Below are positions 1 to 64,000 of a stretch of 64,000 nucleotides of DNA, one piece after another. The notes beneath the pieces were generated by a model that saw nothing but the letters and a program-made list of their open reading frames with translations, was not told the DNA's origin and did not search any database. The translations under genes and the position numbers were made by a program. This DNA is from Squalus acanthias (lineage: Eukaryota). Every line of letters begins with the position of its first letter. The first letter of the stretch is position 1. Where the stretch lies: the NCBI GenBank assembly GCA_030390025.1, contig CM059432.1, positions 73,038,001 through 73,102,000 of the forward strand. The letters are read 5' to 3'.

Positions 1-506
1 TTTTTAATTTATATTAAAAACGTCTCAACATGTGTGTTCATACCACAAGCATGGGATTACAAAGTGTGTAATAAATTGTCATTTTTTATGTTTTTATTGG
101 CATCATACATAGGTAGGCAAAACCCAAGCAGTAAGTATTTTTTATACTGTAGTCATATATTTTCTTAAAGGTATTTCACTGTCAGCATTTATTTAAAATT
201 GCATAGTTTGGACATTTATAATTTACTTTATATTATTCTGTGGGGAGGGGGTTTGCTCGCTTTCTCTGATTTTAGATAGTTTTGTTTAAACAGTGAGCAT
301 CAATGACATAATTGGAATTGGCTTGGAGCAGTGACGAAACTCGAGGGAGCTAGATTAACATACATAGTTGAATTAACAAATTGCTGATGGACCTTGGGTT
401 AATGGCAGTTCTCTACTGATGTTAGTTCAGTTTCCTCATACTGTCTGGCTCAGTAACTCCTCCAAGTCATTGTATTGGAAGCTTTACATAACAGAGCTTT
501 ACACAC

Positions 507-785
507 CTTGGATGTCTCATCGGTTTCATCTTCATGGACTGAGCTGGATGGTGATGGAGTAGCGGACTTGCTTCCTGGTGGGGATGGTGAGCTGTGTTGG
601 ATAGCATTTCCTCCCATATTAAGACCAAGTTGTGCACTGAGTTGTGACTGGTTTATAGTGGTCAGCTGACCACGTTGCATTACTCCCGGGTGTCTGATGT
701 CTGTAGATCGGATAGCAGATCTCATAATTGACATCTGTGGGTGAGCACTGTAATGAGTAGTTTCTGTGTTTCCCAGATCATGCAT
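507..785 (-). CDS. TOX: TOX internal coding exon (equivalent to human exon 4), 279 bp, phase 0/0
   Basis: Translates MHDLGNTETTHYSAHPQM...GQLTTINQSQLSAQLGLNMGGNAIQHSSPSPPGSKSATPSPSSSVHEDETDETSK, which I recognise as the TOX segment just before the NLS/HMG box. Minus-strand acceptor ttttccag at 786-793; donor AAG|GTGTGT with GT at 506-505. Confidence 0.95.
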
Positions 786-1877
786 CTGGAAAAGAAAATG
801 ATGGTGGTGGGGAAATCATAAATAAAATGTACTGAAGAAAAACACACATTTGTACACTGAGATGGATGGCTTTGATTATTCTATGATCAGATTGATCGCA
901 CATGTTTTATTGGCATTCATCCTACATAAATTATGAAAATGCATTTTATTGAAAATTAATATAAAATTATACATTGAAAAGAAACCACTGCTGCAACTGT
1001 CTCCTAACCAAGGAAAAGTCTGAGTGATTAATTTATGTGTAAGTGCATTTTAATTCTAAATGGAAAGAGATAAAAATGCTAAATGCTAATGGGCCATTTT
1101 CAGTCATAGTATAAACAACCTTACTGCACATTGTACAGTGCACTAAGCAAACAGTCACTGCACATACTATGCTGATTGCCACCTCAGAAGACTGTAATCT
1201 GTTGCCTCAGGTGATATTTTCCATTACATACATTTTCAGCACCAGAGTTCACAATACAATTGGAAGATGTTTTGTGCTGTGGCCTTTTGTTTGCTGGATC
1301 TACAGTGAGATAGCCACAGTTGATTTTATTTGTGGACTTTACAAAAGCTTTAGTGAAACACAGTTTATGCCCATCTCACATTTATAAATATTTCAGACAC
1401 CAAGATGTCTAAATAATTACATAAGTCTGAAATAGAATATCTTCATATCTATTGGTGATCAAGTAAGTGCGCCATCATAAAGTAACTGTGTACACAGTAG
1501 CTCCATTAAAATTCTAGTCATCCAAATGGACAAAGTAACTTAAAGGGGTCATGTGGAAGCTGTTTCAACAGTGATCTTATCTCAGCTATATATTCATGCT
1601 GTTGGGCTCAATAATGATTCCAAGCCAGCACCATATGTTACTGACTGTATCTCTACTGCTGTTAATCCAAGTCTCTCGTGCCTTTAAGCTCAGACCCCAG
1701 ACAGTTTCCTTATATGATGGAATTCACTTTTTTTTTTAAAGGAGATTCCAGCTGCTTAAAGTTATCTATCCCTGTGTAAAAGTGCTGTCTGCCTCAATTG
1801 GCATTGACTCCTACCCATGGCTCATTTGGCAAATACATCATATAGTGTGGTGCTGAGCCATACAGAAGGAAAGAAAA

Positions 1878-1985
1878 GAAAGAACTTGCCTTTATATGGA
1901 GCTTCATGACATCCCAAAGAGCTTTATAGCTATTAAATCTTTTGAAATGTAGTCACTGTTTTGTTTTGTACGCAAACAAACTAAG
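1878..1985 (-). mobile_element. SINE 3' tail fragment (Deu/SacSINE1-like, L2-type tail)
   Basis: aagaacttgcctttatat...catcccaaagagcttt...gaaatgtagtcactgtt is the reverse complement of the tail at 29170-29270. Confidence 0.5.
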
Positions 1986-2839
1986 ACATGCAGACCAAGG
2001 AGGACCTGGTTTCATCTACGGTTTGTGCTGAGTTTGCTGATCTCACACAGGAATAGAGCTGCAATTGACCGCAATGTCTCAAACTAGAGAGGAGAAGAAC
2101 TGGCTAGTGATCCTGCTCTTAATCTCTGTCAGGTGATTCTTGCTCGTTTAGTAGGGATACCAAAGTTCTTTGCTATAATGCACTGCATTGTTGAATATCT
2201 TGAGCAAGTCAACGTTCTCCCTTTCTCCAATACCACAAAAATGAATAACATGGTCCTTCATCTCATGGATGTTTGTTATAAATTCAAGTCTGTGTAGATA
2301 CTTTCTTAGATTGAGTGGCAGCATTTGCTCTCGTACGCAGTCTGAACATCTTACTTTTATGGGACTCACGCTGCCCTATATTGACCTGTATGATAGCAGG
2401 ACCCAGGGATGTAATAGTCAAAACCCCTTGTGACCTGGATGTCTGTGACTTTCGCACGTGTATTTCTTCAATGTCTCCACTGATGAGGCGAGCCTTGATT
2501 TGAATCAGTACGCTGCTTTATTTCACAGTAAGGTGAACATACAGAGTAACAGTTATGATCAGATTCCCTTAGTTCAATTGGTAAAACTAACTTCACGTAA
2601 TGATAAAAATAATGAATTCTCCATGCTACCCCAGTCTCAAGGGAACTTCCAAATTAAGCTAGCAGCTTCCAAAATAAACAGCAAAACAAACAATTTTGGC
2701 AAAAAAACAAGTACAAGTATGAGCTTCTGTATAACAGCTTAATGAAACACAACAATTCACCTTTAAGATCCTAGCGTCAGCCTTCCTCAGCTACTGTTCT
2801 AAGTTACTACTGCTACCAATAGTACTACAACAATTACAT

Positions 2840-3504
2840 GGGGGAAAAATTAGGTTGCTTTGCGCCTCCAGTTAGCACCCCTGGGGGGCGCAAAGCCCCT
2901 AGCGCCTGGGTGCAGTGCCGCTAACGCTTCCCACGAAATTCAGTGGGAGGTTAGCGGCGCCGGTAGCGCCCTGGTGACGACGTCATTGCCGTGCGCAGCA
3001 CCCCACACGCACCCCACTCACAAACTTCGGTCGCGCCTCCTGACCTACCGCCGGACAATATGTCTAACAGGGTGGTGTTTTTGCGGCCACGGCGGCGCAA
3101 ATTAAAGGGCAGGTGCCGGGCGGCCATTTTTTGGGCCACCTGCCAGCACCTGCCCCCTTCCGCTTTTTTATGCGGGGTGCCGGCCACAATCGGTCAGCCC
3201 GGCACTCCTCTTGAGTGCCGGGCTGTTTTCCCGGCCCCCCGCTCCCCGGTGGTCCAGCAGTGCCCCGGTGCGCGCTGCGCTAGGCCCCTTCCCTGTAATC
3301 AGGGGAGGAAGGCCTGCAATACGCGATGCGCGTAGCACTGTTGCACGTAGCGCCGCGATATTCAATGGTAGCGCCCCAGGGAGGAGGGGGAGCGCTTCCA
3401 GTAGTTGAATTTACGGCGCAGGGGCGCTAACCTTTTCGGGGCGCTAAAAGTAGTGCCCCGGCGAAGTTAACGCTCCAAAGTGGGCGCCATCGAATTTTTC
3501 CCCC
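2840..3504 (+). mobile_element. Harbinger-type MITE, family A (CpG-rich, TAGCGCC-rich)
   Basis: TIR GGGGGAAAAATT / AATTTTTCCCCC; 3-bp TSD CAT (2837-2839, 3505-3507); similar to copies at 32901, 36904 and 54161. Confidence 0.85.
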
Positions 3505-3507
3505 CAT

Positions 3508-3690
3508 GTATTTATACAGCACCTTTAATGCAGAGACACATTCCAAAGTTCAACACAGAGGTGTAATCGAAAAAAAATGAATGTTGAGTCAAAGAGGAGA
3601 TATTAGGAGGGGAGACCAAAACCTTGGCCAATTAGGTCACTTTTAAGGAGAGTCTTATAGGAGAAGGAGGCGGAGACTCAGAGGGCGTTT
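3508..3690 (-). mobile_element. L2-like LINE 3' end fragment
   Basis: tatttatacagcacctttaat...gagatattaggagggg...ttttaaggagagtctta resembles a reverse-complemented L2 3' end; recognised by eye only. Confidence 0.45.
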
Positions 3691-3766
3691 AGGGCTATCC
3701 CTCTTTAAAGTGATGTAAGTTAGATCAGTAGATCCTAGGGCATAAATATAACATTTAGGACTTATG

Positions 3767-4377
3767 GGGAAAGAAATTGGTCTAGCATTGGAAACCAGCG
3801 TGAAATCATCAGCCTGAGGCGCGCCAAAAATTGGGCCATTCGCCTCATCTAGATAAAATCGGCGAGCTGTGGACGCCAGTCAAGCGTTCCGATGCAGCTC
3901 GCTGGTCAGGGCCTTTGCAAAATTGGTTGGCTCGGACACTGCGCTGACCTGCAATTAAGTCCTTTGGGGGGAGACGAATGGGACAGGGCGAGCACAGGCT
4001 GGCAGTGGCCCGCAGTACTGTTGTGGAACCAGAAGGAGCAGGAGTGCTCCTCCTGACTCCATATTAACGGAAGTAAAAAAAAATCTTATTTACCTTTTCT
4101 CGGCAGCCTCCAGCAGTCCCTTTAAAAAGCACTGGTTAGGCCGCTGTAGACCCAGAAAAGCAGAGCAAAGCAGTGGTGGCACATTCGCCGTAACTTTTAA
4201 GCTGAATTTGGCAGTGGGGTCCTAAAACAGGTATTAGGCCCATGATTAGCATATTCAACAGGCCTAATGCCTGTTTTAGGTGAGCGCCCTGGACACTTGA
4301 AAGTCGCCAGAAATTCACCCCTCTAATGCTCATTTCATGCTCGATGAGCGGGCCTGATGCAGCTCAATTTCTCCCAA
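3767..4377. mobile_element. Degenerate Harbinger-type MITE
   Basis: Imperfect TIR GGGAAAGAAATTG / CAATTTCTCCCAA, flanked by ATG on both sides; internal ggagcaggagtgctcc motif shared with family F. Confidence 0.55.
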
Positions 4378-5998
4378 ATGCTGTGACCCTGGTCTAAAAC
4401 CCTCACTTGCGTGGGTTGTACCTTACAGGCAAAACGTACATCCTCTCTCACTTCGAGCTGAATTTAGGGTGGAAGTTAAAGTGGCGTAAAACTGCCGTAT
4501 TTGCTCCAAGTACAAAATTCCAACCCTCCACCTGCCAGTTAGATCTGCTGAGTTTACGCTTTACCAAAACATTGGAATTTCGGGCCAAGCGATTTTACAT
4601 GTTTTATAATTAAGCTGCTGATTTAGTTTTTTTAAAGCTTAAACCAAATAATTATTCAATTGAAGTAAGCCAACGGCAACATATATTGATATATCAATGC
4701 AACATACTGGAGTTTTAGGACATGGGCTAGAACCCACCACTCTCACGTGGCAAGTTCCATGGGAGAGCAGGTGTTGGAAGAAAAGTGAATACAAGGGATG
4801 AAGAGAAAATCAAAAGTAGTCAACCTAAGCCACTCACATGAACCCCTAGGAGATGAGTACAGAAAAGAATTCCGAGAGATCTGGGAGAAAATTACTGGTC
4901 CAAGCTCTCAGTTCAAGGAATGATGTGCTGCTATGCATTAAAAGTAAGGAAAAAAATCTTGAGGTGCTGTATCTATTACATAGTATATGCAGCACAGAAA
5001 CAGGCCATTTGGCCCAACAGGTTCATGCTGGTGTTTATTCTCCACACGAGCCAGCTTTCACCCCTTCTTCATCTAACCTCATCAAGATATCCTTCTATTC
5101 CTTTCTCCCTCATGTGTTTATCTAGCTTCCCCTTAAATGCATCCATGCTAGTCGCCTCAACTACTTCTTGTGGTAACGAGTTCCACATTCTAACCACTCG
5201 CTGGATAAAGGAGTCTCTGCCAAATTCCCTATTGGATTTATTAATGACTATTTATGGCCCCTAGTTCTGGTCTCTGCCGCAAATGGAAACATCTTCTCTA
5301 CATCTACCCTTTCATAATCTTAAAGATGTCTATCAGGTCACCCCTCAGTCTTCTCTTTTCTAGAGAAAAACGCCCCAGCCTGTTCATACTTTCCTGATAG
5401 GAATAACCTCTCAGTTCTGGTATCATTCCAGTAAATCTTTTTTGCATCTTCTGCAGTGCCTCTATATCCTTTTTGTAATATGGAGATCAGAATTATGCAC
5501 AGTACTCCAAATGTGGTCTAACCAAGGTTCTATATAAGTTTAACATTACTTCTCTGCTTTTCATTTTTATCCCGCTCGAAATGAACCCCAGTGCTTTGTT
5601 TGCTTTTTTTTTTAATGGCATTATTAACCTGTGTTACTACTTTTAGTGATTTGTGTGTCTGCCCCCGCAGATCCTTCTGCTCCTCTACCCCATTTAGACA
5701 CTTAGGCCGGAATTTTCTGTACCTGGGCGGGGCGGATGCGGGCAGTCGGTGTGGCGGGTCACGACCCCGTTGCTGCTTCTATCCTACTGCAGAAAATGAC
5801 TTTGCGATAATGGGGCCTATTAAGCCCGCCCTGCGCGTTACCCAGCCCAATTAAATGGCGCGGGTCTGATGACATCATCCATGACATGCTTTCTGCTGGT
5901 ATATTTAAAGGAGCCATGGCCACATTGCATTTGAAGGTTCATCTCGGAGTGTGCAAGCAGCACACTGGAGGTTTTCATTGCTCCAAACAGTTGGAGAG

Positions 5999-7868
5999 AT
6001 GGCTGCACAGAGGCAGAGAGCTGCACCCAGGTTCTCCGATGACTCCCTCCATATCCTTGTGGAGGGAGTCAGAGCACGCATGGAGGTCCTCTTCCCTTCC
6101 AATGGGCGGAAGAGACCTCGCCAGGAGACAAAAAGAGCCTGGCTCCAAATTGCAGAGGAGGTCAACAGCAGGGATGTTGTGAGGAGGACCTGGGTGCAGT
6201 GCCGCAAACGTTTCAATGATCTCATTAGATCTGGAAAGGTGAGTACAAAGCCCACTCAACTTCATCCTGCTGTGCCTCTCATCACATCCCCATCACTCTG
6301 CCTTCCCAACCCTACTCCTGCCCATCCTTACTCACACCAACATACCTTGCAAGTACACCCATCCCCCTCTCTCTATCTACATTATTACATCTCCATCTTA
6401 CTAGCCACCCCTCACACTCACCCTCATCCTAATGCAATCATATCAACTAACACCACACAAGGAGGCCACTTGGCATTGCCACCCCAATCCATCATAGTCT
6501 CCCTCTAAAGATGTAACCCATCCATTCCTTACACTCATTGCATCACTCTCACTCAACCTTCTCTTCTTTCCCTCCTTGCAGGAAAAGAGAGCCCACAATA
6601 AGAGGGAGAGGGAGAGGGAAAGAACTGGAGGTGGGCCTCCATCATTTGCGACCCTCACAACAGCAGAGGAGGCTGCGTCGGAAGTCTTGGGAGTGGCTGA
6701 ACAGCTGGAGGTGGGAGACGGAGAGAGGGGGACATCTCAGCAACCTGGTGACAGAATTACATATCATACAGCTACATGGCATACATTAGTCACTCATATG
6801 GGGACTGATGTCATCAGCCACTGAATGGTCATCATGTGCATAATGGTATGTGCACCCATTCTTCATATGGCATATCTAACTCATCTCTTTACTCTCCCAC
6901 AGGTCCATCAAGAGCCCGCACCCCCCCCCCCCCCCAATGTCCAGGAGGAAGAGGAAGACGACTTCTCAGAGGAGCGTCCAGCCTCTGAGGGCGCAGCTTC
7001 ACCAGACATGCGCGCACCCAGCACCAGCGCAGAGATGCACATCTTCAACGCGAGATATAGTGTTGTCACTGGGTCCATCACAAGTGAGCAAGAGCAGATG
7101 GTGGAGACAGGGACAGCAGTGTAGACTCCTCGCCTGAGGACACAGGACGCTCCCAGCTCTGCTCAGCTGCATGCAGACGCTGAGCCTCGGGGGCCATCCA
7201 GAAAGAGGGCGATCCTGGAGGTGCAGGAAGAAGTGCAGGAGGCTCTGACAGGCTTTGCGAGTGCGATGTCTGCAAATGTTCAGAGAATGAAGGAGTCCAT
7301 CTCCAACATGAGCACCACCATGTCGCAGGCGATGGTGACTGTAGGCTCTTCCATGGATAGGATAGCCACCTGCATGGAGCAGCTAATGCGCCACTTACAT
7401 GAGCACATGCTATCTATGGAGCATAGATGGCAGAGGCTCATAGACCTCCTGTCTAGAAGGGATGTTAGTGTAGACGTGGGTCCTCATGGCCCCACTGATG
7501 TGCAGCAAGGTGCTCTCCAGCTCCTTGCTAGCAGGGAAATGCAGGTGGCCTATGAGAGGGATGATGGTGAGAGGGGAGAGGGTAGTGTGGGCTCCTCTCA
7601 AAGCACTTACACTTCTCCCCCGTTGCCACCCGCTCAGTCAGAGCCCCAGATGGCTCCTTGGATCGCGATGGTCGAGTCTGCCCCTGCACAGTCGCAGGAG
7701 GAGCAGACTTTGGCGGGGCCATCACAGGCTCCAAAACCCAGAGGACGTCTGCCAACTGTGTCTAAGCAGTCGCAGCAGGGAAGTGAGCAGGCTTCCTTTA
7801 CTTCTGCTGAAGCCACAGGGGTAGTATCTCATAGAAGCACGCGGAACAGAAAGATGACACACAAGTAG
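5999..7868 (+). pseudogene. Harbinger Myb/SANT-like DNA-binding protein gene, 3 exons (5999-6238, 6582-6747, 6903-7868)
   Basis: Exon 1 MAAQRQRAAPRFSDDSL..AWLQIAEEVNS..RTWVQCRKRFNDLIRSGK|GTGAGT; exon 2 EKRAHNKRERERERTGGG; both introns GT-AG. Exon 3 is frameshifted at the C15 run (6921-6935) and has an in-frame TAG at 7122-7124. Confidence 0.85.
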
Positions 7869-8149
7869 ATTCACAAGGGTAGCCACTTGGGTGTTTTAGT
7901 CAATGTTAATGGATTGTCAACCATTAAAATCTTTATTTTCACCACTTTCCCGGCTTGGACACATTTATGTGCACCTTTGGAAGTGGCTTAGTGAGTTGCA
8001 GTGACTGGTGAGACATAACGGAACCTCCAGCAATGGAGGTCAGTGTGAAAGGAATGACTTGGTTATTGTAGGGATCATTTATGATGTTGCTGTGGGGTGG
8101 TGCCAACCTGGTGCTGCATGTGGCAGCCATATGGGTGTACAGCATAAAG

Positions 8150-8364
8150 TTAAGTAAATCTGGACATGATGAGGCCATCCCTGGCCTCCCGGGCAGCAAT
8201 GTGCTCGGGTGCTGATGTCCTCTGTCCTGTGCAGCATCAGGTGGTTGCGGAGAAGGTTGGTGGTGTTGTTGTTGGTGCTGCTGGTGTGCCTGGTGCTGCT
8301 GGTGTTGGGGCTCATCGTGGTCAGATTCTGAGGACCAAGGTGAAACAGTATAAACGGCACCCAT
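8150..8364 (-). pseudogene. Harbinger transposase remnant: N-terminus fused out of frame to C-terminus, DDE core missing
   Basis: MGAVYTVSPWSSESDHDEPQHQQ..PPDAAQDRG matches the N-terminus of the 59396-60602 transposase (MGTIYFLSPWTSDSDEEQPQQQ..PPDAAQGRR). A shifted frame reads APEHIAAREARDGLIMSRFT*, matching its C-terminus AREHMAARDARDALILAIFA*. Confidence 0.85.
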
Positions 8365-10039
8365 GTTGATGGAAGAGATGGCAGGTCAAGTAGAGTTGAC
8401 AGAAGCAATCTGTCAATGGTGAGAGAGGTTCTTCCAATGAGGTGACACTGGATGGAGACTTTGCTGGAAACACTTGCAGCCTGCAGAAAGTTAAATTTGT
8501 GCTGGCAATGTAGTCAGCAACAGCTTCTGCCTGAGGAAAGTGATCAGCTGTGAGGTGGGTACTTTTATAGTACATTTGATGCTGTCAACTAATCAGCTGG
8601 AGCAATGGCTACTCAACGCCATTGAGTGGCCACTTCCGCCTCAGGTTGACAGACGTGGTTCCCGAGCTGCGTGAATCCCGTGGCCATGCAGGGAAATTTG
8701 AAATGTAGGGGGAAAAATGCTCTTAAGTGTCTGACACCAAGTTTATAATGATTTCAATTAGATCGCCCGCCTCTGCTGGTTGGGTCGCTGATGCACCAGC
8801 AAACGCTCCCGAGGGAAAGGCGCGTGGGGGTGGGATGATGGCGGGTTCCCAACCCCTTCCGACTTTTTTCAAATTTCCCACCCGACCCACCTCCGATCGC
8901 GCCCGCACGGACGCCAGAAAATTCCAGCCTTATTCCCAAGAAATATGTGGCCTCCTTATTCTTCCTAACAAAATGTACCACCTCACACTTATCTATATTG
9001 TTCATTTGCCAATTACACGCCCATTCTGCAAGTTTATTAATATCTTCATGTATTTTGTCACAGTCCTCCTCTGTATTAACCACACCCCCCAATTTGGTGT
9101 CGTCCGCAAATTTTGAAATTGTACTTCCGATTCCTGAGTCCAAATTGTTTATCTGCTTCTGGGCCTAAGCTGCTGGTCAAAAAAAATACCCAATACTGGG
9201 ACTCAGTTTATTCTTGCAATTGATTACAGTAGTGCAACTACTAAATATTAAAAAGCAAGGCCTACACTGATAAATATTACAACAGATTGGTGATTATTCA
9301 CTGTTCAATTAGGGTCATAACAGCATACAAGTCATTTAAATTTCATAAAAGTCTTCCTTAAGCAGACAGTTTCGTAGTACTACTCAACATTTTGTAAACA
9401 TTCTCTTTGAATTATTAACATATAAACTGCATCTATCAAACACACATGAAAGACCCTGATTAAAGTTAATAACAGACTCACTCACTCAGCTTTCTTCTGT
9501 GCACTGCAAGTGGTTTATTTATATGCTTCCGCCATTTAACCTTAATGCCACCACAACAGTAGATCAGTGAAAAGTGAAACTTTATTCATATTTAAGCATC
9601 AGCATGGAAAACCCATCCTAAACTTAAAAATAATTCAAACAGTACCTTACGAGCCCCTTTAATTTGAAATCATCTGGGCTTAGTAAAAAATGCACCGTAC
9701 AGACAGAGGTACAATATCACGTTTGTATGGTAAAGCCAATGAATTATAAATATAGTTTCAGTTGTGACTAAACCAATGATGACCAGATCAAGCAAAGGCC
9801 AATTTGATTCATGTATTGACCTTGAAACCAACTCTACAATGAACTCTGAAGGCCTATTCTTGGACACATCTGTATCCTGTTTGTAGCTTTTTGATTATAA
9901 AACAATAAACCCCTAAATTTAAAAACAATCCTTTTTGAGGAAATTAAATTATTTTGTACTACACATCTACTGACCCTCTAAATCTCTCTTTTATTTTACT
10001 TTTAAAGATTTAATTCCATTCATTCTGAGCTCATTAATA

Positions 10040-10903
10040 TCAGTGGGCGGGGGGGGCGGGTCGGGAGAAGATCAAGTGGTTGAGCCGGGAGAAGATCGAG
10101 GGGTTGAGCAGGGAGAAGATCGAGGGGTTGAGCCGGGAGAAGATCGAGGGGTTGAGCAGGGAGAAGATCGAGGGGTTGAGCCGGGAGAAGATCGAGGGGT
10201 TGAGCCGGGAGAAGATCGAGGGGTTGAGCCGGGAGAAGATCGAGGGGTTGAGCCGGGAGAAGATCGAGGGGTTGAGCCGGGAGAAGATCGAGGGGTTGAG
10301 CCGGGAGAAGATCGAGGGGTTGAGCCGGGAGAAGATCGAGGGGTTGAGCAGGGAGAAGATCGAGGGGTTGAGCAGGGAGAAGATCGAGGGGTTGAGCCGG
10401 GAGAAGATCGAGCAGTCGAGCCGGGAGCGGCAAAAAGATTGGGGCTGGAGGAGGATGGGGAGTCCGAAGAGAATCGGGGGCCAGAGGAGCAGCACGGGGA
10501 GGGCCGGAGGAGGTTGGGGGGGGAATCGTTTGGGGATTGGAGGCCTGAGGGGAGTGGGTTAGGCAGGGACCCTGGATCCAGGAGTTAGGTGTAAAGACAC
10601 TTACCTCGTGGATGCAGCAGTCCTTGCCTTGCTGTAGCTGGCGGGTTTCACGAGGTGTGCAAAACTCGACCAGCTACAGTTAAAGACTAAATGGAGGTTA
10701 AAGAAGAGGCTGTCAACCTCATTATAATACTTAAATAGACGGCCTGCCTCCTGGCAGTGGGTTGGCTGCCCGCCTCCTGTCCCGCCTCCATTAAAACTGA
10801 AGTGGGTGGGTTGGAGGCGGGTTCTGGTCAGGATTCCGATATTTAACACTTTAACTATCCGCACGCCTCCAACCCACCCTTTTTTTTAGGTTAAATTCCC
10901 GCC
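10040..10903. mobile_element. Harbinger-type MITE family F, left end lost, carries a minisatellite
   Basis: Right ~300 bp are similar to the right ends of the 11303, 23657 and 29290 copies; ends TTAAATTCCCGCC. Confidence 0.7.
10064..10428. repeat. 24-bp minisatellite, ~15 copies
   Basis: Unit GAGAAGATCGAGGGGTTGAGC(C/A)GG, near-perfect tandem copies with no spacers. Confidence 0.95.
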
Positions 10904-11214
10904 AATGCACTGTTTGTGGGGAAAAAGAAACATGGTGATTCACTGATGTAAAATGACTGTTCACATTTAGGAGGGCACATAACATCATTAATTAATAAAT
11001 AATTAACACTTATACTCACAGAAAGTTTCTTAAAGGAACAGCAGAACTTTTCAAGTGAATAGATTGCAGTTTACTTTGCACATTCAGTTAAAAAAATGTT
11101 TTCTCCTGATTTGAAAACACAGACTATTTGCCACATAGAGAATTGTTTGGCTCTTGACCTAGCTGCTATATAATAGGCCTACAAGAATAAAAGTAATAAT
11201 TCCTCTACTGAAAG

Positions 11215-11970
11215 TTTTGTTGAAGGGTCCACACTTGAAATGTTAACTCATCTGTTCTCTCCATCGATGCTGCCTGACCTGCTGAGTGTTTCCAGTATTT
11301 TTGGCTGGGATTTTCCCGTTTCCCACCCACCTGGAGTGGGGGGGGGGACCCGGTAGACCGCAAGAAACCCAGAAGTCCGGGTTTCCCGGCACGCTGTGGA
11401 GTTTTAATTCCACAGCGTGCGTTTGACGTAATGGGCGGGTTTGCCGCCCGGAAGTCAGCTTGATTGACAGTCTGGCTTCCAGTCGGGCAGGAAACGCTGG
11501 CTGACCAGGATGTCGCAGCAACAGTTAAGTGCTGGGTCCAAGGCGGATGGGGGTGGGGGTCTGATTCCTGGCCCCGGGGCGGGAAAGAGGTGAGATCCTG
11601 CTCCTCCCGGCCAATAAGGATTGCTCCCCGAAGCTGTTCTCGCCTCGCTGCAACTACCGGGAATGCCGAGCCCGGGATCCCTGGCCGCCTGCAGTTAAAC
11701 CTGCACAGCAGATTAAAGTAGAGGCTTCAGGCCTCATTATAATATTTTAAATGCCAACCCACCTCCTGGCAGCGGGTGGCTGCCCGCTCCCCCTTCCCCC
11801 CCCCCCTGCCTGAGTAAAAGTTGAAAGTGGGCGGGTTGGAGGCGGGTTTTAGATTTTTACAACTTTCACTTCCATCTCCCACCTCCAACCCACCCCTTTT
11901 TTCATGTGAAAATTCCCCCCTCTGTTTGTTTCACATTTCCAGTATCTTCAGTTTTTTTTGCTTTTTGCCA
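11215..11970 (+). mobile_element. Penelope-like pLTR/3' fragment (11215-11302 and 11921-11970) split by a MITE
   Basis: tgaagggtc..tgaaatgttaac..gatgctgcctgacctgctgagtgtttccagtattt, then after the MITE ctgtttgtttcacatttccagtatct; the same motif occurs at 45222-45304. Family assignment is from memory of shark repeats. Confidence 0.55.
11303..11920. mobile_element. Harbinger-type MITE family F
   Basis: TIR GGCTGGGATTTTC / GAAAATTCCCCCC; flanks TTT/TCT. Confidence 0.75.
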
Positions 11971-13319
11971 ATAATGAAGGCATTAGGTTGTGTCCCTTGA
12001 AGTAAGTAGCTTGGGTTACTTGACAGAATTTTAGGTGTAATTGTATTTTACTAGATTAATGTCTACTTTCAAATCTTTCATGCTGTTCTAATTACTACAG
12101 TTCTTACAATGTTGTGCAACAGGATCATGAAACCAGTTGGAGCTCCTCTAAGACCTTTCTGCAATTTTTTATTTTTTTTACAGTACATACAGATGTTCCT
12201 ACTGTGGAACAAACAAAATACAAATCAATAAAAATAATGTCAATTAAAAAAACCACGCACTGCAAGAGGTATTATTCCAGTATCCTGAATTACTCAAATG
12301 GGTTTCAGGTTAAAATAAACAATTGAAACACTAAAAACAAATGAAATGAGTTGTGTCATGTATGTTGGATGAAGTACCGTTTTTGAATTCATTTCTTTAA
12401 CGTGCAAGTTCAAACAGCCATGTATTTACATTGGTGAATTGACATTTGATTGACAGTAAGGCCTGGGATAAATGGAGCTCACAGGATGGAGTGGAAGAGA
12501 CTGGTGCTGGCCCAATGGGCCTAGGGCACTACAGCACCCACAGACGTGCAGGTACTATTACAATCATCATAACATCTGGTGAAATTTATGCAAATCGGTC
12601 TTCTAAAGTCAAGTTTGTTGGCAAAGTTTTAAGTACAGCAATTTAAGTAATTGTTTAATATCACATAACACTAGCATATGTTTCACTGACCCTTCATGGC
12701 CTGAAGGAAAATTTTTGCAACATGTCCAAAAACAACTTAATGGTACGATTTTCACTTTTTAAAGTGTGTGTAATTAACAGACACGTGCTTCAAATGTTCT
12801 CAACATGTTCTTGTACTGAGCTAAAGTATTCAGCAGCACTCTTTTCCAAAATATCAATTCAGGAAATAAAACTGTAATGGAAAGCACATTTATTTGTCAC
12901 AAACTTTAAAAAGTCGTATCAGTTTTCATAGGTTCTAATATATAAGCTAAATCCAAAGCTGGAAAAATAGTGGCCTAGAAATTAGATATAGCCACAAAAT
13001 GGGCAGTGTTAAGGCCAAAAGATGTTAAATGCGCCACCTGAAAATGGTCTAGGTGCACGCAAAATTCGTGCTCGCTCTTGATTAACATGATTATAGTCAT
13101 GATTTCAGCGCTAAAACTGCTACTCATTAGCTTAACGCTCACCAGGTGGACCAGTATCGGGGCCAGTCTAATTCACAGTCATGTGTGCCAGGGGCTTTTT
13201 CCACTACTTAAAGGAGAGGTGCATTGATGCTACAGCACCTCATTGTCAGGGCAGTTGGGTTTACAGCTGCCCCAACAACCAGAAGAAGAAGCTCAAGGAC
13301 AAGCAAGAGTAGTGTACAC

Positions 13320-15424
13320 ATTGCAGATCATCACACCAGGGAGAGAGCCAGGAGGTTCTCCAATGAAGTGCTGGAGGCACTCGTAGTGCCCGTGGAGAGG
13401 AGCTAGGTTGTCCTCTACCCACAAAGTGGCAGGAAGCCCTTGCCCTATACGTCCCGTACCATGTGGCAGGAGATGGCGGACCATGTGACGGCCAGCACTG
13501 TGGTGCCACGGTCCGCCATCCAGTGCAGGAAGAAGTTTAATGACCTCACATGGGTGGGCAAGGTGAGTGAAGACTTCAGCAAATCCCACATACCACCATC
13601 TGCACCACAAGCCTCATATACTGCTCAAGGCACCACACCCCCAGCACTCACATACCAACAATCTCTACCTGTTACCACTCGCATCTCAGTCGCAGCTTCA
13701 CTTCACGCTCACAACCTTGCCACTGCTGCAACAATCACACCCACATCTCACACCTTGCACACACTGACAGCTATTCAACACATTGCACTACACTCACATT
13801 TCTCTTTCTCTTGCAGGCCAAGCTGGCACATAATCGCCAGGAGCAGTAGCAGATAGGCAGGGACCAGGCAGACATGCAGGATTTTATCCAGCTGTTGGAT
13901 TGAGCACTCCAGCTAACTGGATGGCACGTGGTAGAGGCTGTAGTAACCAGCGAGGTTCAACCCCTTGGGGACAACAACAGTATGTTCATTCCTAATCCTT
14001 CTTCTCACGTCCCACTTACACCTCAGCCCACAATCTTTTCGCACTTTCAAGCTACTCATGCTGTATGCATGCATATCTGGCTTCACCGCACCCCGCCAAC
14101 CCCCCCCGCTCCCCTCACCATAACCCGACTCTTGTGCCTTTCTGCTTTCAGATAATCAACAAGCACCCGAGCAGCCGGTCCCTGATGTCATCGAAGAGAA
14201 CAAGAGGGGGGGGGGGGGGGGGGGGGGAGAAGAGGAAGAAGAAGACACCGTGTCACTGCATCTGTCACTCGCAGACACCAGCTCAGAAACTGGCACTGCG
14301 CGTACTTTGGAGGCTAGTGTAGATGTGGGATCTGCACAGGGTGAGGCACCGGGCACAAGTGGACTGGAACAAGGCCAGGGGCAAAGGGTAGCTCGGGAGC
14401 CAGCTCCCCAGAGGGTGAACTTGCGCATGAGATCTGCTGCACAGGACTCAGATGAGGACCTCGATGGGGAGGTCTTCATAAGAAGGGCGATGGGCATGCA
14501 CACCGAATTGATGAGTGCAATGGCAAGCCTGCCAGAGAGCATCTCGGCAATGTCAAGGATCGTGGAGGAGTCCGGCTCCAACATTGCACGGGGTTCTGCG
14601 CAGAGCATGGAGCCCAGGATTTCCAGCCTGGAATTGATGGTACACTCCCAAAGAGACCATGGCAACCAACGTTCCCTCTAAGCTGTGCGAGTGCACGGCC
14701 GCGTGGTAATCTGCAAGGTCCCGCGCAGCTGCTCACAAGCTTTTACATTGGAAATACCGTGCAGGCGGAGAAATTTAATGGGAAGAAACAGGCTGCACAG
14801 AACATAGTGCAGTCTACAGGGAACAGTGGTGACGACCCAGATGTGATGGTGTGAATGATGGGCGATGTTGCAGCTTCCATTGCAGCACAGGCGGAAGTGA
14901 CCCAACGTCTTAGTGCTGCAGCAGAAGCTCAGACTGCTCTCGTGTCTCTGCTTGGTGCCATCGAAACTCAGACTGCTCTCATGCAGTCTCAGCTTGAAGT
15001 CACCCAAGCTCAGACTGCTGCCATCGTGGCTGGGTTTACCACTGTCGACCAGGGCTTTCAGGGTGTCGCAGCAGGCCAGCAATCTGTGCTCCAAAAGATT
15101 GCTAGGAATGCTATGGCACTGTCCTGGGTGAGTGGCAGTGGGTCATTGGAGCAGGACCCTGCTGTCCTCTCTCACGATGACTGTATTCCTGCTCCCACCT
15201 CTGCCACTCCGCCATTGCCTTACCACTGTCTGTCAGCCAGCCAGTCCAGACTGCTGCCGCCCATGCCAAGGTGGTGCAGTCTACAACTGGGCCTTCTCGG
15301 GCCAGAGCTGCTCGAGGTCATCCTGCAAGGCCATCTGAAGTCTCCCGCACGGAAACTCAGCAGCCTTCCACCAGCCACTGGGGGAGCACTTCGTAGGAGC
15401 AATAGATTAGGAAAAGCCACATGA
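13320..15424 (+). pseudogene. Harbinger Myb/SANT-like gene of element C (exons ~13320-13562, 13817-13979, 14152-~15424)
   Basis: RERARRFSNEVLEALV..MWQEMADHVTA..RSAIQCRKKFNDLTWVGK|GTGAGT; exon 2 AKLAHNRQEQ. The start codon reads ATT, there are several in-frame stops, and a hAT MITE sits in exon 3. Confidence 0.8.
14667..14828. mobile_element. hAT-type MITE
   Basis: TIR CAACGTTCCCTCTAAGCTG / CAGTCTACAGGGAACAGTG; 8-bp flanks ATGGCAAC / GTGACGAC differ only by transitions, consistent with a decayed 8-bp TSD. Confidence 0.65.
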
Positions 15425-15919
15425 AAGACAGGCACTATGGCTGGAGTTTTACCGGTGCTGTGAGGGCGGGATAAGGGGTGGGTCTGCTGTCAAAATAGAA
15501 AAGATTGACAGCGGGTCAGGAACCCGCTGTCAAGCCGCCTCCACACGAGCCCCCAGGTGTCGGGTCTGTCAGCGCTGAACAGACCCGACACCAAGCAGCA
15601 GGGGAGACAATTTAGATCATTAAATACATTAAGAGGCAATTAAGTCTTATTTTAAGCTTACCATTAGATTTTGAGAGTTCGCCAACGGCTTCCATGCTGC
15701 TCGTGGATCACGTCAGTTAAGGAGGTCGGGTGTTGTGTCAGCACGGGATGATTTACTAACTTGACAGCTTCAAATGGTCTATAAAAGCTCCCATTTCATA
15801 GGTCTTCACTTTCCAAGGTTAGAAGCTCTTGCTTACTGCATTTGGAAGACAGATTGAGCTTTATGCAGCTAGCAAGTGTTTGGAGTAAATTCTCTATCCA
15901 GTGTCACCTCATTAGGTTG

Positions 15920-16177
15920 ATTTGGCTATGATAAAATTGACCCTTAGTGTTAGGGGGGATTAAATATGTGGGGTTATGGGGATAGGATGGGATATGTTAG
16001 GGGGAATTAAATACGTGGGGTTACGGGGGTAGGGTGGGATATGTGTACTGTGGGGATTAAAGCAGGGACAGGGTACTGGATTTGGATGATCAGCCATGAT
16101 CGTATTGAATGGCGGAGCAGGCTCGACGGGCCGAATGGCCTACTCCTGCTCCTAGATTCTATGTTTCTATGTTTCTA
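15920..16177 (+). mobile_element. SINE/CR1 3'-tail fragment inside element D
   Basis: taaaattgacccttagtg..ggggatagg repeats followed by the CR1 tail gatcagccatgatcgtattgaatggcggagcaggctcg..ttctatgtttctatgtttcta. Confidence 0.65.
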
Positions 16178-16247
16178 TTGGAAGAACTCCCTCACCACTG
16201 ACATCGCTTCTGTCATCTCAACCTCACCTGCCATCTATTCCATCAGC

Positions 16248-16441
16248 ATCAGTGCCCTTGAAAAAATCTCACCTTGGTCCTCAGAATCCCACCATGATCA
16301 GCCCCAACACCAGGCACACCAGCAGCACCAACATCAACACCAACCTTCTCCGCAATCAACTGATGCTGCACAGGACACAGGACATCAGCACCCAATTACA
16401 TTGCTGCCTGGGATGGCCTCACCATAGCCAGATTTACTTCA
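16248..16441 (+). pseudogene. Harbinger transposase remnant with the same internal deletion as element B
   Basis: SPWSSESHHDQPQHQAHQQ..DAAQDTGHQH joined through CAGCAC (16386-16391) to C-terminal sequence ..gggatggcctcaccatagccagatttact. Confidence 0.8.
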
Positions 16442-16949
16442 CTTGATACTGTACACCCTGGCTGCCACATGTTGTGCCAGGTTGGCACCACCCCACACCA
16501 ACACCATAAAGCATTCCTACAATGCCCAAGCCATTCCTTTCACACTCATCGCCATTGAGGGGGAGGGTACCCTTATGTCTCACCATTCACTGCAACTCAC
16601 TAAGCCACTTCCTAAGGTGTATATAAATCTGTCCAAGAACGCAAAGTGTTGAAAATAAAGATTTCAATGTTTGACAGCACATTACCAGAAACTTCACATG
16701 AACATTGGCTAAACCACACAAGTGCCTACCCTTGTGTGTTGTTAGTTGGTATGCTTGCAGTAGGATGAGGGTGAGTGTGAGGGGTGGCTAGTGAGATGGA
16801 GAAGTGATAATGTAGATAGAGAGGTGATAATGTAGATAGAGAGGGATAGGTGGAGGTGCAAGGTAGGTTGGTGTGAGTAAAGATGTGCAGGAGTAGGGTA
16901 GGGAAGTCGGAGTGAGGGGGAATGTGATGAGGTTGAGTGTGGCTTGGCA

Positions 16950-18590
16950 GTAACGTTTCGTGATCTACTGAGATCATTGAAAGGTTTGCGCCACTGCAGC
17001 CTGGTCCTCCTGACAACATCCCTGCTTGTGCCCTCCTGTGCAATGTGCAACCAGGCTGCGCTGGTCTCCTTTGGAAGGGAAGAGAACGTGTAACCCCACT
17101 ATTTAAAAAAGGTGGTAGAGAGAAAACGGGAATTATAGACCGGTAAGCCTGACATCGGTAGTGGGGAAAATGCTAGAGTCCATTATAAAAGATGTAATAG
17201 CAGAGCACTTGGAAAACAGTGACAGGATCGGACAAAGTCAACATGGATTTACAAAAGGTAAATCATGCTTGACTAACCTACTGGAATTTTTTGAGGATGT
17301 AACTGGTAGAATAGATAAGGGAGAACCAGTGGATGTGGTGTATTTGGACTTTCAGAAGGCTTTTGATAAGGTCCCGCTTAAGAGATTTGCGTGCAAAGTT
17401 AAAGCACATGGGATTGGGGGTAAGGTACTGACTTGGATAGAGAACTGGTTGGCAGACAGGAAGCAAAGAGTTGGAATAAACGGGTCTTTTTCCGAGAGGC
17501 AGGCAGTGACTAGTGGGGTACCGCAGGGATTGGTGCTAGGACCCCAGCTATTCACAATATATATTAATGATCTAGACGAGAGAACTAGATGTAATATCTC
17601 CAAGTTTGCAGACGACACAAAGCTGGGTAGGCGTGTGTGCTGTGAGGATGCAGCAGAGAAACTCCAGTATGATTTGGACAGGTTGGGTGTTTGGGCAGAT
17701 GCATGGCAGATGCAGTATAATGTGGATAAATGCGAGGCTATCCACTTTGGTGGCAAAAACAGGAAGACAGATTATCTGAACGGCAATAGATTGGGAAAAG
17801 GGGAAGTGCAACGAGACCTGGGTGTCCTTGTGCACCAGTCGCTGAAGGTAAGCATGCAGGTGCAGCAGGCGGTTAAGAAGGCAAATGTTATGTTGGCCTT
17901 CATAGCGAGAGGATTCGAGTACAGGAGCAAGGATGTCTTGCTGCAGTTGTACAGGGCCTTGGTGAGACCACACCTTGAGTATTGTGTGCAGTTTTGGTCG
18001 CCTTATGAGAGGAAGGATGTTCTTGCCATGGAGGGAGTGCAGCGAAGATTCACCAGACTGATACCTGGGATGGCAGGAATGACGTATGAAGAGAGATTGG
18101 GTCGATTAGGCTTATAGTCGCTCGAGTTTAGAAGAATGAGAGGGGATCTCATTGAAACTTATAAAATTCTAACAGGACTAGACAGACTAGATGCAGGAAG
18201 GATGTTCCCAATGGCCGGGGAGTCCAGAACCAGGGGTCACAGTATAAGGATAAGGGGTAAACCATTTAGGACTGAGATGAGGAGGAATTTCTTCACCCAG
18301 AGAGCGGTGAACCTGTGGAATTCTCTACCACAGAAGGCAGTTGAGGCCAATTCATTAAATATATTCAAGAAGGAGTTAGATATATTTCTTAAGGCTAAAG
18401 GGATCAAGGGATCAAGGGATATGGGGAGAAAGCAGGGACAGGGTACTGAATTTGGATGATCAGCCATGATCTCATTGAATGGTAGAACAGGCTCGAGGGG
18501 CCGAATGGCCTACTCCTGCTCCTATCTTCTATGTTTCTCCCTGCGTGCTGTGATTCCCTCCATGCATGGGAGAGCCTGGGTGCAGTGTTT
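16950..18590 (-). pseudogene. Myb/SANT exon 1 of element D, split by a CR1; exons 2-3 absent
   Basis: EGITARRE (18537-18560), then the CR1, then VLFPSKG..HIAQEGTSRDVVRRTRLQWRKPFNDLSRSR (17087-16950). Confidence 0.75.
17089..18536 (+). mobile_element. 5'-truncated CR1 LINE (RT domain and 3' tail)
   Basis: ORF 17161-18117 with QHGF..KSCLTNL, VYLDFQKAFDKV, GVPQG, SKFADDTKL; one in-frame stop, then 18136-18459 in the same frame; ttctatgtttc tail. Confidence 0.95.
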
Positions 18591-19052
18591 GTCAGAGTTT
18601 GCAGCACCTCAATGCTGTAGAATACTGACAGCACAACTGTCAAAGTAAATTTGGACATGGTCCCTTTAAGGAAACCGGCTGATGACGCGTCATCAAATGA
18701 CGTCATCAGACCCGCTTCCTTTTAATTGGCAGGGAACCTCGCTGGGCAGGCTTAACAAGCCCAATCAACATAAAATCACTTGGAGAGTGTGGGCTGGAGC
18801 AGGCAGCAGGCTAGGACTGCGCTACCGACCCCGGCCGGCGAAATCGCAGCCTAAGGGATTGCGCAAGGGTGGTTAGTTCATATTGTAATGTAAATATGCG
18901 TGAATTGATTTGTGATAAATTTATTAATTTTGTTTGGTATCTTTTGAGGTGTCTCGCATTTCAGCTTTGTGCCCAGGTGAGTGCTGTGACATTCCGTGAG
19001 GCACGGATGGTATGATGGGGATGTGGTGAGCAACGGGGATCTGGGGTTTCAT

Positions 19053-20232
19053 TCATTGGAATCGGAGTCTGATGAGGCATTCACGGAGAGCCCGTCCGGA
19101 AGGATGATTGGCTGCCTGCCTCCTCCCTCCCTCCTCTTCCTGTTGCTCCTCGTCGTCCTCCTTTACCTCTTTCTCCCCGTCCTCCTACTCGTCCTCCTCC
19201 GGAGGTGGTCCCATAATCCCTGGTGGAAAGGGCTGTGTCCTAATGATGGCCTAAGTTGTGAAGCATGCAGCAGACCACCACAAAATGGGACACCATCTCC
19301 GCCGAGTACTGGAGGGCTCCTCCCGTGCGGTCAAGGCAGCGGAACCGTTGCTTCAGTAGCCTAATGGTCTGCTCAATGTTCCTCGTGGCAGCATAGCTCT
19401 CATTATACGAGTGCTGGGCACAAGTGTTGGGGTTGCTGAGGCGAGTAATGAATCAGGTGCAGAGCGGATAGCCCTGGTCTTCGAACAGCCACCCTCGAGT
19501 TTGTTGTGGTGGCTGGAAGATTGCTGGCACACCGGAGTGACACAGGATGAAGGCATCATGGCTACTGCCAGAATAGCAGGCATGATTGACATTGAGGAAT
19601 CATTGTGTGTGGTCGCACACCACCTGTACATTAAGTGAGTGGTAGTCTTTGGGTTATGGAAGATGTCAGGATTGTTATGCGGTGCCTGCAAAGCCACGTG
19701 TGTACAGTCGATGGCACCCTGCACCATGGGGAAGCCCGCTATCCTGGCAAAGCCACATGCGCACTCATCTTGCTCCTCTCTGCTCAGAGAGAAGAAAACA
19801 TAGTCCCTTTTCCTGGTGTAGAGAGCCTCAGTGACCTCCCGGATGCAGCGATGGACGGCGAACTGTGAGATGTTAGCTATGTCTCCTGCTGCAGACTGGA
19901 AAGATCCTGGCAAAGAAATTGAGGGCCATGGTGACCTTGACTGCCACTGGGAGAGCCATGGTCGCCCTGCTCTTAGGCTGCAGGTCTGGTTGCAGGAGGT
20001 GGTAGAGTTCTGTGACCACCTCCTTGGTGAAGTGTAGTCTCCTAATATACTGCTCCTCGCTTAAGTGGAGGTAGGAGAAGTGCTGTTGGAAGACCCTAGG
20101 TGGGTAAGGCCTCCTGTTGAGAGCCCTCATGGCTCTCCTCCCTCTGCGCGCACATTACCGTCTTCCTTACTGCCTCCGCTCCCTCTGCCGAAGATCCTGG
20201 AGCGCGAGGTCGACTGCCAGTACAACCCCTAT
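19053..20232 (-). pseudogene. Harbinger DDE transposase (HARBI1-like family) of element C, decayed
   Basis: RRPYPPRVF..LPVAVKVTMALNFFA..GSFQ..FPMVQGAIDCTHV..SLNVQVVCDH..HDAFIL..DQGYPL..IEQTIRLLKQRFRCLDRTGGALQYS..LHN, with frameshifts and stops. Confidence 0.9.
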
Positions 20233-21888
20233 GACTGAGCAAGTGTTGTGAGCAGAAGCCTTTAAAAAATAATGAAGGCGTTCTGCACTTGCAATAAAAC
20301 TCCCTGTTACCATAGAACCTTGAAAGAAGCTGTTGGAGTTGCAGAAAGTAGCACACAGCCAGTCAAACTGCAGAACCATGTCAGGTGCAACTGATTGCTG
20401 ATGATCCCTTTAAATATCACTGCTGGGGCCTCCTTCCTGCTTTTGAACACTTGCTCTGCCTCTCGTTGTTTAGGCAAGTTTAGGTTGTAAGTTGAACGGC
20501 AAAATCCAATGCTATAGGTTGGGCGTCACTTGAGCGTTGCACACTCACTTACGTCACGATCTGGTTAATTTCAATTCCTCCAACGGCCGCGTTTATCGGC
20601 AGCGCTGCCGGCCCCCGCAAAATGGCGGCCGCCGTGGGACCCACCACCAGCTGGCGGAAGAGCGGCAGCCGCCATTTTTTCGCCATATTATGCCGGTAAC
20701 GGGTGGCGTTAAACACTCGAATTTTTAGCCCAGTAAGTTTGCCACTGACATGCGCTGTGAACTTAGGAGCGTTTCTGGTGATTCCAGAGAATTGTGTGTT
20801 CTGACTGACAAGATTTTGTAAAGTATTATTTTGATCAGAGGCCTATCTATTCCTGACAACAGCCACTTTCATTTCAAACTGAGAAACTCTTCACTTTTGT
20901 ACAAAGACCCATCATTATTGCTGTCATTTACTATAATCTATATCAAAGCACTTGTGCGTTGGCTCTAACTAGTAACTACTACTTTGCTGTTTCTGTTCTG
21001 GCCAGCTGTTCCCTACTTCTGCACATTGTACACCAGTTGGCGGACGGGGAAACCAATGTGGGTAGCCCTGAGGCTCTGTTTGTTAATGTTACTTACCAGC
21101 TGCTGCCTATGTGGTGGTAGCAAGCAGATCTGGAAGTGTGCCAGCTTTCAGCAGAAGAGGTGTGGTGTCCCTGAAGCCTTCCCTGCCTGTCACCACTTGA
21201 CACAGAGCAGTGGTGAGCATGATCCCCAGGGCTACTGACAGACACTGCTGGAGTTTAATGTAAATACAGTCTACGGCTGTATTTACATGCTGCTAACCAT
21301 GTACTACTGGCAATGACCAAAGCAAAACTCTGCAGACACCTTCAGTGAATATCTGATGATTAGTCAAGCTACCTTCTGCATGCAGCTAAAGATAATACTG
21401 TCACTGTAACTCTTAAAAGGGTGATAGTTTAAAGAATTAACATTACTTTTTGGTTATCTGTTATGCTACAAAACTATTTAGAATCAAATCTGTGAGATAT
21501 GTCTTTAATGCTCTAACCGCCAAGACGTTCAACAAAAGAAATAAGTTTTGCAATGGATTCATTAAACAATGATGGGTGTTGGGTTCTTCTTTTTATGTTC
21601 TCCCCTCTTCTCCTGAAAACACTGGGGTATGGTTCTATGGATACTGGCTGCCCTTTGGTGTCTTACCAAATCAAACTTTTTCACACATGTTGCCAGATTA
21701 TTTAGTCATACTGGATATCACAACCAATCCCAATCCTCTTCTCACCTGACATCCACACATGCACACTTTCGAGCAGGGATCAGTGGATAACAATCAGGAG
21801 TGGGAACATTGACTGAGTCCCCCTTCTTCCCTCTCCCCACCACCTGAAGCTCCACCACCCGAAGCTAAGTTTTATCAACAGGGGGATG

Positions 21889-22443
21889 GGGGGATTTTCA
21901 ACTGCCAGCTGCCCATTTCTCGCCTTAAAAATAGGTAGCCAGCAATAAAAAATTGTGATGCAGATTTCAGGTGGACCTGTATATGGGCGAACGGCCCGCT
22001 GGCCTGAAACAGGTGGGAAGCTGCCTAAATATACAAACAGGGTCTCACACCATTTGTAGGAACTCAAGTGCAATTTTCAGCTACAAAAGCACACTTCACC
22101 TATTTATACCAGATGGTGAGTGGCCTAACCAGTGGTTATTAAACGGCCCAGGAAACTTCTAATTTTTATTTTTGGTGTGCCCAGGTGGAGCTGACAGCCT
22201 GTTCAAGGCTCCTTCCCCTCCTCCAGGTTCATCTCCTCCGCTCCCAGGCCCGACCTGTCATTCGGCTCAGCATGGGAGCCAGCTGATTTCCTGCCCTTGC
22301 ATGAGTGGCGAGCTGCCGGGACACCCACTTGGTGCCCACAGCTTACCAGCAGCTTGAGACTCATGCTGGTACAGCCGGGCAGTCTGAGCAGCTGCTCTGA
22401 CGGCTTCGCGCCTGTCTTGAGCGCTACTTTAAAATCACACCCC
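21889..22443. mobile_element. Degenerate Harbinger-type MITE
   Basis: GGGGGATTTTCAA ... TTTAAAATCACACCC termini around a GC-rich interior; no clear TSD. Confidence 0.45.
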
Positions 22444-22879
22444 CACCACCCCAGAGGTCAAACCTGGGACCACTGTGGCCTGCACAAGTTAGTATTACAA
22501 GAGCCAATGCATATACAACAGAGTCATCAGAGGAGCTCAACAATGGTGGCTGTTGAAAACAGCACAGAATTGCACTGATTTAGCAGACTGAGAGAAATGG
22601 ATTACTCCTGTTATATTAATGGCTGAAATCATCCCTTATTGATTTTTCAAATTAAAGCATTTACTGCTGTTTTATATCATTCAATTTTAATGTAAAAATG
22701 AGTGCTTTGGAACATAAGTTAGAAGAAAAGTAAAACAAAAAATGTACATGTATATATTTTTTTAATTTCAACCGTTTTCCCCAAGATTCTTCAGTCAGAG
22801 AGATCTAAGAGGCACTGTGCTGGTAAATACAGCAAAACTACCAGTGTAAGTGAGCAGATGGGCTTGGCCGATCAGATTG

Positions 22880-23200
22880 GGCATTTGAATTTAGTTTTTT
22901 TTAAATCTGGAAATAAAAAGATGGTACCTGTAAGAGTGACCATGAAGCTATCGCATTGTCATTAAAACCCAATGGTTCACTAATGTCCTTTAGGGAAGGA
23001 AACCTCCTGTCCTTACTCAGTCTGGCCTATTTGTGATTCCAGTCCCACGCCAACATCGTTGGCTCTTAAGTACTCTGTGAATTGGCCTAGCAAACCACTC
23101 AGTTGTATCAAACCGCTATACGCAGCAATCAGGGCAACTAGGGATGGGCATTAAATGCCAGCCTTGCCAACGATGCCCACATTCTAAGAATTCATTTAAA
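22880..23200 (+). mobile_element. Shark-type SINE body with LINE-derived tail
   Basis: gaccatgaagct..ggttcactaatgtcctttagggaaggaaacct..agggcaactagggatgggcattaaatgccagccttgcc, ending in an A-rich tail; recognised by eye. Confidence 0.55.
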
Positions 23201-23656
23201 AAAACAAGGGGTGGAGCCTGTGCAGTGCACATTCCTTCTACTGGCACCTCAAAATTGCATCAGGGTCCTATGTACATCATAGGATGCCGATTAGCATATA
23301 ACAAGTAGGCTCCTACCTGAAACAGGCGGGTGCCTGGCCGCCCATGCGAAGGCCCCAATGAAAATGCTGATGGGTAGATCGGGAGCCGGCACCCCGTTCC
23401 CGCTGAACAGAGGCCGTCAAAATTGGGGCCATTATGTTTACGTTGCTTTGCCTGCACAAGAAAGGGTGCAGAATAAAAACTTGGCCAATGTTGTTAAATA
23501 ATCCATTTGCTCATAGCAACCTTAAATACTTGCAAGTGTGATGTTAGAGTGGTTCTATATAATTTGTCTTCTACAATGCACAAACTGCTAAACTGTTGTC
23601 TGTTAAATTATTGCTACATTATACTTAAATTGTTTACAACTTCACATAGAGACTTT

Positions 23657-24672
23657 GGCCCGATATTTACAGGGTGGCGGGGATGGAGGAGCTCCAGATG
23701 GGGAACCTATGAGTACGGGTTTCCCGGACGTCCTGCTGAAATTAACAGCAGGATGTGTTTTAAAGTTTTTCACCAGGTTGGGCGAGAAAGCCTATGGTAC
23801 AAGGCTGCAGCTGGGAGTGGAGAAGATCAAGGTCGGGGGGAAATCGATGTTGGGAGAAGATTGAGGTCAGGGGGAGATCGAGGTCAGGGAGAAGATCGAG
23901 GTCAGGAGAAGATCGAGGTCAGGGAGAAGGTCGAGGCTGGGAAAGATCGGGGTCAGGGAGAAGATCGGGGTCGTGAGGAGGTCAGGGAGAAGGTCGAGGC
24001 CGGGAAAGATCGGGGTCAGGGAGAAGATCGAGGTCGGGCGGAAGATCGGGGTCGGGCGGAAGATCGGGGTCGGGGGGAAGATCGGGGTCGGGGCGGAAGA
24101 TCGGGGTCGGGGCGGAAGATCGGGGTCGGGGCGGAAGATCGAGGTCGGGCGGAAGATCGGGGTCGGGCGGAAGATCGGGGTCGGGCGGAAGATCGAGGTC
24201 GGGCGGAAGATCGAGGTCGGGAGGAGATCGAGGTCGGGAGGAGATCGAGGTCGGGAGGAGATCGAGGTCGGGGGGATCGGTGATCGCAGCGGGGGAGAAT
24301 CAGTGATCGCGAGGTGTCGGTGATTGTGAGGGGGGTCGGTGATCACGAGGGGGCTGGTGATTGCGGGGTGGGGAATGATCTTTGCTTGTTGGGCCTGGAG
24401 GAAACACTCCTGCTCCTCCTGGCTCATAAACAGTACTATAAATGCACTTACCTTATGGATCCAGCCCTTCTCGCCTCCTTTTACCTGCTGGGTTTCGGGA
24501 AACCCGGCCGAAATGGGTTAAAAATAAAAAAAAACCTGTTAAAATGGAGGCACGCACGCAGCCTCCTTAAAAGATTTTACCGACTGAGAGCTAATTGATT
24601 GGCCGCCCCCCGACCCGCCTCCTTGGGTGGGTTGGGGTCGGGTTTGAGATTTTTGGGGGTTAAAATTCCCCC
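23657..24672. mobile_element. Harbinger-type MITE family F with internal minisatellite
   Basis: Ends GGCCCGATATTTAC / TTAAAATTCCCCC; probable TTG duplication; shares the acttacct..ggatccagc block with other family F copies. Confidence 0.78.
23866..24280. repeat. 18-19-bp minisatellite, roughly 20 copies
   Basis: Units GGAAGATCG(G/A)GGTCGGGC and GGAGAAGATCGAGGTCAGG with graded variants. Confidence 0.9.
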
Positions 24673-27616
24673 TTGCTTTTAAGAGTTGATTGGCTTGTAA
24701 GTCCATAACTGGTTATCTTGATATCACATAAGGAACTGACACAACTTATGTTCTGAGATGAAAAGTACAGCATAGCACACCGTTTGAAAAGTTTAATTCT
24801 GTTTATTTGAATTTAAATGGACCAAAAAGTGAGTTCTTGTTAATATTATGCAATTTAAGCATGAGAAGAAAAAGCTGAAATTGTCTTTTTGATTTTGCAA
24901 TTCTCCAAAATCCAATGAAACTACTGCATTGATTTTTTCACTGTATAATTTCAGTCTTTATCAAGAGGGCATTCAACCGTGAAATTGAAAAAGTGTATGC
25001 TATTAAATGAACGTTACCATCTTTTGCGAAACAAAAAAAATAACCAGCTTAACTACTAGAATATATAATGACAACTTCTTCTCAGAAAGCAGTTAAAGTA
25101 ATAGGTTTTTAAATCCCTAACGTGTGGTTTGAACAGATATATGACGGATCAGCGACAAAGACAGTGTTCTATTGTTTAAAGATTGAAAAAACTGTTGTCC
25201 TTGCTTAAAATAAACTATTATATTCGTTGAAAAACAAACTTTTTCTCGGAGAGGGGAGTGTGGGGGGATGAATAGAACTCTTAAAACATGTCCATTGTGA
25301 ATGAGAGGTACATTGGGAAGAACCTTCCACTTCTGGGTCATGTGTTGCAATTCCAAGAAAAACTACTCTCATTGCCTCTGCAAGGGTATGACATGAATTG
25401 AGCTTTGAGCAGACTCAAACCACTTCCTTTTGGGGTCAACTTCATAATACAGAACTGTCGATAAATTGGTATTAAACTGGCAAGGTCACAAGGCTGGCTA
25501 GTGTGAAAAGTGGAAATATATGTCATTGCATTAACAATGTTTTTCTGTGAATGGAGTTAAGATACATCGGTGGAGTAATATGGTATTTAACTATGCTATA
25601 CCTGGCCTGGGAGTGCTCAGTTCTGATAAGTGTAAAAAAGGGAGGAAAGTGTTCAATTGCCAAGGACAAATATTCATCATCTTGAACGCCAGAAAACCCA
25701 CCCTCTCCAAAATATTTTATGGGCTCTGCATGAAAAAATGTAACATATCAGCATTGAAGCATGTTCACCAATAATGTCAAATACGCATTACATGTGTTTG
25801 GGGATAAAAAGTAAATTAAAGATCATATGACCTTGACATTGCTCAAAGGTTTAGAAGCTGTTATACATGGGCACACAGTAGGCTTTATTAATGCGCGGAT
25901 GTATGTACATATATCTTAGACTACAATTTGTTTTGAAACCATATTAAAATTCAAGATGGTTATTTTAATTAATTAGGTGCTGTATGATTTTGTTTTTTTT
26001 AATTTTATTGGCTGTCTATTGATCTTGTTCACATTTCTGCAAGATAATATTTTAGTGGGAGCTAGGACTATGGTCCAAGTCTATAACTTACACAAATGCC
26101 ATTTAATAATTTGATAATTGTACATAGGTAACTGACACTACCTACACAATATTTTTCAATAAATCTAAATGTGAAAGCTGACATTAGCTGTTTATGAAGG
26201 CCTAGTCGATAATGACAATACCCTTACAACAAAATAAAAATGTTTGTAATATTCCAGGGAATCATAGTGAACCCAGAAATATATACAGATCATGGCATGA
26301 AGATAATAATGCTGTGGGCCATGGCTGACCAGTAAAAAGAGAGTTTCTGCCATTCAGATAGGAACTAAATATGCTTAACTCTTCAAAGCCGTTGCTCCTG
26401 ACACTATCCGCTAAGCATACTTTCAAGTTTTCGTAGCAGAGTTATTTCTGGAATATGCAGTTTATGTACCCATGCTACTGACCTTCCTTCTCCCCACCTC
26501 CCAAAGTTCTTAACAATCACAGAGCCAGAATTCAAGGACTAAAAGGGGGAGGGAAGCAATATAAGATACAAACCATAAATTTCTGACATTGATTCCTGCT
26601 CCATAGGTTTGAATATCTTCAGTAACAGATGGTACTTTTAAAGAGACTTTTTAATGGCATTTTTATGTGTTGTTAATCAAATAAGGAACTGTTTGTTAAA
26701 CACTTCAACATTGAGACAGTACCAGGTTAAAACCCAGTCAACGCAAAGCATATCTCCTAAATTTAGTTACCAAAACTGGTTACTATAGCAGATTATTTTG
26801 TGGATAATATCTTCACTGGTCAATCATGGCAGCAGACAGGTCCCTCGTGGCTATTTAAAATTTAGTGGAATGCAGTATCTGACAAAGATTAAGCAACATT
26901 ACAGCACATTCTGATATGCTTCTGGTTGTTTATCCTCTTACAATTAATATAGTTTTTCTGCTCAAGGTCATTATTTCCAGATACAGAGTCATTAGAGTCA
27001 TTCAGGTTGTTACTTTGTTGTTAAAAAGGTTAAGAGGTGTGAGAGTCAAGGAAGTCTGAGAGTCAAGGAAGTCTGAGAATGAAGCGTGAAAATGAAAAAC
27101 TTTTCTTTATCATGATAAGTCCAGTAGAAAGTGACTGTGAAAATACTCATTTCCCTTGTGATTCACACAGTCTTCAGAAACTGATGATTATTTACCATTC
27201 CCTGGGGTAAGATATGAAGAAACCACCTAAAAATGATCACTAACATTTACTATAGTTGTTTTATATGATTTATAGAAATCTGGAATCATTTTACAGAAAT
27301 CATACATTAAGTCTATGTTAGTATCTTGGCTATAATTTATTACTAATGATTAAATGATCCAACTACAAGAAAATTATTGGAAGATCCTAGAAAATTGAAG
27401 AGTTTTCAGAACAGCCAAAATGATGGTTAAATATCTGATTACCATTACCTCTTGGAAAAAAATTATATTGAGAGTAAACTATTTCCTTTGGTTTCTAAGG
27501 GTCAGTCACCAACCATGATCAAGAAAGATAATGGTCTCCACCAATGCTAGTCTGCAGAGATCTGCTCTCGGTCCCTCTTCATTTTTTTCCTCCTTTCCTG
27601 TGGATAAGCAACTGGA

Positions 27617-27772
27617 GGGCCAGAAATTTCGTCGGAGCTGCTCCCACTCCGCCACCATAACTTTGCTGGAAGTGTGGTGGAAATACCGTTTATGCGCATA
27701 AATGAAATTTTTACTGCACTTTTGTTGAAGCTATGGCAGTGGAGTGGGAGAAGCTATGAGAAAATTCCCGGC
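27617..27772. mobile_element. Fold-back (palindromic) Harbinger-type MITE, 156 bp
   Basis: Arms gggccagaaatttc..ctcccactcc..ccataacttt and aagctatgg..ggagtgggag..gaaaattcccggc around the central palindrome tttatgcgcataaa. Confidence 0.75.
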
Positions 27773-29039
27773 ATGTGGTCTCAGTTTAACATTCCACACA
27801 CCAACATGGCTAAGGCTGGAAATTCCTTGGACCTGCAGGAAATCAAAAGTTTTGCCTCACCACTCTGCCCTGCCACTCATTAGTCCCCATAACTCAACAA
27901 CGTCTTATTCATGAAAAAGTGCAACCAGGTTCAAGTTTTGCAATAATCAAAAAAATGCAACTGTAGGGCATCTGAAATGTCATAAAATGTCAAAAATAAA
28001 ACAGAAATTACTTAAAATCTACAGCAAATCGGTCAATATCTGAAAAAAAATTGTTCAATAGAAATAAAAATCAGGAGAGATGTAAAATGGGCTGCCGACT
28101 CGCTATCACCCATTTTATAGCATCGCAAATAATGTCAAGATCTGCCCCATTGAGTGCTGTAATTTCCCTTCTACCTAACAATAAAACTCAATAAAAACTG
28201 GCAGTTTTTTTCAATTCGGAAGCCTGTGTCTTTTTTCGGACTTGTGTATTTTTCTACTACAGGCTACCCTCTATATTTGACACACCTTATATAGTTATTT
28301 GCTAATTTTCATTCACATGAAAATATTGTATTAAATCATTTTTCTGACCTGCAGTTAATGCCATATGCTTAAGATTACAAAGTAATGAATTGCTCTGAAC
28401 AGCAAGGCCACTCAAGGGACATGTCAGGATCAAAAGACATTTGGGGACACACTAATTAAAATACTGACAAAATTAATTAAAAATCAATGTATTTAAAATA
28501 GTTACCGGAAAAACACACCAGAACTATAAGAATCCAGGTTACCAGGGCTAGTTGAGAGGTTACAGAGAGTATTAATAATAAAAACAATTTGCATTTATAT
28601 AGCACTTTTAACAGAGAAAATTATCCCAAGACACTTCACAGAAGCATAACATAGGAGCTGCCTCCTCCAGAAAGTAGAAGGCCAATTTTAACTCTGGAAG
28701 GGAAACGGGGTTGTGGGAGGTGAAGCGGGCAGTGAACCGTCCGGCCCCCTTTCTGCACATGCCGGCGGGCTGGAGACCATGCAGACCACAATCGGGCCTG
28801 CAGTTAAAATGCACATCCTGATGACATCATTGGGATGTGACACTGCCATTTTAATTAGGCCCTCATCTCTTCTGGGATGGATGGCCATTCCGTGCCTGAA
28901 GTCAGGTAAGTAAAAATGGTAGGGCAGGGGAGCAGGACTGTGTCGGGAACCCCCTCCACCATCTTACCCTTGCTCCCACACCGCTTCTACTGAGTGGGGT
29001 TGGGGGGAGAGGAGTTAATAACAGGTTTAAGAGTCAGGA

Positions 29040-29270
29040 GCAGACAGTCCAACTCTGTCCTGGCCAATATTTATCCCCCCATCAACATCACTAAAAGAGA
29101 TTATCTGGGCATTATCACATTGCTGTTTGTGGAAGCTTGCTGTGCGCACATTGGCTGTTGTGTTTCCTACATTACAACAGTGACTACACTTCAAAAAAAG
29201 TATTTCATTGGCTCTAATGCACTTTGGGACGTCCGGTGGTCATGAAAGGTGCTATATAAATGCAGGTACA
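29040..29270 (+). mobile_element. Deu-domain SINE (SacSINE1-like), 3' half
   Basis: gtcctggccaatatttatcc..cattgctgtttgtggaagcttgctgtgcgcac..acagtgactacacttcaaaa..ctttgggacgtcc..gtgctatataaatgca. Confidence 0.7.
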
Positions 29271-29289
29271 GTATTTCTTTTTTTTTTTG

Positions 29290-30144
29290 GGGCTGAATTT
29301 TAATGGAGAAGGCGGGTTGGGAGCGTGGGGGCTCCGAGGCAGTTGGGAAACCTGGGGGAACGGGTTTCCCTCAGGCCCTGCCGAATTTAACGGCAGGGCC
29401 TGATTTGCATAGGAAGCTTCTGCTTCCCACCTGCAGCCAGCCAGACGGAGAGGCTGGCTGGCTCCAGGCTGGTAGGCCTGCGGCATTGGGCTGCAGAGAA
29501 AAGGGAGGGAGGGAGGGAGGGATCATGTGAGGGCCAGAGGAGTGGGTGGGGGGAGGTGAACGGAAGCGATTGGGGGCTGGGACCAGCATGGGAGGGGAGG
29601 AGGTGTCTGAAGAGATTGGTGGCCGGGAGGAGCAGCGGGGGGGGGGTGAGGAGGAGCGGCAGGTGGGTGGGGTGGAGGCAGATGACATTGGAGGGCCGGA
29701 GGAGAAGGGGAGGAGGAGTAAGGGAGGAGCCAAATGACATTGGAAGGCTGAAGGAGCATGGGGCAGGGTGGGGGGGAAATCGGAGGCCTTGTGGGGGTTT
29801 CTCCGATCATGGGGGGTGGGTTAGGTAGGGACCCTGAATCCAGGAGGTAAGTGTAAAGGCAATCCTCACCTGACTTTAGCCGGCGGGTATCACGAGGCGT
29901 GCAAAATCTGACCAGGTAAAGTTAAATTCAAAATGGATGTTAAAGCAGAGGCTTCCAGCCTCATTATAATATTTAATAGGCAACCCGCCTCGTGGCAGCG
30001 GATTGGCTCCCTGCCCCGTCCCGCCTCCGTTAAAATCAGAAGTGGGCGAGTTGCAGGGGGATTCATGTCGGGATTCAGATTTTTAACATTTTAACTACCC
30101 ACACGCCCCCAACCCACCCGTTTATTCAGGTTAAAATTCCCCCC
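29290..30144. mobile_element. Harbinger-type MITE family F with degenerate G-rich core
   Basis: TIR GGGCTGAATTTTAA / TTAAAATTCCCCCC; right 300 bp similar to 10560-10903. Confidence 0.78.
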
Positions 30145-31100
30145 TTTCTGTTATAAAATCTCACTTATTTATTACTCACATGTCTGATTAAAACAGCCCA
30201 TGGCATCACAAAAGTAATGCTTGGAATGTGAATATAAAATTTGACCCATAAACCTCATTCCATCTAATATATTGGCACTAAAGGCAATTTGCCCTTTGAC
30301 TCTACTGTCCCTTGAATTATAATGTTTGACTTACCATCTTTTTCTAGAGCTCAGATTTATCCTGCAACAAAAGTTTGTTAGTTCCTTTCTGAAAGAAATT
30401 CAAAATACCATGTAAAGTATTATAAAATTGGCATCAATAATTTAAATTTTTTTAAAATTCAAATGTTATTCCAAGATATTGGTTGGGTTGATCCACTGAG
30501 CAAACATTTTGCCATAAGTTGATTACTGTCAGGAGAAGTTGACCTGAACATCTATATTTAATAGATTCTTGTCATTATTTTTAATGAGGACAGTCGAACA
30601 AGGGGGTGCATATTTTCCTCTGTTGGATTGAATGACTTTATAACGCTATTTTTTCCAAATTTCAAAAACTGTCAATCAATAAGGCAGCTGCGCATGGTTT
30701 TCCTGTGGGGTGATTTTGTGAAGCACAAATTAATTAGTGAGAATGACAGAAAACTGAGCAATCACACATAGCTGTAATAATGCTTCTTTCACCAATCTCA
30801 AGTTGCTAAATTGTTACTTAACCAGTATAATTGCCAAAAATTTGATAATCCAGCTGTGGAGTATGCAATACATTCATGTAATGGCTGCACTAAGGTGGAG
30901 GAAATCCCAATCTGCCCACAAAGCTTTGCATCAATGGCGCAATCACTAACAGAATTACACATTAGTTCTGCTTTGGTTGTAGGAGCCATGGCAGCGACAC
31001 TAAGCTGGTTTACGAATTATGCAATAATTTCACCAAATTCTTCCATCAAATTATTAAACATTTCTTTAGTAATATTCTTTTGCTTTGAGTATACTATATT

Positions 31101-31163
31101 GGGGTGATTTTCTAACTTTGTGCTCCTAGCGGGGAGAGTGGCAAAAAGCTAGAAAATTACCCC
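31101..31163. mobile_element. 63-bp micro-MITE / hairpin
   Basis: GGGGTGATTTTCTAAC ... GCTAGAAAATTACCCC inverted ends with a Harbinger-like terminus. Confidence 0.55.
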
Positions 31164-31953
31164 TCAGTTTTGAGTCAGCCTGCCAAAATGTATATTATTG
31201 GCAAGTGGCATTTAAACTATTACTGGAATAGTTTGAAACTTTTTATGTTGTGGCTATGGTGTTTCAATAATGTGGTTTACTTCTGACCAATGCATTTTAT
31301 TGCATTTAGAATTTACAAAAGGTCATGAGAAAGAAATATATAACACATATTAAAAACCCGATCATAGTCAGTTTAATTCAGTTTCAGAGTAGATATGAAA
31401 CAGTGCTACAGATGCACATAATGAATCAGTTCACTAATTTACTTTTATCAAACCTTAATTACTTCTGCAGTTGGGACGCAGAAGGAAACTTAATTGTGTT
31501 TTTTTTTAATGAACAGCAACTCTTCTAAAGAGATAATTATATAATTTTATATCACCTCCCAAAGCAGGTTGCTGTGCTACAGGTATTTTAAATGTGGCGG
31601 GCATAGTCTGTATTCAAACCAAAGGGAATTCAAGGGGACTTATTTTCATGTACTGGTGTAAATCAGTTCTAAATGGTTAAGATCTGGTGCAAATCTCGTC
31701 AGAATAGTAATACACTAATTGCACTCAATTGTCAGGAGTCAGCCTATTTGCTTAATTATTCACAACTGTAAGTGCAGATTTGGACATGTGCAGGGAGCAC
31801 ATTAGTGATGGGTGCAGAAAATTAAATGTAGGTGAAATTTAAAGCTGTGGGTAATTAAAGAGAGGTGGCAGAATAGGAGGACAAATATTCTTACTGCCTT
31901 TGGAAATGCTCCAAAGGCATCTCAACCCATTGACAGCTTTTGCCAAGGCAGAA

Positions 31954-31980
31954 GGGGGGGGGGGGGGGGGGGGGGGGGGG
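31954..31980. repeat. Poly-G homopolymer (27 nt)
   Basis: Read directly from the sequence. Confidence 0.95.
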
Positions 31981-32599
31981 AAGGAGGGAAAAAAAGCCAC
32001 AATGTAAGTTTTACAATATCACTAGAAACTGCTTTTGCGAATAGACGTGGATGAATGCTTAATGCGTTCCTCTGTCCTGTATTTTAATGGAGGCAGTAAC
32101 ATATTTAAATAATGTAACAATGTGCAATGAGCACTTCAAGTGTTTAGGCACTAATATATATCTTAGTTCAAAGTCGTTTAATTACAGTTATCTGATAATT
32201 CAAATTTTTGGCACTAAAATCCAACTTTAATAATATTGTTTAATACAAATGATTGGATAATTCAAATTTTTGCACAAAAATTACTTTGAAATATAGTAGA
32301 CGAGTAATTTCTAGCCATATCCCAGCAAATAAAAATTTGTTTAATAAAGTATTACCATTAAATTATTTTAGGTATATTATAACATTTTTACAAGACTTCT
32401 GAATTATCAATAACACTAGTATTTTTATTGGGCAGTCACAATATTTAGATTATTTTTAAATAATAAGTACTAGCTGCATTGATACTATCGATACTTCTTC
32501 TTAGTTTAAGTAAAACTATTTCCAAATGTGAGTTCAAGTCTCACTTTTTATTTATATCTTACCACACCCCGCCCCTCCATATAGTTGTGTATTAGTTTC

Positions 32600-33790
32600 T
32601 CAGGGTAAGGAGTGTTAATAAGGCTTGGCTTTGCCATCTCCCACAACCTCTCTACTACCATGGTCACGATCACTTTCTTATATCCCTTGCTACTCACATT
32701 CACTAGCCACTTCCAAATCCACTTCCTTCTGCGTCCACCCTGGAAAAAAACTCTCCCCGAGTCGCTTACAACTGCACTTCCAAATTCCTAACTACCTAGT
32801 TTTTGGTGCTCTATTCGCCACAATACTTCTGTAGCTGTCAATTTGCTCAACCACTCCATCACCTCCACCTTTATTGCCCTGCTCCCCAGCAAAACCTTTC
32901 GGGGGAAAAATTTGTTTGATTTGCGCCGCTAACTAGCGCCCGGGTGCGGCACCGCTAACACCTCCCGCAAAATTCAGCTGGAGGTTAGCGGTGGCGCTAA
33001 CTGTTAGCGCCTCGTGGTGCTGTGCCTCCGGCGATGATGTCATCGCCATGCGCAGCGCCCCGCTCACGATCTTCAGTAGCGCCCCGACTTACTGCCGGAC
33101 ATTATGTCCGACAGGGTCAAGGGGGCCTACCTGCGGCCGGGCTCTTTTGCCGGCACTCCGATCCCTGGTGGCCCAGCTGGGCCCCGGGCCGCGCTGCGCA
33201 AGGCCCCTCCCCTTTAATAAGGGGAAGAAGGCCTGCAGTACTGCGGCATGACGTGCCGCAGCGCGTTGCACTGCTGTACATAGCGCCGCGATATTCACTC
33301 GCAGCGCCCCAAGAGGGAGGCGGGGCACTTCCAGTAGCGCCCCGCCTCCCTCTTGGGGCGTTACCAGTGAATTTTGGGCGCGGGGGTGCTAATATTTTCG
33401 GGGCGCTAAAAGTAGCGCCCCGAAAATATTAGCACCCCCGCGAAGTTAGCGCCCCAAAGGGGACGCGACCCAATTTTGCCCCTTTACTCTCTCCCATCCT
33501 GGTCATACCCCCTGGTATAGCCCCCATCTTTGCTCCCTTAAGTCCAAGGGGCGCAGACTTGAGCATATATGTTGCACAACTAGTTTAGCTATCCATCACC
33601 AGATCTGGCTGGACCACATAAAGTGTTATTGTGTCTCACCCTCCTCTGCCAAAACCATTCACTATGCCAGAAACATCAAGAAGAACAAAGATAATCGAGG
33701 CTTCTTTACACCACTAATAATGGTCTCCTTAATTCCCTCTCCCCTGCCCCTTTCACCCTCACATCCAACAAGTGTGAGGAGCTCATAGCA
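32600..33790 (+). mobile_element. Decayed L2-like LINE fragment interrupted by a MITE
   Basis: C/T-rich L2-ORF2-like sequence is continuous across the MITE (aaaacc ttt | actctctccc); no intact ORF. Confidence 0.5.
32901..33482 (+). mobile_element. Harbinger-type MITE family A
   Basis: GGGGGAAAAATT / CAATTTTGCCCC; colinear with 2840-3504. Confidence 0.82.
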
Positions 33791-33829
33791 TCATACAGCA
33801 CATGGACTTCTTTGTTACTAACATTCCCC

Positions 33830-34141
33830 AACACATTGGTAAACTGGAGCAAGAAGGAAAAGATGGAACAGGACACACCCCACCGGAGGGCGAGCTCGTG
33901 TTCTAGCTCTGCTATGGAGGCCACAGATGAGGACCTTCAGGGCCCCGTCGTTAAAAGAGTAGGGATAAGTGTGCACCAACAATTGTTCCGTGTATTGGAT
34001 GGCCTCCCAGGAAGCTTCCACACCATGTCAGACAGTGTGAAGGAATCCACTTCCAACTTGTGCAGGGTCATTGTGCATAGCATCGAGGCAATGCCCTCAC
34101 TAAATCATTTGGCATCTCTCCCTGAACAGGCCACCTGCTAG
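33830..34141 (+). pseudogene. Orphan fragment of a Harbinger Myb-gene exon 3
   Basis: PHRRASSCSSSAMEATDEDLQGPVVKRVGISVHQQL..LPGSFHTMSDSVKESTSNL aligns by eye to PQRVNLRMRSAAQDSDEDLDGEVFIRRAMGMHTEL..LPESISAMSRIVEESGSNI (ORF 14250-14681). Confidence 0.7.
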
Positions 34142-35528
34142 TCTTCTTAATTTTAAAATGGTACATGTTAACAGAAAGGCCTAAAAAAGCGAAACAAAAA
34201 TAACAAAAAAAGTGGATGGGGAAGCGCAAATTAGGAAGGTAGCAATAAGCTGATTTTTGTAACAATTCAATCATGGGTTATTATAATTTTACGCAAACTA
34301 TTAACTTTCTGTCTCTAGTCTCCCTACCTTTCCACCAAACATTGATACTGTTGAAAATCAAAGACTTCTACTCCCTCCAAAAAGAGAATGATCATCAAAA
34401 ATTTACACATCTATTATCTGCTGTGGTGATAATGATGATGCAAAATAAAACACATAATTAAAATAAACGTCTTTTAGAATAAAACTGGCTTTTGTTTTAC
34501 ACGTTAAAAATAACTAACATGATAAATCATTTTTGTATTTAATCAACTGAATAATCTTGATTGCATCTCAAGTGGAAAAAGATTTGAACAAAATGGTTAT
34601 TCTGTTTACCAGAATTGGAAAATGAATATTTTTCACACAATAAAGGGCTGAGACAACATATTAATTGTTTTTGTGTGCAAATGTCCACATCCTCTGGGTG
34701 TAGCTGCAAACTCTTTGAATTCAAATATTCATGTTCTTGTGAAATAAAAAAATCTTACATAAATTTTTAGGCTTGCTTTGTGTGCACCCATGAACTTGTA
34801 ATAATTTATGCAGTAGTTTCTTAATACTAGAAAATGAGAATTATGCACAATATGTTACATTATTTGCTTTCTAAAACAAAGACTCCATAATATTCATCAG
34901 AGAAGTTGTATAAAGAATCCATTTAGTAGCTGAATTCCAGATTAAATGTAATACTGGCTTTGTTTATACATAAATTAGTACATTTCTTTGCATGTAATTA
35001 TTAGGCAACAAAGTTATATTTAAAAAAATCACTGCAATCCTCATTTGCACTAAAATAGCTATTTCTCAATCAAAGATTGTGTTGAATCCCTCAATTGCTA
35101 CATGTAATACCAGTTTCTTTATTAAAATGATATTTAAATATCCCAACCTGCAAGCGATCCGTTCATGTGTGAATTGTTTCAATACTTTCATTCAGGTAGT
35201 CAGGAAACTTGAAATGTATAATTCGTGTTTTTCATTTCTTGTTGAAAAAACTACAGAAAATGGTTCAGTGCTTTCAGTTTTTCCATTACTTTCAACCAAA
35301 CCCTTTTTATTACTCGTTTTAGTAAAACACATTAAAATCAAATATCTCCTGTAGCAAAACGATTCAAGCCCCTGGAACTCAAATAATTTTCTAATAAAAA
35401 ATGCATGAGACAAATAAATGCACTTTATGTTCCACAAGAAAAGACAGTTTCAACAGCCTAATGCACAGAGAAAATTCATTTTATCAGTCATCCATTTCAT
35501 TCTTGGCTGCTGCTACAAGCTCTCTACC

Positions 35529-35541
35529 GTTGCTAGGTAAC
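35529..35541. promoter_or_regulatory. RFX X-box-like motif in TE-poor intronic DNA
   Basis: GTTGCTAGGTAAC fits the RFX palindromic consensus; a second imperfect site TTGCCATAAGCAAC lies at 35838-35851. Motif match only. Confidence 0.35.
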
Positions 35542-36903
35542 CATAATTCATAGTAGCTCTTAATGGATACTCTGCTACCACTGAGAACATTTAGGTGAAG
35601 AGAATAAATGCCTTGGGTGAATCTTGGAATCTTTCATTATGCATGTCATTCTATTTTTGTAATGCTATAATGCTGCAATGTTTCTGCGGTAGGAAACTGA
35701 GTTGTAGTAATTGCATATTTCACTGTAATATGTTTTGTAAGCAGAGCAGCACGTAGTTGTCTAAAATGAGCTATTACAAACATGATTGAAATTGACCTTT
35801 TCTGCTCTTGAAGCCAACAAATAAACCCACAGCTGTCTTGCCATAAGCAACACAAAAAAATAAACTGGCTAGGATTTTATAGACAGACAGATATTCAGAA
35901 CATAAGCTCTTAAGAGCAAAAAAATTCACAATTTCCATTAAGTGTATTATTTCTATATATTTTTCAAGTTTGAAAAAAACATTAAAATAATGGTCAGAAC
36001 AAAAATATTGAAAAATGCAACAAGAATTATGGTCAGATTATTTTGACTCATTGTGAGAGGGGTTTATTATAAAATTAGCAATATAACAATATATCTTAAC
36101 TTGGTTACACTACGTTTTACAGGGACATAGCTCTAATAGACCTGACTCTCATTACTAGCTACAACTGAGAAAATTAGGTTTATTCTAAAGCTAATGTCCA
36201 TAATATGGTTTTGCTGTATATTTAGGGATTTCTTCTGCTTTGTACAACATGGCATAATTAATATTACTGTTCACAGAAGGCACAGATGTCCTAATGAGAA
36301 TTTTAGCAATGTTTACATATCACTGCATGCCTTTCATCTATTGTTGCACTAATTGTATGTCATGAGAGAGTTTACGCACTTTAATTACGGAATGTTTATC
36401 TTTAGTCAAAAGAGACAACAATATGATTGCTTTCTAAACTCCTTTTGTTGAGTGGCAGCAGGCTGTTCTACTGTTGTGGTATCACAACAGAGCCCGATAG
36501 TGTCCTCATCAGACATTCCAGCAGGGCTCACTTGATAATGAGCAGGAGCCAGAGCCCTGTCTGTCTTTCCCATCCCTAGTCCAGGCGCTGAGGTGAATTG
36601 TAGGGCTCCTACAACTGCCTGGGGCTGAGGCCAACTAATTCAGCACAGAATAGAAACCAAACTGTGACCTTTACTTTATATAGATACACATACATATATA
36701 CATGTACACACATATATAATATTCTGTAGCAGCCATCTTTTTTCTTATTGGTAGTAAATGTTTCATGTCATTCACTGTTCTATGCTAAAGTTAATAAAAC
36801 AATATTTTGTACAAAGCACTGTAAGTAAGTACATTTTTTCTTGCACTTAATTATCATTCATCAAAGTACAGAATATTCGTAATCAATTGCAACAAACTTT
36901 ATT

Positions 36904-37550
36904 GGGGGAAAATTGGGTGGCACCCCTTTGGGGCGCTAAAGTCGCCAGGGTGCTAAAGTTAGCGCCCCTCCTCCGGAAATTCAGTAGTAGCGCCCCAAGC
37001 AGGAGGTGGGGCGCTACTGGAAGCGCTCCACCTCCTTCTTGGGGCGCTACTACTGAAGATCGTGGTGCTATGTGCAACAGCGCCACGTGCGTCGGCACGT
37101 AGCACCTCGTCATTGCAGACCTCCTCCCCTGATTAAAGGGGCGGGGCCTAGCGCTGCGCACACCGGGGCCCTGCTAGACCACCGGGGAGCGGGGTGCCTT
37201 GAAAACAGCCCGGCACTCAAGAGGAGTGCTGGGCTGAGCCATCGCGGCCGGCACCCTGAAAAAAAGGGAAAGGGGGCAGGTGCTGGCAGTCGGCCAAAAA
37301 AAATATGGCCGCCCAACACCTGCCCCTTTAACTACCGCCGCCGCCGCAAAAATGCCCCGACCCTGTCGGACATATCGTCTGGCAACAGATCAGGAGGCGC
37401 AAGGGAAGTTTGACGTCATCGCCGCCGCTAGCCTCCCACTGAATTTCGCGGGAGGCGTTAGCGGCGCCACGCCTGGGCGTTAAGGGATTTGCGCCCTGTT
37501 AGCGCCCCAGGGGCGCCAACAAGAGGCACAAATCAACCCAATTTTTCCCA
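36904..37550 (-). mobile_element. Harbinger-type MITE family A (inverted relative to the 2840 copy)
   Basis: GGGGGAAAATTGGGT / ACCCAATTTTTCCCA; the reverse complement is colinear with 2840-3504. Confidence 0.82.
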
Positions 37551-38318
37551 AATGTCCTTTATTCTCGAGTATAATAAGCTTATTTAAGCAGTCTGAATAT
37601 GACTGGTACTGCTATGTTTATTTTCTGTCTAAATTGACAAGTTACTTTAGCTATGAGAAATGCCAGAGATGTAGGTGATCTTCAAAAAGTGAAAGGCATG
37701 ATGGCCTAGATACTGAGCTAGTACAATCATATAAAACATCGCCATGTACACATGGAAACCTCAGCTTGGTTTCAGTCCAATGATGTGTAACAACATACAT
37801 TTACAATTTCTTGTATGGTTGTTAAGGTTTCTAAGTGTGCGTGCTGGTAACTTCAGCCCTTTATTACAGGTCTTTCTTACATCTTGACAACTGTGGGCGC
37901 TCTACTTAGGATCTGGTTTGCCCAAGTTGTCTGCAGGATATCTGGGACTACCTTGCTTCACCACACCACATCTTGATGCATTCAATAGTGTTACTGCTAA
38001 GTCCATATTGAAAATCTCAATAAAACGTGAAAGGTATTTTATCTGGTGTATTTTTTTTATTCTCCCAATACTTTTGCAACTATTTACTTCCCCACATAAG
38101 GCTCCTCCACAGTATGTCCAATTCTTTGACTGAGAAAGCAATCATGTGATTTTACCCTAATATCTGCTGCTAGAAGATGTACAAAAGCATCAAGCAAACA
38201 CTCTAACTTTTCCTCCATTTATTTGGCTCTCCTGATAAAGGTTGAGATCATAAATGTACTGTGAGAGGAACTTTCTCAAGTACATAAAAAAGTAACAGAA
38301 TTTGACAACAGAAAACAC

Positions 38319-39062
38319 GGCCCCGATATTTACGGGGAGGCGGGGAGGATGCAGAAGAGGCAGAAAACAACCGAGGAACCCAGCAGGATCTCATTAACAG
38401 TTTTTTGTTCAGTTTCCCGCCCAGTAGCTGGCCAAATGGGCAGCCTTGCCGGCCGGCGATGATAACACCCGTGGCATGAGACCGCAGCCAGGGACCCTTG
38501 GGGATGGTCCGCGGCAATCGGGGGGGGCGGGGAAGGTTGGCAATCGGGACTGGGAGAAAGGGGTCGTCGATAGGGGAGGGGGGAGAGGCCACGATTGGAT
38601 GCAGGGAGAGAGGCGGCGATCAGGAGATGGTGAGAGGCTGCGATCGAGAGGGTGAGAGAGGCCGCGATCGGAAGGGGGGAGAGAGGCCGCGATCGGAAGT
38701 GGAGAGACAAGTCGGCAATCGGGAGGGAGGCTGGTGATCAGGGCTGGGGGAGGCCGAAGGCTTCCTTGAGGGGCCTGGGGTGACCACTCCAACTCCTCCT
38801 GCCCCACAAGGAGTGCTGAATAAAGTACTTACCTTGTGGATCCAGCAGCTCCTACTTTCTTTTCACTGCCAAGTTTCCCAACCCCGGGAAACCCGTGCAG
38901 CAGCAGTAAATGTTAAATTGCTCTCAATTGCACTGTTGGAGCTTAATTAAATGTCCCACCTCTCCCCGTGTTCGGCGTGTTGGGAATGCGTTCCCCGTAT
39001 TTAATTCTTTAACACCCCCACGATCCTCTCCCACCCGTCGTGGGGGTGTTAATATTGAGGCC
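38319..39062. mobile_element. Harbinger-type MITE family F with degenerate minisatellite
   Basis: TIR GGCCCCGATATTTAC / GTTAATATTGAGGCC; flanks CAC/CAT; gagaggccgcgatcgg repeats at 38510-38730. Confidence 0.8.
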
Positions 39063-39875
39063 CATATATTGATACTGTTGCATAGTGAAACAGTAGAGGC
39101 AAATTATAGTAAATTAAGGGAGTGGATATTGAAATGCATGGCTTGATTGGCGGAAAAGGCTCGAGGGGCTGAATGGCCTACTCCTGTTCCTATGTTGATT
39201 CCTTGACTTTGCGCTCTTTATCATCTGTACCTTAAATATGTATACTTTACACTTTAATGTAATACTGATTTACTCTCTATTAGATTCAATATAGACATGG
39301 GAGGTGGTACTACTATAGAAGATTTAGGATACGGGGGGAATGAGGTTTGTTGGGTCAAATGTCCTTTTCTTGCCTGTGACTTTTCTTATGTTCTTATATC
39401 GAACAATTGGAATTGTGGCTCTATTTGATTGGATATACAAAATGATGCTGTTCAATCTAATAACCAGCTTTTACACATGTACCCATAGTTCAAGTTATTA
39501 CAGAGCAAGTAATTTTACTGTCCATAACTCAGTAGCACAAATGCATTTTAACACAGCTAGCTTTTGATATTACTTCACAGTACTTATTCCTTTTAACTTC
39601 TTTTCTTCATCTGCAGCTTTTGGTTTCTATTTCAGTCTGCAGAGTTGATTACCACAAAAACAAATCAGAAACCTACACAGTACTGTTAAAGTGAAGATTC
39701 TGAAAGATTGTTTGTGGTCCCTAAGTTTATTTGTAAGATATATCTTTTATTTAATTGATCTTTTCTTTACCGTTTTAATGTTTTTGACAGTAGTTCTAAG
39801 ATAATATTGAACAATTAGTCCTTTTGGTGTTTTTTTTTTAATCGAAAGCTGCTTATATCCTCTCTGCATACTGAG

Positions 39876-42800
39876 CTTGAATAAAGGAGACTATGATGGC
39901 ATGAGAGCAGAATTGATTAAAGTGGACTGGGAAAATAGATTAAAGGGTAAGACGGTACATGAGCAGTGGTGTTCATTCAAGGAGTTATTTTACAACTTTC
40001 AAAATAAATATATTCCACTGAGGAAAAAAGGGTGTAAAAGAAATGACAGCCATCCATGGCTAAGTAAAGAAATTAAAGAAAGTATCCAACTAAAAACAAG
40101 GACATATAAGGTAGCCAAAGTTAGTGGGAGGATAGAAGATTGGGAAGTCTTCAAAAGACAACAAAAAGTAACTAAAGGATTGATTAAGAAAGGGAAAATA
40201 GACTATGAAAATAAATTAGCAAAAAATATAAAAACAGATAGCAAGAGTTTCTATAGTTATATAAAAAGAAAAAGGGTGGTTAAGGAAAACGTAGGTCCCT
40301 TAGAGGATGAGACCGGGAAATTAATGGTGGGAAACATGGAGATGGCAAAAATGCTGAACAAATATTTTGTTTCAGTCTTTACGGTAGAGGACACTAAGAA
40401 TATCCCAACACTGGACAAACAGGGGGCTCTAGTGGGGGAGGAGCTAAATACGATTAAAATCACTAAGGAATTGGTACTCAGTAAAATAATGGGACTCAAG
40501 GCGGATAAATCCCCTGGACCTGATGGCTTACATCCTAGGGTCTTGAGGGAAGTGGCAGTAGGAATTGTGGATGCTTTGGTAATAATTTTCCAAAACTCCC
40601 TGAACTCAGCAAAGGTCCCGGCAGATTGGAAAACTGCTAATGTAACACCCTTATTTAAAAAGGGTTGTAGGCAGAAGGCTGGAAATTATAGACCAGTTAG
40701 CCTAACATCTGTGGTGGGTAAAATTTTGGAGTCTATTATTAAGGAGACAGTAACGGAACATTTAGATAAACATAATTTAATAGGACAAAGTCAGCATGGC
40801 TTTATGAAGGGGAAGTCATGTCTGACAAATTTGCTCAAGTTCTTTGAGGACATAACGTACAGGGTGGATAAAGGGGAACCAGTGGATGTAGTGTATTTAG
40901 ACTTCCAGAAGGCATTCGACAAGGTGCCACATAAAAGATTATTACTCAAGATAAAAAATCACTGGATTGGGGGTAATATTCTGGCATGGGTGGAGGATTG
41001 GTTATCTAACAGGAAGCAGAGAGTTGGGATAAATGGTTCATTCTCGGACTGGCAACCAGTAGCCAGTGGTGTTCCGCAGGGGTCGGTGCTGGGTCCCCAA
41101 CTCTTTACAATCTATATTAACGATTTGGAGGAGGGGACCGAGTGTAACATATCAAAGTTTGCAGATGATACAAAGATGGGAGGGAAAGTAGAGAGTGAGG
41201 AGGACATAAAAAACCTACAAGGGGATATAGACAGGCTGGGTGAGTGGGCAGAGATTTGGCAGATGCAATACAATATTGGAAAATGTGAGGTTATGCACTT
41301 TGGCAGGAAAAATCAGAGAGCAAGTTATTGGCCCAGAAATTGATCTCGCTCTGTTCCCGCGGGGGTAAGCCTTCCCCGCGATCTCTCACCTCGCTTGTGC
41401 TTTTTCAGATCCAGCTCGCACGAACTTGATGTTCCAGACATCAGCCGGGCAGTGCTTGCGTATCCCACCGGCGTAGTGAATTCGTGCGAGCTGTGGGATC
41501 ACGTGACTCAGTTAGAGCCAATGGCAGCACACCATCTTCCATTCATAAGTTTCACAGCACGGCTGTGAAATCTATGAATCTTACACCCCCCCAAAATAAC
41601 AGCTAAACCTCAATTAAATTTAAAAAAAAACCCATCACATTAATAAAATAAGTATAGTTAAATAAATTAACCATTTTAAATAAAAAATAAATTTTTGAAA
41701 AAATTTAAAATCTTTTAAAAAGTTATAAAAATAAACTTACCTGACTTTAAAGTCTCTAAAAAAGATATACCTGTAAAAAAAATTTCAAAAAAATACTTAA
41801 TTCACTACTTACCTTGTTAAAAGTGGGTCTTACTCCTCCTTTTTACATTTCTAAAATCTTCAGTACTTACCTGCGCGTCCAAAGCATGAAGTGCACAGCG
41901 TGCGCGCAGCCTGTAGCGCGCACGCGATGCACCGAGGAACCGCCCCCTTTTCAAAAGAGCAATTGCCGGTTTTCAGCGCATGCGCAGGGCATGCAGAAAA
42001 CCGGCAATTGCAGAGGGAATACGCGAGAGTACGCAGTGCGCACCGGGATGAATTTTTGGGCCATTATCTTAATGGCGAGAAACTGGAAAGTACTGCAGTA
42101 CAAAGGGATCTGGGGGTCTTGGTGCAAGAAAATCAAAAAGTTAGTATGCAGGTGCAGCAGGTGATCAAGAAAGCCAATGGAATGTTGGCTTTTATTGCTA
42201 GGGGGATAGAATATAAAAACAGGGAGGTATTGCTGCAGTTGTATAGGGTATTGGTGAGACCGCACCTGGAGTACTGCATACAGTTTTGGTGTCCATACTT
42301 AAGAAAAGACATACTTGCTCTCGAGGCAGTACAAAGAAGGTTCACTCGGTTAATTCCGGGGATGAGGGGGTGGACATACGAGGAGAGGTTGAGTAGATTG
42401 GGACTCTACTCATTGGAGTTCAGAAGAATGAGAGGCGATCTTATTGAAACATAAGATTGTGAAGGGGCTTGATCGGGTAGACGCGGTGAGGATGTTCCCA
42501 ATGATGGGTGAAACTAGAACTAGGGGACATAATCTTAGAATAAGGGGCTCCTCTTTCAAAACTGAGATGAGGATAAACTTTTTCACTCAGGAGGGTAGTG
42601 GGTCTGTGGAATTTGCTACCCCAGGAAGCTGTGGAAGCTACTTCATTAAATAAATTTAAAACAGAAATAGACCGTTTCCTAGAAGTAAAGGGAATCAGGG
42701 GTTACGGGGAGCGGGCTGGAAATTGGACATGAGTTTGAGTTCGGATCGGTCAAGGCCCTGTGGGTGGCGGAGCGGGCCCAGGGGCCGAGTGGCCTGGTCC

Positions 42801-42941
42801 TGCTCCTGCTTCTTGTGTTCTTTAGAGTTGAGGTTGGATCAGATCAGCCATGATCTCATTGAATGGCGGAGCAGGCTCGAGGGGCCGATTGGTCTACTCC
42901 TGCTCCTATTTCTTATGTTCTTATGTTTCTTATGTTCTTAT
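39876..42941 (+). mobile_element. Young 5'-truncated CR1 LINE (ORF2 tether and RT) with a MITE insertion and a doubled 3' tail
   Basis: Open 488-aa ORF with KSPGPDG, NYRPVSL, QHGF, LDFQKAFDKV and FADD; continues in frame after 42062; (ttcttatg)n tail. Confidence 0.95.
41330..42062. mobile_element. Harbinger-type MITE with AT-rich core
   Basis: TIR GGCCCAGAAATT / AATTTTTGGGCC; perfect ATT TSD; removing it restores CR1 RASYYLNGEKL. Confidence 0.9.
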
Positions 42942-43818
42942 GCTAAGCCTGACTCCTTGAATATCCTGGTAGTCCTTTCTGTAGTTGTAAAGCATTAAGA
43001 ATTCATGCAGCCATCATACGATTGAATCCACTGTTTTTTCCCAAAAGATCTGAAGAAGCATTTTTCTTTAGTCCCACATGACACGCTGAGCACCTACTGA
43101 TGTGACGGTTGTCAAAATGAGTGTATAATTGGCCATGTGTAAAAGCAGCCTAGCCTATACAAGAGCTAGGCACAAAGCATGCATCCAAAAAAGTATTCTC
43201 GGTACCAATCCCATAAGGTTTATGCCTGGAGTGGCTACCACTACAAATTGGCCAAAGCTATTCTTTGGTTAGATCCTCTCCAATTTGACAGAAAAAAATA
43301 CTTGGTCCTGGATTTTAACTGCTAGCAAGTTTCTGGTTTTCAGGTTTTGCAGCAAAATGAGACCCGTCCAATTGTAACGACGGGGCGTGATTTAAATCCC
43401 GCCGGCCGATTCCCATCCGTTCCGGATGGGAGGTGGACAGGAGAGTGGTGGAAGTTACTGTTTGTGTTATTAACATTATTTAGTGTGTTTGTATGCAATT
43501 CCTTTGTCTACTATTTTAACACAGAGGTTAATCCATTAAGTGTATGTCAATATTGTAAACAATAATTTCTAGGCCGTACTGTTTTGAGGTTTCAACTTTG
43601 TTCATAATATGTTTAATAAATTCAAGGGAGAATAAGACATCAATTTGATAACATCTTTCAGGAGGTCATGAACTCATTGACAAATGTGAAAAATTACAAA
43701 TACATCAAAACAGTTGTGAAATGACTATACCACTATAAATGTTAGAGCTGAATTACAAATTACTTGGGGAACCACTGACAAGCTATTTGATTAGAAAAAT
43801 AACAAATGAAGTACCTAC

Positions 43819-44061
43819 CGCAGAAAGGCAGTTTGAAAGCAGAGCTCCATCTTGGCCTAACATATTGGATACTGTTATTGCAGGAAGATTCATGTTCTGC
43901 GGGTTGAATTGAAGTAGCCCATTCTGAGGCATTGAGTGGCAGATTGAGTGGTAGCCAGACTCTGTGTCAGACAAGTGAAGAAGTGAATGGTCTGGCATGG
44001 TAGGAGGAGTAATAGGAGGGATATCAAAATCCTCATCTCCGATGCTTGGGACTGGATAAGT
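43819..44061 (-). CDS. TOX: TOX internal coding exon (equivalent to human exon 3), 243 bp, phase 0/0
   Basis: Translates TYPVPSIGDEDFDIPPITPPTMPDHSLLHLSDTESGYHSICHSMPQNGLLQFNPQNMNLPAITVSNMLGQDGALLSNCLSA, containing the TOX-family FxIPPITPP motif. Acceptor ttttttccacag (AG at 44063-44062), donor GCG|GTAGGT. Splices in frame to the 785-507 exon. Confidence 0.95.
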
Positions 44062-44986
44062 CTGTGGAAAAAAGCAGCATTTTTAATAGATATCTTAGTG
44101 ATGATCATACATTAAAAAAAAAATCAGGGCTCCCTCAGGCAAAGTCAATATCCACCATAACTTTGCCAGAGGGATAAATGTAACTTATTATGGAATTTCT
44201 AGCCATAAGTGTTGATAGTTGTTATCAAGCAGAATTTACCATTTTATTTTGGAGAGTATTGTACAAGCACTCAATTCAGACAGCATAAGGGATTGAATCA
44301 TATATTTGATGAATCCAAACGTGCCCATGTACACGCCAAACCACACAATTCTGGAATCCAGACTTAAGTTTCTAAAATAAAAAGAAAACTAGAAATGCTA
44401 ATTGGAAACTTATGAAAGTTACTTTTTTTTTTAAACTGAAAAACATAATGCTACTTGCAATTTATTTGAAATGACTGAAAATTAGAATAAGGGTTTAAAA
44501 AGTGATTTAAACCTGTCATTGGCAGTAGTGCAAAATATGCAATGGCAAATAAAGGCTGCAGTGTGTGTAATGCAAATCAATGTCATCATGCAAAGTGGTA
44601 ATGAGTGCCTCATTCTTGATGGTATACAAAACAATGAATGTCTATGCTGAATATGAGGACTTTTAAATTAGTTAGTGGCAGTGAGTTGCTGAACCATACA
44701 GACCAAGAAGTTCTTCAGGTTTGAGTCAACAGTAAAGAAATACTTGTACTTTATCACATCTTCAGAAACATCCCAAAGCACTTCACATACTATGAATTAT
44801 TTTGATGCAGAGCCGCAATCATCAATCAATCAATTTTGAACTGAATAGCCAAAATAGTAGAATAAAAGTCAGAGGCAGTGGTTAACAAATTATATAGTGC
44901 TCTGTCTCCAGTTCTTGTCACTGAGACACAAAGGAGATATTCAAGTGTTGAGGCAGTGTAGAGAAGAGCAAAAAGGCTGCTCCCTA

Positions 44987-45785
44987 GGGGGTAGTTTTAA
45001 CCCCCAAAAACGGGTGGGTTTGGATCAGGTAGGGAGTTAAAATTTAAACATTTCAAATTCGAACCCAACTTGCCTCGAACACACCCACTTCCGGTTTTAA
45101 TGGAGACGGGACGGGGAGGGGGTGCGGGCGACCAATCTGCTCTCAGGAGGCGGGTCAGTTATTGAAAATTTTTAACGCGGCTGTGTGCCTCTATTTCTTC
45201 AAGCTTTCTATTTTTAACTCAGGGTCGAAGGGTCATCGACCTGAAACGTTAACTCGGTTTCTCTCTCTACAGATGCTGCCTGACCTGCTGAGTATTTCCA
45301 GCATTTTCTATTTTTAACTCATGTCGGCCGGGTTTCCCTGGCCTCGGGAAACCCGACGGGTAAAAGGAGGTGAGAAGGGCTGGAACCATAAGGTTACAGC
45401 ACTGCTTGTGGGCCAAGAGCGCAGGAGTGCTTTCTCCCAGCTCAACAAGCTAACCTGTAAATACGCCCCCCGCAAGCTGTCCGATCCCTCACCTTCACGA
45501 TCTCTGACCCCCGATATCCCCCCTAGCCCCACGATCACTGACCACTCTGCGATCACCAATTCCCTCCAATCTCCCCGTGATCTCCCCCATCCCCCTGACT
45601 CCTCGTGATTTCACTGTCAATCAGGCTGACTGTCGGGCAGGAAATCTGGAGGAAAGAAATGCAAACACGCCCTGTAAGACTGTAGGGTGTCCGGGGAAAC
45701 CCACACTTCCAGGTTTCCTGTCCATAACTCCTCTCCCTCCGCCCCCCACCCCCGCCGAAATAAATATCCGGTAAATATCGGGGCC
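44987..45785. mobile_element. Harbinger-type MITE family F (opposite orientation to the other copies)
   Basis: TIR GGGGGTAGTTTTAAC / GTAAATATCGGGGCC; reverse complement similar to 23657-24672. Confidence 0.78.
45222..45304 (+). mobile_element. Penelope-like pLTR fragment flanked by a 17-bp direct repeat
   Basis: cgaagggtcatcgacctgaaacgttaac..gatgctgcctgacctgctgagtatttccagca; TTTCTATTTTTAACTCA at 45205-45221 and 45305-45321. Confidence 0.65.
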
Positions 45786-45828
45786 ATGGTGTCAGAGGTC
45801 TGAGTTTTGAGAAAACTGGAGAAACTTG

Positions 45829-46552
45829 GGAGGCAAAATTCGGCTCCTTTCCGCCATGCCGTTAGCACCTCGGGGGGGGGGCGCTAACAGGGTGCAAAGG
45901 GCTTATTGCCCGGGAGGGGCTCCCGAGAAATTCGGCGGGGTGCTACTGAGGTGCTAGCCGATAGTGCCAAGCCCCGGGCCGCCGGCAATGACATCATCGC
46001 CATGCGCTGCGACCCCTTAGCATCCCACCACGACTCCTTACCTCCCCGCAGCAGAAATTCGGCTGTGTCCTGCGAGGCTGCCGCAGGTGGTGTCAGCGCC
46101 AGCCTCATGGGTCGTGAGTCGGGCCGATCTCCACTCACGGGGCACTAATTAAAGGGAGGTGCGGCCGTGACCCACGCTGCCATTTTATTATTTTTGGCCG
46201 ACCTGCAGTGTGTATCGGTGCAGGGCTGCAGCCATGGCACCAATCCGCCCTGGTGGGCTAGTGTGGGCCATTGGAGGCCCTGCAAAGCTCACAGCGTCCC
46301 TCCCCTTTAACGGAAGGGGAGGGGCGCTGTCACTCATCAGCGCTATGTGGAGCAGCCGCCTAGCACTCCGGCACTACCGTGCCCCAGACACCGCCCCGAG
46401 AGGAAGTGGAGCGCCCGAGATAGCGCTCTGCTTCCTCGCCGGGGTGGTAAGCCGAATTTAGCGGCCGGGGTGGTACCTCTGCGCCGGGCGCTAAATCTCC
46501 AGTGATAATTCGGTTACCGCCCCCAAACGGGTCGTGACCGAATTTCGCCCCC
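45829..46552. mobile_element. Harbinger-type MITE (related to family A)
   Basis: TIR GGAGGCAAAATTCGG / CCGAATTTCGCCCCC; perfect TTG TSD. Confidence 0.88.
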
Positions 46553-48229
46553 TTGGACTTTATCGTCTTGAAAGCAGGCATCTGAGAGGTGATGCTACAG
46601 AGGTATATATGACAGTACGCAGTATGGAAAAGATAAATCCAAGAAATCACTTTGAACTAAGTTGCAAGACTAGGATAAGCGGACAGAAGTTCAAATTAGC
46701 AAGTGGTACATTTATGATTGATGTCGGGAAGCTCGTCACAAAAAAAGCAATCAAGACATGGAATGGATTCTAGGTACAGTAGTGGAGGCAAAAAGCCTGG
46801 AATCATTTAAGGAACAATTGGATGTAGCAATGGGGAAAATTTAGGGTCTTTGTATATGGATGAATTAAGATGGGCCAAATGGCCGTACTCATTCATAATT
46901 GTCTTGTGATCTGTGAATGCAGTGACTGTTGTTATTTAGGCAAACACAGGAGCTATTTTTATGTACTGCAAGATTCCACAAACAGAGTAATGAAATGAAT
47001 GGCCAGTTAATCTATTTTTGGTAGTAATGAGTGAGGCAGGAATATTGGCCAGGTAGTAAGAAAACTCACTGCTTTGTGAATATTGTCAAGAGATCTTGAA
47101 CATCCACTGATCATACCAGACAGCGCCTTGGTTTAATGTCTCATCCAAAAGATGGCACCTTTGACAATGCAGCACTCCTGCAGTACTTGACTGAAGTATT
47201 AGCCTATATTATGTGCCCAAGTCCTGGAGTGGGGCTTCAACGTCTAATTCAGAGGTGAGAGTGATACCAACATGAGCCAAGCTGCCACTCAAATTCCTGG
47301 TATCGAACTTGAACCCACAGCCTTCTGACTCAGAACCAAGAGTGTTATCAATGGAGTGAATCCCAGGGGAGCTACGATTGGCCTCAGGGCCCTAGCTACA
47401 GCAAAGAGAATCTGCCAGGCTTACATAGGAACTGAAATAGATAATGTGGCACATCAAACCTGCTGTGCTAGTTTTTGTTGGCTATGACAGCTCTACCGTT
47501 TTAGTCCAGCGACGTTTCACTAGGGTGATACTTGGGATGAAGGGGCTGAGTTATGATGAAAACTGGGTAAATTTGGGTTATATTCCCTGAAGATGAGGAG
47601 GTTAGGGGATGATCTGATTGAGGTGTTTAAAACACTGAAGGGAATTGGCAAGATAACTAGGGATTGACTCTTCCTTGTAATCGAGCATGCCTCCTCCATT
47701 TGTCTCAAAACCTGCAATCAAAGAACAAATGCCAGAGGAATATGCACCACACAGTATCAAATATCGCAGCACAAAGACACTGAGTTAGCAGATGGAGTGC
47801 AGCTTTAAGCTGATGATGCAGATGTAAGATAATTTGCGCTTAAACAGTAAAACTAAAAAGGTCACCAGCGATTACCCTGCTAAGAAAAGATAGGAAGAAA
47901 ATCTTTTTACTTTAAAAAAACTGCCACAAACATTTCAGCGCTGAACATCTCGAACACTTTTCAGATGCTCAAGACATATTATGGGGCTTTACCCTAATTT
48001 AAATAAAAATCCTTAATGAGTTTTGTGCACAGCACAGGCATAAGCTCCATGCATTCAAAGCATGTGCCCATTGCATTCACATTTGAAAAGCAGATCAGGC
48101 TTTTGCTATTACTCCTGATAATATCTGCAAGTTTTTCATACTCCGTTTTTGTCTTCTTTATCTGTTTCTTAGAAAATTATAGAAAGCAACAAAATGAGTC
48201 TAAGTCCTTATTCTTGCATAAGTCTTTTA

Positions 48230-49080
48230 TTTAATCTGGGTCCTAACCATTCACATAGACCCTGGTTGCATCACCCAGAAGTACGTCATTTTCCTATTAA
48301 GTATGCATACCTGTTTTGTAATCCACTAATTACCTCTTGAATGACTGTATTGCTAGTCTGTACATTTACCAACTAATAATTTCTCCCACCCTATTCCAAC
48401 CAAATTTCATCTTTATTCCTTCAAAATTAGTCTGATTTATATTCAAATTCTTGATTTGACATCTTCCTTTCTCTCCTACAAGTCTGATAGTGATTTCAAT
48501 CATATTATGGTCATTATTCTCTTACTAATAAATCACTAACTATTTTGCCTATCATAACTAACTTGAGTTTCACCAGCTCCCTTGAAAGGTTTGGTGTTTT
48601 TGAAAACTATCTTAAATGCATTCAATAAATCTATTTTCTTTCCTATTTGTATTTGAATTCACTCCCAATCTATATGGAGGTTAAATTCTCCAATTATCAA
48701 CAGACTTTTCTTCTTGCAGGCCTTCCTGATCTGCATATACGCACATTCCTTTGTTGGGTCTCACAGCAGGAAGGTCTATAAAAGAATCCCACCTGCATTT
48801 TGCATCCTTTCCTGTTCCCTAGCTCTACCCATAGTGATCCACCTGCTGATTACACTCATTTAGATCTCCTTTTCTACCATAATGATGACAGATTTCATTA
48901 ATACTACCAGTCCTTTTTCAATTTTCCCTATCTGTTCTAAAAATCCAATATCCTGATATATTTAGCCCCCAGTCTTGCCCAGGCTGTAATTGCTACCACA
49001 TCATACCCCCTAGCTTTAATTTGCTTTTGGTTGTTCTATTTTATTTATGATACTCATGTCATTTGTATAAAGACAACTTG
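48230..49080 (-). mobile_element. Ancient CR1 endonuclease-domain fragment
   Basis: Minus strand gives degenerate DVVAIT..LNISGY..FRTDRE..GDFN-like motifs; no open frame. Confidence 0.55.
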
Positions 49081-49362
49081 TTTTATTGACTGCTTTCTCC
49101 CTCTTTACAGTCTCATTTATTGATTTCCTTTGCCCGTTCATTTACCATCCTTTCTAACTTCTGTAAAACTTTCCACCTCCACTACCACAAAGTTTTCCCT
49201 TTTCCACTATCCTAACTTCACCGCCCCCACCACCCCACACCCATACCCAGGATCTATTTTTAAATTTTGATTGGTTTTTTCCCTTGCATTCTAAATCATT
49301 CCCTTATTTTCCTTTGCATGTCAGCCAGTGGCTCAGTTGGTAGCACCCACGCTTCTGGTGCT

Positions 49363-52300
49363 GGTGCTGTTGGGGAGGGTTTAAACTAGCTTGGCAGGGG
49401 GATGGGAACCTGAGAGTGGATTCAGAAGGGACAGAAGCAAAGCTGGAAATGGAAGGCAGAAAGTTAGTAAGCGAGTTTGGAAGGCAGAGGAAACAAAGGC
49501 TAGAAAATAAACAACAAGGGAGTTTGGCAGTGCTAAATGGTATATACTTCAATGCAAGGAGTCTAGGGAATAAAGCAGATGAGCTGAGGGCACAGATAGA
49601 CATGTGGGAGTATGATATAGCTATTACTGAGACATGGCTGAAAGAAGGGCAGGAATGGCAGCTCAACATTCCTGGTTACAGAGTTTTCAGACAAGATAGA
49701 GAGGGGGATAAAAAAGGAGGTGGGGGAGGGGTTGCAATATTGATTAAAGAAACAATTACAGCTGTGAGGAGGGATGATATCTTAGAAGGATCATCCAACA
49801 AGGCCATTTGGGTTGAACTGAAAAGCAAGAAAGGGGCAATCACACTGCTGGGAGTGTACTATAGATCCCCAAACAGTCAGGGGGGGCTCGGAGAGCAATT
49901 ATGTAGGCAAATTTCTGCGATGTGCAAAATTAGGGCAGTAATAATAGGAGATTTCAACTTCCCTAATATTAACTGGGATAAAATTAATGTGAAAGGTATA
50001 GAGGGAGCAGAATTCTTCAAATGCATTCAGGAGAACTTTTTTAGCCAGTACGTAGCAAGCCCAACAAGAGAGGGGGTGGTTCTGGACCTAGTTTTAGGTA
50101 ATGAAGCTGGGCAGGTGGAAAGGGTATCAGTGCGAGAGCATATTGGTGGTAGTGATCCTAATTCAGTTAGATTTAGCATAGTTATGGAAAAGGACAAGGA
50201 TAGACCAATTGGGGAAAAGCTAATTTTACTAAGCTGAGATGTGATTTCGCCAAAGTGGGTTGGAGACAGAAACTTGAAGGTAAATCAGTGTCAGAGCAGT
50301 GAGAGGCATTAAGTGAGGGTTCAGAGCAAGTATGTTCCCTTAAAGAAAGAGGGTGGGACTAACAAATCTAGAGCTCCCTGGATGTCAAGGGGCATACAGG
50401 GAAGGATAAAGAAAAAAAGGGAAGCTTATGACAGATACCGAGGGCTCAATACTGCAGAAACCATAGAGGAGTATAGAAAGTGCAGGGGTGAAATTAAAAA
50501 GGAAATTAGGAAAGTAAAGAGAAGGCATGAAAAAATATTGCCAAGTAAAATCAAGGAAAACCCAAAGATGTTTAATAAATACTTTAGTTATCCTCTTGCT
50601 CTTAATGTAAGAGTAGGGCCTATTAGGCACCATAAAGATAACCTGTGTGTGGAGGCGGAAGACATGGGTATGGTTCTTAATGAATATTTTGCGTCTGTTT
50701 TCACAAAAGAGAGGGACGATGCAAAAATTGCAATCAGGGAGGAGGAGTGTGAAATATTAGATGATATAAGTATAGTGAAAGAGGAAGTATTAAGGGGGGA
50801 AAATTTGATTGCTTGGCGCCTCCCGTTAGCTGCCCTAAGAGGTCGTTAATGGGGTGCAAAGCAACTAGCGGCCGGGCGCAACGATGTTTGCGCCGCTCGC
50901 AAAATTGACCAGACATTTTGCGGCGGCGCTAAACACTACCGCCACGATCTCCTGCGCCCGCAGATCGTGATGTCAGTTGAGCGTGCAACGCCCCGGTAGC
51001 GCCCCAGACCAGATATTGAGTGGCGCCCCCTGCCTTTTCACCTGTCGCTAGCAACGACAGGTAGAGGGGAATGTTTTGCAGTCGGGAAGGGACTGGGGGA
51101 GCACTATTTAAAGGTGACCGCTTCCTACCTTTTTTTGTCGGCGACATTTTTGCACCACGCATTCTGAGGGAGAGAGAGAGACTTCTGGAGAGATTCAATG
51201 CTGTGTGAAGGTGTTTTGGGTACTGAGCAGCACTTTGCAGGTTCATTTTGATTTGACCGTCCTTGCATTGATTTAGAAGAGACTGTGGGGGCTGCACTCT
51301 TGAGTTCTTTCCCTGGGCCTCTCCATCGTTCCAGCAGATTTGATGTACAGGTCTTTCCAGGCCGAGATTCAAGGCTGCAATGAGTAGGGTGTGGATGGAG
51401 AGCAAGATCGACCCTCCCCTTTAAGAACTGGTCAGCGCCAGTGTGTCTGTGTTCCATTGCTGACCGACATCACATGAGCTTCGCCAGCGCTCTGAGGTAG
51501 CGCCTCGCTCCTCGGCGTCAGCGCCTTAAGAGAGGTGTGTAGCACCTGATTTAGCGCTCCAATCAAGCGCTCCAATCACCTCCAGGGGCGATAGAAGCCT
51601 AGTTTGCAGTCGGAGGCGATAATTAGCGCCAGGTGCTAAACTTTGCGCCCTGCCGATAATTGCGCCCCAAATGGGATGATACCGAATTTCTCCCCCAAGG
51701 TGTTTAGCATCTTTGAAAATGGATAAATCCCCAGGGCTGGATGAAATGTATCCCAGACTGTTGAGAGAAGTAAGAGAGGAAATAGCAGAGGCTCTGACCA
51801 TCATTTTCCAATCCTCTCTGGCTACAGGTGTGGTGCTGGAGGACTGCTAATGTGGTACCGTTGTTTAAAAAGGGAGAAAGGGATAGACCGAGTCAGCTTA
51901 ACCTCGGTGGTGGGAAAATTATTGGAAAAAATTCTGAGGGACAGGATAAATCTTCATTTAGAAAGACACGGATTAATCAGGAACAGTCAGCATGGATTTG
52001 TTAAGGGAAGGTCGTGTCTGACTAACTTGATTGAACTTTTTGAGGAGGTAACAAGAAGGGTCGATGAGGATAGTCTATATGGATTTTAGCAAGGCCCCGC
52101 ATGGCAGACTGGTCACGAAAATAAAAGCCCATGGATCCAAGACAAAGTGGCAAGTTGGATCCAAAATTGGCTCAGAAGCAAGAAACAAAGGGTAATGGTC
52201 GAAGTGTGTTTTTATGACTGGAAGGCTGTCTCCAGTGGGGTTCCGCAGGGCTCAGTACTGGTTCCTTTGCTTTTTGTGGTATATATCACTGATTTGGACT

Positions 52301-53234
52301 TGAATGTAGGAAGTATGATACGAAGTTTGCAGATGATACAAAAATTAGCCATGTGGTTGATAACGAAGAAGAAAGCTGTAGACTGCAGGAAGATATCAAT
52401 GGACTGGTCAGGTGGGCAGAACAGTGACAAATGGAATTTAATCCGGAGAAGTGTGAAGTAATGCATTTGGGGAGGGCTAACAAGGCAAAGGAATACACAA
52501 TAAATGGTAGGACACTGAAGTGCAGAGGATCAGAGGGACCTTGGAGTGCATGTCCACAGATCCCTGAAGGTAGCAGGACAGGTAGATAAGGTGGTTAAGA
52601 AGGCATACGGGATGCTTTTCTTTATTAGCCGAGGCATAGAATATAAGAGCAGGGAGGTTAATGCTTGAACTGTATGTAGTTAGGCTGCAGCTAGAATACT
52701 GCGTGCAGTTTTGGTCACCACATTACAGGATGGATGTGATTGCACTAGAGAGGGTGCAGAGGAGATGTACAAGGATGTTGCCTGGGCTGGGGAATTTCAG
52801 CTATGAGGAAAGATTGGAGAGGCGGTTGTTTTCTTTGGAACAGAGGAGGCTGAGGGGAGACCTAATTGAGGTGTATAAAATTATGAGGGGCCGAGACAAA
52901 GTGGATAGGAAGGACCTATTTTCCTTAGCAGAGGGGTCGATAACCAGGGGGCATAGATTTAAAGTAATTGGTAGGAGGTTTAGAGGGGATTTGAGGAGAA
53001 TTTTTTTCACCCAGAGGGTGGTAGGGGTCTGGAACTCACTGCGTGAAAGGGTGGTAGAGGCAGAAACACTCATCACATTTAAAAAGTACTTGGATATGCA
53101 CTTAAGTGCCGTAACCTACAAGGATACGGACCAGTGCTGGAAAGTGGGATTAGGCTGGATAGCTTTGTCGTCAGCCGGCACGGAGAAGATGGGCTGAATG
53201 GCCTCCTTCTGTGCTGTAAATTTCTATGATTCTA
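49363..53234 (+). mobile_element. Near full-ORF2 CR1 LINE (end of ORF1, APE endonuclease, RT, tail), decayed, with a MITE insertion
   Basis: NARSLGNKADEL..IAITETWL..GVYYRSPN..IIGDFNFP..LDLVL; QHGFVKGRSCLTNL; GVPQGS; LEYCVQFWSPHY; tail tttctatgattcta. Confidence 0.93.
50795..51696. mobile_element. Non-autonomous Harbinger-type element (family A-related ends)
   Basis: TIR GGGGGAAAATTT / GAATTTCTCCCCC; perfect AAG TSD; removal restores CR1 EEVLRCLASLKMDKSPG. Confidence 0.88.
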
Positions 53235-54160
53235 TACCCTGTCAAGCCCTGTAAAATTTTTGTATGTTTCAATGAGATCACCTCTCATTCTTCTAAACTC
53301 TAGAGAATATAGGCCTAGTCTACTCAACCTTTCCTCATAGGACAATCCCCCCATCCCAGGAATCATTCTGGTGAACCTTCGTTGCACTCCCTCTATGGCA
53401 AGTATATCCTTCCTTAGGTAAGGAGACCAAAACTGTACACAATACTCCAGGTGTGGTCTCACCAAGGTCCTATATAATTGCAGTAAGGCATCTTTACTCT
53501 TATACTCAAATTATCTTGTAATAAAGGCCAACATACCATTTGCTTTCCTAATTGCTTGCTGTACCTGCATGTTAACTTTCTGTGATTTGTGTACAAGGAC
53601 ACCCAGGTCCCTCGGAGCACCAACATTTCCCAATCTCTCACCATTTAAAAAATACTCTGCTTTTCCATTTTTCCTACCAAAGTGGATAACTTCACATTCT
53701 CTGCATTATATTCCACTTGCCATGTTCTTGCCCACTCACTTAGCCTGTCTATATCCCCTTGAAGCCTCTTTGCATCCTCCTCATAACTTGCATTCCCACC
53801 CAGCTTTGTATCATCAGCAAACTTGGATATATTACATTTGGTCCCCTCATCCAAATCATTGATATAGATTGTGAGTAGCTGAGGCCCAAGCACTGATTCT
53901 TGCGGTACCCCACTAGTTACAGCCTGCCAACCCGAAAATGACCCGGTTATTCCTACTCTCTGTTTTCTGTCCGTTAACCAATCCTCAATCCATGCAAGTA
54001 TATTACCCCCAATTCCATGAGCCCTCATTTTGTTTAATAACCTCTTGTGTGGCACCTTATCGAATGCCTTCTGAAAATCCAAATACACCACATCCACTGG
54101 TTCCCCCTTATCTATTCAGCTAGTTACAACCTCAAAAAATTCTAACAGTTTTGTCAAACA

Positions 54161-54524
54161 CGCGGGGGGGCTGCAGAGGAGGCCGGGCACGGCAGAGGGG
54201 GCAAGTGCTGGCAGGCGGCCAGCAACAAAAATGGCCGACCGGCACCTCCTCTTTAATTTGTGCCACCCCGGCCGCAGGTAGGCCCCTTGACCCCGTCGGA
54301 CATAGCGTCCGGCGGTAAGTCAGGGGGCGCTACCGAAGATCGCAGCCGGGGTGCTGTGCACGGCGATGACGCCATCGCCGGCGGCGAAGTGCCGTGGGGC
54401 GCTAATGGTTACCGCTGCCGCTAACCTCCCGCTGAATTTCGCAGGAGGCGTTGGTGGCACCACACCCAGGCGCTAGCTGCTTTGCGCCCCGTTAGCGCCC
54501 TCTTAGTAACCGAATTTTTAGGCC
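54161..54524 (-). mobile_element. Truncated family A MITE
   Basis: Reverse complement matches the first half of the 2840 and 32901 copies; one terminus, CCGAATTTTTAGGCC. Confidence 0.7.
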
Positions 54525-55064
54525 TAAGCACCTAAAGTTACAAGGGGTGTCACTTGGGTGATGTTTCTTTTTTTCCTGACTCTTGCTGGTTTATTATCCT
54601 TTTGTCATGTGTTAAAGATAAATTGTGTCAAACAGTTGATTGTGTGGCCTATGTGTTATGGGAAATGGCAAAAGCGCATTGAGGGCTCAGGGTGACTTGC
54701 TTTTGTAATGCTGATGGTAAAAGTGATAGGAAATAACAGGGTATAGCAGAGATGAAGTGTGACGTTGGACAAGTGTCGCCTGCAATTACAGAGCCATATG
54801 ATAGCCACCTATGGTTGAAGAGTAAGCTTATGCTAATGTGGCATGGCAGATGAGAGGGCATAAATGTTTCCCATCCCCTTGCTAAAGATTTCATTTGAGG
54901 CAACAATCTTGCAAGCGCACAGTTGAAGTGGCCTGAAATTATTCCATTCATGCCACACTGCAGGTGGGTGTCAGCTTTAACAGTCAGAAGGTCAGTAGAT
55001 GTGTAAAATATTATCCCATACCTACAACAGCAAAATTGTTGCATTTGAATGTCAGCCATGTTTC

Positions 55065-55330
55065 AGGGGTGCTTTTAAAGTCGGGAAACAGGAGCCAGAA
55101 GCACGAAAATGGGAAACCACTATGAAAATAGGATTAGCAAGGCAGTTAACAGGCTGTTAACTGCCTTAACTACCAGTCCCACCGGTTGGAAACGGGTCAG
55201 TTTGGGAGTGGCTAAACAGACACTCACGAAAATCGGGTGGTGGCGGGTTGGGTGTCTGAAGACATTTTTCCGATTTGCCCAACAGACCCGCCTCCAAACC
55301 CACCTCCTCAGGGCTATTAAAATTGAGCCC
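55065..55330. mobile_element. Single Harbinger end (GGCGGG-rich subterminal region)
   Basis: Ends TTAAAATTGAGCCC abutting the CR1; similar to the ends at 57050-57250 and 60900-61118. Confidence 0.6.
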
Positions 55331-56404
55331 ATTGTATTTGTTTAATTTTTCTGCCATTTCCTTATTCCCCATTATAATTTCTCCTGTCTCAGCCTGTAAG
55401 GGACCCACATTTACTTTTGCTAATCTTTTCCTTGTTACATACCTATAGAAGCTTTTACAGTCTGTTTTTATGTCTCTTGCTAGTTTACTCTCATATTCTA
55501 TTTTCCCTTTATCAATTTCTTAGTCCTCCTTTGCTGAATTCTAAAATCCTCCCAATCCTCAGGCTTACTACTCTTTTTGGCAACATTATAAGCCTCTGCC
55601 TTTGATCTAATACTATCTTTAACTTCTCTTGTTAGCCACGTTTGGACCACTTTTCCTGTGGGGCTTTTGTGCCTTAAAGGAATGTATATTTGTTGTAAAT
55701 TATGTATTAATTCTTTAAATGCTAGCCATTGCTTCTCTACCATCATACCTTTTAATGTAATTTCCCAATCTACCTTAGCCAACTCGCTCCTCATACCTAG
55801 GTAGTTTACTTTGTTTAGATTTAAGACCCTAGTTTCGGATTTAACTAAATTACTTTCAAACTCAATATAAAATTCTATCATATTATGGTCACTCTTCTGT
55901 AAAGGCCTCTTTACTACAAGGTTATTAATTAACCCTTTCTCATTGCACAATACTAGATCTAAAATAGCCTGTTCCCTAGTTGGTTCTTCAACATACTGAT
56001 CTAGAAAATGATCTTGCATACATTCCATGAATTTGTCATCCACACTATTACTGCAAATTTGGTTTGCCCAGTCTATATGTAGATTAAAGTCCCCCATGAT
56101 TACTGTATTACCCTTGTTACATGCGCCTCTAATTTCCTGATTTATACTCTGCCCTACATTACAACTACTGTTTGGGGGCCTATAAACAACTCCCACCAAT
56201 GTTTTCTGCCCCTTGCTGTTTCTTAGCTCCATCCAAACGGATTCTACTTCTTGATTTTCGGAGCTAAGATCCTTTCTCTCTACTGTCTTTATCCCATCCT
56301 TTATTATCAGGGCTACCCCTCCTCCTTTTCCATTTTGCCTATCTCTTCTAAAAGTTAAGTATCCTGGAATATTTAGTTCCCAACCTTGGCCACTTTGCAA
56401 CCAC

Positions 56405-57250
56405 GGAGGTGATTTTGCCAATGGGGGCGCGTTGGAGGCGGGACTGCTGCTTGTTGGGTTTCAGTCCCGCCTCCATCGATTTGTGGCCAACCCACGCTAT
56501 TTTTCCTTGATTGACCTTGTTAAGACCGCCCAGCGGGCTTAGCAGGCCAATTAAGGGAAAGCCGGTTGCAGAGAACATCAACGTATGACGTTTCATCTGT
56601 CAAAAATTTTTGACAGATGAATTGTCATCGTTTGACAGCTCTGTGAAGCTGTCAAACAGTGACATTCTCTGTAGTTTGATGAGGTCTTGAATTCAAGACC
56701 TCATCAAACCTCTTTCTTTTGCAGAAATTAGATTGTTGTTGCATTGGAGAATGCAACGGCCATCTGTTATCTCTACTGCGGAGGTGCGAGACTCTCCGCA
56801 TACCCACCGATTGAAGCCTGCAGGAAGAATCAAAGGTAAGTACACTTTTTCTAACACTTTGCACTTACCTCAGATACTCACATCTCCACACTTGCACCCA
56901 TCACTTACCTCCACAACACATTTTTGGACCCCTCCGACCCCCGCAGACCCACTACTCACCTCGGTGACCCTGGCGGGGTTCGTAGCCTTCGGGAAGCCCG
57001 CACTTGTGTGGGCAAAATGGGGATAATCCTCTTATCTGCCTGTTAACTACCTGTTAACAGGCAGTTAAGTGGCTGTAATCCCTTCCCGCCTCCAAGGAGA
57101 CGGGACCTGGCGCGGGACGGCTACCCGTCTCCTGGCAAGATGGCACGGAGGCGGGTGAGGGGCGGGTTGGGCACCCGCCCCTAATTTCTGCTATTTTCCC
57201 AGCAGTCCCGCCTCCATACCCGCCTCCCCAGGGCTGGCAAGATCGCACCC
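56405..57250. mobile_element. Non-autonomous Harbinger element
   Basis: TIR GGAGGTGATTTTGCCA / TGGCAAGATCGCACCC; perfect CAC TSD; removal restores CR1 ETWLQS. Confidence 0.88.
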
Positions 57251-58315
57251 CACGTCTCCATTATGGCTATTAGATCAAACCTATTAATTTCTATCTGCGC
57301 TATTAATTCATCTAGTTTGTTGCGAATGCTTTGCACATTCAGATATAGTGCCTTTAGCTTTGACTTATTTCTATTTTTTCCTGATGTCACCTTAGTCTCT
57401 GATGCCTTATTACCTTTGTTACTCTCTCTGTCCCTTCCTGACCCACTCTGCTTACTTTTACCCAAATCTCTACTCAGCTTTGCTCTAGAGACTTGACATT
57501 TCTCTCGCTGCTTTTAAATTTACTCTTTCCTGAATCCTCCCACCCCCCTTCATTAGTTTAAAGCCCTGTCTACTGCCCTAGTTATTCGGTTCACCAGGAC
57601 ACTGGTCCCAGCCTGGTTTAAGTGGAGCCTGTCCCAACGGAACAGCTCCCTCTTTTCCCAGTACTGGTGCCAATGCCCCATGAACTGAAACCCCTTCCTC
57701 CCACACCACTCTTTGAGCCATGCATTTAAACCTCTAATCTGTCCGTATGCCAATTTGCGCGTGGCTCAGGTAACAATCCAGAGATGATTACCTTTGAGGT
57801 TCTGCTATTTAATTTGGATCCTAGCTCCTCAAACTCCCTCAGTAGAACCTCATTCCTAGTTCTACCTATGTCGTCAGTTCCTACGTGGACCATGAAAACT
57901 GAATCTTCCTCCTCCCACTCCAAGTTCTTCTCCAGCTGCGAGGAGAAGTCTTTAACCCTGGCACCGGGCAGGCAACAGAACCTTCGGAAATCTCGGTCGC
58001 GGCTGCAGAGAACAGTACCTATCCCCCTGACTATAATGGTCCCTACCACAACCAAATTCCCTTTCATCCCCCCACTTGAATGGCCTCCTGCACCATGGTC
58101 AGCTTGCTCATCCATCCTGCAGGCTTTTCCCTCATCCACACAGACAGCAAGAACCTCATACCTGTTGGACAAGGGCAAAGGCTGAGGCTCCTCCAGCACT
58201 GCACCTGGGCTCCCCTTACCTGCCTGAGTTGCAATCACACCCACCTGTCCCTGACCACTAACCAGACCTGTACCACTACCTAACCTAAGGGGGTTTGACT
58301 GCCTCCTGGATCAAA

Positions 58316-58698
58316 GAGTGGGAATTCGGAGAAGAGGGGGAAGGAGTTGTTGCTTTTTGCCTACACTACTTGTAGTGCTTTGTGTTACAGGTAGATATTT
58401 AATTTCAGTACCCTTAACTTAATCTAGATCAAGTAAGTAGTCGAGAAACTACACTGTAAACTAAGTTACCTAAATACAAATTTAATTAAATAAAACAAGG
58501 TCATATAGGGATGGCAGTGCAGGTGGTGTGCCGCAACTGCAGCATGTGGGAGTTTGTGGAGAGCATTGAGATCCTGGACAACTACGTTTGCAGTAAGTGC
58601 CTACATCTTGAGGAACTTAAGCTCAGAGTTTTTGAGCCAGAGTCTGAGGTGCAGACATTGCAGGACATCAGAGATGGGAAGAGTTACCTGGACACTAT
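58316..58698 (+). mobile_element. CR1 5'UTR part and ORF1 zinc-finger start, inverted relative to the adjacent CR1
   Basis: MAVQVVCRNCSMW..YVCSKCLHLEELKLRV..GKSYLDT (CxxC..CxxC plus coiled coil). The expected continuation LIQEAVKPLR lies on the minus strand from ~58314. Confidence 0.8.
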
Positions 58699-58971
58699 GG
58701 GCGCGGTTTTCCCATTGGAGGCGGGTTTCGGTTTGGGTGGGTTCCAAACCCGCCTCTACTGTCAGGTGGGAAAAATTTGCGATTTTCCCCTAATTGGCCA
58801 GGTACTTTCAGAGGTGTAGGTTCCCCTGGGCCAATTAGTCTTTTGGGACTGAAACTCGCCTCTGCTGACGCCATTTATCTAGCTTCATTTAAGGGCTGCT
58901 TGCTGCCTTGGCTCATTCCACTGGTTTTTGGTCGATGGTGCACCACCTCCAAACTTTTATCTCCTTGAAGA

Positions 58972-59211
58972 ATGGCCAGCTCCAAGGCAAGGGCCTCCCA
59001 GAGGTTCTTGGATGAGGCATTGGGTATGCTAGTTGAGGGGGCGAGAGCTAGCAGGGAGGTGCTCTTCCCCTCATCTGGGAGAAAGAGACCTCCCAAAGAA
59101 ACCAAGGCTGTGTGGGTCCAGCTGGCAAGGGATATAACCTCCAGATCAGTGTGCAGCAGAACATGGCTGCAGTGCTGTAAAAGTTTCAATGACCTTGTAA
59201 GATCAGGCAAA
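58972..59211 (+). pseudogene. Myb/SANT exon 1 of element E (240 bp, open); exons 2-3 deleted
   Basis: MASSKARASQRFLDEALGMLVEG..VWVQLARDITS..RTWLQCCKSFNDLVRSGK then GTGAGT; the transposase stop is only ~185 bp downstream. Confidence 0.85.
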
Positions 59212-59395
59212 GTGAGTATACCTTCAGCTTGACCCTCCTTCTGCTCATCACCAGCACTCTGCATTGTCAAGCTCCTCCTCCACATCCCACTTTACCCTTA
59301 CAACTCTTGCACCCTTCACCATCCCTCTCACTCTATGAACCCAATCACTTCACTATTCGACTATCATGTGTTAAGAAGGTGCCACAATGGGCAAC

Positions 59396-60602
59396 CTATG
59401 CAAATATGGCCAGGATGAGTGCATCCCTTGCATCACGGGCAGCCATGTGCTCGCGTGCTGCCGCTGCTGCTGGTCGATACGCCGCCGCTCAGTCCTCCTC
59501 CTCCTCCTCATCTGAGGAGGCTATGAACTGAGCCATTTGCTCATCAGGAAGCTGCAAGCCACGACGCTGTGCCATGTTGTGCAGTGCACAGCAGACCATG
59601 ACCATTCTGGAGACCCTGGCTGCTGAATACTGCAGGGCTCCACCTGATCTGTCAAGGCATCGGAATCGCATCTTCAGCAAGCCAATGGTTTGCTCGATGA
59701 TGGACCTGGTCGAAGTGTGGTTGGCGTTGTAGCGCTCTTCAGCCTCATTAGCTGGCCTCCTGATCAGCCTCATTAGCCACTTCTTCAGGGGGTAGCCCTT
59801 GTCACCAAGGAGCCATCCGTTAAGTTCGTTTGGCGGATAGAAGAGCGGAGGAACACTAGAGTTCCACAGGATGAACGAGTCATGGCAATTACCACAGAAC
59901 TTGGCGCAAACATGCAAAATCTCCTTCTTGTGGTTACACACCAGCTGTACGTTGAGGGAGTAGAAGCCCTTGCGGTTGACAAAGGTAGCTGGGTTGTGAT
60001 GGGGTGCCCTAAGGGCCACATGTGTGCAGTCTATGACGCCCTGCACCATTGGCAAGCCTGCCATATTTGCAAAGCCAACTGAACGCGCGGTTACACTTGC
60101 TTGACCCCTTGAGAAGTGGATGTAATTGTGCGCCTTTGCGAAAAGGGCATTGGTAAGCTGCGTGATGCAACTGTGGGTGGCCGACTGGGAGATGCCACTG
60201 ATGATCCCTGGAAGGAGCCTGAAGCAAAAAATTTGAGTGCGGTGATGATTTTGACAGCCACTGGTAAGGGGTGTCCACCCGCTCCTCTGGGCTCCAGGTG
60301 TTGGTGCAGCAGTGCGCAGATGTCTCCGACAACCTCTCGCAAAAGTCTCAGCTTCCTTTGCACTGCAGCTCAGTCATGTTGAGTTAGCTCATCCTCTGTC
60401 TCTAAACCCTAAGAGGGGGGTATCTCCTGTGGTGACGTGCTTCCATGCGCTGGCGCCTTCTGCCCTGTGCAGCATCAGGTGGGTGAGCAGGAGGTTGGCG
60501 CTCCTGCTGCTGTTGCTGCTGAGCTGCCTGGTTCTGCTGCTGCTGTGGCTGCTCCTCATCCGAATCTGAGGTCCATGGTGAAAGGAAATAAATGGTTCCC
60601 AT
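59396..60602 (-). pseudogene. Harbinger DDE transposase (HARBI1-like family) with polyQ N-terminus
   Basis: Candidate catalytic motifs IDCTHV, GDKGYP and [15 protein letters not shown] lie in the open 59489-60064 frame; stops and frameshifts in the 5' part and one stop near the C-terminus. Confidence 0.92.
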
Positions 60603-61539
60603 GCTGCTGGCAGATTCCTCCGTTGGGGAAGTGCTCAGTCCAAGCGGGGAGAGGGTCTTCCAAGGAGGTCCCACAGTTGAGAGATAGAAGCTGCAGCACC
60701 TCCAACTTCGGTAGGCCTGCTAAAAGTGCTGAAAGACCTGTGGAACAAAAGTTCTGCCAACTGCAACTGCTCCCTGATGAAAGCTCCGTTTTAATGGTGG
60801 AGCTGCAGCTGTGAGGAGGCCACCCACTTGTCAACCCGCCAGGATTAGCTGGCGTGGTTTAGGAGGGTCGTGCAACATGCACAAAATGTGACAAAACAAC
60901 AAAGGCCTGTCAAAATAGGATTATAGAGGCCCTTAACGACTATTTAAGGGTCTTAACTACCTTTCTCGACTGATGGAGGCAGGACCGAATCGCACCCATG
61001 AAACCTGCCTCTGGCAAAATTGCGCGGAGGCGGGTTCTGAACCCGCCCTCACTTTTTGCGATTTTGCCAACTGTCCCGCCTCCAAAGCCGCCTCCTCGGG
61101 GCTGGGAAAATCTCCCCCAAACACTTACAGCTGACTGACAGTTAACTGCCACTGGCAGGCAGCTTCTACTTACCCAACACTTAGCAGAAATTCCCACTCT
61201 TTCAAAATTCCCAAATAAAACACTCTGTTCAAGTCCAATCTGTTTAATCCCGCTCTGTCTTGTCCACATCACAGGCATGCAGAACTGTATACTTGTTAAA
61301 TAATTTCAGACCTCACAGGGAATCCCTAAACTTGCTCATCCTGGATTGATGGTAACCTGTCATCGGTTTCACTTTTTCTTTTCACCTGAGGAGTGATCAT
61401 CTTCTGGAATGCACATTACATTACAGAATTTCTGTGGTTGTTGCTCACACCCATCTGTTTTGAGCACAAGAAAATCCAGCTAGAGACGTTTCTTGAATTT
61501 GTGGTTGTCTTGAATATTCTTAGCTTTCGGGAGCGGCTA

Positions 61540-61810
61540 CATGATAGGAACAGAAGCAGGCCATTCTACCCTCAAGCCCGTTCCCCCAATCAATTAGATC
61601 ATGGCTGATCTGTATCTCAAATCCATTTACCTACCGTTGCTCCATATCCCTTGATACCCTTACCTAATAAAAATCTGTCGATCTCAGTCTTGAAAATTTT
61701 AATTGATCCAGCATCCACAGCCTATTGGGGGAGGGAATTCTAGATTCCATCTACCAATTTCACTCCTAAATGGCCCCAATCTAATTTTAATATTTTGCCC
61801 CCTTTTTCTG
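61540..61810 (-). mobile_element. CR1 3' tail fragment
   Basis: ataggaacagaagcaggccattc..agatcatggctgatctg..gatccagcatccacagcct is a reverse-complemented CR1 3' end. Confidence 0.7.
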
Positions 61811-61828
61811 GGTTTATATATATATATA

Positions 61829-62516
61829 GGGCCATATTTTGCGACCCCTATGGGTGCGTACGAGGTGTATATGCGCCCGTAGGGGCCGCGCAAGTTCCGG
61901 GTTTAGGCATGCGAAGCGCATGCGTTAAAACCCGGAACTTGCGATCTGTCAAGAATCCTCTTGACAGATCATCCGCATCCTCAGGAGATGGGTCACTGCG
62001 GGTGGAGAGTTGCGCAATTTGCTCAACTTTCACCCGCTGAATACCTGTGAAATTCTTATGCCTGGTAAAAGCAGGCATAAGGCCTGCTTTTACCAGCATA
62101 GGAGTTTTATAAAATAGAAAAATAAAATTTTATCACTCATTTATACATTAAAAACCCTGTCCAATAAGGTACGTTTATTTTTAGCCCCGTTAAAACATAT
62201 TTTTTTTTTAATTCAAAAAATTAAATTTTCGTTTAAAATATTTAATTAAATGGCATTTTAATTAATTTTAAATATGTAATTTAAAAAAAATTATTTCATG
62301 TGTTCGTGTATTTTTTAAGTGATCCCCATTCATACTTATGGGAGTTCTGAACGTACTGCATTCTCCCCTGGGATATGTGGGCCTCTGCCTGCACGTACCC
62401 GGAGAGGCCCAGGATCGCAAGCCTCCGTATCGCCCGGGCCACCAGGTAAATGCGTTGATTTTTTACAGATCGGAGGCATCCGCCCACGGGAAGCCTCCGA
62501 TCGCAAATTTTGGGCC
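61829..62516. mobile_element. Harbinger-type MITE with AT-rich core
   Basis: TIR GGGCCATATTTTGCGA / TCGCAAATTTTGGGCC; flanks ATA/ATT; same GC-arm/AT-core design as 41330-42062. Confidence 0.8.
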
Positions 62517-63574
62517 ATTGTTTAAAACAACTGCTCCATGGTCCCGCCAACAATAGCAACAAATAAACAATGATTCTCTCTCCACAATGCAACAAAAAAC
62601 TGAAAATATTTTTAACACAATGGCGTCATAACAGATTTTCCGATTTTGCAGAATTAGGGCACGTTTTCTGTGTGGAGACATAACGCCCGTCACAAACATG
62701 TGCCCCTGACTCTGTTTGATCTTTGTATCCTCAGGGTCAGTTCAGTAATTTTGGCATATTCACTGAGCCCCACCAAGGGGTCCACCAGTAGTTGGGGTGG
62801 AGATTGTTGCAATACAGCAACTCCGGCGGTTTCTGAGCTGCCAGGAAAACCACGAAATTCTTTAAGAATTTTGACTTTGGCATGATGGCCTACTTTACAA
62901 TTGATTGCACAGGCTTTCTGGACTTTAATATTTAAATAACAGTGCTGGATGCTAGGAACAAACAGCCATTCATTATGTCCAGTGCTGGGTGGTCAAATGG
63001 CAGAAAATATGTTCATGGGGTGTGAAAACAGGCGTGCCCAATTTCAGTTTCTTTCCTTTCCTGTTATACTTCTACCCAGAAAGTGGTGAAGGAAGTGCAG
63101 AAGATCCCAGCCCTGGTATGAATAAAATACCACATCATGTTAGCAATGGATTATGGGAAAAATATTGTGATGCAAGCAATTAATTCTCTTGTACTGGTGA
63201 CGTTCATGACTTATGCCTGAAGATGGAAATTACCCTGTGGTCAGTGTTGTAATCTCCTCCATCTTGGATAAGCGTTGGGTTATCTTGAACTGTACTTTTC
63301 ACAGTCATTCCTCTTGTCTGCTAACAAAAAAAATTGATGCAAAGACAGGGAAGTGTACACCACATGTAGCATTTAACATACACGAGGATAGAATAGTAGA
63401 TTTGATTATATCTGTGAATTTGTGCACCATATAGATTAATATCAACACACAGGGGTACTACAAATGGAGGTAGTGGACACCTCCAACTGACTCGCCATTT
63501 GCCATTGGATACTTGTTTGCAACCCAGCCAAAATAGACAACTATCTCCAATCTTACAGGTGACCAAAGGCATCT

Positions 63575-64000
63575 TCAATCAGCTAGGTTTTGATGAGGCT
63601 TTGAAGGTAAGAAAGCAGATGGGTTTAGGAAGAGAATTCCTGAATGTAGGGCTCAAAACTGCTAAAGGTTTTGTCATCAGTATGGGAACAGGGGTGGGGG
63701 TGGAGGTTTGGAATGCAAAGGACGTCAGCGTCAGAAAAGTGAAGAGCACACATTGGTGTATAAGGCCGAAGGAGGCTGCAGAGATTGAGCGGGGTGAGGT
63801 CATGGAAGGGTTTATAAATGAGTACAAGGGTTTTGAATTCAAAGCATTGGGGGAGGTTGCTGGGGATAGGAGCTTGAGGGCAGTGGAAAGTGACAAAGGT
63901 GTGAGAGTTTCAACAGCAAGTGATGTTGTAGAGATGGAAATATGCGGTCTTGTTGAGGGGTTTGAAGTCAGCTGAGGGTCAAACAGGATGTGGTTACACA
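63575..64000 (-). mobile_element. Decayed L2-like LINE 3' coding fragment
   Basis: Minus strand reads ..PTFRNSLPKPICF..FKASSK, resembling an L2 ORF2 C-terminus; runs off the window end. Confidence 0.5.

Follow-up and report, generated by a model that had tools for sequence, protein, structure and literature searches.

Harbinger-Snek, a sea krait transposon, was reportedly described by Galbraith et al. in 2021. In L. colubrina, 452 intact copies carry only the DNA-binding gene and 2,263 only the transposase gene, with non-coding derivatives in addition (PMC8437027). In Caenorhabditis inopinata, Harbinger-1M_cIno and Harbinger-2M_cIno have 14 of 19 MADF loci intact, several of them expressed, and mobilization of one copy was seen in the laboratory; a single intact DDE gene is left in this species, and supply in trans is called hypothetical by the authors (PMC13668399). 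A Myb-only Harbinger class for which supply in trans is proposed is already published (PMC8437027, PMC13668399). Our literature search retrieved no use of the term 'Myb-Harbinger' for such elements, and the available portion of a further article does not deal with copies that are non-autonomous or Myb-only (PMC9179366). Internal deletion at short repeats is also documented: the births of the Gnome, Elf and Goblin MITEs from Ozma in Aedes aegypti involved microhomologies of 6-8 bp, often mismatched (PMC3814204). The MtPH elements of Medicago truncatula are mostly internal-deletion derivatives, attributed to abortive gap repair, with subterminal differentiation and one mosaic PIF/Harbinger element (PMC2213677). 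Smaller PIF/Harbinger elements excise and insert more frequently (PMC10288884).

The window studied here, a stretch of 64,000 nucleotides from Squalus acanthias, contains Harbinger elements B, E and D, which match the three Harbinger-Snek types, Harbinger-Snek likewise being a vertebrate Harbinger, with multi-copy variants reduced to one gene by large deletions. Unlike Harbinger-Snek, which is young and was counted from intact copies, the three shark elements are of great age and damaged; moreover, the available portion of PMC8437027 gives no breakpoints, whereas in the shark the breaks of both deletions are placed at short repeats, one deletion nested upon the other in a single lineage. Comparably, MADF/Myb-bearing derivatives devoid of DDE have expanded in C. 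inopinata, with supply of both functions in trans proposed, but the one Myb-complete shark copy observed is a pseudogene, DDE-bearing relatives are many and the doubly deleted form appears commoner (PMC13668399). Like the Ozma MITEs, the shark elements have their right break shortly before the transposase stop codon (28 and 52 bp in the former, about 60 bp in the shark); Ozma, however, is a one-gene Tc1/mariner element with known parent DNA, whereas the 5' site of the shark parent is deduced (PMC3814204). MtPH, in contrast, comprises low-copy plant families for which the available portion of PMC2213677 describes no shared Myb-retaining lineage. Overall, B and D are probably members of a non-autonomous Harbinger subfamily that underwent deletions in series and relied on its ends to spread, with no requirement for a Myb gene of its own, and they look like ordinary defective passengers, not a dedicated helper element. 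The features of B are as follows.

5705..8929, minus strand (that of the transposase): Harbinger element B, lacking the transposase core and carrying a Myb/SANT pseudogene of three exons
8150..8364, minus strand: transposase remnant of B, in which an ATG and 52 N-terminal codons rich in Q/H are followed, in a different frame, by the final 20 codons
8209..8214, minus strand: junction hexamer CAGCAC of B
5999..6238, plus strand: Myb exon 1 of B, Myb/SANT domain, open, with a GT donor (PF13873, E 5e-14)
6582..6747, plus strand: Myb exon 2 of B, located by tblastn of P0122 and P0128, its donor placed by homology
6903..7868, plus strand: Myb exon 3 of B
6456..6474, no strand: near-repeat copy 1 in B, about 18 bp, in Myb intron 1; bounds the second deletion of D
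7872..7890, no strand: near-repeat copy 2 in B, directly past the Myb stop codon, 1,416 bp from copy 1

Element D, and the element that hosts it, are composed as follows.

15439..18851, plus strand: Harbinger element D, doubly deleted, with a core of about 1.7 kb and two later insertions
15914..16176, plus strand: SINE-like insertion of 263 bp in the transposase 5' leader; its tail resembles that of the LINE fragment
16245..16441, plus strand: transposase remnant of D, which lacks the start codon and 9 bp of the C-terminal part
16386..16391, plus strand: junction hexamer CAGCAC of D
16719..16737, no strand: second junction of D, where the transposase 3' UTR meets Myb intron 1; exons 2-3 absent
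16955..17086, minus strand: 3' half of Myb exon 1 of D, decayed, 68% identical to B exon 1 over 37 aa
17087..18538, plus strand: 5'-truncated LINE fragment inserted in Myb exon 1 of D, borders approximate
12972..20731, no strand: element C, host of D, an older two-gene Harbinger of a different family

Element B is bounded by TIRs of 15 bp (14 of 15 bases alike, starting with GG) and by a TTA target duplication at 5702-5704 and 8930-8932. Its element-free site is also found, since contigs from the public runs X1, X17 and X8 join the flanks 5704 to 8936/8944. The TIRs of D, which is oriented opposite to B, are poorer (10 of 15 bases alike), and its flanks, TAT and TAA, correspond to a 3-bp duplication with one mismatch. 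Target duplications of 3 bp, usually TWA, short TIRs beginning with GG and a Myb/SANT-like gene are all features of the PIF/Harbinger superfamily. D is nested in element C, 14 bp behind the Myb stop codon of the latter. Element C carries its Myb gene on the plus strand and its transposase gene on the minus strand, both broken, with AGT read by eye at both flanks; a look-up of the host exon in the ESM Atlas returned no usable name.

The reference for the transposase comparison is element E.

58699..61118, minus strand: element E
59396..60602, minus strand: transposase of E, with stop codons and frameshifts
58972..59211, plus strand: Myb exon 1 of E

The remnants of B and D align with both the 5' and the 3' end of the E transposase and switch from one to the other at CAGCAC, so that codon ~52 runs directly into the final 20 codons in a different frame. 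Compared with E, 971-992 bp are missing, the range being due to a second 5/6 site, CACCAC, located 21 bp further on in E. The missing segment contains the Pfam DDE_Tnp_4 domain of E (59576-60034). As 992 is 2 modulo 3, the join is out of frame, and the C-terminal frame comprises 20 codons in B. No DDE match was obtained in B or D, in which only transposase termini homologous to E, P0003, P0004 and P0007 are left; the C-terminus and 3' UTR of the B remnant match the terminal part of the DDE transposase P0007 with 73% identity across 49 aa. An autonomous PIF/Harbinger member would have a DDE transposase of the DDE_Tnp_4 type. DDE-bearing relatives with B-like ends are represented by the C-terminus and 3' UTR of P0007 and by the N-termini of P0003 and P0004. 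Across the junction, B and D are 85% identical.

At least five different copies carry the junction, all in the same register, namely B and D, to which contig 15 of X17 and two gene models of Pristiophorus japonicus are added. Contig 15 crosses it at 8050-8280 with 39 other letters and 4 gap letters, so that it is neither B nor D. The two gene models, from 131 proteins examined, are P0131, which crosses the junction in register with its C-terminus, and P0007, which does so with its antisense N-terminus. P0003 was also flagged, by alignment extension, but was rejected as a carrier, as it diverges directly after the site and has a DDE core. That D could be a local duplicate of B was likewise discarded in view of the 85% identity inside, the separate sites, the later insertions and the three further copies. 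Searches of metagenome contigs, a sample uninformative for a vertebrate repeat, gave 0 matches to the junction pattern and, for Myb exon 1, 598 pattern matches of which 0 were confirmed. Loose ends at the junction, which would mark full-length copies, were absent from the 24 listed of 6,247, too few rows to be informative.

These data agree with several claims of the first-pass annotation: B and D are separate insertions, with their own TIRs, insertion sites and opposite orientations, and they share an out-of-frame CAGCAC junction from which about 1 kb, DDE included, is missing relative to E. The junction is more than a local duplication. Amplification of one deletion as a non-autonomous lineage also fits the copies at separate sites, a single origin being probable. 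The claim that microhomology bounded the deletion stands in part. The hexamer of E reads CAGCAC in the 3' site and CAGCGC (5/6) in the 5' site, and E is only 70-81% identical to B near the junction; we infer the parental microhomology from this relative and from protein back-reading, P-A-P in P0007 fitting the 3' site.

The Myb gene has a different history in each element. In B, a C15 run in exon 3 (6921-6935) displaces the frame by +1 if splicing is modeled by homology, and a premature TAG lies at 7122-7124, in an exon otherwise matched by the shark Myb-like proteins P0121, P0122 and P0125. This stop codon is private to B, since G is found at 7122 in 98% of the X1 read depth. Among the 40 rows listed of 1,250, 16 of the 18 changes private to B in the Myb exons are non-synonymous, one being a stop. 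It may be mentioned that an alternative donor after 6710 in exon 2 leaves exon 3 in frame. In D, a search for Myb exons 2-3 gave no match, and a Pfam search of the remaining exon 1 gave none either. The Myb deletion of D spans 1,416 bp and falls at the ~18-bp near-repeat, whose copies in B share 16 of 18-19 bases. D must derive from a template that bore the junction and was Myb-complete. E lost Myb exons 2-3 independently of D while retaining its transposase: its Myb intron 1 leads directly into the transposase stop codon. Since the window has all three deletion types, no bias towards Myb retention is seen.

Public runs extend these observations. The D-type joint, 6437 to 7872 with the letters of D, has a depth of 1,043 in X1 and 21 in X8 (one contig each), while the eight long X1 pieces listed have depths of 15-106. 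Another joint in X1, 6304 to 7954, also removes Myb exons 2-3; counting the D and E types, this region has been lost in three ways or more. Depth was compared in the three runs containing the family; X22 was excluded, with only 105 reads placed, mostly simple-repeat matches. The median depth of the 9 bins kept in D exceeds that of the 12 bins lost in D by 2.1x in X1, 5.2x in X8 and 6.1x in X17, it being understood that read depth is not copy number and that E-type and full-length copies add to the D-kept bins. Depth over Myb exons 2-3 is nevertheless high (median about 412,000 in X1), with a majority base that excludes the stop codon of B, so that Myb-complete copies were numerous and their frame was open at this position. 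B is the only copy in which the junction could be linked to Myb exons 2-3, the other contigs being too short. X17, tentatively taken to be RNA, has a depth that tracks a DNA run (Spearman 0.78; exon and intron ratios to DNA of 3.5 and 3.6), and none of the 15 joints listed of 1,220 lies at a predicted intron of B; these figures are taken as evidence neither of expression nor of its absence.

The data do not bear out the view of the first-pass annotation that B and D are both Myb-only elements: B has that layout, but D lacks Myb exons 2-3 and has a LINE fragment in exon 1. The yardstick, E, is itself incomplete, as its Myb exons 2-3 are gone and its transposase is broken. The suggested helper or repressor role loses ground with the double deletion of D, the recurrence of the D type in X1 and X8, the greater depth of the parts that D kept and the private stop codon of B. 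An intact Myb frame, as postulated for helpers such as Harbinger-1M_cIno, is present neither in B nor in the truncated D, but the stop codon of B is absent from the family majority, so that the situation may be different elsewhere in the family. The Myb gene of B is most simply regarded as cargo awaiting deletion.

The following sequence of events may be proposed. One copy would have lost about 1 kb of its transposase gene between look-alike sites of 5-6 bp, probably during gap repair after excision, ended by microhomology joining. Descendants then inserted at new sites, as seen from their own 3-bp duplications, presumably with transposase supplied in trans since none was left in cis. A descendant subsequently lost Myb exons 2-3 between the ~18-bp repeats, as observed in D and in the public runs, and this doubly deleted form was itself copied, and seems commoner. 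Such a lineage would have needed its ends only, both proteins coming from full-length relatives, and shorter forms would have been favored.

Plain descent, however, does not account for the uneven divergence of B and D, which reaches 35% in the ends (275 of 778 columns) versus 15% in the interior (113 of 756 columns; Fisher p 2e-20). CpG decay is not the explanation, because non-CpG K2P distances differ as well (0.43-0.45 versus 0.13-0.17). The deleted interior may have moved among Harbinger subfamilies with different ends, through gene conversion or a template switch during gap repair, B and D then sharing a cassette (junction, 3' UTR and Myb intron 1) rather than descent as whole elements; the Myb gene could still be cargo. 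The terminal bins of B, about 7 times shallower than Myb exons 2-3 in X1, indicate that most B-like interiors carry other ends, and the mosaic element of Medicago provides a precedent (PMC2213677). Such exchange is nonetheless rather unlikely, as identity falls in a gradient from 0.92 to 0.54 over about 500 bp with no sharp step, and as the comparison of B with E likewise gives the greatest divergence in the ends, which suggests fast subterminal turnover across the group. Repeated use of the 5-6-bp microhomology as a deletion hot spot would remove the need for a single origin. Microhomology joins are repeatable in principle, and Myb exons 2-3 were lost repeatedly. Yet two random sites of the E transposase share 5 of 6 bases with a probability of 0.0066, meaning thousands of equal site pairs within 1.2 kb, so that reuse of one is unlikely; together with the single register of the five copies and with B and D interiors that resemble each other (85%) more than E (57-81%), this makes a hot spot highly improbable.

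It could also be imagined that Myb-complete copies devoid of transposase were kept as a source of the DNA-binding subunit in trans, D-type copies being later parasites. No Myb exon or splice site is missing from B, which matches PF13873 strongly and whose stop codon is not shared by other copies, D requires a Myb-complete template, and a MADF-only expansion with supply in trans is proposed in C. inopinata (PMC13668399). Against this, the only Myb-complete junction copy observed is a pseudogene, copies with both deletions recur and their parts are deeper, and full-length relatives have their own Myb gene, so that no helper is needed. In addition, a trans-acting protein gives its own element no special advantage. 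For Myb exon 1, dN/dS is 0.89 between B and D (37 codons, dominated by post-insertion decay) and 0.12 between B and E; the former value also argues against a helper, although with little force, since the decay of B and D at their present sites is mixed in it with the history of the lineage. A helper lineage is thus quite improbable, and a shark clade of transposase-less, Myb-complete elements selected as the main Myb source, serving transposase-only and doubly deleted copies in trans and following successive active families by swapping ends around a constant deleted interior, appears equally doubtful. Truncated repressors are known for other DNA transposons, and the Myb protein or the short Q/H-rich N-terminal peptide of the transposase might titrate the active complex. 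A TATA-like box (8570 in B, 15779 in D) and AATAAA (near 7940 in B, 16651 in D) survive around the remnant, and a 140-aa open frame crosses the junction in B. However, D has lost the start codon, P0131 looks D-like there, the remnant has no known domain, and the fusion frame of B has no Pfam match and no relative among 37 candidates; repression is exceedingly improbable.

The shark elements supply a further case, its breakpoints mapped, of the known decay of two-gene Harbingers to one-gene and no-gene derivatives. Large, and with nested deletions as clean markers, the family is a test bed for selection on Myb after transposase loss, the point left hypothetical for C. inopinata, and the faster divergence of ends than of interior would bear on how non-autonomous elements track changing transposases. 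With regard to the later insertions in D, the one of 263 bp is presumably a SINE, and the LINE fragment, which we take to be CR1-like, contains an RT-like ORF of 332 aa and resembles other LINE pieces of the window.

The Harbinger copies B and D retain only remnants of the transposase gene.

5705-8929: B; TIRs alike at 14 of 15 bases, TTA on both flanks
15439-18851: D; TIRs alike at 10 of 15 bases, flanks TAT and TAA

These remnants align to the start and to the end of the transposase of E, a Harbinger copy with a broken transposase (58699-61118, minus strand), and switch from one to the other at CAGCAC (8209-8214, minus strand, in B; 16386-16391, plus strand, in D). Relative to E, 992 bp are absent from B and D, out of frame, and the DDE domain that Pfam recognises in E (59576-60034) falls within this gap, confirming that the two copies share a deletion of the transposase core. 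The first-pass annotation had further described the deletion as bounded by microhomology. This holds in part: E carries CAGCAC at the 3' site, but CAGCGC, identical at only five bases of six, at the 5' site. A second 5-of-6 site, CACCAC, is found 21 bp onward in E and is the one fitted by the shifted-frame N-terminus of the shark protein P0003, so that the gap is given as 971-992 bp. At the 3' site, the shark protein P0007 reads P-A-P, compatible with the hexamer. The chance of two random E sites sharing five of six bases is 0.0066. Judged from sequences other than the parent's DNA, a 5-6-bp microhomology at the breakpoints is likely.

B is inserted in a LINE fragment, and element-free contigs joining its flanks occur in three sequencing runs. 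D lies inside C (12972-20731), an older Harbinger from a different family whose two genes are both broken; it occupies the short gap between these convergent genes, 14 bp past the Myb stop codon. With their own flanks, B and D thus occupy separate sites, as had been claimed. CAC followed by the target triplet precedes B (TTA, 5698-5704), D (TAT, 15432-15438) and E (TAT, 58692-58698), which suggests that these elements may share a target preference. C is apparently flanked by AGT on both sides, and not by TWA.

Further copies of the junction were sought in public sequencing runs aligned to B (65,657 contigs of X1, 85,083 of X8, 2,774 of X17 and 105 reads of X22); X1 is perhaps the window's own source, and so not independent. 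Contig 15 of X17 spans 8050-8280 and bridges the junction, differing from B at 39 letters and by 4 gap letters; it therefore represents a copy that is neither B nor D. Among 131 proteins compared, 15 match the remnants and three alignments cross the junction. Two gene models of Pristiophorus japonicus contain it, P0131 at its C-terminus (71%, 55 aa) and P0007 at its N-terminus, antisense. P0003 was rejected as a junction copy, being DDE-bearing and diverging past the site. The junction is thus present, in one register, in five distinct copies (B, D, contig 15, P0131 and P0007), which excludes a local duplication as its source in B and D. Moreover, the own C-terminus of P0007, with read-through into the 3' UTR, is 73% identical to B; deleted and DDE-bearing members therefore coexist in P. 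japonicus. The junction copies are annotated as the last coding exon of an immunoglobulin-superfamily gene model (P0131) and as the first exon of a transposase model (P0007, antisense), which could reflect artefacts of annotation or exonisation of the copies.

B and D had also been regarded as Myb-only elements. B does retain three Myb exons.

5999-6238: Myb exon 1 of B, with PF13873
6582-6747: Myb exon 2 of B
6903-7868: Myb exon 3 of B

D, in contrast, lacks exons 2-3, its transposase 3' UTR directly abutting Myb intron 1, and its exon 1 is split by a LINE fragment; its transposase leader holds a SINE-like piece. In B, the sites of this second break are an 18-19-bp near-repeat, with copies 1,416 bp apart. 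The joint 6437 -> 7872 with D's letters is found in one contig each of X1 (depth 1,043) and X8 (depth 21), so that the Myb deletion is not private to D; eight long X1 pieces, among those listed, have depths of 15-106. The nine bins kept in D are deeper than the 12 bins lost in D by 2.1x (X1), 5.2x (X8) and 6.1x (X17), ratios to be taken as an indication only, since depth in the runs is not copy number and the kept bins gather other copy types too. A larger loss of exons 2-3 was observed in X1 (6304 -> 7954 on B, 1,649 bp, depth 236, one contig); this region was therefore lost more than once. E has kept its transposase and lost Myb exons 2-3 at a place differing from that in D, Myb intron 1 adjoining the transposase stop codon at 59396. 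The window thus holds three types: B retains Myb, E retains the transposase and D has neither.

The Myb gene of B contains a TAG at 7122-7124. In X1, 98% of the depth there is G, so this stop is private to B. If splice sites are placed by homology, a C15 run puts the gene out of frame; with an alternative donor it does not. Among the differences listed (40 of 1,250), 16 of 18 majority differences in the Myb exons are non-synonymous, as would be expected of a dead copy. For Myb exon 1, the comparison of B with E over 80 codons yields a dN/dS of 0.12 (p = 6e-10), which shows selection while the families were active. Between B and D the ratio is 0.89 (37 codons, p = 1), a small comparison dominated by decay after insertion, since the average contig matches B at about 92%, a divergence roughly half that between B and D. 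Selection since the B/D split is thus not visible in this ratio, which would still be compatible with a selected Myb-complete clade.

B and D share a junction and are inserted separately, and a second, nested deletion, present in D, recurs in the runs. A serially deleted non-autonomous subfamily, in which the Myb gene of B would be cargo, is the probable explanation. The transposase deletion would have a single origin, through gap repair and microhomology joining. Deleted copies would have been moved by proteins supplied in trans; Harbinger transposition requires both proteins (PMC8437027, PMC2836001). Shorter forms may have been at an advantage; smaller elements show more frequent excision and insertion (PMC10288884).

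That the deletion occurred repeatedly rather than once is very improbable. A mosaic spread of the interior is rather unlikely. It would agree with the divergence of B and D, which differ at 275 of 778 columns (35%) in the ends (B 5705-6075 and 8436-8929 versus D 15439-15913 and 18539-18851) and at 113 of 756 (15%) in the interior (p = 2e-20), a contrast that persists outside CpG sites and is not CpG decay; however, divergence shifts gradually between interior and ends. In X1, the terminal bins of B are about seven times shallower than its Myb exons, and the majority of family copies in the runs apparently carry ends that differ from B's. The explanation is either rapid turnover of subterminal regions within the group or an exchange of interiors between subfamilies. 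The annotation had proposed a Myb-only lineage born of one deletion, acting as helper or repressor of the family; the junction does occur in separate, multiple copies, but D is not Myb-only and B's Myb carries a stop. A helper clade kept by selection is distinctly unlikely, and a repressor role of the deleted copies is barely credible. A selected Myb-supplying clade that swaps its ends is likewise improbable.

Multi-copy one-gene Harbinger variants, MADF-only expansion, births by microhomology and deletion series with a mosaic are already published. Laticauda colubrina, a vertebrate example, has 452 intact DNA-binding-only and 2,263 transposase-only copies (PMC8437027); MADF-only elements expanded in C. 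inopinata, with supply in trans proposed and termed hypothetical by the authors (PMC13668399); non-autonomous Ozma families were born with microhomology-bounded deletions (PMC3814204); and Medicago has a deletion series including one mosaic member (PMC2213677). Myb-bearing Harbingers are reported in a newt (PMC5741667). The authors of a study that found no Harbingers in the elephant shark call for work on other cartilaginous fish (PMC9179366). No paper on the shark family of B and D was found in the open-access literature.

The window is rich in repeats. The closest relatives of the E transposase are shark gene models, and those of B Myb exon 3 come from Heptranchias, Pristiophorus, Carcharodon and Heterodontus (8 hits); to judge by these relatives, the genome is shark-like. 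An exon lies at 503-790 (minus strand), and its translation resembles the region preceding the HMG box of vertebrate TOX; ESM Atlas gave no name for its product. If this is a TOX exon, the Harbinger elements would lie inside a long intron of a TOX-like gene. A lone fragment of Harbinger Myb exon 3 with no visible ends is located at 33850-34100 (tblastn hits of P0128 and P0122). GC-rich non-coding elements with Harbinger-like ends are found at 2836-3503, 32900-33482, 36904-37555 and 54196-54524, these four being mutually alike at 66-85%, and at 50794-51700 and 56400-57250, where 57161-57250 is a 79% match to the end of E. Arrays of an approximately 18-bp unit (10062-10427 and 23819-24276), 67-69% alike, each lie within a GC-rich element.
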